From NCBI GenBank assembly GCA_965655095.1, contig OZ296655.1, positions 25,606,001-25,670,000 on the forward strand: a stretch of 64,000 nt of DNA, read 5' to 3'. The notes under the pieces are model-generated. The model made no database searches. It worked only from the letters and a program-made list of their open reading frames with translations, and was not told the origin of the DNA. This document shows, one piece after another, positions 1 through 64,000 of the stretch. Made by a program: the position numbers and the translations under genes. The DNA is from Haplodiscus bocki. Taxonomy: Eukaryota. Position 1 is the first letter of the stretch. Each line of letters begins with the position of its first letter.

Positions 1-1830
1 CGTTATTTCTCAAGGCCGTCACACGAGGTTCTCAGTTATCCATACCTTAATTTCCAGGATGGAACACAAACATCCCCGCTATTTCTTCAGGCTACCTTAC
101 AAGTTTCCTTGTGAACATATACTACATCTCCAGGCTCGAACACAAATTTTGCAGCTCTTTCCCCAGGCTACTACGCAATTTTGCACGTTAAAACTAAAAG
201 ATTTTCCGGGTGCCAACACATTTTTTCCCGCTAATTCTCCAGGCTACCACACGAGTTTCCCCGTGAACAGAGACTACTGTTCCAGGCTCAAACACAACTT
301 TCCCCGCTATCTCTCCGTGCTACTGCGCGACTTTCCCCGTGAATATAGACTATTTTTTCAGCCTCGAACACAAGTTTGTCCGTTATTTCTCAACGCCGTC
401 ACACCAATAGCCCTGGTATCTTTACCTAACTTTCCAGACTGGAACACAAACATCCCCGCTATTTCTCCGGGGTACTACGCGAGTGTCACCGTGTACATAG
501 ACTGCTTTTTTTAACCTCGAACACAGATTTTTGAGCTTTTTCTCGAGGCTACTAAGCGAATTTCCCCATTATCATTACCTGACTTTCCGGGCCGGACTTC
601 AAACATCCCCGCTATTTCTCCATGCTACTACGCGAGTTTACCCGTGAACACAGCCTACTTCTCCACGCTCGAACACAAAATTCCCCGTTAATTCTCAAGG
701 CCGTCTTACGAATTTCCCAGATGTCCTTAACTAATTTTCCAGGCTGAAACACAAACACACCCGCTATCTCCTCAGGCTACCACATAAGTTTCCTCGTGAA
801 CAAAGACTACTTTTCCAGGCTCGAAAACAACTTTCCTGACTATTTCTCAAGGCTCGAATTGAAATTTCTCCGCTGTTTTCCCAGGCTACTACACGAATTT
901 CCCCGTTATCTTTACTTAACTTTCCAGGCTAGAACATAAATATCCTCGCATTTTATCCGGGTCACCACACGAATTTCACCGTTATCAACACCCGACTTCT
1001 GGGGCCGGAACGCAAACATCCCCGCTATTTCTCCAGGCTACCAAACGAGTTTCCTCTTGAACATAAAACTACTTTTCCAGGCTCGAGCACAAATTTTGCA
1101 GCTTTTTTTCCACGCTGGCACAAGAGTTTCCCCGTGAACATAGACTAGTCTTCCAGGCTCAAACACAATTTTCCGAGCTTTTTTGCCAGGCTACTGCACG
1201 AAATTCCCAGTTATCCTTACGTATCTCTTCAGGCTGGAACCCAAACATCACCGCTATTTCTCCAGATTACTCCAACTTTTTCCTTTATCAATACCCGACT
1301 CTTGGGGCTGGATGGCAAACTTCCCCGCTACTTCTCCAGGCTACCACAGGATTTTTCCCGTGAACATAGATTACTTTTTCCGGCTACAACACAACATTCG
1401 CCGTTGATTCTGCAGGCTACCAAACGAGTTGCCTCCTGAACGAAAACTACTTTTCCAGACTCGAGCACAAATTTTACAGCTATTTTCGCAGGCTAATACG
1501 CAAATTTCCCCGTTAAAACCACAAGATTTTCCATGCTCGAACAAATTTTCCCCGCTACTTCTCGAGGCTACCACACGAGTTTCCCCGTCAACATGTAATA
1601 TTTTTGAAGGCTTGAACACAACTTTCCTGGCTGTTTTTCCAGGCTCGAACAGAAACTTCCCCGCGGTTTTGCTGTTTCTCCTGGCTACTACACGAGTTTC
1701 CCCGTTCTGATTACCTAACTTTCCATGCTAGAACCCAAACATTCCAATTTTTCTCCAGGCTACCACACGAACTTCCCTGTGAACATAGCCTACTCTCCCA
1801 GGCTCAAACACAAAGTCTCTGCTGCTTTTC

Positions 1831-2352
1831 CAGGCTACTACACGAATTTGCCTGTGAACATAGCCTACTTATCCACGGTCGAACACAAAATTACCCGTTA
1901 GCTCTCAAGGCCGTCACACGAATTTCCCAGTTATCCTTACCTTACTTTCCAGGCTGGAACACAAACGTCCCCGTAATCTCTTCAGGCTATCACGCAAGTT
2001 TCCTCGTGAACATGGACTACTTTTCCAGGCTCGAAAACAACTTTCTTGACTGTTTCTCAAGGCTCGAGCGGAATTTTGCCCACTGTTTTCCCAGGCTACT
2101 ACACGAATTTGCCTGTGAACATAGCCTACTTATCCACGGTCGAACACAAAATTACCCGTTAGTTCTCAAGGCCGTCACACGAATTTCCCAGTTATCCTTA
2201 CCTTACTTTCCAGGCTGGAACACAAACGTCCCCGTAATCTCTTCAGGCTATCACGCAAGTTTCCTCGTGAACATGGACTACTTTTCCAGGCTCGAAAACA
2301 ACTTTCTTGACTGTTTCTCAAGGCTCGAGCGGAATTTTGCCCACTGTTTTCC
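1831..2352 (+). repeat. 261-bp near-exact tandem duplication inside the satellite (3 monomers plus one 33-bp sub-repeat)
   Basis: CAGGCTACTACACGAATTTGCCTGTGAACATAGCCTACTTATCCACGGTCG occurs at 1831 and 2092. The translation of ORF 2006..2386 repeats itself. Confidence 0.9.
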
Positions 2353-5300
2353 CAGGCTACTACACGATTTTCCCTGTTATCAATAGTTAACTTTCCAGGC
2401 TAGAACCCAAAAATCCCCGCACTTTATCCGTGTCACCACACGAATTTCCCCGTTATCAACACCCGACATCTGGGGCCGGAACGCAAACATCCCCTGTATT
2501 TCTCCAGGCTACCAAACGAGTTTCCTCTTGAACATAAAAATACTTTTCCAGGCTCGAGCACAAATTTTGCAACTTTTTTTCCACGCTGCCACAAGAGTTT
2601 CCCCGTGAACATAAACCACTTTTCCAGGCTCGAACACAAAGTTTGCTGCTATTTTCCCAGGCTACTACGAGAATATTCCGTTGAAACTACAAATGTTTCC
2701 AGACTAGAACACTACTCTTCCGGGCTCTAACACAGTCTTCCCCGCTGTTTCTCAAGCCTAATACGCGAGTTTCCCCGAGAAAAAGGACTATTTTTTCAGG
2801 ATCGAACACAAACTTCCCCGTTATTACTCCAGGCTACTACCCGAAATTCCCCGCTATCCTTACCTGACTTTCCGGGCCGGACTGCAAACATCCGCGCTAT
2901 TTCTCCAGGCTACAACACGAGTTTCCCCGTGAACATAGACTACTCTTCCAGGCTCAAACACAAATCTCCCCGCTGTTTTGCCAGGCTACTACACGAAGAT
3001 CCCCGTTATCATTACCTATCTGTCCAAGCTGGAACCCAAACAACACCGCTATTTCTCCAGATTACTACACGAAAATTTTCCGTTATCAACACACAATTTT
3101 TTGGGCCGGATGGCAAACTTCGCCACTATTTCTCCATGGCTGCAACACGAGTTTCCTTGTAATCTTAGTTTTTTTCTCCAGGCCCGAACACAATTTTCTC
3201 CGATATTTCTCAAGGCCGTCACATGAACTGGCCCGGTATCTTTATCTAACCTTCCAGGCTGGAACACAAACATCCCCGCTTTTTCTCCGGGATACTACGC
3301 GAGTGTCACTGTGTACATAGTTTGTTTTTTTTTAGCATGGAACACAGAATTTTGATCTATTTCTCGAGGCTACTACGCGAATTTCCCCATTATCATTATC
3401 TGACTTTCCGGGCCGGACTGCAAACATGCCCGCTTTTTCTCCAGGCTACCACGCGAGTTTACCCGTGAACATAGACTACTTTTCCAAGCTCGAACACAAA
3501 TTTTCCGCTTTTTCTCCAGGCTAGCAAACGAGTTCCATCGTGAAAATAAACAACTTTTCCTGGCTCGAACACAACGTTCACCGCTATTTCTCCAGGCTAC
3601 TGCGCGATTTTCCCCGTTATCCTTACCCGACTTTCCAGGCGGGAACACAATCATCCCCGCTTTCTCTTCAGGCTACCAGGGGAGTTTCCTCGTGAACACA
3701 GACTACTTTTCCAGGCTCGAAAACAACTTTCCTGACTATTTCTCAAGTCTCGGACGGAATTTTCCCCGCTGTTTTCCCAGGCTACTACGCGAAATTGCCC
3801 GTTGAAACTACAAAATTTTCCAGGCTAGAACACATTTCTCCCAACTAGCTGTCCAGGCTACCACACGAGTTTCCCCGTGAACATAGACTACTCTTCCGGG
3901 CTCTAACACAGTCTTCCCCGCTGTTTCTCAAGCCTAATACGCGAGTTTCCCCGAGAAAAAGGACTATTTTTTCAGGATCGAACACAAACTTCCCCGTTAT
4001 TACTCCAGGCTACTACCCGAAATTCCCCGCTATCCTTACCTGACTTTCCGGGCCGGACTGCAAACATCCGCGCTATTTCTCCAGGCTACAACACGAGTTT
4101 CCCCGTGAACATAGACTACTCTTCCAGGCTCAAACACAAATCTCCCCGCTGTTTTGCCAGGCTACTACACGAAGATCCCCGTTATCATTACCTATCTGTC
4201 CAAGCTGGAACCCAAACAACACCGCTATTTCTCCAGATTACTACACGAAGTTTTTCCGTTATCAATACCCGATTTTTGAGGCCGGATGGCAAACTTCCCC
4301 GCTTTTTCTCCAGGCTACCGCACGATTTTTCAAGTGAACATAGATTACTTTTCCCGGCTCGAACTTAACTTTCCACCGCTAGTCCTCCAGGCTACCAAAT
4401 AAGTTGCCTCCTGAACAAAAACCACTTTTCCAGGCTCGAGCACAAATGTTCCAGCTGTTTTCGCAGGCTACTGCTCGAAATTCCCGGTTAGAACCACAAT
4501 ATTTTCCACGCTCGAACAAATTTTTCCTAGCTACTTCTCCAGGCTACCACACGAGTTTCACCGTGAACAAGAAATATTTTAGCAGGATTGAACACAGGTT
4601 TCCCCCATTTTTCTCCAGGCTACTACACGAATTTCCCCAATATCATTACGTATCTTTCCAGGCTGAAACCCAAACATTCTCGCTATGTCTCTTGGTTGCT
4701 ACACAACGTTCCTTGTTATCCTTACCCGACCTTCGGGGCCGGAACTCAAACATCTCCGCTAATTCTCCAGGCTATCACACGAGTTTTCTCGTGAACCTAG
4801 ACCACTTTTCCAGGCTCGGACACAATTTTCCCCGCTAATTCCCCAGCCTACTACGCGAATTTCCTCGTTAATTTTAGCTTGTTTTTTAGTCTGGCACAAA
4901 TAGATCCCCGCTATTTCTCCAGGCAACCACATGAGTTTTCAGGTGAACATAGACTACTTTTCCGGACTCGTACACAACTTCTCTGGCTGCTGTTCCAGGC
5001 TCCTACACGAATTTCTCCGTTATCATTACCTAACTTTTGCAGGCTAGAATCCAAACATCCCTCTGTTTCTCCGGGCTACTACGCGAGTTTCACCGTTAAC
5101 ATTGACTATCTTTTCAGACTCGAAAACAGATTCTCCAGCTGTTTTTTCAGGCTACTACACGAGTTTCCCCATTAACATTAGCTAGCTTTCTTGGGTAGAA
5201 ACCAAACATCCCCGCTACTTCTTCAGGCTATCACACGACTTTTTCCGTGAACATAGACTACGTTTCCAGGCTCGAACACGACTTTCCTGGTTGTTTCTCC

Positions 5301-7939
5301 ACGCTCGAACAGAAAATTCCTCGTTATTTCTCCAGACTAGCAGAAGAAACTCTCCGCTAGTATTACTTAATTTTTGAGGCTGGCAAACAAACATCCCTGC
5401 TATGTCCCCACGCTACCAAACGAGTTTCCTCGTGAACATAAACTACTTTTCCACGCTCGAACACAATTTTCCACGCGCTTTCGCCATGACACTACGCGAG
5501 TTACCCCGTGAACAGGGACTACTTTATCAAGCTCGAACACAAATTTGCCAGATTTTATTCAGGGTACTAAACGTAGTTTCCCGTTATCATTACCTATCTA
5601 TCCAGGCTGGAACCCAAACGTCACCGCTAGTTCTCCAGATTACTACACGAAATTTTTCCGTAATCAATACCCGACTTTTGGGGCCGGATGGCAAACATCC
5701 CTCCTGTTTCTCCAGGCTGCCGCACGATTTTCCCTCCGAACATAGATTACCTTTCCCGGCTCAAACACAACCTTCCCCGCTAATTCTCCAGGCTACTGCG
5801 CGAACTTCCCCATTAATATTACCTAACTTTCCAGGCTGGCACACGAACATCCCCGCTATTTCTCCAGGTTACCAAACGAGTTTCCTCCTGAACATAGAAT
5901 TTTTTTGCATGCTTGAACACAGATTTCCCAGATAATTCTCCAGGTTACTACACGAACTTCCTTGTTATCACTACCTGATTTTTGGGACCGGAACTCAAAC
6001 AACCCCGCTATTTCTCCAGGCTACTACACGAGTTTCCTCGTGAACCTAGACTACTTTTCCAGGCTCAGATGCAACTTTCCCCGCTAATTCTCCATGCTTC
6101 TACGCGAACCTCCAGTTTAATTTTGGCTAATTTTTTAGGCTGGCACAGAAAGATCCCCACTTTTTCTGCAGGCTACCACACGAATCTCCACGTGAACAGA
6201 CTACTTTTCCTCGCTCAAACACAACTTTCCTGGCTGCTTTTGCAGGCTCCTACACGAATTTTCCCGTTATCACTACCTAACTTTCCAGAAGAATCCAAGA
6301 ATCCCTCTACTTTTACGGGCTACTACTCGAGTTTCACCGTTAACATAGACTATGTTTTCAGACTCGAACACAGATTTTCCAGCTGTTTTCGCACGCTACT
6401 ACACTAATTTCCTCATTATCATTACCTAACTTTCTAGGCTAGAAACCAAACATCTCCGCTACTTCACCAGGCTATCACACGAGTTTTTCCGTGAACACAG
6501 ACTACGTTTCCAGGCTCAAACACAGTTTCCTCGCTGTTTCTCCAGGCTACTATGCGAGTGTCCCCGAGAACATAGCTTTTTTTCTCAGGCTCGAACAAAC
6601 ATTTCCCCAATTTTTTTTCCAGGCCACTACGCGAAATTCCCCGTGAACATAGACTAATTTTTCTGACTCGAACATAGATCTCCCCGATATTTCTCAAAGC
6701 TACTACACGAAATTTCCCGTTATCGTTACCTGACTTTCCGGATCGGAATGCAAACATCCCCGCTGTTTCTCCCGGGTACCACACGAGTTTCCTCGTGAAC
6801 GTAAACTACTTTTCCACGCTCGAACACAAAATTTTCAGCTGTTTTTTTAGGCTACCGCACGAGTTTCCCCGTGAACATAGACTACTCTTCCAGACTCAAA
6901 CGTCACCGCTAGTTCTCCAGATTACTACCCGAAAGTTTTCCGTAATCAATACCCGACTTTTGGGGCCGGATGGCAAACATCCCTCCTGTTTCTCCAGGCT
7001 GCCGCACGATTTTCCCTCCGAACATAGATTACCTTTCCCGGCTCAAACACAACCTTCCCCGCTAATTCTCCAGGTTACCAAACGAGTTTCCTCCTGAACA
7101 AAAAGAACGTTTCCAGTCTCGAACACAAATTTTCCAGCTACTTTTGCAGGCCTTTACGCGGATTTCCCCGTTAAAACCACAAGATTTTCCAGGCCCGGAC
7201 AAGTTTTTCCTCGCTATTTCTCCAGGCTACCACACGAGTTTCCCCGTGAACATAGACTACTTTTCCAGGCTCAGACGCAACTTTCCCCTCTAATTCTACA
7301 TGCTTCTACGTGAACCTCCAGGTTAATATTGGCTATTTTTCTAGGCTGGCACAGAAACATCCCCACTTTTTCTGCAGGCTACCACACGAGTTTCCTGGTG
7401 AATCTAGACTATGTTTTCAGGCTCCAACACACATTTCTCCAATTTTTTTCCAGGTCACTACGCGAAATTCCCCGTGAACATAGACTAAACTTTTTGGCTC
7501 GAACACAGGTTTCGCCGATACTTCTCCAGGCCACTACACGAATTCCCCGTTATCATTACCTGACTTTTCGGCGGGACTGGAAACATCCCCGCTAATTCTC
7601 CAGGCTACCACACGAAACCCCCGTGAACATACACTACTTTTCCAGGCTCGAACGCAATTTTTCCCGGTATTTCTCCAGGCTACCACACGAGTTTCTCTGT
7701 AAACATTACCTATCTTTCCGAGCTGGAACCCAAACAACCCCACTAATTCTTGTGGCTACTACGTCAATTTCCCCATTAAAACTACAAGGCTTTCCCGGCT
7801 CGAACACATTTTCCCCCGCTATTTTGCCAGGCTACCGCACGAGCTTCATCGTCAGCATAAACTACTTTTCCAGGCTCAAACACAATTTCCTCGCTGTTTC
7901 TCCAGGCTACTATGCGATTGTCCCCGAGAACATAGATTT

Positions 7940-10440
7940 TTTCTCAGGCTCGAACACAAATTTCCCCAATTTTTTTCCAGGCCACTGAGCGAAGTTCCCC
8001 GTGAACATAGACTATTTTTTTGGCTCGAACACAGATTTGCTCGTTACTTCTCCAGGCTACTACACGAACTTTCCCGTTATCTTCACCTGACTTTCCAGGC
8101 CGGAATGCAGACAACCCCGCTATTTGTCCAGAGTACCACACGAGTTTCTTCGTGAACATAAACTATTTTCCCAGGCTCGAACACATTTTTCCAGCTTTTA
8201 GTCTTGGCTACTACATGATTTTCCCCGTAACCATTACCTATTTTTCCGAGCTGGAATCCAAACAAATCCACTATTTCTCGTGGCTACTACGTGAATTTCT
8301 ACATTGAAACTACAAGGTTTTCCCGGCTCGAAAACATTTCCCCCGCTATTTTTCCAGGCTACCACACGAGTTTCTCCGTGAGCATAGATTACCATTCCAG
8401 GTTCGAACGATTTTTCCCTCGCTGTTTCTCCAGGCTACTGCGCGAATTTCCCAATTGTTTTTACCAATCTTTATAGGCTGGCACAGAACGTCCCCGGTAT
8501 TTCTCCAGGCTATCAAACGAGTTTCATCGTGAGCATAAACTACTTTTCCAGGCTCAAACACAATTTCCTCGCTGTTTCTCCAGGCTACTACAAGAAGATC
8601 CCCGTTATCATTACCTATCTTTCCGAGCTGGAACCCAAACAAATCCACTAATTCTCGTGGCTACTACGCGAATTTCCACATTAAAAATACAAGGTTTTCC
8701 CGGATTGAACACATTTCCCCTGCTATTTTTCCAGGCTACAACACGAGTTTCCCCGTGAGCATAGATTACCATTCCAGGTTCGAACGAAGTTTTCCCGCTG
8801 TTTCTCCAGGCTACTGCGCAAATTTCCCAGTTGTGATTACCAAACCCTATAGGTTGGCACAGAACGTCCCCGCTATTTCTCCAGGCTACTAAACGAGTTC
8901 CATCGTGAAAATAAGGTACTTTACCTGGCTCGAACATAACGTTCCCCGCTATTTCTCGAGGCTACTGCGCGAATTTCTCCGTTATTATTACTTAACTTTC
9001 CAGCCTGGCAGACGAACATTCCTGCTATTTCTCCAGGCTACCAAACGAGTTGCATCGTGAGCATAAACTACTTTTCCAGGCTCAAACACAATTTGCTCGC
9101 TGTTTCTCCAGGCTACTAGGCGAATGTCCCGGAGACCATAGACTTTTTTCCCAGGCTCGAACACAAATTTCCCTAAATTTTTTTCCAGGCCACTAAGCGA
9201 AATTCCCTGTGAACATAGACTACTTTTTTGGCTCGAACACCTATTTCCCCGCTGTTACTCCAGGCTACTACACGAACTTTCCCGTTATCTTCACCTGACT
9301 TCCCAGGCCGGGATGCAGACAACCCCGCTATTTGTCCAGAGTACCACACGAGTTTCTTCGTGAACATAAACTATTTTCCCAGGCTCGAACACATTTTTCC
9401 AGCTTTTAGTCTTGGCTACTACACGATTTTCCCCGTAACCATTACCTATTTTTCCGAGCTGGAATCCAAACAAGTCCACTATTTCTCGTGGCTACTACGT
9501 GAATTTCTACATTGAAACTACAATGTTTTCCCGGATCGAAAACATTTCCCCCGCTATTTTTCCAGGCTACCACACGAGTTTCTCCGTGAGCATAGATTAC
9601 CATTCCAGGTTCGAACGATTTTTCCCTCGCTGTTTCTCCAGGCTACTGCGCGAATTTCCCAGTTGTTTTTACCAAACTTTATAGGCTGGCACAGAACGTC
9701 CCCGGTATTTCTCCAGGCTATCAAACTAGTTTCATCGTGAGTATAAACTACTTTTCCAGGCTCAAAAACAATTTCCTCGCTGTTTCTCCAGGCTACTACA
9801 CGAAGATCCCCGTTATCATTACCTATCTTTCCGAGCTGGAACCCAAACAAATCCACTAATTCTCGTGGCTACTACGCGAATTTCCACATTAAAAATACAA
9901 GGTTTTCCCGGATTGAACACATTTCCCCTGCTATTTTTCCAGGCTACCACACGAGTTTCCCCGTGAGCATAGATTACCATTCCAGGTTCGAACGAAGTTT
10001 TCCCGCTGTTTCTCCAGGCTACTGCGCAAATTTCCCAGTTGTGATTACCAAACTTTCTAGGTTGGCACAGAACGTCCCCGCTATTTCTCCAGGCTACTAA
10101 ACGAGTTCCATCGTGAAAATAAACTACTTTACCTGGCTCGAACATAACGTTCCCCGATATTTCTCGAGGCTACTGCGCGAATTTCTCCGTTATTATTACT
10201 TAACTTTCCAGCCTGGCAGACGAACATTCCCGCTATTTCTCCAGGCTACCAAACGAGTTGCATCGTGAGCATAAACTACTTTTCCAGGCTCAAACACAAT
10301 TTGCTCGCTGTTTTTCCAGGCTACTATGCGAATGTCCCGGAGACCATAGACTTTTTTCCCAGGCTCGAACACAAATTTCCCTAAAATTTTTTCCAGGCCA
10401 CTAAGCGAAATTCCCCGTGAACATAGACTATTTTTCTGGC
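7940..10440 (+). repeat. 1208-bp higher-order repeat (~16 monomers), about 2 copies, repeated again at ~16275-18770
   Basis: ORF-track pairs are offset by 1208 bp with near-identical translations (8020/9228, 8291/9499, 8346/9554, 8611/9819). Confidence 0.93.
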
Positions 10441-13400
10441 TCGAACACCTATTTCCCCGCTGTTTCTCCAGGCTACTACACGAATTTCACCGCTATCATT
10501 ACCTGACTTTCCGGGCCAGAATGCAAACATCATCTGTATTTCTCCAGGGTAACACACGAAAATCCCCGTGAACATAGACTACTCTTTCTGGCTCGAACGC
10601 ATTTCCCCCGCTGTTTCTCTTGGCTACTAAGCGAAGTTCATCGTGATCATAGACTTTTTTTCAGACACGAACACAGATTTCCCCTTTCTTTTCTCATCCT
10701 CCTCATCATCCTCCATGTTTTCCCACTAATTTTCTCTTAACCATCACCAGACTTTCTGGGCCGGAATGCAAACAACCCCGCAACTCCTCCAGGGTACCAC
10801 ACGAGCTTTCTCGTGAACATAGACTATTCTTCCAGGCTCGAACACAGTTTTCGCCGCTGTTTCTGCAGGCTACTACGCGAGTTTCCACGTGAACATAGAC
10901 TACTTTTTCAGGCTCGAACACAACTTTCCCCGGTATCTCTCCAGGCTCATGCGCGATTGTCTCTGAGAACATAGAGTATTTTTTCGGGCTCGAACACAGA
11001 TTTTCCCGAAGTTCCTCCAGGCTACCACACGAACTTTCCGGATATCCTTACCTGACTTTTCGGGCCGGAATGCAAACATCCCCGCTAAAATTCCAGGGTA
11101 CCACACGAGTTTCCTCGTGAACATAAACTACTTTTCCAGGCTCGAACACAAGTTTTCCAGCCTTTTCTCCAGGCTACTACGCGAAATTCCCCGTTAAAAC
11201 TACAAGAGGTTTTACGCTCGAACACATTTTCCCCTTTTTTCTCCAGGCTACCGCACGAGTTTCCCCCTGAATATAGACTACTTTCCCAGGCTCGAACACA
11301 ACTTTCCCCGCTATCTCTCTGGGGTACTGCGCGATTTTCCCCGTGAACATACACTATTCTTCCAGGCTCGAACACAGTTTTCCACGCTGTTTCTCTACGC
11401 TACTACAAGAGTTTCCCCGTGAACATAGGCTGCTCTAACAGGCTCGAACACGAGATCCTCGCTGTTTTTCTAGGCTACTACGCGAGTTTACAAGTGACCA
11501 TAGACTATTTTCTTAGGCTCGAACACAGGTTTCCCGGATATTTCTCCAGCTTACTACACGAATTTCCCTGTTATTAGTACCTAAATTTCCTGACTAGAAC
11601 CCAAACATCCCGCTATTTCCCCAGGCTATCACACGAGTTTCCCCGTGAACATAGACTACTCTTCCAGGCACTAACACAAGTTCCCCGCTGCTTACCAAAG
11701 CTAATACGCGAGTTTCCCCGTGAACATAGATTTTTTTCAGGCTTGAACGGATTTTCTCCGCTATTTCTCCACGCTACTACGCAAATTTCCCCGTGAACAT
11801 ACACTAACTTTTCAGGCTCGAACACAGATCTCCCAGATATTTCTCCATGCTACTACACGATATTCCCTGTGAACAAGGACTACTCTCCCAGGCACGAACA
11901 CAACTTCCCCGCTGTTTTTCCAGTCTACTACGCGAGTTTCCCTGTGAATGTAGACAAATTTTCAGGCTCGAACACAGATTTCCCCAATTTTTCTCCGCCC
12001 TACTACACGACTTTCACCATTATCAATACTTGACTTTCCGGGCCGCAATGCAAACATCCCCGCTGTTTCTCCAGGGTACCACACGAGTTTCCTCTTGAAC
12101 ATAAACTACTTTTTCAGGCTCAAGCACAAACTTTACAGCTTTTTCTCCAGGCTAATACGCGAGTTCTCCCGTGAATATACACTAATTTTTTAGGCTCGAA
12201 CACAGATTTCCCCGATATTTCTCCAAGCTATTACACGATTTCTCCCATTATCATTACCTGACGTTCCGGGCCGGATTGCGAACATCCCCGCTTTTCCTCC
12301 AGGGTACCAGACGAGTTTCCTCGTGAACATAAACTACTTTTCCAGGCTCCAACATCAATTTTCCAGCTCTTTTTCTAGACTACTACGCGAAATTCTTCGG
12401 TAAAACTACAAGAATTTCCAGGTTCGAACACACTTTCCCCGCTATTTCTCCAGGCTACCACACGAGTTTTCCCCGTGGAAATAGACTAACTTTTTAGGCT
12501 CGAACACAGATATCCCCGATATTTCTCCAGGCTACTACACGAAACTCGCCGAGAACAAAGACTAATTTTTCAGGCTCGAACACAGAATTCCCCGATATTT
12601 CTCCAGGCTACTACACAATTTTCGTTATTATCATTACCTAGCTTTCGAAGCTAGAACCCAAACATCCCCTCTATTTCTCCAGGCTACAACACGAGTTTCC
12701 CTTTGAACGTAGATTACTTTGCAGGCTTGAACACAAAAATCCCCGCTATTTCTACGGGGTACCAAAAGATATTCCTCTTGAACATAGATTTTTTTCACGC
12801 TTGAACACAGATGTCCCAGCTATATTTCCAGGCTACTAAGCGAAATCCCCCGTGAACATTGGCTATTTTTTCAAGCTCGAATACAGACTTTCCCGATGTT
12901 TCTCCATGCTAATACACGAAATTTCCCGTTATCATTACTGGTTTTCCGGGCCGGAATGCAAACAACCCCGCTATTTCTCCAGCGTACCACACGAGTTCCC
13001 TCGTGAACACAAACTACTTTTCCTGGCTCGAACACATTTTTTGCAGCTATTTCTCCAAGCCACTATGCGAAATTCTTCGGAAAAACAACAAGAATTTCCA
13101 GGCTCGAACACGCTTTCCCCGCTATTTCTCCAGGCTACCACACGAGTTTTCCGAAGAATATAGACTAACTTTTTAGGCTCGAACACAGATTTCCCCGTTA
13201 TTCTTCCAGGCTACTACACGAAATTCGCCGGGAATATAGACTAAATTTTCAGGCTCGAACGCTGGTTTCCCCGATATTTCTCCAGGCTACTACACGAAAA
13301 TCGCCGTGAACAAAGACTAATTTTTCAGGCTCGAACACAATTTTCACCGATTTTTCTCCAGGCTACTGCACGAAATTCGCCGTTATCATTACTTAGCTTT

Positions 13401-16400
13401 CCAAGGTAGAACCCAAACATACCCTCTATTTCTGCAGGCTACAACACGAGTTTCCCTTTGAACGTAGATTACTTTGCAGGCTTGAACACAAAATTCCCCG
13501 CTATTTCAACGGGGTACCAAAAGAGATTCCTCTTGAACATAGATTTTTTTCACGCTTGAACACAGATGTCCCAGCTATTTTTCCAGGCTACTAAGCGAAA
13601 TCCCCCGTGAACATTGGCTATTTTTTCAAGCTCGAATACACACTTTCCCGATGTTTCTCCATGCTAATATACGAAATTTCCCGTTATCATTACTGGTTTT
13701 CCGGGCCGGAATGCAAACAACCCCGCTATTTCTCCAGCGTACCACACGAGTTTCCTCGTGAACACAAACTACTTTTCCTGGCTCGAACACATTTTTTCCA
13801 GCTATTTCTCCCAGCCATTATGCGAAATTCTTCGGAAAAACAACAAGACTTTCCAGGCTCGAACACGCTTTCCCCGCTATTTCTCCAGGCTACCACACGA
13901 GTTTTCCGAAGAATATAGACTAACTTTTTAGGCTCGAACACAGATTTTCCCGTTATTCTTCCAGGCTAGTACACGAACTTCGCCGGGAATATAGACTAAA
14001 TTTTCAGGCTCGAACGCAGGTTTCCCCGATATTTCTCCAGGCTACTACACGAAATTCGCCGTTATCATTACTTAGCTTTCCAAGGTAGAACCCAAACATA
14101 CCCTCTATTTCTCCAGGCTACAACACGAGTTTTCCCCGTAGAAATAGACTAACTTTTTAGACTCGAACACAGATATCCCCGATATTTCTCCGGCCTACTA
14201 CACGAAACTCGCCGAGAACATAGACTAATTTTTCAGTCTCGAACACAGATTTCCCCGATATTTCTCCAGGCTACTACACAATTTTCGTTGTTATCCTTAC
14301 CTAGCTTTCGAAGCTAGAACCCAAACATCCCCTCTACTTCTCCAGGCTACAACACGAGTTTCCCTTTGAACGTAGATTACTTTGCAGGCTTGAACACAAA
14401 ATTCCCCGCTATTTCTACGGGGTACCAAAAGAGATTCCTCTTGAACATAGATTTTTTTCACGCTTGAACACAGATGTCCCAGCTATTTTTCCAGGCTACT
14501 AAGCGAAATCCTCCGTGAACATTGGCTATTTTTTCAAGCTCGAATATAGACTTTCCTGATATTTCTCCATGCTAATACACGAAATTTCCCGTTATCATTA
14601 CTGGTTTTTCCGGGCCGGAATGCAAACACCCCCGCTATTTCTCCAGCGTACCACACGAGTTTCCTCGTGAACACAAACTACTTTTCCTGGGTCGAACACA
14701 TTTTTTCCAGCTATTTCTCCAAGCCACTATGCGAAATTCTTCGGAAAAACAACAAGACTTTCCAGGCTCGAACACACTTTCCCCGCTATTTCTCCAGGCT
14801 ACCACACGAGTTTTCCCCGTAGAAATAGACTAATTTTTCAGGCTCGAACACCGGTTTCCCCGATATTTCTCCAGGCTACTACACGAAAATCGCCGTGATC
14901 AAAGACTAATTTTTCAGGCTCGAACACAAATTTCCCTAATTTTTCTCCAGGCTACTACACGAAATTCGCCGTTATCAATACCTAGCTTTCCAAGTAGAAC
15001 CCACACATCCACGTTATTTCTCAAGGCTACCAAACGAGTTTCCCGTTGAACACAGATTACTTTTCCAGGCTCGAACACAATTTTCACCGATTTTTCTCCA
15101 GGCTACAACACGAGTTTCCCTTTGAACGTAGATTTTTTGCAGGCTTGAACACAAAATTCCCCGCTATTTCAACGGGGTACCAAAAGAGATTCCTCTTGAA
15201 CATAGATTTTTTTCACGCTTGAACACAGATGTCCCAGCTATTTTTCCGGGCTACTAAGCGAAATCCCCCGTGAACATTGGCTATTTTTTCAAGCTCGAAT
15301 ACAGACTTTCCCGATGTTTCTCCATGCTAGTACACGAAAATTCCCGTTATCATTACTGGTTTTCCGGGCCGGAATGAAAAAAACCCCGCTATTTCTCGAG
15401 CGTACCACACGAGTTTCCTCGTGAACAAAAACTACTATTTCCTGCCTCGAACACATTTTTTGCAGCTATTTCTCCAAGCCACTATGCGAAATTCTTCGGA
15501 AAAACAACAAGACTTTCCAGGCTCGAACACACTTTCCCCGCTATTTCTCCAGGCTACCACACGAGTTTTCCGAAGAATATAGACTAACTCTTTAGGCTGG
15601 AACACAGATTTCCCCGTTATTCTTCCAGGCTAGTACACGAAATCCGCCGGGAACATAGACTAATTTTTCAGGCTCGGACACAGATATCCCCGATATTTCT
15701 CCAGGCTACTGCACGAAATTCGCCGTTATCATTACCTAGCTTTCCAAGGTAGAACCCAAACATCCCCGTTATTTCTCCAGGCTACCACACGAGTTTCTCC
15801 GTGAACATTGACTGCTTCTCCAGTTTCGATCACAATTTTCCCCAATGTTTCTCTATGCTACTATGTGAGTTTTTTCGTGAACATAGACTACTTTTCCGGG
15901 CTAGGACACAGATTTCCCCGAAATTTCTCCAAGCTACTACACGAATTCTCCCGTTATCCTTACTCGACTTTCCGGGCTGGAATGCTAACAACCCCGCTTT
16001 GCTTCAGCGTACCACACGAGTTTCCTCGTGGAAACAAACTAATTTTCTGGCTCGAACACATTTTTTCCAGCTATTTCTTCAGGCCACTATGCGAAATTCT
16101 TCGGTAAAACTACAAGAAAATCCAGGCTCGAACACACTTTCCCCCGCTACTTTTCCAGTCTACCACACGAGTTTTCCCGTGAATATAGACTAACTTCTTG
16201 GCTCGAACACAGATTTTGTCGATTTTCCTCCAGGCTACTACACGAAAATTGCCGTGAACAAAGACTAATTTTTCAGGCTCGAACACAAATTTCCCTAAAT
16301 TTTTTTCCAGGCCACTAAGCGAAATTCCCTGTGAACATAGACTACTTTTTTGGCTCGAACACCTATTTCCCCGCTGTTACTCCAGGCTACTACACGAACT

Positions 16401-19400
16401 TTCCCGTTATCTTCACCTGACTTCCCAGGCCGGGATGCAGACAACCCCGCTATTTGTCCAGAGTACCACACGAGTTTCTTCGTGAACATAAACTATTTTC
16501 CCAGGCTCGAACACATTTTTCCAGCTTTTAGTCTTGGCTACTACATGATTTTCCCCGTAACCATTACCTATTTTTCCGAGCTGGAATCCAAACAAATCCA
16601 CTATTTCTCGTGGCTACTACGTGAATTTCTACATTGAAACTACAAGGTTTTCCCGGCTCGAAAACATTTCCCCCGCTATTTTTCCAGGCTACCACACGAG
16701 TTTCTCCGTGAGCATAGATTACCATTCCAGGTTCGAACGATTTTTCCCTCGCTGTTTCTCCAGGCTACTGCGCGAATTTCCCAATTGTTTTTACCAATCT
16801 TTATAGGCTGGCACAGAACGTCCCCGGTATTTCTCCAGGCTATCAAACGAGTTTCATCGTGAGCATAAACTACTTTTCCAGGCTCAAACACAATTTCCTC
16901 GCTGTTTCTCCAGGCTACTACAAGAAGATCCCCGTTATCATTACCTATCTTTCCGAGCTGGAACCCAAACAAATCCACTAATTCTCGTGGCTACTACGCG
17001 AATTTCCACATTAAAAATACAAGGTTTTCCCGGATTGAACACATTTCCCCTGCTATTTTTCCAGGCTACAACACGAGTTTCCCCGTGAGCATAGATTACC
17101 ATTCCAGGTTCGAACGAAGTTTTCCCGCTGTTTCTCCAGGCTACTGCGCAAATTTCCCAGTTGTGATTACCAAACCCTATAGGTTGGCACAGAACGTCCC
17201 CGCTATTTCTCCAGGCTACTAAACGAGTTCCATCGTGAAAATAAGGTACTTTACCTGGCTCGAACATAACGTTCCCCGCTATTTCTCGAGGCTACTGCGC
17301 GAATTTCTCCGTTATTATTACTTAACTTTCCAGCCTGGCAGACGAACATTCCTGCTATTTCTCCAGGCTACCAAACGAGTTGCATCGTGAGCATAAACTA
17401 CTTTTCCAGGCTCAAACACAATTTGCTCGCTGTTTCTCCAGGCTACTAGGCGAATGTCCCGGAGACCATAGACTTTTTTCCCAGGCTCGAACACAAATTT
17501 CCCTAAATTTTTTTCCAGGCCACTAAGCGAAATTCCCTGTGAACATAGACTACTTTTTTGGCTCGAACACCTATTTCCCCGCTGTTACTCCAGGCTACTA
17601 CACGAACTTTCCCGTTATCTTCACCTGACTTCCCAGGCCGGGATGCAGACAACCCCGCTATTTGTCCAGAGTACCACACGAGTTTCTTCGTGAACATAAA
17701 CTATTTTCCCAGGCTCGAACACATTTTTCCAGCTTTTAGTCTTGGCTACTACACGATTTTCCCCGTAACCATTACCTATTTTTCCGAGCTGGAATCCAAA
17801 CAAGTCCACTATTTCTCGTGGCTACTACGTGAATTTCTACATTGAAACTACAATGTTTTCCCGGATCGAAAACATTTCCCCCGCTATTTTTCCAGGCTAC
17901 CACACGAGTTTCTCCGTGAGCATAGATTACCATTCCAGGTTCGAACGATTTTTCCCTCGCTGTTTCTCCAGGCTACTGCGCGAATTTCCCAGTTGTTTTT
18001 ACCAAACTTTATAGGCTGGCACAGAACGTCCCCGGTATTTCTCCAGGCTATCAAACTAGTTTCATCGTGAGTATAAACTACTTTTCCAGGCTCAAAAACA
18101 ATTTCCTCGCTGTTTCTCCAGGCTACTACACGAAGATCCCCGTTATCATTACCTATCTTTCCGAGCTGGAACCCAAACAAATCCACTAATTCTCGTGGCT
18201 ACTACGCGAATTTCCACATTAAAAATACAAGGTTTTCCCGGATTGAACACATTTCCCCTGCTATTTTTCCAGGCTACCACACGAGTTTCCCCGTGAGCAT
18301 AGATTACCATTCCAGGTTCGAACGAAGTTTTCCCGCTGTTTCTCCAGGCTACTGCGCAAATTTCCCAGTTGTGATTACCAAACTTTCTAGGTTGGCACAG
18401 AACGTCCCCGCTATTTCTCCAGGCTACTAAACGAGTTCCATCGTGAAAATAAACTACTTTACCTGGCTCGAACATAACGTTCCCCGATATTTCTCGAGGC
18501 TACTGCGCGAATTTCTCCGTTATTATTACTTAACTTTCCAGCCTGGCAGACGAACATTCCCGCTATTTCTCCAGGCTACCAAACGAGTTGCATCGTGAGC
18601 ATAAACTACTTTTCCAGGCTCAAACACAATTTGCTCGCTGTTTTTCCAGGCTACTATGCGAATGTCCCGGAGACCATAGACTTTTTTCCCAGGCTCGAAC
18701 ACAAATTTCCCTAAAATTTTTTCCAGGCCACTAAGCGAAATTCCCCGTGAACATAGACTATTTTTCTGGCTCGAACACCTATTTCCCCGCTGTTTCTCCA
18801 GGCTACTACACGAATTTCACCGCTATCATTACCTGACTTTCCGGGCCAGAATGCAAACATCATCTGTATTTCTCCAGGGTAACACACGAAAATCCCCGTG
18901 AACATAGACTACTCTTTCTGGCTCGAACGCATTTCCCCCGCTGTTTCTCTTGGCTACTAAGCGAAGTTCATCGTGATCATAGACTTTTTTTCAGACACGA
19001 ACACAGATTTCCCCTTTCTTTTCTCATCCTCCTCATCATCCTCCATGTTTTCCCACTAATTTTCTCTTAACCATCACCAGACTTTCTGGGCCGGAATGCA
19101 AACAACCCCGCAACTCCTCCAGGGTACCACACGAGCTTTCTCGTGAACATAGACTATTCTTCCAGGCTCGAACACAGTTTTCGCCGCTGTTTCTGCAGGC
19201 TACTACGCGAGTTTCCACGTGAACATAGACTACTTTTTCAGGCTCGAACACAACTTTCCCCGGTATCTCTCCAGGCTCATGCGCGATTGTCTCTGAGAAC
19301 ATAGAGTATTTTTTCGGGCTCGAACACAGATTTTCCCGAAGTTCCTCCAGGCTACCACACGAACTTTCCGGATATCCTTACCTGACTTTTCGGGCCGGAA

Positions 19401-22400
19401 TGCAAACATCCCCGCTAAAATTCCAGGGTACCACACGAGTTTCCTCGTGAACATAAACTACTTTTCCAGGCTCGAACACAAGTTTTCCAGCCTTTTCTCC
19501 AGGCTACTACGCGAAATTCCCCGTTAAAACTACAAGAGGTTTTACGCTCGAACACATTTTCCCCTTTTTTCTCCAGGCTACCGCACGAGTTTCCCCCTGA
19601 ATATAGACTACTTTCCCAGGCTCGAACACAACTTTCCCCGCTATCTCTCTGGGGTACTGCGCGATTTTCCCCGTGAACATACACTATTCTTCCAGGCTCG
19701 AACACAGTTTTCCACGCTGTTTCTCTACGCTACTACAAGAGTTTCCCCGTGAACATAGGCTGCTCTAACAGGCTCGAACACGAGATCCTCGCTGTTTTTC
19801 TAGGCTACTACGCGAGTTTACAAGTGACCATAGACTATTTTCTTAGGCTCGAACACAGGTTTCCCGGATATTTCTCCAGCTTACTACACGAATTTCCCTG
19901 TTATTAGTACCTAAATTTCCTGACTAGAACCCAAACATCCCGCTATTTCCCCAGGCTATCACACGAGTTTCCCCGTGAACATAGACTACTCTTCCAGGCA
20001 CTAACACAAGTTCCCCGCTGCTTACCAAAGCTAATACGCGAGTTTCCCCGTGAACATAGATTTTTTTCAGGCTTGAACGGATTTTCTCCGCTATTTCTCC
20101 ACGCTACTACGCAAATTTCCCCGTGAACATACACTAACTTTTCAGGCTCGAACACAGATCTCCCAGATATTTCTCCATGCTACTACACGATATTCCCTGT
20201 GAACAAGGACTACTCTCCCAGGCACGAACACAACTTCCCCGCTGTTTTTCCAGTCTACTACGCGAGTTTCCCTGTGAATGTAGACAAATTTTCAGGCTCG
20301 AACACAGATTTCCCCAATTTTTCTCCGCCCTACTACACGACTTTCACCATTATCAATACTTGACTTTCCGGGCCGCAATGCAAACATCCCCGCTGTTTCT
20401 CCAGGGTACCACACGAGTTTCCTCTTGAACATAAACTACTTTTTCAGGCTCAAGCACAAACTTTACAGCTTTTTCTCCAGGCTAATACGCGAGTTCTCCC
20501 GTGAATATACACTAATTTTTTAGGCTCGAACACAGATTTCCCCGATATTTCTCCAAGCTATTACACGATTTCTCCCATTATCATTACCTGACGTTCCGGG
20601 CCGGATTGCGAACATCCCCGCTTTTCCTCCAGGGTACCAGACGAGTTTCCTCGTGAACATAAACTACTTTTCCAGGCTCCAACATCAATTTTCCAGCTCT
20701 TTTTCTAGACTACTACGCGAAATTCTTCGGTAAAACTACAAGAATTTCCAGGTTCGAACACACTTTCCCCGCTATTTCTCCAGGCTACCACACGAGTTTT
20801 CCCCGTGGAAATAGACTAACTTTTTAGGCTCGAACACAGATATCCCCGATATTTCTCCAGGCTACTACACGAAACTCGCCGAGAACAAAGACTAATTTTT
20901 CAGGCTCGAACACAGAATTCCCCGATATTTCTCCAGGCTACTACACAATTTTCGTTATTATCATTACCTAGCTTTCGAAGCTAGAACCCAAACATCCCCT
21001 CTATTTCTCCAGGCTACAACACGAGTTTCCCTTTGAACGTAGATTACTTTGCAGGCTTGAACACAAAAATCCCCGCTATTTCTACGGGGTACCAAAAGAT
21101 ATTCCTCTTGAACATAGATTTTTTTCACGCTTGAACACAGATGTCCCAGCTATATTTCCAGGCTACTAAGCGAAATCCCCCGTGAACATTGGCTATTTTT
21201 TCAAGCTCGAATACAGACTTTCCCGATGTTTCTCCATGCTAATACACGAAATTTCCCGTTATCATTACTGGTTTTCCGGGCCGGAATGCAAACAACCCCG
21301 CTATTTCTCCAGCGTACCACACGAGTTCCCTCGTGAACACAAACTACTTTTCCTGGCTCGAACACATTTTTTGCAGCTATTTCTCCAAGCCACTATGCGA
21401 AATTCTTCGGAAAAACAACAAGAATTTCCAGGCTCGAACACGCTTTCCCCGCTATTTCTCCAGGCTACCACACGAGTTTTCCGAAGAATATAGACTAACT
21501 TTTTAGGCTCGAACACAGATTTCCCCGTTATTCTTCCAGGCTACTACACGAAATTCGCCGGGAATATAGACTAAATTTTCAGGCTCGAACGCTGGTTTCC
21601 CCGATATTTCTCCAGGCTACTACACGAAAATCGCCGTGAACAAAGACTAATTTTTCAGGCTCGAACACAATTTTCACCGATTTTTCTCCAGGCTACTGCA
21701 CGAAATTCGCCGTTATCATTACTTAGCTTTCCAAGGTAGAACCCAAACATACCCTCTATTTCTGCAGGCTACAACACGAGTTTCCCTTTGAACGTAGATT
21801 ACTTTGCAGGCTTGAACACAAAATTCCCCGCTATTTCAACGGGGTACCAAAAGAGATTCCTCTTGAACATAGATTTTTTTCACGCTTGAACACAGATGTC
21901 CCAGCTATTTTTCCAGGCTACTAAGCGAAATCCCCCGTGAACATTGGCTATTTTTTCAAGCTCGAATACACACTTTCCCGATGTTTCTCCATGCTAATAT
22001 ACGAAATTTCCCGTTATCATTACTGGTTTTCCGGGCCGGAATGCAAACAACCCCGCTATTTCTCCAGCGTACCACACGAGTTTCCTCGTGAACACAAACT
22101 ACTTTTCCTGGCTCGAACACATTTTTTCCAGCTATTTCTCCCAGCCATTATGCGAAATTCTTCGGAAAAACAACAAGACTTTCCAGGCTCGAACACGCTT
22201 TCCCCGCTATTTCTCCAGGCTACCACACGAGTTTTCCGAAGAATATAGACTAACTTTTTAGGCTCGAACACAGATTTTCCCGTTATTCTTCCAGGCTAGT
22301 ACACGAACTTCGCCGGGAATATAGACTAAATTTTCAGGCTCGAACGCAGGTTTCCCCGATATTTCTCCAGGCTACTACACGAAATTCGCCGTTATCATTA

Positions 22401-24619
22401 CTTAGCTTTCCAAGGTAGAACCCAAACATACCCTCTATTTCTCCAGGCTACAACACGAGTTTTCCCCGTAGAAATAGACTAACTTTTTAGACTCGAACAC
22501 AGATATCCCCGATATTTCTCCGGCCTACTACACGAAACTCGCCGAGAACATAGACTAATTTTTCAGTCTCGAACACAGATTTCCCCGATATTTCTCCAGG
22601 CTACTACACAATTTTCGTTGTTATCCTTACCTAGCTTTCGAAGCTAGAACCCAAACATCCCCTCTACTTCTCCAGGCTACAACACGAGTTTCCCTTTGAA
22701 CGTAGATTACTTTGCAGGCTTGAACACAAAATTCCCCGCTATTTCTACGGGGTACCAAAAGAGATTCCTCTTGAACATAGATTTTTTTCACGCTTGAACA
22801 CAGATGTCCCAGCTATTTTTCCAGGCTACTAAGCGAAATCCTCCGTGAACATTGGCTATTTTTTCAAGCTCGAATATAGACTTTCCTGATATTTCTCCAT
22901 GCTAATACACGAAATTTCCCGTTATCATTACTGGTTTTTCCGGGCCGGAATGCAAACACCCCCGCTATTTCTCCAGCGTACCACACGAGTTTCCTCGTGA
23001 ACACAAACTACTTTTCCTGGGTCGAACACATTTTTTCCAGCTATTTCTCCAAGCCACTATGCGAAATTCTTCGGAAAAACAACAAGACTTTCCAGGCTCG
23101 AACACACTTTCCCCGCTATTTCTCCAGGCTACCACACGAGTTTTCCCCGTAGAAATAGACTAATTTTTCAGGCTCGAACACCGGTTTCCCCGATATTTCT
23201 CCAGGCTACTACACGAAAATCGCCGTGATCAAAGACTAATTTTTCAGGCTCGAACACAAATTTCCCTAATTTTTCTCCAGGCTACTACACGAAATTCGCC
23301 GTTATCAATACCTAGCTTTCCAAGTAGAACCCACACATCCACGTTATTTCTCAAGGCTACCAAACGAGTTTCCCGTTGAACACAGATTACTTTTCCAGGC
23401 TCGAACACAATTTTCACCGATTTTTCTCCAGGCTACAACACGAGTTTCCCTTTGAACGTAGATTTTTTGCAGGCTTGAACACAAAATTCCCCGCTATTTC
23501 AACGGGGTACCAAAAGAGATTCCTCTTGAACATAGATTTTTTTCACGCTTGAACACAGATGTCCCAGCTATTTTTCCGGGCTACTAAGCGAAATCCCCCG
23601 TGAACATTGGCTATTTTTTCAAGCTCGAATACAGACTTTCCCGATGTTTCTCCATGCTAGTACACGAAAATTCCCGTTATCATTACTGGTTTTCCGGGCC
23701 GGAATGAAAAAAACCCCGCTATTTCTCGAGCGTACCACACGAGTTTCCTCGTGAACAAAAACTACTATTTCCTGCCTCGAACACATTTTTTGCAGCTATT
23801 TCTCCAAGCCACTATGCGAAATTCTTCGGAAAAACAACAAGACTTTCCAGGCTCGAACACACTTTCCCCGCTATTTCTCCAGGCTACCACACGAGTTTTC
23901 CGAAGAATATAGACTAACTCTTTAGGCTGGAACACAGATTTCCCCGTTATTCTTCCAGGCTAGTACACGAAATCCGCCGGGAACATAGACTAATTTTTCA
24001 GGCTCGGACACAGATATCCCCGATATTTCTCCAGGCTACTGCACGAAATTCGCCGTTATCATTACCTAGCTTTCCAAGGTAGAACCCAAACATCCCCGTT
24101 ATTTCTCCAGGCTACCACACGAGTTTCTCCGTGAACATTGACTGCTTCTCCAGTTTCGATCACAATTTTCCCCAATGTTTCTCTATGCTACTATGTGAGT
24201 TTTTTCGTGAACATAGACTACTTTTCCGGGCTAGGACACAGATTTCCCCGAAATTTCTCCAAGCTACTACACGAATTCTCCCGTTATCCTTACTCGACTT
24301 TCCGGGCTGGAATGCTAACAACCCCGCTTTGCTTCAGCGTACCACACGAGTTTCCTCGTGGAAACAAACTAATTTTCTGGCTCGAACACATTTTTTCCAG
24401 CTATTTCTTCAGGCCACTATGCGAAATTCTTCGGTAAAACTACAAGAAAATCCAGGCTCGAACACACTTTCCCCCGCTACTTTTCCAGTCTACCACACGA
24501 GTTTTCCCGTGAATATAGACTAACTTCTTGGCTCGAACACAGATTTTGTCGATTTTCCTCCAGGCTACTACACGAAAATTGCCGTGAACAAAGACTAATT
24601 TTTCAGGCTCGAACACAAA
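8106..24619 (+). repeat. 8330-bp tandem segmental duplication of satellite (~8106-16289 and ~16436-24619)
   Basis: Every ORF from 8291 to 15808 has an identically translated twin 8330 bp downstream (e.g. 8291/16621, 10706/19036, 12852/21182, 15801/24131). The private CTCATCCTCCTCATCATCCTCC patch occurs at 10693 and 19023. Identity stops at 16290/24620. Confidence 0.93.
12640..15760 (+). repeat. ~755-900-bp higher-order repeat family (about 10-12 monomers), about 4 variant copies
   Basis: ORFs 12852/13607 and 12971/13726 are offset by 755. The diagnostic block GGGGTACCAAAAGAGATTCCTCTTGAACATAGATTTTTTTCACGCTTG occurs at ~12756 (one mismatch), 13511, 14419 and 15174. The same block recurs many times up to ~36990. 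Confidence 0.85.
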
Positions 24620-27600
24620 CTTCCCCAATTTTTCTCCAGGCTACTACACGAAATTCGCCGTTATCAATACCTAGCTTTCCAAGCTAGAACCCAAACATCC
24701 ACGTTATTTCTCAAGGCTACCACACGAGTTTCCCGTTGAACACAGATTACTTTTCCAGGCTCGAACACAATTTTAACGGATTTTTCTCGAGGCTACCAAA
24801 CGAGTTTCTCCGTGAACGTAGACTATGTTTTCAGTCTCGGACACAGATTTCCCCGATATTTCTCCAGGCTACTACACGAAATTCACCGTTATCAATACCT
24901 AGCTTTCCAAGCTAGAAGCCAGACATCCCCGTTATTTCTCCAGGCTACGACACGAGTTTCTCTTTGAACACACATTACTTTCCCTAGTGAACATAAGCTA
25001 CTTTTCAAGGGCTTGATCAAAAGTTTGTCAGCTATTTCTCCAGGCTACTGCGCGAGTTTCCACGTGAATGTAAACTTCTCTTCCGGGCTCGAGTACTATT
25101 TCGCCGCTGTTTCTCCAGGCTATTACGCGAGTTTCTTCGTGAACATACACTATTTTCACAGGCTTCAACTCAGGTTTCCCCGATATTTCTCCAGCCTACC
25201 AAACGAGTTTCCCGTTGAGCACAGATTACTTTTCCAGGCTCGAACACAATTTTCACCGATTTTTCTCCAGGCTACAACACGAGTTTCCCTTTGAACGTAG
25301 ATTGTAGATTTTTTTGCAGGCTTGAACACAAAATTCCCCGCTATTTCAACGGGGTACCAAAAGAGATTCCTCTTGAACATAGATTTTTTTCACGCTTGAA
25401 CACAGATGTCCCAGCTATTTTTCCAGGCTACTAAGGGAAATCACCCGTGAACATTGGCTACTTTTTCAAGCTTGAATACAGACTTTCCCGATGTTTCTCC
25501 ATGCTAATACACGAAATTTCCCGTTATGATTACTGGTTTCCCGGGCCGGAATGCAAACAACACCGCTATTTCTCCAGCGTACCACACGAGTTTCCTCGTG
25601 AACACAAACTACTTTTCCTGGCTCGAACACATTTTTTTCTAGCTATTTCTCCAAGCCACTATGCGAAATTCTTCGGAAAAACAACAAGACTTTCCAGGCT
25701 CGAACACACTTTCCCCGCTATTTCTCCAGGCTACCACACGAGTTTTCCGAAGAATATAGACTAACTCTTTAGGCTCGAACACAGATTTCCCCGTTATTCT
25801 TCCAGGCTAGTACACGAAATCCGCCGGGAACATAGACTAATTTTTCAGGCTCGAACACAGATATCCCCGATATTTCTCCAGGCTACTGCACGAAATTCGC
25901 CGTTATCATTACCTAGCTTTCCAAGGTAGAACCCAAACATCCCCGTTGTTTCTCCAGGCTACCACACGAGTTTCTCCGTGAACATTGACTGCTTCTCCAG
26001 TCTCGATCATAATTTTCCCCAATGTTTCTCTATGCTACTATGTGAGTTTTTTCGTGAACATAGACTACTTTTCCGGGCTAGGACACAGATTTCCCCGAAA
26101 TTTCTCCAAGCTACTACACGAATTCTCCCGTTATCCTTACTCGACTTTCCGGGCTGGAATGCTAACAACCCCGCTTTGCTTCAGCGTACCACACGAGTTT
26201 CCTCGTGGAAACAAACTAATTTTCTGGCTCGAACACATTTTTTCCAGCTATTTCTTCAGGCCACTATGCGAAATTCTTCGGTAAAACTACAAGAAAATCC
26301 AGGCTCGAACACATTTTCCCCCGCTACTTTTCCAGTCTACCACACGAGTTTTCCCGTGAATATAGACTAACTTCTTGGCTCGAACACAGATTTTGTCGAT
26401 TTTCCTCCAGGCTACTACACGAAAATTGCCGTGAACAAAGACTAATTTTTCAGGCTCGAACACAAACTTCCCCAATTTTTCTCCAGGCTACTACACGAAA
26501 TTCACCGTTATCAATACCTAGCTTTCCAAGCTAGAAGCCAGACATCCCCGTTATTTCTCCAGGCTACCACACGAGTTTTTCTTTGAGCACACCTTACTTT
26601 CCCTCGTGAACATAAGCTACTTTTCAAGGGCTTGATCAAAAGTTTGTCAGCTATTTCTCCAGGCTACTGCGCGAGTTTCCACGTGAACGTAGACTTCTCT
26701 TCCGGGCTCGAGTACTATTTCCCCGCTGTTTCTCCAGGCTATTACGCGAGTTTCTTCGTGAACATACACTATTTTCACAGGCTTCAACTCAGGTTTCCCC
26801 GATATTTCTCCAGCCTACCAAACGAGTTTTCCGAATAATATAGACTAACTCTTTAGGCTCGAACACAGGTTTCCCCGTTATTCTTCCAGGCTAGTACACG
26901 AAATTCGCCGGGAACATAGACTAATTTTTCAGGCTCGAACACAGATATCCCCGATATTTCTCCAGGCTACTGCACGAAATTCGCCGTTATCATTACCTAG
27001 CTTTCCAAGGTAGAACCCAAACATCCCCGTTGTTTCTCCAGGCTACCACACGAGTTTCTCCGTGAACATTGACTGCTTCTCCAGTCTCGATCATAATTTT
27101 CCCCAATGTTTCTCTATGCTACTATGTGAGTTTTTTCGTGAACATAGACTACTTTTCCGGGCTAGGACACAGATTTCCCCGAAATTTCTCCAAGCTACTA
27201 CACGAATTCTCCCGTTATCCTTACTCGACTTTCCGGGCTGGAATGCTAACAACCCCGCTTTGCTTCAGCGTACCACACGAGTTTCCTCGTGGAAACAAAC
27301 TAATTTTCTGGCTCGAACACATTTTTTCCAGCTATTTCTTCAGGCCACTATGCGAAATTCTTCGGTAAAACTACAAGAAAATCCAGGCTCGAACACATTT
27401 TCCCCCGCTACTTTTCCAGTCTACCACACGAGTTTTCCCGTGAATATAGACTAACTTCTTGGCTCGAACACAGATTTTGTCGATTTTCCTCCAGGCTACT
27501 ACACGAAAATTGCCGTGAACAAAGACTAATTTTTCAGGCTCGAACACAAACTTCCCCAATTTTTCTCCAGGCTACTACACGAAATTCGCCGTTATCAATA

Positions 27601-29990
27601 CCTAGCTTTCCAAGCTAGAACCCAAACATCCACGTTATTTCTCAAGGCTACCACACGAGTTTCCCGTTGAACACAGATTACTTTTCCAGGCTCGAACACA
27701 ATTTTCACGGATTTTTCTCGAGGCTACCAAACGAGTTTCTCCGTGAACGTAGACTATGTTTTCAGTCTCGGACACAGATTTCCCCGATATTTCTCCAGGC
27801 TACTACACGAAATTCACCGTTATCAATACCTAGCTTTCCAAGCTAGAAGCCAGACATCCCCGTTATTTCTCCAGGCTACCACACGAGTTTCTCTTTGAAC
27901 ACACCTTACTTTCCCTCGTGAACATAAGCTACTTTTCAAGGGCTTGATCAAAAGTTTGTCAGCTATTTCTCCAGGCTACTGCGCGAGTTTCCACGTGAAC
28001 GTAGACTTCTCTTCCGGGCTCGAGTACTATTTCCCCGCTGTTTCTCCAGGCTATTACGCGAGTTTCTTCGTGAACATACACTATTTTCACAGGCTTCAAC
28101 TCAGGTTTCCCCGATATTTCTCCAGCCTACCAAACGAGTTTCCCGTTGAGCACAGATTACTTTTCCAGGCTCGAACACAATTTTCACCGATTTTTCTCCA
28201 GGCTACAACACGAGTTTCCCTTTGAACGTAGATTGTAGATTTTTTTGCAGGCTTGAACACAAAATTCCCCGCTATTTCAACGGGGTACCAAAAGAGATTC
28301 CTCTTGAACATAGATTTTTTTCACGCTTGAACACAGATGTCCCAGCTATTTTTCCAGGCTACTAAGGGAAATCACCCGTGAACATTGGCTACTTTTTCAA
28401 GCTCGAATACAGACTTTCCCGATGTTTCTCCATGCTAATACACGAAATTTCCCGTTATGATTACTGGTTTCCCGGGCCGGAATGCAAACATCACCGCTAT
28501 TTCTCCAGCGTACCACACGAGTTTCCTCGTGAACACAAACTACTTTTCCTGGCTCGAACACATTTTTTTCTAGCTATTTCTCCAAGCCACTATGCGAAAT
28601 TCTTCGGAAAAACAACAAGACTTTCCAGGCTCGAACACACTTTCCCCGCTATTTCTCCAGGCTACCACACGAGTTTTCCGAATAATATAGACTAACTCTT
28701 TAGGCTCGAACACAGATTTCCCCGTTATTCTTCCAGGCTAGTACACGAAATTCGCCGGGAACATAGACTAATTTTTCAGGCTCGAACACAGATATCCCCG
28801 ATATTTCTCCAGGCTACTGCACGAAATTCGCCGTTATCATTACCTAGCTTTCCAAGGTAGAACCCAAACATCCCCGTTAGTTCTCCAGGCTACCACACGA
28901 GTTTCTCCGTGAACATTGACTGCTTCTCCAGTTTCAATCACAATTTTCCCCAATGTTTCTTTATGCTACTATGTGAGTTTTTTCGTGAACATAGACTACT
29001 TTTCCGGGCTAGGACACAGATTTCCCCGAAATTTCTCAAAGCTACTACACGAATTCTCCCGTTATCCTTACTCGACTTTCCGGGCTGGAATGCTAACAAC
29101 CCCGCTTTGCTTCAGCGTACCACACGAGTTTCCTCGTGGAAACAAACTATTTTTCTGGCTCGAACACATTTTTTCCAGCTATTTCTTCAGGCCACTATGC
29201 GAAATTCTTCGGTAAAACTACAAGAAAATCCAGGCTCGAACACATTTTCCCCCGATACTTTTCCAGTCTACCACACGAGTTTTCCCGTGAATATAGACTA
29301 ACTTCTTGGCTCGAACACAGATTTTGTCGATTTTCCTCCAGGCTACTACACGAAAATTGCCGTGAACAAAGACTAATTTTTCAGGCTCGAACACAAACTT
29401 TCCCAATTTTTCTCCAGGCTACTACACGAAATTCGCCGTTATCAATACCTAGCTTTCCAAGCTAGAACCCAAACTTCCACGTTATTTCTCAAGGCTACCA
29501 CACGAGTTTCCCGTTGAACAAAGATTACTTTTCCAGGCTCGAACACAATTTTCACGGATTTTTCTCGAGGCTACCAAACGAGTTTCTCCGTGAACGTAGA
29601 CTATGTTTTCAGTCTCGGACACAGATTTCCCCGATATTTCTCCAGGCTACTACACGAAATTCACCGTTATCAATACCTAGCTTTCCAAGCTAGAAGCCAG
29701 ACATCCCCGTTATTTCTCCAGGCTACAACACGAGTTTCTCTTTGAACACACATTACTTTCCCTCGTGAACATAAGCTACTTCTCAAGGGCTTGATCAAAA
29801 ACTTGTCAGCTATTTCTCCAGGCTACTGCGCGAGTTTCCACGTGAACGTAGACTTCTCTTCCGGGCTCGAGCACTATTTCCCAGCTGTTTTTCCAGGCTA
29901 TTACGCGAGTTTCTTCTTGAACATACACTATTTTCACAGGCTTCAACTCAGGTTTCCCCGATATTTCTCCAGCCTACCACACGAATTTCC
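23900..29990 (+). repeat. 1847-bp and 1084-bp higher-order repeats combining into a 2931-bp period
   Basis: ORF twins at 24131/25978/27062/28909 are spaced 1847, 1084 and 1847 apart. Pairs 25013/27944 and 25447/28378 are spaced 2931 apart. A private GTAGATTGTAGATT duplication occurs at ~25297 and ~28228. Confidence 0.9.
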
Positions 29991-30912
29991 CCGTTACCAT
30001 TACCCGACTTTCCGGGCCGGATTGCGAACATCCCCGCTATTCCTCCACGGTACCAGACGAGTTTCCTCGTGAACATAAACTACTTTTCCAGGCTCCAGCA
30101 TCAATTTTCCAGCTCTTTTTCTAGACTACTACGCGAAAATATTCGGTAAAACTACAAGACTTTCCAGGTTCGAACACACTTCCGCCGCTATTTCTCCAGG
30201 CTACCACACGATTTTTCCCGTGGAAATAGACTAACTTTTTAGGCTCGAACACAGATATCCCCGATATTTCTCCAGGCTACTACATGAAACTCGCCGAGAA
30301 CATAGACTAATTTTTCAGGCTCGAACACAGAATTCCCCGATATTTCTCCAGGCTACTGCACGAAATTTGCCGTTATCATTACCTAGCTTTCCAAGCTAGA
30401 ACCCAAACATCCACGTTATTTCTCAAGGCTACCACACGAGTTATCCTTTGAACACACATTACTTTCCCTTGTGAACATAAGCTACTTTTCAAGGGCTCGA
30501 ACAAAAGTTTGTCAGCTAATTTTCCAGGCTACTGCGCGAGTTTCCACGTGAACGTAGAGTTCTCTTCCAGGCTCGAGTACAATTTCCCCGCTGTTTCTTC
30601 AGGCTAATACGCGAGTTTCATCGTGAACATACACTGTTTTCACAGGCTTGAACTCAGGTTTCCCCGCTATTTCTCCAGCGTACCACACGAATTTCCCCCG
30701 TTACCATTACCGACTTTCCGCGCCGGATTGCGAACATCCCCGCTATTCCTCTTGGTACCACAAGAGTTTCCTCGTGAACATAAACTACTTTTCCAGGCTC
30801 CAGAATCAATTTTCCAGCTCTTTTTCTAGACTACTAAGCGAAAAGATTCGGTAAAAAGACAAGATTTTCCAGGTTCGAATACACTTTCGCCGCTATTCCT
30901 CCAGGCTACCAC

Positions 30913-31600
30913 ACGAGTTTTCCCGTGGAAATAGACTAACTTTTTAGGCTCGAACACAGATATCCCCGATATTTCTCCAGGCTACTACATGAAACTCGCC
31001 GAGAACATAGACTAATTTTTCAGGCTCGAACACAGAATTCCCCGATATTTCTCCAGGCTACTACACAATTTTCGTTGTTATCATTACCTAGCTTTCGAAG
31101 CTAGAACCCAAACATCCCCTCTATTTCTCCACGCTAAAGCACGAGTTTTCCCGTGGAAATAGACTAACTTTTTAGGCTCGAACACAGATATCCCCGATAT
31201 TTCTCCAGGCTACTACATGAAACTCGCCGAGAACATAGACTAATTTTTCAGGCTCGAACACAGAATTCCCCGATATTTCTCCAGGCTACTACACAATTTT
31301 CGTTGTTATCATTACCTAGCTTTCGAAGCTAGAACCCAAACATCCCCTCTATTTCTCCACGCTAAAGCACGAGTTTTCCCGTGGAAATAGACTAACTTTT
31401 TAGGCTCGAACACAGATATCCCCGATATTTCTCCAGGCTACTACACGAAACTCGCCTAGAACATAGACTAATTTTTCAGGCTCGAACACAGAATTCCCCG
31501 ATATTTCTCCAGGCTACTACACAATTTTCGTTGTTATCATTACCTAGCTTTCGAAGCTAGAACCCAAACATCCCCTCTATTTCTCCAGGCTACAACACGA
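30913..31600 (+). repeat. 228-bp (3-monomer) unit in tandem triplicate
   Basis: ACGAGTTTTCCCGTGGAAATAGACTAAC occurs at 30913, 31141 and 31369. Confidence 0.9.
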
Positions 31601-34600
31601 GTTTCCTTTTGAACGTAGATTACTTTGCAGGCTTGAACACAAAATTCCCCGCTATTTCTACGGGGTACCAAAAGAGATTCCTCTTGAACATAGATTTTTT
31701 TCACGCTTGAACACAGATGTCCCAGCTATTTTTCCAGGCTACTAAGCGAAATCAACCGTGAACATTGGCTATTTTTTCAAGCTCGAATATAGACTTTCCC
31801 GATTTTTCTCCATGCTAATACACGAAATTTCCCGTTATCATTACTGGTTTTTCCGGGCCGGAAGGCAAACAACTCCGCTATTTCTCCAGCGTACCACACG
31901 AGTTTCCTCGTGAACACAAACTACTTTTCCTGGCTCGAACAAATTTTTTCCAGGTATTTCTCCAAGCCACTATGCGAAATTCTTCGGAAAAACAACAAGA
32001 CTTTCCAGGCTCGAACACACTTTCCCCGCTATTTCTCCAGGCTACCAGACGAGTTTTCCGAAGAATATAGACTAACTCTTAAGGCTCGAACTCAGATTTC
32101 TCCGTTATTCTTCCAGGCTAGTACACGAAATTCGCCGGGAACATAGACTAATTTTTCAGGCTCGAACACAGATATCCCCGATATTTCTCCAGGCTACTGC
32201 ACGAAATTCGCCGTTACCATTACCCGACTTTCCGGGCCGGATTGCGAACATCCGCGCTATTCCTCCAGGGTACCAGACGAGTTTCCTCGTGAACATACAC
32301 TGTTTTCACAGGCTTGAACTCAGGTTTCCCCGCTAGTTCTCCAGCGTACCACACGAATTTCCCCCGCTACCATTACCGACTTTCCGCGCCGGATTGCGAA
32401 CATCCCCGCTATTCCTCCTTGGTACCAGAAGAGTTTCTTCATGAACATAAACTACTTTTCCAGGCTCCAGCATCAATTTTCCAGCTCTTTTTCTAGACTA
32501 CTAAGCGAAAAGATTCGGTAAAAAGACAAGATTTTCCAGGTTCGAATACACTTTCGCCGCTATTCCTCCAGGCTACCACACGAGTTTTCCCGTGGAAATA
32601 GACTAACTTTTTAGGCTCGAACACAGATATCCCCGATATTTCTCCAGGCTACTACATGAAACTCGCCGAGAACATAGACTAATTTTTCAGGCTCGAACAC
32701 AGAATTCCCCGATATTTCTCCAGGCTACTACACAATTTTCGTTGTTATCATTACCTAGCTTTCGAAGCTAGAACCCAAACATCCCCTCTATTTCTCCACG
32801 CTAAAGCACGAGTTTTCCCGTGGAAATAGGCTAACTTTTTAGGCTCGAACACAGATATCCCCGATATTTCTCCAGGCTACTACACGAAACTCGCCTAGAA
32901 CATAGACTAATTTTTCAGGCTCGAACACAGAATTCCCCGATATTTCTCCAGGCTACTACACAATTTTCGTTGTTATCATTACCTAGCTTTCGAAGCTAGA
33001 ACCCAAACATCCCCTCTATTTCTCCAGGCTACAACACGAGTTTCCTTTTGAACGTAGATTACTTTGCAGGCTTGAACACAAAATTCCCCGCTATTTCTAC
33101 GGGGTACCAAAAGAGATTCCTCTTGAACATAGATTTTTTTCACGCTTGAACACAGATGTCCCAGCTATTTTTCCAGGCTACTAAGCGAAATCAACCGTGA
33201 ACATTGGCTATTTTTTCAAGCTCGAATATAGACTTTCCCGATATTTCTCCATGCTAATACACGAAATTTCCCGTTATCATTACTGGTTTTTCCGGGCCGG
33301 AAGGCAAACAACCCCGCTATTTCTCCAGCGTACCACACGAGTTTCCTCGTGAACACAAACTACTTTTCCTGGCTCGAACACATTTTTGCAGCTATTTCTC
33401 CAAGCCACTATGCGAAATTCTTCGGAAAAACAACAAGAATTTCCAGGCTCGAACACGCTTTCCCCGCTATTTCTCCAGGCTACCACACGAGTTTTCCGAA
33501 GAACATAGACTAACTCTTAAGGCTCGAACACAGATTTCTCCGTTATTCTTCCAGGCTAGTACACGAAATTCGCCGGGAACATAGACTAATTTTTCAGGCT
33601 CGAAAACAGATATCCCCGATATTTCTCCAGGCTACTGCACGAAATTCGCCGTTACCATTACCCGACTTTCCGGGCCGGATTGTGAACATCCGCGCTATTC
33701 CTCCAGGGTACCAGACGAGTTTCCTCGTGAACATAAACTACTTTTCCAGGCTCCAGCATCAATTTTCCAGCTCTTTTTCTAGACTACTACGCGAAAATTT
33801 TCGGTAAAACTACGAGACTTTCCAGGTTCGAACACACTTCCGCCGCTATTTCTCCAGGCTACCACACGAGTTTTCCCGTGGAAATAGACTAACTTTTTAG
33901 GCTCGAACACAGATGTCCCCGATATTTCTCCAGGCTACTACACAATTTTCGTTGTTATCATTACCTAGCTTTCGAAGCTAGAACCCAAACATCCCCTCTA
34001 CTTCTCCACGCTAAAGCACGAGTTTTCCCGTGGAAATAGACTAACTTTTTAGGCTCGAACACAGATATCCCCTCTATTTCTCCAGGCTACAACACGAGTT
34101 TCCTTTTGAACGTAGATTACTTTGCAGGCTTGAACACAAAATTCCCCGCTATTTCTACGGGGTACCAAAAGAGATTCCTCTTGAACATAGATTTTTTTCA
34201 CGCTTGAACACAGATGTCCCAGCTATTTTTCCAGGCTACTGAGCGAAATCAACCGTGAACATTGGCTATTTTTTCAAGCTCGAATATAGACTTTCCCGAT
34301 ATTTCTCCATGCTAATACACGAAATTTCCCGTTATCATTACTGGTTTTTCCGGGCCGGAAGGCAAACAACCCCGCTATTTCTCCAGCGTACCACACGAGT
34401 TTCCTCGTGAACACAAACTACTTTTCCTGGCTCGAACACATTTTTTCCAGGTATTTCTCCAAGCCACTATGCGAAATTCTTCGGAAAAACAACAAGACTT
34501 TCCAGGCTCGAACACACTTTCCCCGCTATTTCTCCAGGCTACCACACGAGTTTTCCGAAGAACATAGACTAACTCTTAAGGCTCGAACACAGATTTCTCC

Positions 34601-37600
34601 GTTATTCTTCCAGGCTAGTACACGAAATTCGCCGGGAACATAGACTAATTTTTCAGGCTCGAAAACAGATATCCCCGATATTTCTCCAGGCTACTGCACG
34701 AAATTCGCCGTTACCATTACCCGACTTTCCGGGCCGGATTGTGAACATCCGCGCTATTCCTCCAGGGTACCAGACAAGTTTCCTCGTGAACATAAACTAC
34801 TTTTCCAGGCTCCAGCATCAATTTTCCAGCTCTTTTTCTAGACTACTACGCGAAAATTTTCGGTAAAACTACAAGACTTTCCAGGTTCGAACACACTTCC
34901 GCCGCTATTTCTCCAGGCTACCACACGAGTTTTCCCGTGGAAATAGACTAACTTTTTAGGCTCGAACACAGATGTCCCCGATATTTCTCCAGGCTACTAC
35001 ACGAAACTCGCCGAGAACATAGACTAATTTTTCAGGCTCGAACACAGAATTCCCCGATATTTCTCCAGGCTACTACACAATTTTCGTTGTTATCATTACC
35101 TAGTTTTCGAAGCTAGAAGCCAAACATCCCCTCTATTTCTCCAGGCTACAACACGAGTTTCCTTTTGAACGTAGATTACTTTGCAGGCTTGAACACAAAA
35201 TTCCCCGCTATTTCTACGGGGTACCAAAAGAGATTCCTCTTGAACATAGATTTTTTTCACGCTTGAACACAGATGTCCCAGCTATTTTTCCAGGCTACTG
35301 AGCGAAATCAACCGTGAACATTGGCTATTTTTTCAAGCTCGAATATAGACTTTCCCGATATTTCTCCATGCTAATACACGAAATTTCCCGTTATCATTAC
35401 TGGTTTTTCCGGGCCGGAAGGCAAACAACCCCGCTATTTCTCCAGCGTACCACACGAGTTTCCTCGTGAACACAAACTACTTTTCCTGGCTCGAACACAT
35501 TTTTTCCAGGTATTTCTCCAAGCCACTATGCGAAATTCTTCGGAAAAACAACAAGACTTTCCAGGCTCGAACACACTTTCCCCGCTATTTCTCCAGGCTA
35601 CCACACGAGTTTTCCGAAGAACATAGACTAACTCTTAAGGCTCGAACACAGATTTCTCCGTTATTCTTCCAGGCTAGTACACGAAATTCGCCGGGAACAT
35701 AGACTAATTTTTCAGGCTCGAACACAGATATCCCCGATATTTCTCCAGGCTACTGCACGAAATTCGCCGTTACCATTACCCGACTTTCCGGGCCGGATTG
35801 CGAACATCCGCGCTATTCCTCCAGGGTACCAGACGAGTTTCCTCGTGAACATAAACTACTTTTCCAGGCTCCAGCATCAATTTTCCAGCTCTTTTTCTAG
35901 ACTAGTACGCAAAAATTTTCGGTAAAACTACAAGACTTTCCAGGTTCGAACACACTTCCGCCGCTATTTCTCCAGGCTACCACACGAGTTTTCCCGTGGA
36001 AATAGACTAAATTTTTAGGCTCGAACACAGATATCCCCGACATTTCTCCAGGCTACTACACGAAACTCGCCGAGAACATAGACTGATTTTTCAGGCTCGA
36101 ACACAGAATTCCCCGATATTTCTCCAGGCTACTGTACGAAATTTGCCGTTATCATTACCTAGATTTCCAAGCTAGAACCCAAACATCCACGTTATTTCTC
36201 AAGGCTACCACACGAGTTTCCCTTTGAACACACATTACTTTCCCTTGTGAACATAAGCTACTTTTCAGGGGCTCGAACAAAAGTTTGTCAGCTAATTTTC
36301 CAGGCTACTGCGCGAGTTTCCACGTGAACGTAAAGTTCTCTTCCAGGATCGAGTACAATTTCCCCGCTGTTTCTTCAGGCTAATAAGCGAGTTTCATCGT
36401 GAACATACACTGTTTTCACAGGCTTGAACTCAGGTTTCCCCGATATTTCTCCAGCCTACCACACGAATTTCCCCCGTTACCATTACGGACTTTCCGGGCC
36501 GGATTGCGAACATCCCCGCTATTTCTCCTTGGTACCAGACGAGTTTCCTCGTGAACATAAACTACTTTTCCAGGCTCCAGCATCAATTTTCCAGCTCTTT
36601 TTCTAGACTACTACGCGAAAATATTCGGTGAAACTACAAGACTTTCCAGGTTCGAACACACTTTCGCCGCTATTCCTCCAGGCTACCACACGAGTTTTCC
36701 CGTGGAAATAGACTAATTTTTTAGGCTCGAACACTGATATCCCCGATATTTCTCCAGGCTACTACATGAAACTCGCCGAGAACCTAGACTAATTTTTCAG
36801 GCTCGAACACAGAATTCCCCGATATTTCTCCAAGCTACTACACAATTTTCGTTGTTATCATTACCTAGCTTTCGAAGCTAGAACCCAAACATCCCCTCTA
36901 TTTCTCCAGGCTACAACACGAGTTTCCCTTTGAACGTAGATTACTTTGCAGGCTTGAACACAAAATTCCCCGCTATTTCTACGGTGTACCAAAAGAGATT
37001 CCTCTTGAACATAGATTTTTTTCACGCTTGAACACAGATGTGCCAGCTATTTTTCCGGGCTACTAAGCGAAATCCCCCGTGAACATTGGCTATTTTTTCA
37101 AGCTCGAATACAGACTTTCCCGATGTTTCTCCATGCTAATACACGAAATTTCCCGTTATCATTACCGGTTTTTCCGGGCCGGAAAGCAAACAACACCGCT
37201 ATTTCTCCAGTGTACCACACGAGTTTCCTCGTGAACACAAACTACATTTCCTGGCTCGAACACATTTTTTCCAGCTATTTCTCCAAGCCACTATGCGAAA
37301 TTCTTCGGAAAAACAACAAGACTTTCCAGGCTCGAACACACTTTCCCCGCTATTTCTCCAGGCTACTCTTCCAGGCTACTACACGAAATTCGCCGGGAAC
37401 ATAGACTAATTTTTCAGGCTCGAACACAGATATCCCCGATATTTCTCCAGGCTACTGCACGAAATTCGCCGTTATCATTACCTAGCTTTCCAAGGTAGAA
37501 CCCAAACATCCCCGTTATTTCTCCCGGCTACCACACGAGTTTCTCCGTGAACATTGACTGCTTCTCCAGTCTCGATCACAATTTTCCCCAATGTTTCTCT

Positions 37601-40289
37601 ATGCTACTATGTGAGTTTCTTCGTGAACATAGAATACTTTTCCAGGCTAGGACAAGATTTCCCCGATATTTCTGCAGGCTACTACACGAACTTCCCCGTT
37701 ATCATTGCCTATCTTTCCACTCTGGAACCCAAGCAACCCCGCTATTTCTCCAGGCCGCCTCACGAATTTGCTCGTGAACAAAGATTACTTTTCCAGACTC
37801 GATCACAACCTTCCCCACTGTTTTTCCAGGCTACCACTTGAGTTCTCCCGTGAATATACACTACTTTCTTAGGCTCGAACACTGATTTCCCCGATTTTTC
37901 TCCAAGCTATTACACGATTTCTCCCATTATCATTACTTGACGTTCCGGGCCGGATTGCGAACATCCCCGCTATTCCTCCAGGGTACCAGACGAGTTTCCT
38001 TGTGAACATAAACTACTTTTCCAGGCTCCAACATCAATTTTCTAGCTCTTTTTCTAGACTACTACGCGAAAATTTTCGGTAAAACTACAAGACTTTCCAG
38101 GTTCGAACACACTTTCCCCGCTATTTCTCAAGGCTACCACACGAGTTTTCCCGTGGAAATAGACTAACTTTTAGGCTCGAACACAGATATCCCCGATGTT
38201 TCTCCAGGCTATTACACGAAATTCGCCGAGAACATAGACTAATTTTTCAGGCTCGAACACAATTTTCCCCGCTATTTCTCCAGGCTACTACGGGAGTTTC
38301 CGCGTGAACATAGATTCTTTATCAGGCTTGAACGGATAATTCCCCGCTATTTATCCAGGCTACTACTCGAAATTTCCCGTTAAAACAATAAGAGTTTCCA
38401 GGCTCGAACACAGTTTCCTTCGCTCTTTCTCCAGGCTACCAATCGAGTTTCCGGTGAACATAGATTTTTTTCAGGCTTTAATACATTTTTCCCCGCTACT
38501 AATCCAGGCTACTACGCGAACTTCACCGTGAATATGAACTATTTTTTCACGTGCGAACACAGGTTTGCCCGATATTTCTCCATGCTACAACACGAATTTT
38601 CCAGTTATCATTACCTGGTTTTCCGGACCGGAATGCAAGCAACCCGGCTATTTATCCAGGGTACCACGCGAGTCTACTCGGGAACATAAACTTTTTTCTA
38701 GGCTCGGAAACAACTTTTAAAGCTTTTTTTCCATGCTACTGCGCGAGTTTCCCAGTGAACATAGTCTAGTTTTTTAGGCTCCAATACAGTTTTCCCCGAT
38801 AATTCTCCAGGCAACTACATGAATTTCCCCGTTATCATTACCTGACTTTCGGGCGGGAATGCAAAGATCCTCGTTATTTCTCCGGGATACCACACGAGTT
38901 TCCTCGTGAACATAAACTACTTTTCCCGGCTCGAACAAAAAATTTCCAGCCCTTTCTCCAGGCTACTACGCGAAATTTCTCGTTAAAACTACAAGAGTTT
39001 CAAGGCTCGAACACACTTTCCTTCGCTATTTCTCCAGGCTACCACACGAGTTTCCCCGTGAACAAAGACCACTTGTCCGGGCTCGAACACAATTTCTTTG
39101 GCTGCTTCTCCAATCTACTACGCGAATTTTTCCGTGAATATAGACTTCTTTACTAGGCTCGATCACAACTTTCCACGCTATTTCTCCAGGCTACTGCGCG
39201 AATTTCCACGTGAACATAGATTACTTTTCCAGGCTCGAACACAACTTTCCCCGCTATTTCTCCAGGCTACAGCGCGAATTTCCCCGTTATCATTGCCTAA
39301 CATTCCAGGCTGGCACACAAATAACCCTGCTATTTTTCCAGACTACCGAACGAGTTCAATCGTGAACAAAAACTACTTTCCCAGGCTCGAACACAATTTT
39401 CGTGGCTGTTTCTCCAGGCTACTACGCGAAATTCTCCGTTGAAATTACAAGATTCTCCAGGTTTGCACACAAACATCCTTGCTATTTCTCCAGGCAACCA
39501 AACGAGTTTCATCGTCAACATAAACTACTTTTCCAAGCTCAAACACAATTTTCTTAGCTAATTCTCCAGGCTACTCTGCGAATTTCTCCGTGAACATAGA
39601 CTACTTTTCCAGGCTGGAGCACAACTTTCCCCGCTTTTTCCTGAGGCTACTACCTGAATTTCCCCAATATTATCACCTTATTTTCCAGGCTGGCACCCAA
39701 ACAGCCCCGCAGTTTCCCCAGGCTACCACACGAGCTTTCTCGTGATAGACTACTTTACGAGGCTCGAACACAACTTTCCCGGCTTTTTCTGCAGGCTACT
39801 GCTCGAACTTCCCCTATATTATCACCTTATTTTCCAGGCTGCAACCCAAACAAGCCCGCTGTTTCTCCAGGCTACCACACGAGTTTCCTCGTGATAGACT
39901 GTGTTTTTCCAGGCTCGGTCACAACTTTCTCAGCTGTTTCTCCAAGCTACTACACGAATTTCTTGATTATCTTTACCTATCTTTCCAGGCCAGAACGCAA
40001 ACATCCCCGCTTTTTCTCCGGTCTACCACACGAAATTCCCCGTGATCAAAGACTACTTTTCCAGACTCGAAAGCAACCTTCCCCGCGATTTCTCCAGGCT
40101 ACTACGAGAGTTTCCCCGTGAACATAGACTATTTTTCCAGGCTCGAGCACAAGTTTCCCGATTCTTCTTCAAGGTACTATGCGATTTTCCCCGATATCAT
40201 TACGTAACTCTCCAGGCTGGAACACAAACATCCTCGGTATTTGTCCAGGCTACTACTCGAATTTCCCTGTTAAAACTACAAAAGCGGAA

Positions 40290-40600
40290 ACTATTGTAAG
40301 GGAAGTCATCCATCACCGCAGTATGTTAAATGATGTCCTGTTTCATTTGTTATGCTTTCTTAACCATGTCATCTCCGCGAAAGATATCGACCTGAAGGAT
40401 ACCAATCGGATCATCATTTCATAGTTTTTCTATATACCGGCAGAGAAATTTCTTGAAAGCTTTCCTACATTTTCCTCTTCCGATTGATATTTTTCGGCAA
40501 CCACTATTTGACTTCCGGAAAATTTTTCTGCGAGAGGTCATCCAGATTTTCCTGCACCAGTTTCCGAGGTTGAAGGTGCGAAGTGAATTGTGCGGCGATT
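40290..40600 (-). repeat. Diverged, inverted copy of the ~330-bp repeat found at 49340-50035
   Basis: The reverse complement AAACTGGTGCAGGAAAATCTGGATGACCTCTCGCAGAAAAATTTTCCGGAAGTC...ACTATGAAA...GACATCATTTAACATACTGCGG aligns colinearly by eye with 49377-49621 (AAACTGGTTCATGGATTTCTGGTTGACCTACCGCAGAATAGCTTCGCAGAAGTT...ACTATGAAA...GACATCAATTAGTTTACTGCGG). Confidence 0.7.
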
Positions 40601-40618
40601 GGAAAGAAAACAATAATG

Positions 40619-41795
40619 ATGCCCGAGGATTGATGCCATTTTTCAGGCAAACCCGGCACTTCAAGTTTTGGGCCTCTGGCAGCTTGTTTCCTGCGCGCAG
40701 AAAACAAGCTGGAAATTGAGTTACCACAAAACATGTGAAAGAACGAACACCAGCCTATTTTCTGCATTGAAAACCAGGCTGCTACCGGTTTTCCCTCCTG
40801 AGTAGGAAACATCAGGAATGCCCGAGTCTTTGTGCCAATTTTTAGGCGAACCCGGCAGTTCGGGTTTTGAGGCCCTGGTACATGAATTCTTTTGCTAAAA
40901 AAGGGGCTCGTTCTTGCACTACCACAAAACGCGGAAAAGAACACCAGCCTATTTTCTGCATTGGAATCCAGGCTGTTACCGGTTTTCCCCGTTGAGTAGG
41001 AAAAAGCAGGAATGCCCGAAACTTTGTGTCATTTTTCAGGCGAACACACCACATCTAGTTTCTCAGCCTCTGGCACATTTTTTCCCGTTCGAAAAAAGGG
41101 CTCGTTTTTGAACTACCACAAAACGCGGAAAGGGACACCAGCCTACTTTCTGCATTGAAATCCAGGCTGTTTCCGGTTTTCCCCGCTGACTAGGAAATAG
41201 CAGGAACGCCCGAGTCTTTGTATCAATTTTCAAGCGAAACCGGCAAAACTACTTTTTCAGACTCTGGCACATTCTTTTCCGTGCGAAAAAAACGGGCCCG
41301 AATATGAACTACCACAGAACACGGAAAGGAAAACTAGCCTACTTTCTGCCTTCAAATCCAGGCTGTTACCGGTTTTCCGCGCTGATTTGGAAACAGCAGG
41401 AATGCCCGAGTCTTTGTGCCATTTTTCAGGCAAACCCGGCACTTCGAGTTTTGAGGCTCTGGCAACTTCTTTCCTGTGCGAAAAAACGAGCTGGATTATT
41501 AATTACCACACAACACGGAAAAGAACACCAGACTATTTTCTGCATTGAAATCCAGCCAGCTACCGGTTTGCCACGCTGAGTAGGAAACAACAAGAATGCC
41601 CGTGCTATTTTTCAGGCGAACCCGGCAGATTGGTTTTTGAGGCTGAGGCGGCTTGTTTTCTGTGCCAAAAAAGGCTCGATTATGAACTACCACAGAACAC
41701 TGGAAGGAACACCACCTCATTTTCTGCATTGAAATCCAAGCTGTTATCGGTTTTTCACGCTAAGTAGGAAATAGCAGAATGCCCGAGTCTTTTTG
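40619..41795 (+). repeat. ~195-bp tandem satellite, 6 diverged copies
   Basis: An ATGCCCGAG-like anchor occurs at ~40619, 40818, 41012, 41206, 41402, 41596 and 41779. All copies share a GAACACCAGCCTATTTTCTGCATTGAAATCCAGGCTG block. Confidence 0.95.
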
Positions 41796-41799
41796 TCAC

Positions 41800-42490
41800 T
41801 TGATGCAATTGCAAAGTTAACTCCGGGCTATCTGACTGAGTCTAATGAAACCTCAATGTTCATAGAGTTTGACCTAGGAAATTTTCTTGGAAAACAACTT
41901 GCCGGTATGTGTAAAAAAATTATTGGTATCTGAAATTTTTTCTCAGAGAAACATTGCCAGTCTTTAAGAAATGACTCAGGTTAGAAATTTTGGTTGAAAA
42001 ATCGACTGTCGCCAAAATAAACACTGTTTCGTGGAAATCACAATGATACAACCGCCAAGTTACGATCGGGATATCTGACTGAGTTTAATGAAACTTCAAT
42101 GTTCAAAGAGGTTGACCTAGGAAATTTTTTTGAGAAAGACAGAGCCTGCATGTGTAAAAATTTATTGGGATCATCGATGTAGAGATAATCTAATAAACAG
42201 CATTTTTATATTGACCGAGTGAAAAAACGACAACAACTAGTTGTTATGATTTTTTAAATTGAAATGCTACACAACAGTATTCAAGAGGAGCTGATCAAAT
42301 GTCGATTGAAAACGAAAACGAGTATCAAAACGATCTCTTTGATTCTTGTACGTCCGGATGACCTGAGACAGATGTAATTTCCGGATTTGTTAATTAGGGT
42401 GACTAAAAATTCATTAACCGAAGAGTTTGACCTAGGAAGTTTTTCTCAGACAGACAATGCCAGTATCTAAGGACTGACTCAGCCAACAAA
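41800..42490 (+). repeat. ~505-bp repeat family (GAGTTTGACCTAGGAAA family), ~1.4 rearranged copies
   Basis: It has the same blocks as 56681-58349: GAGTTTGACCTAGGAA, GCCAAAATAAACACTGTTTCGTGGAAATCACAATGAT, TGTCGATTGAAAAC and CATTAACCGAAGAG. Confidence 0.92.
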
Positions 42491-42825
42491 CAGAAATCGG
42501 TACTTTTATTTGATTGGTCGATAGGTTTAATTAATTTTTATTTTAATCTTTCAGATTTGGTGACGGCGGCCAATCGGAACTTCAATTTGATTGGACGAGA
42601 GATTTAATCAATTTCATTTAATTTATTCATTTTATCTTTCGAAGCCGGTGAACTGTTTGTGACTACCATGGTATCTACAAGACTCTTGAGAACTACCTTA
42701 AAAGCTGCTTCAAAAAATCCAGTGGAGAGATCAGAGCAAACATGTCCACCCAGGTCAAAATAATGGCCGAAATTTTAATATAAGGGCGTTAACGGCGATC
42801 AAAACTAGCCACAGAAGCCGTTTTT

Positions 42826-43170
42826 AACCGGAAAAATAGCGGCGTTAACGGCGTTTAACCGGAAAAATAGCAGCGTTAACGGCGTTTAACCGGAAAAATA
42901 GCGGCGTTAACGCCGTTGTACCGGAAAAATAGCGGTGTTAACGGCGTTTAACCGGAAAAATAGTGGCGTTAACGGCGTTTAACCGGAAATATAGCGGCGT
43001 TAACGCCATTTTACCGGAAAAATAGCGGCGTTAACGGCATTTAACCGGAAAAATAGAGGCGTTAACGGCGTTCAACCGGAAAAATAGCGGCGTTAACGGC
43101 GTTTAACCGGAAAAATAGCGGCGTTAACGGCGTTGAACCGGAAAAATAGCGGCGTTAACGGCGTTTAACT
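42826..43170 (+). repeat. 31-bp CpG-rich minisatellite, ~11 copies, with partial outliers at ~42785 and 43733-43806
   Basis: The unit AACCGGAAAAATAGCGGCGTTAACGGCGTTT repeats with a 31-bp period. Confidence 0.97.
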
Positions 43171-43200
43171 GGACAAAGTCAAAGTATCAGCATTACACTA

Positions 43201-43737
43201 AAAGTTTAAAATAGAAAGACCTTCCGAAAAAACGGATTTAACGGGGAAACCGTTTGAAGCTTCAGACTAAAAAAAAACAGAAAAAAGATTCTCGACCTTG
43301 CACAATAAAACAATTGGACGCAAGGATTCTGAAAGCAACAAATTAACATTTCTCCTGCAAACAGTACGGATTAAATTAAACAAAACTTGAAAGAAAGCAT
43401 TCAGATAAAAACTGTTAAAATTTTGCAAAACTGGAACTAAGAAGTCAAGTCCTGACATGTTCAACTTTGATGTAATCTTGGCTGGTCATGACATGGTCAC
43501 TAACGCTGGCAGGGCTACCACGTGCAGACGCAAATTCAAAGCCCCATGCTTACAAACAAAAGTTCAGAAAATGAAGGACCTTCCGAAAACATGGGTTTTA
43601 ATGGGAAAACAGTTTGAAGATTCAGGACGATAAAAAGAACAGAAACATTGTTCTCAACCTTTCAGAAAAACCCGGTCGAACATAAGGACCCTAAAAGCAT
43701 CAGTTGAACATGGCCCTCGTAGACAGTAAGAGTTAAA
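43201..43737 (+). repeat. Old ~180-bp direct duplication (43201-43375 and ~43559-43737)
   Basis: AAAGTT...GACCTTCCGAAAA...GTTTGAAG-TTCAG...AACAGAAA...TTCTC-ACCTT...AAGGA...AAAGCA...ACAGTA...TTAAA is colinear in both copies. Confidence 0.75.
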
Positions 43738-46559
43738 CGGCGTTCCTTGTTGGTATTGAGGCGTTAGCGGCGTTTACGCCACTATACCGGAAAAATAGCG
43801 GCGTTTTCCCAAAAAATTTGACCCGGGCAATTGGGCTGGGTGTATTTTGTCGAGAAACTATTAACATTAAGAACCATCATCATATCTTACTCATTTTTGA
43901 TATTATCAAAACTTTGATTTTTGTCAATTTTATCAACTGTTTCTTTGTTGAAATGAGTGTACTTGATAAGACTATCTACAAAAATAAACGAATAGATACT
44001 AATTGAACTTCATTTTCTTGAAAATGTCTTTCTCTGAGTAATCAAAAAAACGTGAGGAGAGAGTCTTGACCGGTTCATCTCAGTTCTCTGTACGGTATTA
44101 CTGGTGGGTGCTGATAGACTGAACTGTAACAGCAGTAAATTAGAGCAAAATATCTGATCCAGAATTTTTTTCTTTCAGTTTGCTAAACTCCCTCCAGCCA
44201 TTTTTGTGGGATGCTTTGGAGGTGAGTTTCTCCCATGTGAAGGAAAAGTAGACGGATTTTCATGGTAGTTTAGGCTTCTGTCAATCAGTTAACTAGATCT
44301 GAGAAAAAGCTAGTCAGTTTTTTCCCAAGTCTTTCTGGACTGCAACTTTTCTTTATTTCCAATAGGATAGTGAAGCAGTCGAAAATGTTATCTCTTAAAG
44401 CATTTTTACTCCTTTTATTTTTCAAATATGTAATTTTTGTACCACATTGTTTTATCACTTCCAAGCATTTTAAATTTCTGGTTGGTTCTCGATTTGATTT
44501 TTTAAGCAAATTGGTTTGTCAAACGATGAGTCAGTTGGGAGGAGACGAGGTTGACTTTTCAGTTACCAATTTTCACACCTCAGCAAAAACTCAGGTTGGT
44601 TATTTACAAATTATGTACGTTTCAATCTGCATCAAATCACTGGTCCTAGGTTCGGAGACCATTGAGATGAGTATTACTTTTACGATCCAATCAGTTTTCC
44701 TACCTGATCCCTAGTGTTATCAATCAAAGTTAGACCTGTGGTGCCTGGATTTTGACGGGCAAATTCGCTCTTTAGGTAACTGTTAAAATATTTGTCGTTT
44801 TATAGAATAGGCTGAACGAAATATTTTAATGCAAGGTAATTCTGGCCTGGGTTCTCTCTGTCGGTTTCCCATATCAAAAAGATTTTTGGACTCTGGCTTT
44901 ATTTACACAGGAAAAAGCATCCTGGATGAAATCATTCGGATACCGAAGTTCAAACGATGTCAGTCACTAAACCGGAAAAAAATTATTATGGGAAATCATC
45001 GAAACCCCCTTGATCCTTGTAATTTATTTCTTGGTGTCACTAATGTATGCTCTTGCAAGTACTCAGTTTTGATTCATATCAAAAGTTCAGGAGATCTTGT
45101 TTGCTTCTATTTTTTTTTCGTTTTTCGAAGGGCCGGAGCGAAGACCTAGAGTTGACGGGCACAACTGCAGAAAACCTTGTCAGGACACCCGGAAAGTTTC
45201 TTGAGGCTCCCTCAGCAAATTCAACAGAAAACTCTTCGCTTACCACTGCAGAGCCGACAAGATCAAGTGGTCTCGATATAATTGACGTTGGTGCGATTGC
45301 AGAACCCCCAGATAGTGCGTTAGGGGAAATGAATGTTGCCAACAGATAAAGAAACAAACATTTCGATAGTGTTTTGACTCAAATAAAAAGAACAAAAGTT
45401 CAAACCAAGTTATTTGTTTTTCCGTCAGCAAATTGAATACTGTGAGGAAAAGACTGAAGCTGCGAAAAAGAAAGTTTTATGAGCTTGATTCTACGGTCCA
45501 ACTGCGAACTAGCGTTGGAATGCTTGAAAAACACATTTCTATTATAAGCAGTGATGAATTTGATTACTATCGACTTGGACCAAACGAGTCACCCACCAAG
45601 AGAAACAAAACAGCTCGGAAAACAAAAACTACTGCGACGTCGCAAAGTGATGTTATCAGAGATCTGAAGAAAATCTCTCGAATATGTGGTTTTTGTTTGA
45701 TTGCAGGTTTCGGTAACGTCAAAATGGTATCTTTAAATGACTTTGAACGGGCGCTGAGCAAACAAACTAAGGTGACGTCCAAAAACTGGAAAGAACACTG
45801 GTCCCAACTTGACCATCAAGGTCGCTGTGAAAAACTCAGTAGGAAAAAGTCTGAAGCTCACCGAAGAGTCATGCAAGTAATCAATTTTGCCCCCGGACTG
45901 CCAACCCGGAAAAAACTCTTCTGAGAAAGTCAAGGATGTCAGACAAATGACGACTTGGTCTCAATCTTTCACAAATGATTGGCGAGGTTTTGCGGAGTGT
46001 AACGCAGACAAGAAATTGGCAATTCTGATGGAATCAGGGCTGTCAACAAGTTTTGAACTGCTGGCCGAACAACTTCGATTGTCCAGTTCACAGCCTGAGA
46101 GTTGCCCACCTGAAACGATCTCTATAGATGGAGAGGCAAATGGTGTGAATCACTTTGTAGCTCGTCATCTGGATGAAACATTCAGCAGAAAAGCAGAACC
46201 CAATTTAAATGAGAAAGAGTTTCTAGAATTGTTACAGAAACTTTTCGTCAATAAAATCAGTAACTTCGGGGACTTTTCAGTCCAAAGAGTGCTTCGTTGT
46301 CGAGAAGCCCTTCGGAGAGAAAAGAGAGCAAAAGCCTGGCCAATTTCTCTGGAACCATTGCTTAGTGGCTTAGGCTTTACATCGTCGATTCCTACTAGTA
46401 AATTGATGAACGATTTCATCAAATCATGTATAAAATCTATGAGTTCAGCAACAGGAGACAACTTCGGTTACCTAGAACACGAAATTAGCTTCGAGACACA
46501 GAAATTGCAAGTAGTTTTTGAGTTTATTATTAACCAAGTTTTGAGTCGTGAATCAGAAT

Positions 46560-47660
46560 TTCTCAGTTTCAATGAAGCTAATGACAAAGAAGTCTGGTTA
46601 CGTATTTATCTACAGAACGCCAACAGCTTAAATAACAATTTTATCAAGGCTTTGAAATGTTGCTGGTTCAAGCGAGAATCAATCAGACACTTTTATCTTC
46701 GTATGTTTGACTTTCGTAGGTTTTTGGAAGAAACTGGTTTGCAAAAAAGATTGATATGGCTGAAGCCCGTTTGGACAAAGAAGCAGCATTTTTATGGTTG
46801 CAGCAATTGAAGATGGATGATGTCAGCAAAATTAGAGGAACGGAAAATCATCTTGGAGTTAAAATGCAACAGATCGGGAGTCGATTATTTAATTCGACTC
46901 CTGAAAAAAATGGTGCGAGCTCAATCACTATTGTGAAGCTTTGAAGCACGGCACAAAAGACACTAGAGGGGCAGATGAAATATTGAAGACACTGGAACCA
47001 TCTTCAGAAGAAGTTCTCGATTTTCAAAACTTCTTGCTGGCAAACTGCCTTTATTTCCGTCCACATAGACCTGGCATTTGTTCCTCGCTCACAGTTTTCC
47101 ACTATGAAAATGGATTGAATATTGATAACGGCTACAAGATAGTGCCTGTGACAGATAACAGCAAGACAGCAGCGCTCAATTGTGAATATTTGCTCACCGA
47201 ACCTGAAATGGTTAGCTACTTCAACTTTTACAGAGACTCGCTAAGATTTCCTTTGGGAGAGACAGATTCCGATGATTGTAACAACTGTCAGCTTGAATTT
47301 CGATGGCCACTGGATATGAAACTAACCAAAAACAAAATACGTTCTTTATTGTGTTTGAACGATGGAGAAGACGGAACGGAAACTTCTACTGGAGAAACTC
47401 AAACGCAATCTTTTCTTTTCCAGACTGTTAGAGCTGCTAGTTTTTTTGCGAACTCAAATTGCTCTGTTATTACGAATACTACGAAGTTTCTCAAAAAGAA
47501 GACTGCCTCACATGGGACACACTTGATGTTTGGTAATCAATTCACGTCAATGGATGCAAAAGAAATCCATAAGCAATTCGCAGACTTTCTCAATCAACAA
47601 AAGAAACTGACTGACAAGGACTACATAGAGTACATCGGCTGTTTAAGATTATTTTCACTG
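46560..47660 (+). pseudogene. Tyrosine recombinase-like region (core-binding-like helix plus a degenerate catalytic domain)
   Basis: Motifs occur in YR order. FIKALKCCWFKRESIRHFYLRMFDFRRFLEE resembles the core-binding domain. FLLANCLYFRPHRPGICSSLTVFHYENG supplies the first catalytic Arg (codon 47067) and IVPVTDNSKTA the Lys (47163). FFANSN follows. THLMFGNQFTS has GGT at the second-Arg position (47532). FADFLNQQKKLTDKDY has H-x8-Y spacing, with CAA at the His position (47595) and Tyr at 47622. Motifs were recognised by eye with no HMM search. Confidence 0.6.
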
Positions 47661-48301
47661 TTTGACAGAAATGAATATTCGAAACCCAGCAAGAAAATGT
47701 ATGATATGATATCAGCAGTGGAAAAATTCTCAAACCAAGCTTATGAACATCAAGCAGCACTTGAAGTTAATATCTTGAAACTGATAAAAAATGGAATTTG
47801 GCAAAGCGACCCCTCTGAGAAGCTATTCCAGTGCTGTTGAAGATAGCTTCAGTGACCAAGTTGGAACGAGTGCCGGAAACGGGCTAGAAGAAAGTTATCA
47901 AAGTATGGATTTAAACTTCATTGCAAGGCACTTTGCAGACAGAAAGATTACAGATGCGAGTTTGGTGGAAAAATTCAAACAATATTCAACAAGCCACTAT
48001 GCAGAGGGATTGAAAAAGAAATGGTTGAAAAAATTCAGCGTCGAGAGTTTCTTTCAGTCAAAAGAAAAAATGGCACTTCCTTCTTTTGGTAGATTTTCTA
48101 GACGACACGGAGAAGAGAAATGGAAAATACAATTCTTTCCGCGGTAAATTGATAGTGCAATTCAAAAATTTCCTTGTCAATGAGTCGATTAAAAAGAAAA
48201 CTGATCAGTTCGAAGAGTTAATCAACGGAGAGGCAGTAACCACTAGACGGAAATAAGAAGATAGAGCCGAAGACTGGATCCACAGAAAGGTTCATTAAGT
48301 T

Positions 48302-49204
48302 ATGGAGGCCAACAAAGACTCAATGAGTAACAGAAAAAAAGTCCAGGACAAACTAATTGAACGATTATTGAAGCAGAAGAACTACGGCACTGCTGGAAAG
48401 TCAAAAAAGGACTTCAATGGCTTGATTGAAGTTAGCAGCCATTACAGTGAGTTCTCAAAAGCAATTCGTGGTACAATTCCCTTTGATCTACCTCGGCGTG
48501 AAATTTTCCTGAAAATCAAACAGCAGAGATGGTCAGATCTATTAGTCAGGCTAAGCGAGAAACCAGAGCAGAACAGAGGTCTGTTTGCAATGCAAAACTT
48601 TGAAAAAGGGGAGTACGTCTGTGACTACCATGGTGTTTATATCACGCTAAAAACCTATTTGAACGAAACTTTTCAAACTAGAAACGATGATGTTCTAATG
48701 AATAAATACATTCTCACTTTGCCGTCTTTCGATCCCTACCATAAGCGGTTTGATCGAATCAAAATCAAATTTGGAGAAGAGTGTTCTGAAGAAGATGTCT
48801 TCAAGCATTTCAAGGAAGACGAGATGGAGAAGATTGTCGCCATCGATGCTGGTAAACTTTGTGAGTGTCACGGTGTTTCACCAAAAGGAGGAAAAACTAA
48901 TCATTCTCATTCACAGAGGGAAATATATTTGAAGCCGGAGTATTTGACATTCTTCGGACATTTCGTATGTGTTTTCAAAACAACAAAGTTTGTTCGGAGG
49001 AACGATCAGTTCTTCTGGCAGTACAACACAACTTTGTCTTTCAAGAAGAAAATTTCGCTGGGAAAAACTTCGACTTCAGTTTTTTTGATGATAAATGCTA
49101 CTTTCAACTCAGCAAAAATATCACCCAAATTTTTTTATGTAATTAATCGAAACGTGTTCAGGTTACCTGCCACTTCGACCAATTATTTGAAATTTAATTT
49201 ATGA
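48302..49204 (+). pseudogene. SET-domain lysine methyltransferase-like ORF (PR-Set7/SETD8-like), probably the C-terminal fragment of the larger frame
   Basis: SET motifs occur in order across ~48540-49030: RGLFAMQNFEKGEYVCDYHG, KYIL, AIDA..CECH, GGKTNHS (canonical GRxxNHS), and VFKTTKFVRRNDQFFWQYN (canonical xFxAxRDIxxGEELxYDY). Several canonical residues are substituted. Confidence 0.85.
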
Positions 49205-49339
49205 ATTTAACACCTTTCTTAGCGACCACTTCATGTTACGGATTTAATACATCTCTGTTCTGCCTATCATACAATGCATTATTGCAGTAATTCAGTTTTA
49301 TAGCCCATACGATCATCATTTTTGTCAGGAGATAGTGAT

Positions 49340-50035
49340 CCATTGAAGATTGAAAACAGAACCGTTTAGGCACAAAAAACTGGTTCATGGATTTCTGGTT
49401 GACCTACCGCAGAATAGCTTCGCAGAAGTTCGATTGTGTTTGCCCAAAAGTCCCTATCCGAAAAGTCTGACCTAGAAAAAATTTCCAGAATAATATTTAA
49501 CGGTGTATAAAAACACTATGAAACGGTAAACTGATGGGAACAACCAGGCTGATATTTTTCGGGAGGTGGCTGCTTTGAATAGCCTGATAAATGAAAAAAG
49601 ACATCAATTAGTTTACTGCGGCTTTGAAAAAGCGAGCCAAACTACGAGCCAAAACTCAGAAGCTAATGATCCTCTTTCGATTGAAAACAGTACTGAAAGG
49701 GCGCAAAACAACCGGTTCCGGATTTTCCGGATGATCTCCCTCACAAGAGTTTTCCCGAAGTGTCATTGTGCTTGTCTAAAACCCGACATTCGAAGAGCTC
49801 CATCTAGGAAAATTCACTGGAAAAAATTTTACTGTATTTAAAAAATTTATGAAACGATAATCTGATGGGATCATTCACGTCGCTTTATTGAAATGGCATG
49901 GCTTACATAGCTTAAGAAATGATATAGACATCAAATAATGTACTGTGGCTTTGAACCGTCGAGCCAATTTAAGCGCCAGGAAACAGGAGCTAGTCATCCA
50001 TTCTCGATTGAAAACAAGATCGAGTATCAAACAGA
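49340..50035 (+). repeat. ~330-bp diverged tandem repeat (2+ copies), related to the ~505-bp family
   Basis: GATTGAAAACA occurs at ~49348, 49679 and 50006. Shared CTAG(G/A)AAAA, TATGAAACG..CTGATGGGA and GACATCAA..TACTG.GGCTTTGAA..CGAGCCAA blocks are present. The last copy runs into the 505-family sequence CGAGTATCAAACAGA. Confidence 0.8.
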
Positions 50036-50574
50036 TGTCGCGTTATAACTAACGCTTGATCGTTATATGTTATATTTTATTTCTTAAATGCGTGCAGTAA
50101 GCTTTTAAACAGGAAATGAATAATGTTTAACAAGAGAACTGCAAATGGTATTGACTAACCTGGGAGTTGCTGTTAATGTTGGTAAATGGTAAGAAAGCTG
50201 AAAGATTGGAATTGCACAAAGAGAAAGAAAAGCAAAATTTCTAAAAGCGCGGAAATGTGGTTGAATACGATTGGCGCAACGACTAGTTACGAAGATGTCG
50301 TCATAACTTCGTTTCCTCGTTGATATGGGAAAGCGGCTTGGCCATTTTTAATTCACTCGCTTACCGGCCGGCAGACATATTCCTTTCCCTTATTTCACTT
50401 CCCTTTCCTTACGCCTCGCTTTCTTTTCCTTCTTGCTTGGCCAAATTTATTCTAAATTCTCGTCTTTCTCTCCGCGGACGGAATTATTCTAAGACAATTC
50501 TTGCTTGCTTTACTTACAAATTCCGCCGCTTACAGACCCAACCGTCCAACTCTCCACTTCTTGCCAAATGATCT

Positions 50575-50652
50575 GATTGGCTCTCACTTAAACGGCGGCC
50601 ATCTTGAAAATTCAAGTATAAATAACCGGCACACAGCCATAGCATTCATTAC
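50575..50652 (+). promoter_or_regulatory. Pol II core promoter module 1: inverted CCAAT box, YY1-type site, TATA box, Inr
   Basis: GATTGG (50575), CGGCGGCCATCTTG (50593-50606), TATAAATA (50617), and TCATT with its A at 50648, 31 nt from the first T of the TATA box. Confidence 0.7.
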
Positions 50653-50728
50653 GCTTTCGAGCCTACTTCCACGAGGCGAAACTCTCTTTCTCTTCTCTCT
50701 CAACATAATTTCGGAGTTAAATCTTTAC

Positions 50729-50944
50729 TCCGAAATTATTCTAAGACAACTTCAAAACTTGTCTTAGCCAAATTCTTATCGCCTCTTCGAAATTATTCTA
50801 AGACAATTTCAAAACTTGTCTTAGCCAAATTCTTATCGCCTCTTCGAAATTATTCTAAGACAATTTCAAAACTTGTCTTAGCCAAATTCCTATCGCCTCT
50901 TCGAAATTATTCTAAGACAATTTCAAAACTTGTCTTAGCCAAAT
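50729..50944 (+). repeat. 57-bp tandem repeat (~3.8 copies), each unit with a 9-bp inverted repeat
   Basis: The unit is TTCGAAATTATTCTAAGACAATTTCAAAACTTGTCTTAGCCAAATTCTTATCGCCTC. CTAAGACAA and TTGTCTTAG flank a 9-nt loop. Confidence 0.95.
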
Positions 50945-50997
50945 ATTCTGCTCTACAGAACCAACCTTCCTGCTCTCCAATTCTCACCGAATGATTT

Positions 50998-51076
50998 GAT
51001 TGGCTCTCGCCTATACGGCGGCCATCTTGGAAGTATCGAGTATATATACCCGGTGCACGGCCATAATATTCATTCG
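50998..51076 (+). promoter_or_regulatory. Pol II core promoter module 2 (diverged duplicate, 424 bp downstream)
   Basis: GATTGG (50998), CGGCGGCCATCTTG (51016-51029), TATATATA (51041), and TCATT with its A at 51072, again 31 nt from the TATA start. Confidence 0.7.
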
Positions 51077-51174
51077 CTTGCTACTGTCAACTACCAACTT
51101 CCCCGAGGCGAAACTCTCTTCCACCTTCCTCTCATCAATATTCTGGAATTATTCAAAGACTCTTCAACAACCAT

Positions 51175-51562
51175 CCGAAAATATTCAAAGACTTCTTCGC
51201 CTGCAAATTTGTCTTAGCCGCAATTCATTCACAACCCGAAAATATTCAAAGACTTTTTCGCCTGCAAATTTGTCTTAGCCGCAATTCATTCACAACCCGA
51301 AAATATTCAAAGACTTTTTCGCCTGCAAATTTGTCTTAGCCGCAATTCATTCACAACCCGAAAATATTCAAAGACTTTTTCGCCTGCAAATTTGTCTTAG
51401 CCGCAATTCATCAACAACCCGAAAATATTCAAAGACTTCTTCGCCTGCAAATTTGTCTTAGCCGCAAATCATCAACAACCCGAAAATATTCAAAGACTTC
51501 TTTGCCTGCAAATTTGTCTTAGCCGCAAATCCTCAACAACCCGAAAATATTCAAAGACTTTT
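51175..51562 (+). repeat. ~61-bp tandem repeat (~6.4 copies), related to the 57-bp unit
   Basis: The unit is CCGAAAATATTCAAAGACTTTTTCGCCTGCAAATTTGTCTTAGCCGCAATTCATTCACAAC. Confidence 0.95.
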
Positions 51563-51566
51563 TGGG

Positions 51567-51787
51567 CAATCAACAAGCAGCAACCAGCAGCAGCAATCAA
51601 CAGCAGCAACCAGCAGCAGCAATCGACAGCAGCAACCAGCAGCAGCAATCAACAGCAGCAACCAGCAGCAGCAATCGACAGCAGCAACCAGCAGCAGCAA
51701 TCAACAGCAGCAACCAGCAGCAGCAACCGACAGCAACGGCCAGCAGCAACAATCAACAGCAGCAATCAACTACAGCAACAACCAGCC
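51567..51787 (+). repeat. CAG-rich 26-bp minisatellite
   Basis: The unit CAGCAGCAACCAGCAGCAGCAATC(G/A)A starts at 51601, 51627, 51653, 51679 and (variant) 51705, with G and A alternating between units. Confidence 0.93.
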
Positions 51788-53370
51788 TTCGTCCTACCAG
51801 CACCACTTCCACAATCCACGACGACCCACGTTAGATAACATTACGGTTCCTAGCACTGGCTACGTCCTGCTAGAAGTTGATTTAGGATTAGCCGCCCGGT
51901 TGCGAGTGCAGTCACCGTTACCGAGGACCATTTTTGTGACATTTTGATTTTTCTGAAATTCCCCTTTTCCGATTTTCCCTTTTTTTTCCTAAGACGTAGT
52001 ACTAACTATTAACCGGTAAAAGTAAAACTTTATTATTCACGACCTATTGGCAGTCCCTATGACGTATGCCTTGGTCGCAGATAAAAGAGACTAAATTCAT
52101 TGCTGGTTTCCCGTGGGTCCGGACTTTATCGGCAGGGACTAAAACACCAGTTTAAGATTAAGACCCTATTTGGGAGTCATTTTTTATACTAAGAGTAGTG
52201 TAAAATGCATGTAATGTAAAATGCATGTAAATTGAACCCCCTTTCCCTACAGTCTGGCCTATCCAGCTTGGGACTAAAACAGGGGCTAGTCTTTTTTTAC
52301 CCGTAAATCCTAGTTCATCTAGAGAGACGGGTATAGCTAAACGTAAAACAAACTGTAAAATGGCGGGCTAAAGAAAGCCGACCAGAGATAAGACGGGATT
52401 TGTTCGCCACCCGCACTGGTCAGAAAAGTAAAATGATGTATGTGAAACGTTTTGACTATTATCAGGCAGTGGATGTGGATGTGGATGTGGAATAAATTAT
52501 AATTTCGATGTTTAAAAGTTTTAATTTATAATTCTAAATTTGTTGGGACTAAATTTGAATAGTCCAAGAGTGTATTTGCGATGATTCATTTATAATTCAA
52601 CTGGACTAAATTCAACGAGTCCAATTTTTATTCATGAGGTTTCAAATCCTAAATTAAATTTAATTCAATAAATTTGACTTTTATACCTAACTCCAAAATT
52701 TCAATTCAGACTAAATTAAAGTAGTCTAAATTGGTGAATATTGGTTGCATTTATAAGTTTAATTCAGGTTAAATTAAAGTGGCCTGGATTATTTTATAGT
52801 AATTATATTTCCACTCCTAAATTAACTTGACGTTAATTAATCGTTAATAATTGTGGCTCCCCCATATACTCTTTGAATGATCCTCTGACTTCTTGTTTAA
52901 TAATTTTCTGGTCGTTATTAATTGGAATTGAAATGATGAATTAAAAGTTTAAAGTCTGATACAAAATTACAAATGTTGCTAGAGATAATGTTGAATTCGT
53001 AGTAAAGTAAGAAGAGAGTTTGCTGTAGTTTAGAAATTATAAGACCGTATGGTGGATTTCCCTGTGCTGTTCCACGCTTACAATTTGGTAACTTCCCCCC
53101 GCGAATGTGCAGCCATTCAAATTCAGAAATTTGGTAAGCCGGAATATATTCGCTGACAACCTAACAGTCTTCCTTACCATTTCCCACTATAGCTCAAAGT
53201 CCTTGCTTGAATTCACGCAATTCCTTTGTTCGCACGGTTAAGCAAGGCACACCGTTGAGACTTGTAAATAATAGCCATCGCTATAACGCTGTAGTGCTGG
53301 CCTAGTTAGCCACCGGCACAGCTAAGTAAATATTAGGTTTGTAATACCAATACCCCTACCACGTGCGACA

Positions 53371-53862
53371 CAGAACTCATTGATTCTTGTCTTTCCCGAT
53401 TACTTGCAGCAGTATTGAGTTCCGGATTCGTGAAAAAGTTGCTTAAAATTCCATTAAAAGAAGAGTTTGAATTGGAAAAATTCTCAGAGAAACATTGCCA
53501 GTATCTAAGAAATCACTCAGCCAACTAAAGTCCATTGCATAACCGAACGTTGCCAAAATAAAGACTGTTTTGTGGAAATCGCAATGATGCAACCGCGAAG
53601 TTAAATTCGGGATTTCTGATTGACTTTAATGAAACTTCAATGTTCAAAGAGTTTGACCTAGGAAATCTTTTAGGAAAAGACCTAGCTTGTATGTGTAAAA
53701 AACTATTGGGATCATTGATGTAGACATAATCTAACAGATAACATTTTTATATTGACCCAGTGAAAGAACGACAACAGCTAGACGTTATGAGATTTTAAAT
53801 TTAACTACAATGCTACACAACAGTAATCAGGAGGAACTGATCAAATGTCGATTGAAAACAAG
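53371..53862 (+). repeat. ~505-bp repeat family, one unit (continuation of the unit split by the LTR-like insertion)
   Basis: It is colinear with 57100-57595, from CAGAACTCATTGAT to TGTCGATTGAAAAC. Confidence 0.92.
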
Positions 53863-53899
53863 ACCTGCAATTAATATGTAGTTTTCATCCGCTAATGAC

Positions 53900-55800
53900 C
53901 AGGGACTGAATTTAATGCCAAAGTTAAGTTCTTCAACATGAAAGCTGCATTCAGCCGTTGCAATAATTTATGTTGAACATTTGTTCAAATTGTTACACAG
54001 AAGCAAATTAGGAAAACTTTAAACTGAAATGTAAATCATGCTGGTTTTAGGCAATTTCTCAAAAACTTTCGCAGTCAAAACTGCAGCCTAATTGATATAT
54101 GCACAGGGAAAATCTTTTTTCTAATGGTATGTAAAAAACTTCAATAGTTGTTCGCGTCTTGTGAAAGTTTCATCAGATAAATTGATTCTCAGAACTCAAT
54201 GTTTATCTTGAGTTTCTTTCCAGAAGCTGTTATCAGATATTGAAATTAATTGAAGTTTTCTGAGCAAATCAAAAGCATACATCAATCAGTTACACTTTGG
54301 CGGTCTTATCCACAAAAGCAACGAAAGTTTAGATTTCAATGATTTGATGTAAGCAAGCAGTGTTAAGTTCGATTCTTTTGCTGCAATATCTCAGCACTTT
54401 AGCATCATAGAGGAGGTGTTCATCCAAAATAAGAATCCAGGAACCGAGTCAAATCCTTGGTTGGAGAATATTTCACGTCTATTGATTGTAAAGAGTACAG
54501 AGCAATCAATATCTTGCTGTGTTAGGCGGAACAAAACAGGTACCAATATCTGAGTCTTCTGGCCGTGGCTTTTCACGAAGAGGTCATGAATTCCCCCCAA
54601 CTCAACTCCAATGACTCAAAATCTTCATTGGTTTGGGCTTTCAGAACGCTAAGTTTTCCTGAAGAAAAAAAAGCATACAAAAGCTTTTGAAAACACACGA
54701 CTGAAGATTCAAAATCATGCCAAATAAACATATTTTTGTCGGTGGGTTGAAGGGTTCCTTCCCAATTCATAACCGATAACCTTTTTTTCTTTTAAAATGT
54801 TACAAATTTCAAAAGACTGTATTCCTGACCGTTTCCGCTGCATTACGTCAAAAATTAAATGAGTTTATCTTTTCTTTTGTATATCTTTCCGTTAAAAAAA
54901 GCAAAACTTACCATGATGATTGCAAAAATGACAATTCTATGGCAATGTCTGAAACTTTTTGACGTAATTTGGGCCACCAAAAGTTTTTCATTGCCTCCAG
55001 CATTTGATCTCTGCTTATATGCCAAAAATGTAGGGATCGGAGCAAAAAAGGCTTCAGCAATTTAAGAATTACGAGTCTCCCATCGCAAAAAATGAAATTA
55101 TTTCGATCAAGGGACAATGCAGTAATTTTTTTCTCCATGCTGACGGAAGTTTGTTAACTTCAGCTTTATCTGGTTTTCTCAGGAGTTCAATGATTTTTTG
55201 AAGTTTTGAAGCTTCTCCATAACTAGACGCAACAATATGTTCAAACTAACGTTTGGAAAAGAGATTACAATTATCCAATTTCTCCACAGGTTTGAGCACA
55301 GATGAATCTCGAAATACCACTCTTCTCCATTTCTTCTTTTTTTATTTTTGATTTTTGGTGGAGTTTTTGTCAAGTTCCTTTTCTGTCCACCCAATGACTC
55401 CATCATTTACTCGAGTAAGTTTTGCCACATTTCTCTAAGAGACTCACGCAAAAGCGGAAAAAATCAGTCAAGGAAATCTCCTAAACAATAGTTTGGTTGG
55501 TCTTTTCTTTCTTGATTGAATACAAAACTGTGAACACAAAATTCTATATATTGCAATATGTCCTTTTTTCCAGTGGTACCGGTTCGATTGCAGAACAAAG
55601 CGGCTCATGAACTTATGAGAAAGCACCGCACGTTTATTTGTCACAGGGAGCTACTGGAGAAAGTATTCTTACATACTCCCTTCAATTGGCGGTGACTAAT
55701 TCGTTGCTTTGTTCTCTACAGGACGAAGAGCAATAGAGACATTCAACGAATAAATCTTGTCTGCAAGTACTTGCAGCGTACACTGCTTTACTTCCCAAAA
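53900..55800 (-). pseudogene. Second, heavily decayed tyrosine-recombinase-like reading frame
   Basis: A hand translation of the minus strand gives FQKLLYAFFSSGKLSVLKAQTNEDFES (first-Arg box region, Arg missing), then a frameshift. One frame read through stops then gives LFVKSHGQKTQILVPVLFRL...NRREIF...FLFW...YAFDLLRK (Arg at ~54260)...REQLLKFFTYH*KKDFPCAY (H-x8-Y; His at ~54125, Tyr at ~54098). An upstream FVECLYCS (CxxC) lies at ~55735. Boundaries are uncertain. Confidence 0.45.
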
Positions 55801-56680
55801 TTTGTCAAATGCTTTTCATAAATTCTCAGGTAGAATAAAACGCTCAATATTTCGGGCGTGTTGTCTATACCTACTACAAGTCGGAAGTTTCATGTTCAAT
55901 TGAGATTTTACTTGGAGATGTATGGTGATTTGCGTTCTGTTTCTATTTTAAAACTCTGTTGAAATGAGAAACTTAAAACATAAGGTTGACATGAAAATAA
56001 CCGAAAGTGAATGTTCAGGTCGAGATACTCTTTGAGACTATATAGTATTTGTAGAACAAAAAAACACAGACAGATAAAAGAGCTGGACTTTCAAAACAAT
56101 GAAGCGTATTGTTTGCCGAAAACCAGGAGCCAGAGAAAGAATTTCAGTTAAAAAGGGCAACTTATGCTGTAAAAAAAACGTTGTTTCAGGCCATTCCCAA
56201 TGTTTTTCATCGTTATCATTTTCCGGAATTTCCACTCCACGTGTTGAAAACTTGGTATCCGAAGAGTTTTTCACAGAAAAACCTTCGGTCCTAAACTTTG
56301 TCAGCTTCCTGCAGCTACACGTGGAATTCCGGACCGAATGAGACCATTCATGTTGAGCTAATCTGATATGGTTTGTATTTAGAAGGAAAACTACCTAAAA
56401 AGTTGCATTAACACTTTAGAGCCAATGAGACAAATGGATCGCTAACAATTTGGCGACAGCAGAAAAACGTTCACTCAAAACGAGACCGATCAGGTAAAAA
56501 CTTTGATAAAGGGAATTCCCTACGAGCTCCAGTCTTAGTCGTTTCGGGATTTTTGGCTGAGAGTCTTAAAATTTCAATGTCAAAAAGTTTTACTAGAGAA
56601 AAACTCAATGATCCCTGTCTTTCGCGATGATCTATCGCAATACTGATATCCTGATCAGTGAAGAAGGGTGTATGAAGTTA

Positions 56681-58349
56681 CATTAACCGGAGAGTTTGAC
56701 CTAGGAAAAATTTCCCAAAGAAACATTGCCAGTGTCTAATCACTCAGCCAACTAATGTCGGTTGAAAAATCGAACGTTGCCAAAATAAAGACTGTTTTGT
56801 GGAAATCACAATGATACAATTGCGAAGTTAAGCTCGGGATTTCTGACTGAGTTTAATCAAACTGCATTGTTCAGAGAGTTTGAGCTAGGAAGTTTTTTGG
56901 AAGAGACCTAGCTTGTATGTATAAAAAACTATTGGGATCATTGATGTAGACATAATCTAACAGATAACATGTTTATACTGCCCGAGTGCAAAAATGACCA
57001 CAACCGAACGTCATGACTTGTCAAACTGAACTGCAATGCTACACAACAGTATTCAGGAAGAACTGATCTAATATGGATTGAAAAAGAAAACGAGTATCAA
57101 ACAGAACTCATTGATACTTGTACTTCCCGATGACCTCTAGCAGTTGTAAATTCCGGACTTGTTAACAATGGTACCAAAAGTTTCATTAACCGAAGAGTTT
57201 GACCTAGAAAATTCTTCTCAGTGAATCATTGCCAGTTTCTAAGAGATCACTCAGCCAACAAATGTTGGTTCGAAAATCGACCATTGCAAAAATAAACACT
57301 GTTTTGTCGAAATAACAATGATACAATTGCGAAGTTAATTTTGGGTTATCTGACTGAGTTTAATGAACTCTCAATGTTCAAAGAGTTTGACCTAGGAAAT
57401 CTTCTTGGAAGAGAACTTGCCTGTATGCGTAAAAAAGTTATTGGGATCATTGATTACGAGATAATCTAACAGATAACATGTTTATAGTGCCCGAGTGAAA
57501 AAATGACAACAACTAGACGTTATGACTTTTAAAATTGAACCGCAATGCCACACAACAGTATTCAGGAAGAACTGATCTAATGTCGATTGAAAACGAGAGA
57601 GTATCGAACAGAACTCTTTGATAATTGTACTTCCCGATGACCTGCAGCAGTTGTAAATTCCGGAATTGTTAATAAAGGTACCTAAGGTTTCATTAACCGA
57701 CGAGTTTGACCTTGGAAATTCTTCTCAAAGGATTATTGTCAGTTTCTAAGAGATCACTCAGCCAACAAATGTTGATTGAAAACGCGACCGTTGCCAAAAA
57801 TTAACACTGTTTCGTGGAAATCACAATGATGCAACCGCGAAGTTACGATCGGGATATCTGACTGAGTTTAATAAAACTTCAATGTTCAAAGACGTTGACC
57901 TAGGAAATCTTTTTGAAAAAGACAGAGCCTGTTTGTGTAGAAAATTTATTGGGATCATTGATGTAGAGATATTCTCACAGACAACATGTTTATTATGACC
58001 GAGTTAAAAAGCGACAACAACTAGACGTTATGACTTTTCAAATTGAACTGCAATTGTACACACAGTAGTCAGGATGATCTGATCTAATGTCGATTGAAAA
58101 AGAGAACGGGTATCAAACAGAACTCATTGATTCTTGCACTTTCCGATGATGAGCTGCAGTTGTTATTTGGGGATTTGTTGATAAGGGTGTCTAAACTTTA
58201 ATTGTATGTTGTGACCCACCATAGAGTCTGACCCACGAAGTTTTTTCTCAGAGAAACATTGCCAGTATCTAAGAAATGACTCAGCCCTAGAAATGGTTGA
58301 TGAAAACGACCGTTGCCAAAATGAACACTGTTTCGTGGAAATCACAATG
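56681..58349 (+). repeat. ~505-bp tandem repeat, ~3.3 copies
   Basis: A GAGTTTGACCT-like unit start occurs at ~56693, 57195, 57703 and 58224. A second, internal GAGTTTGACCTAGGAA lies ~185 bp into each unit. Confidence 0.95.
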
Positions 58350-61300
58350 TCTATCTTGGAAAAACAAAAAGTTATGGAGCTAGTATTAAGATTTTTGACA
58401 AACTTTCAAGCAAAAATTCAGTAAAAAATTCCATTTAACTCTGAAAATCTTTTTGTCTAACAAAGATAGAAGGTTGGTTTGCCAAAGTTTTTTTGTCTCA
58501 TCAAGTTGTACTTTGTGTCGTTTTTTGATCAAGGTGGTATAAAAAAAAGGCGCAGCGAAAAACTTAGGTACCCCAAACATAGGTACCAATTTTTTTTGCT
58601 CCTTAACTTTTTGTAATGTGATATTTGACAAATTTGAAGCTGAAAATCAGTCAAAACTCACATTTCAAGCTCAAAAACTTTTTGTCTAGTTGAGATAGAA
58701 GGTTCCGTGACCCCTGTTTATTTCGTCATCTCAATTTCAGCTTTTCGTCAAAATGTGGCGGAGATTGCAGATGTAGAAAAAAACGGAAAGCAGAAAAACT
58801 ATAGGCACTTCTAAGGACTGTACCGAAAGTTTTTTCCTTCGCGTTTTCTCCTATTTATACCAATTTCACCAAAATAGACACAAAATACAACATGAGGAGA
58901 CAAAAAAACGTGTGGTCAAAAAACCTTCTGTCTTTGTTTCACAGAAAGGTATTCTGCTCTAATTGTGACTTTGTACTGAATTTTTCTTGAAAGTTTCAAA
59001 ATTCATATTACCAGCTCCATAACTTTTTTTCTAAACAAGATGAAAGGTTGATTGACACCGTAATACTTCAGTAATTTCATGTTAAATTTTGTGTCAAATT
59101 TTGCTGAGGATCGGGGGAGCAGAAAAAGTTCGAAGCAGAAGACTTTTTGAATTTGTAAGTTGTGGAAAATTGTGCTTTCTGGAAAATTCTGCAAAGTCCT
59201 GTGTTTTGTTCGTGAAATGACACCTGTTTGACATCTAGTCATTGCAAATGCCAAGAAATCATTTTTTCCATCTAATTCCACCATCCATAGCAATAACAGT
59301 TGAGTTAAAGTCACTATAAAATCTCGAACTCAAAAAAGCCTAAGTTCGGTTTCCGTTTCGGTTCAACCAATTTCTCGCAATATGATTGGCTGCCGGCAGG
59401 AAGTAGCTGGTTTATCTGAAATTTGATTGGACAAGACGTTTTCCAGGCAAGATCAACTCACCTCACCGTTACCAATTTCCAGGCTCAGTGAACAGTTTTC
59501 CGGGCAAGATAGTAAACATTTTTCAAAAAGCTTTTGCACTCACAGAACCCGAAACGTGTTGTCCAATCAAACATTAGATAAACAAGCCATTTCCAGTTGA
59601 CTGACAATCATAATGAGAGAAATTGTTTGAACCGAAACGAAAATCCAACTGAGGCTGTCTTTTTGAATTCGGGTATCTTTAATGAGTTTAAGTCAACTGT
59701 TACTGCTATGCATGGTAGAGAAAAGTGAACGAAAAAGTTTTGCTGATCACAATGAAAAAATGATAAGTAGGTGTGTTTTCACGAAAAAACAGAGGGCTTA
59801 GCAAAATTTTCCTAAATTCGCAACTTTCCACAACTTATAAGAAAATGAAGTCTTTTGCTGGGAATTTTTTTCTACTCCTCCGACCTTTACCAAAATTTGA
59901 CACAAAATTCAACTTGAATTTACAAGAAATTGCGGTGTCAAGGAACCTAATACGTTGAACAGACAAAAAGTTACGGATAAGGAATTACGAATTTTGTCAG
60001 ACTTTCAAACAAAACTTCAGTAATAAAAATCAAAAGTAGAGCTAAATAACTTTTTGTCTAACAAAGATAGAAGGTTCGCTTACCAAAAATTTTTTTGTCG
60101 TGTCAAGTTGTACTTCCGCGTCAATTTTTGGTTAAAGATGGAATAAAAATGAAAAAAAACGCAAAGCAAGAAACTTTAGGTAACCCAATCATAAGCAACG
60201 AAGTTTGAAGCTGCTCAGTTTTTTGCACTGATTGGATCTCTACCATTTTTTGACTTAAAAAAAGTTGACAAGGTAAAAAAAACGCTGGGTCAAAAAACCT
60301 TCCATTTTGAAAAGACAAAGAGTTTTCAAGCTAGAGAGGCCTGTTTTGACACACTTTGAAGCTAAAAATACTCAAATCTCAAATTTCAAGCTCAAGAACC
60401 TGTTGTCCAGTTGAGATAGAATGTTCGCTGAACCCTTGTTTTTTTGTCATCTCAGTTTAAACTTTTGGTCAAAATGTGGTGAGATTGCAGATGTGGAAAA
60501 AATTCCAAGCAAAAAAGCTATTGGTACTTTGAAAAGCTGTACCGAAAGTTTTTTGCTTTGCGTTTTTTTTACTTTTTATACCAGTTTTACTAAAAAAAGG
60601 CATGAAATAAAACATGAGGAAACAAAAAAACGTGTGGTCAACAAACATTCTGTCTTTGTTAGAAAAAAAGGTTTTCTACCCTAATTGTGATTTTTTTCTG
60701 AACTTTTGCTTGAAAGTGTGTCAAAATTCATATTACCAGCTCCATAACTTTCTGTCTATACAAGATAAAAGGTTGGTTGTCCCCGCGTTTTTTCAGTAAT
60801 TTCATGCTGAAATATGTGCAAAAATTGGAGGAGCAGAAAAAAGTTCGAAGCAACAGATATCTTGAGCTTGTAAGTGGTGGAAAGTTGTGTTTTTTAGGAA
60901 GTTTTGCAAAGTCCTGTGTTTTGTTCGTGAAATGACACCTGTTTGACATCTAGTCATTGCAAATGCCAAGAAATCATTTTTTCCATCTAATTCCACCATC
61001 CATAGCAATAACAGTTGAGTTAAAGTCACTATAAAATCTCGAACTCAAAAAAGCCTCAGTTCGGTTTTCGCTTCGGTTCAACCAATTTCTCGCAATATGA
61101 TTGGCTGCCGGCAGGAAGTAGCTGGTTTATCTGAAACTTGATTGGACAAGACGTTTTCCAGGCAAGATCAACTCACCTCACCGTTACCAATTTCCAGGCT
61201 CAGTGAACAGTTTTCCGGGCAAGATAGTAAACATTTTTCAAAAAGCTTTTGCACTCACAGAACCCGAAACGTGTTGTCCAATCAAACATTAGATAAACAA

Positions 61301-64000
61301 GCCATTTCCAGTTGACTGACAATCATAATGAGAGAAATTGTTTGAACCGAAACGAAAATCCAACTGAGGCTGTCTTTTTGAATTCGGGTATCTTTAATGA
61401 GTTTAAGTCAACTGTTACTGCTATGCATGGTAGAGAAAAGTGAACGAAAAAGTTTTGCTGATCACAATGAAAAAATGATAAGTAGGTGTGTTTTCACGAA
61501 AAAAACAGAGGGCTTAGCAAAATTTTCCTAAATTCGCAACTTTCCACAACTTATAAGAAAATGAAGTCTTTTGCTGGGAATTTTTTTCTACTCCTCCGAC
61601 CTTTACCAAAATTTGACACAAAATTCAACTTGAATTTACAAGAAATTGCTATGTCAAGGAACCTAATACGTTGAACAGACAAAAAGTTATGGATAAGGAA
61701 TTACGAATTTTGTCAGACTTTCAAACAAAACTTCAGTAAAAAAAATCAAAAGTAGAGCTAAATAACTTTTTGTCTAACAAAGATAGAAGGTTCGCTTACC
61801 AAAAATTTTTTTGTCGTGTCAAGTTGTACTTCCGCGTCAATTTTTGGTTAAAGATGGAATAAAAATGAAAAAAAACGCAAAGCAAGAAACTTTAGGTAAC
61901 CCAATCATAAGCAACGAAGTTTGAAGCTGCTCAGTTTTTTTGCACTGATTGGATCTCTACCATTTTTTGACTTAAAAAAAGTTGACAAGGTAAAAAAAAA
62001 CGCTGGGTCAAAAAACCTTCCATTTTGAAAAGACAAAGAGTTTTCAAGCTAGAAAGGCGAATTTTGACACATTTTGAAGCTAAAAATAGTCAAATCCCAA
62101 GTTTCAAGCTCAAGAACCTGTTGTCCAGTTGAGATAGAATGTTCGCTGAACCCTTGTTTTTTTGTCATCTCAGTTTAAACTTTTGGTCAAAATGTGGTGA
62201 GATTGCAGATGTGGAAAAAATTCCAAGCAAAAAAGCTATTGGTACTTTGAAAAGCTGTACCGAAAGTTTTTTGCTTTGCGTTTTTTTACTTTTTATACCA
62301 GTTTTACTAAAAAAAGGCATGAAATAAAACATGAGGAAACAAAAAAACGTGTGGTCAACAAACATTCTGTCTTTGTTAGAAAAAAAAGGTTTTCTACCCT
62401 AATTGTGATTTTTTTCTGGACTTTTGCTTGAAAGTGTGTCAAAATTCATATTACCAGCTCCATAACTTTCTGTCTATACAAGATAAAAGGTTGGTTGTCC
62501 CCGCGTTTTTTCAGTAATTTCATGCTGAATTATGTGCAAAAATTGGAGGAGCAGAAAAAAGTTCGAAGCAACAGATATCTTGAGCTTGTAAGTGGTGGAA
62601 AGTTGTGTTTTTTAGGAAGTTTTGCAAAGTCCTGGGTTTTGCTCGCGAAATGACACCCAGTTGACATCTAGTCAAAACAGACGGCAAAAAGTCCTTTTTT
62701 TCATCTATTTCCACCATCCATAACAAAAACAGTTGAAATAAAGTCACTACCGAATCTCGAATTGAACATCATAGCATCGGTTCCGTTTCTGTTCCGGTTC
62801 AACCAATTTCTCGCAAAATGACTGGCTGCCGGCAGGAAGTAGCTGATTTATCTGACATTTGATTGGACGATACGGTTTCCAGGCAAGATCAACTCACTTC
62901 AATGTTACCATTTTCCAGGCTCAGTGAACAGTTTTCCGGGCAAAATAGTAATTCTTTTTCAAAGAGCTAGTGAACTCACAGAACCTGAAACGTGTTGTCC
63001 AATCAAACATCAGATAAATAGGCCATTTCCAGTTGACTGCCAATCATATTGAGAGAAACTGTTTGAACCAAAACGAAAATCGAACTGAGGCTGTTTTTTC
63101 GAATTCGGGTATCTTTAATGAGTTTAAGTCAACTGTTACTGCTATGGATGGTAGAGAAAAGTGAACAAACAAGTTTTGCTGATCGCAATGAAAAAATGAT
63201 AAGTAGGTGTGTTTTCACGAAAAAAAAAACAGAGGACTTAGCAAAATTTTCCTAACTTCGCAATTTTCCACAACTTATAAGAAAATGAAGTCTTTTGCTG
63301 GGAATTTTTTTCTACTCCTCCGATCTTTACCAAATGTTGACACAAAATTCAACTTGAATTTACAAGAAATTGCGGTGTCAATGGACCTAATACTTTGAAC
63401 AGACAAAAAATTATGGATAAGGAATTATAAATTTTTTCAGACTTTAAAAAAAACTTCAGTAATAAAATCAAAAGTAGAGCTAAATAACCTTTTTTGAAAC
63501 AAAGATAGAAAGTCCGCTTACCAAAAAATTCTTTGTTTTGTCAAGTTGTACTTCCGTGTCAATTTTTGGTTAAAGATGGAAAGAAAATGAAAAAAAACGC
63601 GAAGCAAAAACTTTAGATACCCAAACATAGGCAACGAAATAATATGCTGCTCAGTTTTTTCCACTGATTGGGTCTCTACCAATTTTGACTTAAAAAAAGC
63701 TGACATGGTAAATAAAACGCGGGTTCAACAAACCTTCCAATTTGAAAAAACATAGAGTTTCCAGGCTAGAGAGGCCTATTTTGACACATTTTGAAGCTAA
63801 AAATAGTCAAATCTCAAATATCAAGCTCAAGAACTTGTTGTCCAGTTGAGATAGAATGTCGCTGAACCCTTGTTTTCTTGTCATCTCAATTTAAACTTTT
63901 GGTCAAAATGTGGTGAGATTGCAGATGTGGAAAAAATGCCAAGCAAAAAAGCTATTGGTACTTTGAAAAGCTGTACCGAAAGTTTTTTGCTTTGTGTTTT
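58350..64000. repeat. ~1.72-kb tandem repeat (~3.3 copies, running off the right edge), each unit made of two inverted ~0.8-kb halves
   Basis: ORF twins are offset by 1718-1721 (60421/62139, 60802/62520, 61486/63207). Segment 59337-59442 is the approximate reverse complement of 59551-59656, and the symmetry extends outward for ~700 bp. A second symmetry centre lies near 60355. Confidence 0.93.

Follow-up and report, generated by a model that had tools for sequence, protein, structure and literature searches.

The 64,000-nt window analysed here (the whole stretch of Haplodiscus bocki DNA, OZ296655.1 of GCA_965655095.1, positions 25,606,001-25,670,000 of the forward strand) contains at 43832-50035 what we read, with a probability of roughly one half, as the dead copy of a low-copy 6.2-kb unit (unit A) that holds one intronless gene of ~1,340 codons and is the relic of a Crypton-like, recombinase-only element. 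The order of domains along the window ORF is a zinc knuckle, a helical core-binding-like region, a recombinase-like domain, a linker and a C-terminal SET domain. The features of the region, with the evidence for them in brackets, are the following.

51-40267, no strand assigned: 76-bp satellite array with strong GC skew, given as context (TRF)
40619-41792, no strand assigned: 194-bp satellite, ~6 copies, given as context (TRF)
41801-42746, + strand: left flank of all three copies, made up of ~1.4 units of the 505-bp family (to 42490) and ~250 bp (blastn of the window against L001/L002, self-comparison)
42747-43831, no strand assigned: 1.09-kb segment present only in the window copy, including a 31-bp tandem repeat (42823-43177)
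43832-50035, + strand: unit A, repeated 6.2 kb, left edge sharp (91.6-92.2% identical to L001:5781-11549 and L002:7748-13935)
45044-49072, + strand: decayed single ORF, ~1,340 codons (comparison with paralogues)
45682-45828, + strand: putative zinc knuckle, CxxC-x34-H-x6-H-x3-C (conserved in L003, tblastn E 3e-7)
46720-47837, + strand: tyrosine-recombinase-like region with a helical N-part (motif register; without HMM or fold match)
47055-47075, + strand: HRPG, with the candidate box I Arg (conserved in relatives)
47157-47168, + strand: NSKT, with the candidate catalytic Lys (conserved in relatives)
47277-47288, + strand: CxxC insert in the recombinase-like region
47442-47462, + strand: FFANSNC in the recombinase-like region
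47559-47561 (within 47553-47570), + strand: Lys aligned to the second Arg (three-lineage alignment)
within 47667-47687, + strand: Tyr of NEY (three-lineage alignment)
47788-48475, + strand: linker from the recombinase-like region to SET (weakly conserved in L003, E 6e-6)
48572-49024, + strand: SET domain core with RGLF, DYHG, IDA..CxCH, NHS and WQY
49325-50035, + strand: 3' tail of unit A, a tandem pair of ~330-bp units, both diverged members of the 505-bp family
53375-53863, + strand: lone 505-bp monomer

In the window, the gene is broken into eight ORF pieces, all on the + strand (45044-45346, 45370-45921, 45881-46807, 46720-46941, 46905-47837, 47788-48144, 48029-48253 and 48299-49201). Comparison with the paralogue L001, where the first five pieces form one unbroken 909-codon ORF, joins them into one former reading frame. 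The original prediction had proposed six same-strand fragments amounting to ~1200 codons; the same-strand join held, and the counts were corrected to eight pieces and ~1,340 codons. A three-way alignment located six frameshifting indels specific to the window copy (45413, 45908, 46743, 46909, 47788 and 48088), and the single in-frame TAA lies at 45347, so that the copy is indeed decayed, as had been proposed. The ancestral stop at ~49070 is TAG in L001 and L002 and TCG in the window copy. Because Logan contigs from four runs and two samples contain the window version, with zero differences across the lesion sites, the lesions are not slips peculiar to the assembly. The dN/dS values (0.38 for L001 vs L002 and 0.61 for L001 vs the window) were below those of shifted-frame controls (0.70-0.93), which speaks for a coding history of the ORF. 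About three copies are present in the genome (the window, L001 and L002), and variant contigs in the same read runs agree with L001/L002 at 36-38 of 40 sites; this multi-copy, intronless ORF differs from a single-copy host gene with introns.

The order of zinc knuckle, recombinase-like domain, linker and SET recurs in three lineages: the window with L001 and L002; L003 and L008, which are ~30% identical to the window lineage and likewise decayed; and P0010, an intact ORF of 1184 residues. This recurrence bears out the proposed joining of recombinase-like and SET parts in one ORF. Collinear tblastn matches to L003/L008 were obtained for the zinc knuckle (E 3e-7), the recombinase-like region (8e-14), the linker (6e-6) and SET (7e-25). 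The CxxC..H..H motif noticed earlier was located at 45682-45828, and L003 has it as well; as a putative knuckle it would bind zinc, and the N-terminus of P0010 may carry a compact version. No other domains were detected in any unit A ORF, nor in the 909-residue and 1184-residue ORFs. In the literature searched, we found no paper describing a recombinase+SET element.

By sequence criteria, the family has a genuine SET domain at its C-terminus. Against a Pfam gathering cut-off of 22.4 bits (PF00856), the window ORF scored 21.5 bits, just below it, and the relatives scored 31.6 (L003), 28.9 (L008), 47.6 (L009) and 42.5 bits (P0010). The cofactor and catalytic motifs RGLF, DYHG, TNHS and WQY are all present in the window (48572-49024). 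A SET profile built from the three lineages reached 57 distinct PDB sequences at E<0.1 and, among the matches listed, almost all were SET-domain methyltransferases. These results agree with the clear SET domain of the original prediction, and the PR-Set7/SETD8 type that it brought up was recovered for the intact relative P0010. The protein of that type, KMT5A, is the H4K20 monomethyltransferase. The SET domain of the intact P0010 is KMT5A-like: its best PDB matches were a Cryptosporidium SET protein (4ldg, 1e-7) and KMT5A/SETD8 (3e-6), aligned over the full length and well ahead of other SET subfamilies. In contrast, the SET of the window lineage carries an insert of ~45 residues and a family-specific IDA..CxCH motif and matches KMT2/EZH2 about as well as KMT5A, KMT2/EZH2 being the best PDB matches of the window's own domain, with weak E values (0.02-0.5).

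Indirect evidence points to a possible tyrosine-recombinase identity for the middle region. The HRPG and SKT motifs singled out in the original prediction were found, and both are conserved in relatives. The similarity of this region across the three lineages is significant: in Smith-Waterman comparisons with the recombinase-like region of P0010, L001 reached z 5.2 (equalled by 0 of 1000 shuffles) and L008 z 4.8 (1 of 1000). P0010, L003 and L008 keep the canonical succession and spacing of Arg, Lys, Arg and His-x8-Tyr; P0010 and L008 are without the first His of the catalytic set R-K-H-R-H/W-Y. For the window lineage, an alignment is possible for Arg I, Lys and Tyr, and Arg II is replaced by Lys and His II by Leu in 3/3 copies. 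This alignment of candidate catalytic residues is based on motif register and on non-significant hhalign comparisons (P 0.26-0.75 against four known recombinases), in whose register the HRPG Arg falls on lambda Int R212; by eye, 'NGYK..V..NSKT' resembles the lambda Int 'DGYL.V.QSKT'. It had also been suggested that one-base lesions, R>G and H>Q in H-x8-Y, had struck two catalytic positions. The Gly and the Gln are indeed there, yet all three copies have them, which makes them features of the lineage and not what killed the window copy. The three-lineage alignment places the second Arg, the second His and the Tyr elsewhere, and the two positions were probably mis-assigned.

The large satellite array at whose edge the element had been placed corresponds to the 76-bp array (51-40267); unit A itself starts ~3.5 kb past that edge, behind the 194-bp array and a 505-bp repeat. 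Its only sharp edge is the left one, at 43832. Where the window has its 1.09-kb segment, L001 and L002 have an unrelated 532 bp, and the left flank beyond is common to the three copies. L001 and L002 further agree over 5-7 kb upstream and carry the same nonsense codon. On the right, the tail of unit A in L002 continues in phase into a 505-bp monomer, and the lone monomer at 53375-53863 is the original right neighbour of unit A, from before a 3.3-kb insertion. The gene lies between arrays of one 505/330-bp repeat family, and tandem repeats adjoin it in all three lineages.

The common flanks, the nonsense codon common to L001 and L002 and the low copy number are also what would be seen if unit A were not a transposon. 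It could represent a lineage-restricted, host-derived or long-domesticated gene family with a non-catalytic, DNA- or chromatin-binding recombinase-like domain, comparable to DUF3504 in vertebrate genes derived from Cryptons, duplicated segmentally and now reduced to pseudogenes, a reading that we consider rather unlikely. The replacement of the second Arg and second His in 3/3 copies and the dN/dS <1 are consistent with it, and recombinase-derived domains that have lost the catalytic tetrad are documented (Kojima and Jurka 2011, PMC3212892). The window lineage resembles the DUF3504/Crypton-derived genes (ZMYM2-4, QRICH1, KCTD1, KIAA1958) in having lost part of this tetrad (Arg II to Lys, His II to Leu); however, no Pfam DUF3504 match was obtained in the window family, and the window-lineage copies are pseudogenes lying in repeats instead of conserved host genes. 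All the copies in this genome are broken, as are L003 and L008, and the species yielded no intact one. A 4-kb ORF without introns, located among satellites, also argues against a host gene, as does the retention of Arg, Lys, Arg, His and Tyr in P0010 and L008.

A second alternative is that the middle region is unrelated to tyrosine recombinases and that the gene encodes a chromatin protein with a zinc finger, a SET domain and an unknown helical domain, whose recombinase motifs are there by chance. In favor of this, a recombinase fold or profile match for the region, as the original prediction would have it, was not obtained. The window, L001, L003, L008 and P0010 gave no recombinase HMM match in Pfam, PHROGs or NCBIfam at E up to 10, and phmmer and profile searches with the same five, including the intact P0010, gave no recombinase structure in the PDB. 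The AlphaFold2 models (pLDDT 36 and 31) were too low for fold comparison; in the first, the order of a helix, three strands and a helix around box I is compatible with a recombinase at low confidence. Nonetheless, we regard chance motifs as unlikely, more so than a domesticated gene family, since the motifs appear in canonical order and spacing in two lineages and, in the best hhalign register, the box I Arg meets lambda Int R212. Moreover, in L009 and P0010, weak matches to the SAM-like N-domains Phage_int_SAM_4 (E 0.057) and Phage_int_SAM_5 (E 0.42-0.68), below cut-off, fall exactly upstream of box I; in the window lineage, no Pfam match to a SAM-like core-binding domain was found. ESM neighbours point mostly in the same direction, with scores of 0.86-0.89 that, being <0.9, count as leads only by the tool's own rating: the nearest named clusters among those listed were Phage_integrase, ResT-TelK_cat, MrpR_C_cat, NDC10_II and Integrase_1, all of which we take to belong to the recombinase superfamily, and PF20278 (CTD2), which we left unplaced.

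It is very improbable that unit A is half of a larger DIRS/Ngaro-type composite retroelement that includes the block at 54417-56600, with the 505-bp repeats as terminal repeats: the 505-bp family does stand on both sides of both blocks in the same orientation, and in L001 and L002 unit A has the second block upstream of it, but this block is on the opposite strand and carries an Integrase_H2C2 relic of the retroviral type instead of a tyrosine recombinase, the 505-bp repeats are arranged in tandem arrays, no RT/RNase H belongs to unit A, and no such partner is present in 5 kb upstream on the P0010 contig. RT/RNase H domains were absent from unit A, L001, L003, L008 and L011, which upholds the earlier view that the element is not DIRS-like. 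The sole nearby RT, in L002, belongs to an insertion of its own within the neighbouring block.

The favored reading, a relic of a Crypton-like element, can be set beside known systems. Like Cryptons, unit A has one long ORF with a core-binding-like helical region before the recombinase-like domain, and it is without RT/RNase H and without inverted terminal repeats. Animal Cryptons are described without a C-terminal domain and without terminal repeats, and some Cryptons carry extra fused domains, such as a C48 peptidase in the oomycete CryptonF (Kojima and Jurka 2011, PMC3212892). The window unit differs in its C-terminal SET, in being bracketed by a tandem-repeat family and in a recombinase domain too divergent to match PF00589. 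Other cases combine a chromatin writer or reader with a mobile-element enzyme in one polypeptide: in SETMAR, a mariner transposase was captured by a host SET gene, and chromoviruses carry a reader, the chromodomain, on a DDE integrase. Here, in contrast, a writer (SET) is joined to a tyrosine-recombinase-like enzyme inside the repeat unit itself.

As to mobility, the ~3 copies have their left flank in common instead of showing the same ends at unrelated sites, the mark of transposition, and no termini, target duplications, empty sites or independent insertion sites were seen among them. What stands of the proposed decayed tyrosine-recombinase DNA element is a decayed multi-copy gene with a recombinase-like region; given this common flank and the lack of an HMM or PDB match, its recombinase identity and mobility were not established. 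As a Crypton-like element, the ancestral protein would have excised and re-inserted the element by site-specific recombination, probably acting within or beside the flanking tandem repeats, and its KMT5A-type SET could have methylated histone or further chromatin proteins there; any targeting of satellites would be equally hypothetical. The present copies were probably already dead DNA when segmental duplication within repeat-rich heterochromatin multiplied them, because the second Arg and His are Lys and Leu in all three and L001 and L002 have a nonsense codon in common. Tentatively, and as a possibility to which we give considerably less weight than to the Crypton-like relic itself, the family may represent an undescribed clade of eukaryotic tyrosine-recombinase elements with their own KMT5A-type SET, living in or generating tandem-repeat arrays, in which the recombinase would recombine at the flanking repeat and the inserted element would receive a heterochromatin-type mark from the SET domain.

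The plus strand of unit A, the repeated 6.2-kb unit of the window, contains eight ORF pieces between 45044 and 49201. To reconstruct their relationship we used two paralogous contigs from ENA assembly ERZ26859043: L001, which came up when the last ORF was used in a word-based homologue search, and L002, reached by a second search. Their segments L001:5781-11549 and L002:7748-13935 share 91.6-92.2% identity with unit A. In L001, one 909-codon ORF spans the first five window pieces, and the three-way alignment revealed window-specific indels that shift the frame at 45413, 45908, 46743, 46909, 47788 and 48088. The fragments therefore join into one gene, as the original prediction had proposed. 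Directly after codon 909, L001 and L002 have in common a TAA in frame, at the position of GAA in the window; past this codon their frame runs on into the linker and the SET part, and the ancestral stop lies near 49070, giving approximately 1,340 codons. The TAA was considered as an intron signal and discarded, since it is a single-base difference from the window GAA and the frame continues. With one nonsense codon (45347) in addition to the six frameshifts, the window copy is dead, a pseudogene, also as predicted.

The lesions were verified in four runs (two samples of one study and one organism), whose Logan contigs include stretches that match the window exactly over the frameshift sites. 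The same contigs hold a second variant that shows the unshifted state at the window indels and has the L001/L002 base at 36-38 of 40 sites, so ERZ26859043 comes from the same or a very close species. The lesions are thus genuine, and the family comprises about three copies. The dN/dS values in the true frame (0.38 for L001 versus L002, 0.61 for L001 versus the window) were lower than those in the shifted frames (0.70-0.93), which indicates that part of the divergence arose under coding constraint. No RNA run containing the stretch was found.

Relatives in other assemblies were sought with natural sequence pieces throughout. Word-based homologue searches returned the paralogues only, and when the window recombinase-like ORF was run with HMMER against the complete set of 1.84 billion representative proteins, the only hits were the query itself and P0004, an 89-residue fragment (E 1.5e-4). 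This fragment led to L003, which together with its near-twin L008 comes from ENA ERZ25071359. These two contigs are 96.5% identical over 13 kb and, given that the identity extends to the flanks, represent alleles or a recent duplicate. Their gene is decayed and collinear with the window gene, matching it in the zinc knuckle (E 3e-7), the recombinase-like part (E 8e-14), the linker (E 6e-6) and the SET domain (E 7e-25). A search for relatives with the recombinase-like alignment found none, and the SET alignment had no match among viral contigs. When the SET alignment was used for a pattern scan of metagenome contigs, it picked out L009 (MOXH01000831.1), whose protein cluster includes P0010, an intact ORF of 1184 residues; L009 itself carries a 99%-identical copy of this third-lineage gene with frame breaks. 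P0010 is encoded on L011 (JBEVXV010000513.1), a 9.27-kb contig filed under a Sedimenticola MAG, where it is annotated as 'SET domain-containing protein-lysine N-methyltransferase'. With 41% G+C, many repeats and just one further called gene, this contig probably represents eukaryotic DNA misbinned into the bacterial MAG.

The presence of a SET domain was upheld. The window ORF scored 21.5 bits against Pfam SET, slightly under the 22.4 cut-off, and its relatives scored above it (L003, 31.6; L008, 28.9; L009, 47.6; P0010, 42.5). A three-lineage SET profile matched 57 distinct PDB sequences at E < 0.1 and, among the matches listed, almost all were SET-domain methyltransferases. The P0010 domain aligned over its full length with both KMT5A/SETD8 (E 3e-6) and PDB 4ldg (1e-7), with E above 1e-3 for other subfamilies. 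The window domain, which is more divergent than that of P0010, contains an extra stretch of about 45 residues as well as the family motif IDA..CxCH. The PR-Set7/KMT5A-like character originally proposed applies to P0010; the window's own domain matched no one subtype clearly.

The evidence for assigning the middle domain to the tyrosine recombinases is indirect. Searches of Pfam, PHROGs, NCBIfam (E up to 10) and PDB (phmmer and profile) with all the recombinase-like pieces and the intact P0010 yielded no significant recombinase match; pairwise Smith-Waterman comparisons with lambda Int, Cre, XerC and XerD reached a z of at most 2.3 against shuffles; and AlphaFold2 models were unusable (pLDDT 36 for the recombinase-like region, 31 for the SET ORF), the alignments being too shallow. 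The alignment of the family with a small profile of the same four recombinases in hhalign was not significant and only its register is informative: the top register places the Arg of the window-lineage HRPG over lambda Int R212. The 'NGYK..V..NSKT' stretch that follows HRPG resembles the lambda strand-turn bearing the catalytic Lys. In L003, L008 and P0010, Arg...Lys...Arg-(His)...His-x8-Tyr appear in the canonical order, and the motif spacing of P0010 is at most one residue off that of XerD. Weak matches to Phage_int_SAM_4/5 lie exactly upstream of box I in L009 and P0010. The nearest named ESM-Atlas clusters, among those listed, were Phage_integrase, ResT-TelK_cat, MrpR_C_cat, NDC10_II and Integrase_1, which we take to be recombinase-superfamily families; their scores (0.86-0.89) serve as leads only. 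Within the family, Smith-Waterman comparison of the recombinase-like regions of L001 and L008 with that of P0010 showed significant similarity, at z 5.2 (0 of 1000 shuffles reached the score) and z 4.8 (1 of 1000), respectively. This indirect evidence is coherent, and we give the recombinase fold a probability of about 0.6; the identity that had been predicted is plausible and unproven. A CxxC plus aromatic-Pro motif (CKNC..F.[WY]P) is located inside this domain, after the Lys hairpin and before the helix that follows (window 47277-47288, L008:8419-9090); it is conserved in the window lineage and L008 and missing from P0010.

It had also been proposed that two catalytic lesions, R>G (in THLMFG) and H>Q (in the Q-x8-Y ending DKDY), probably killed the window copy. 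We observed the same residues in the window, L001 and L002, so they cannot have done so. In the nearly gap-free three-lineage alignment, 40 residues separate the second Arg position from the Tyr in both L001 and L008; the second Arg faces a Lys (in DAKEIH), the second His faces a Leu and the Tyr is at NEY. Judging from this alignment, the catalytic site of the window lineage had apparently already degenerated when the three copies diverged. DUF3504, described as a recombinase relic without the tetrad (Kojima and Jurka, PMC3212892), is a precedent for such a site.

The gene lies among the following repeats.

Repeats and units of the window
51-40267: 76-bp satellite with strong GC skew
40619-41792: 194-bp satellite
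41801-42490: 505-bp repeat, about 1.4 units
between the 505-bp units and 43832: 1.09-kb segment, specific to the window, that contains a 31-bp tandem repeat
43832-50035 (plus strand): unit A, 6.2 kb
49325-50035: 3' tail of unit A, two 330-bp units belonging in diverged form to the 505-bp family
50036-53369: 3.3-kb insertion between the unit A tail and its 505-bp neighbour
41801-42490, 53375-53863 and 56602-58349: short tandem arrays of the 505-bp family, on both sides of unit A
58352-64000: tandem repeat with a period of about 1.72 kb

Since the tail consists of 505-bp family members and 505-bp units occur on both sides, one repeat family in direct orientation brackets the gene. Either an element recombined into the 505-bp satellite, or the satellite grew from the ends of the element. 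The left edge of unit A is sharp at 43832, and the segment to its left differs (1,086 bp in the window versus 532 bp in L001/L002). Two observations speak against mobility. On the left, all three copies have the same context, 505-bp units with a common end point and about 250 bp more. L001 and L002 additionally have in common 5-7 kb upstream and a nonsense codon; therefore, at least this pair is a duplication of dead DNA. In L002 the unit A tail continues in phase into a 505-bp monomer, from which the 3.3-kb insertion parts it in the window. Tandem repeats adjoin the gene in the two other lineages too: an array with a period of about 1.08 kb (L003:1-7586, L008:1-6029) ends about 100 bp upstream of the ORF, and on L011, 80-bp and 235-bp repeats adjoin the gene, the latter directly after the P0010 stop. 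The mobile recombinase-SET element originally envisaged is thus partly supported: the fusion gene is real and conserved as a family, one member of which is intact, and the window copy is dead, whereas mobility stays hypothetical.

The 3.3-kb insertion is bounded by a 5-bp direct repeat (ACAGA), encloses tandem repeats with units of 57, 61 and 13/26 bp as well as an ORF rich in Gln (51562-51834) that has no Pfam match, and is missing from the corresponding L002 junction. The 1.72-kb-period repeat, with 92% identity between neighbouring units and minus-strand self-matches as well, stands in place of unit A beyond the second 505-bp array. The minus-strand block 54391-56341 was considered as a second tyrosine-recombinase relic and rejected, because it contains the zinc-binding domain Integrase_H2C2 of retroviral type (17.8 bits; 31.9 bits in its equivalent, L001:2562-2807), and is therefore a relic of an LTR-retrotransposon integrase. 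In L002 only, this relic is interrupted by an insertion (L002:2726-4097) that carries a reverse transcriptase (RVT_1, 91.5 bits). Rfam and tRNA scans of window 40000-64000 found nothing.

The closest named kind of element is the Crypton, a recombinase-only element whose animal members are described as having neither a C-terminal domain nor terminal repeats (Kojima and Jurka, PMC3212892). Literature searches for a SET-bearing Crypton or a recombinase plus SET element found no description in the library covered. To our knowledge, few mobile-element enzymes have a chromatin-modifying domain of their own. For annotation, the window holds a pseudogene copy, and the 'SET domain protein' of the bacterial MAG is probably eukaryotic repeat DNA. 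If the recombinase reading is true, one protein would unite DNA recombination with methylation of histones (or of other lysines), and it would be possible to test directly whether an element determines the chromatin state where it inserts, and also whether satellite DNA is seeded or targeted by elements of this kind. With the intact P0010, no reconstruction is needed for these tests.
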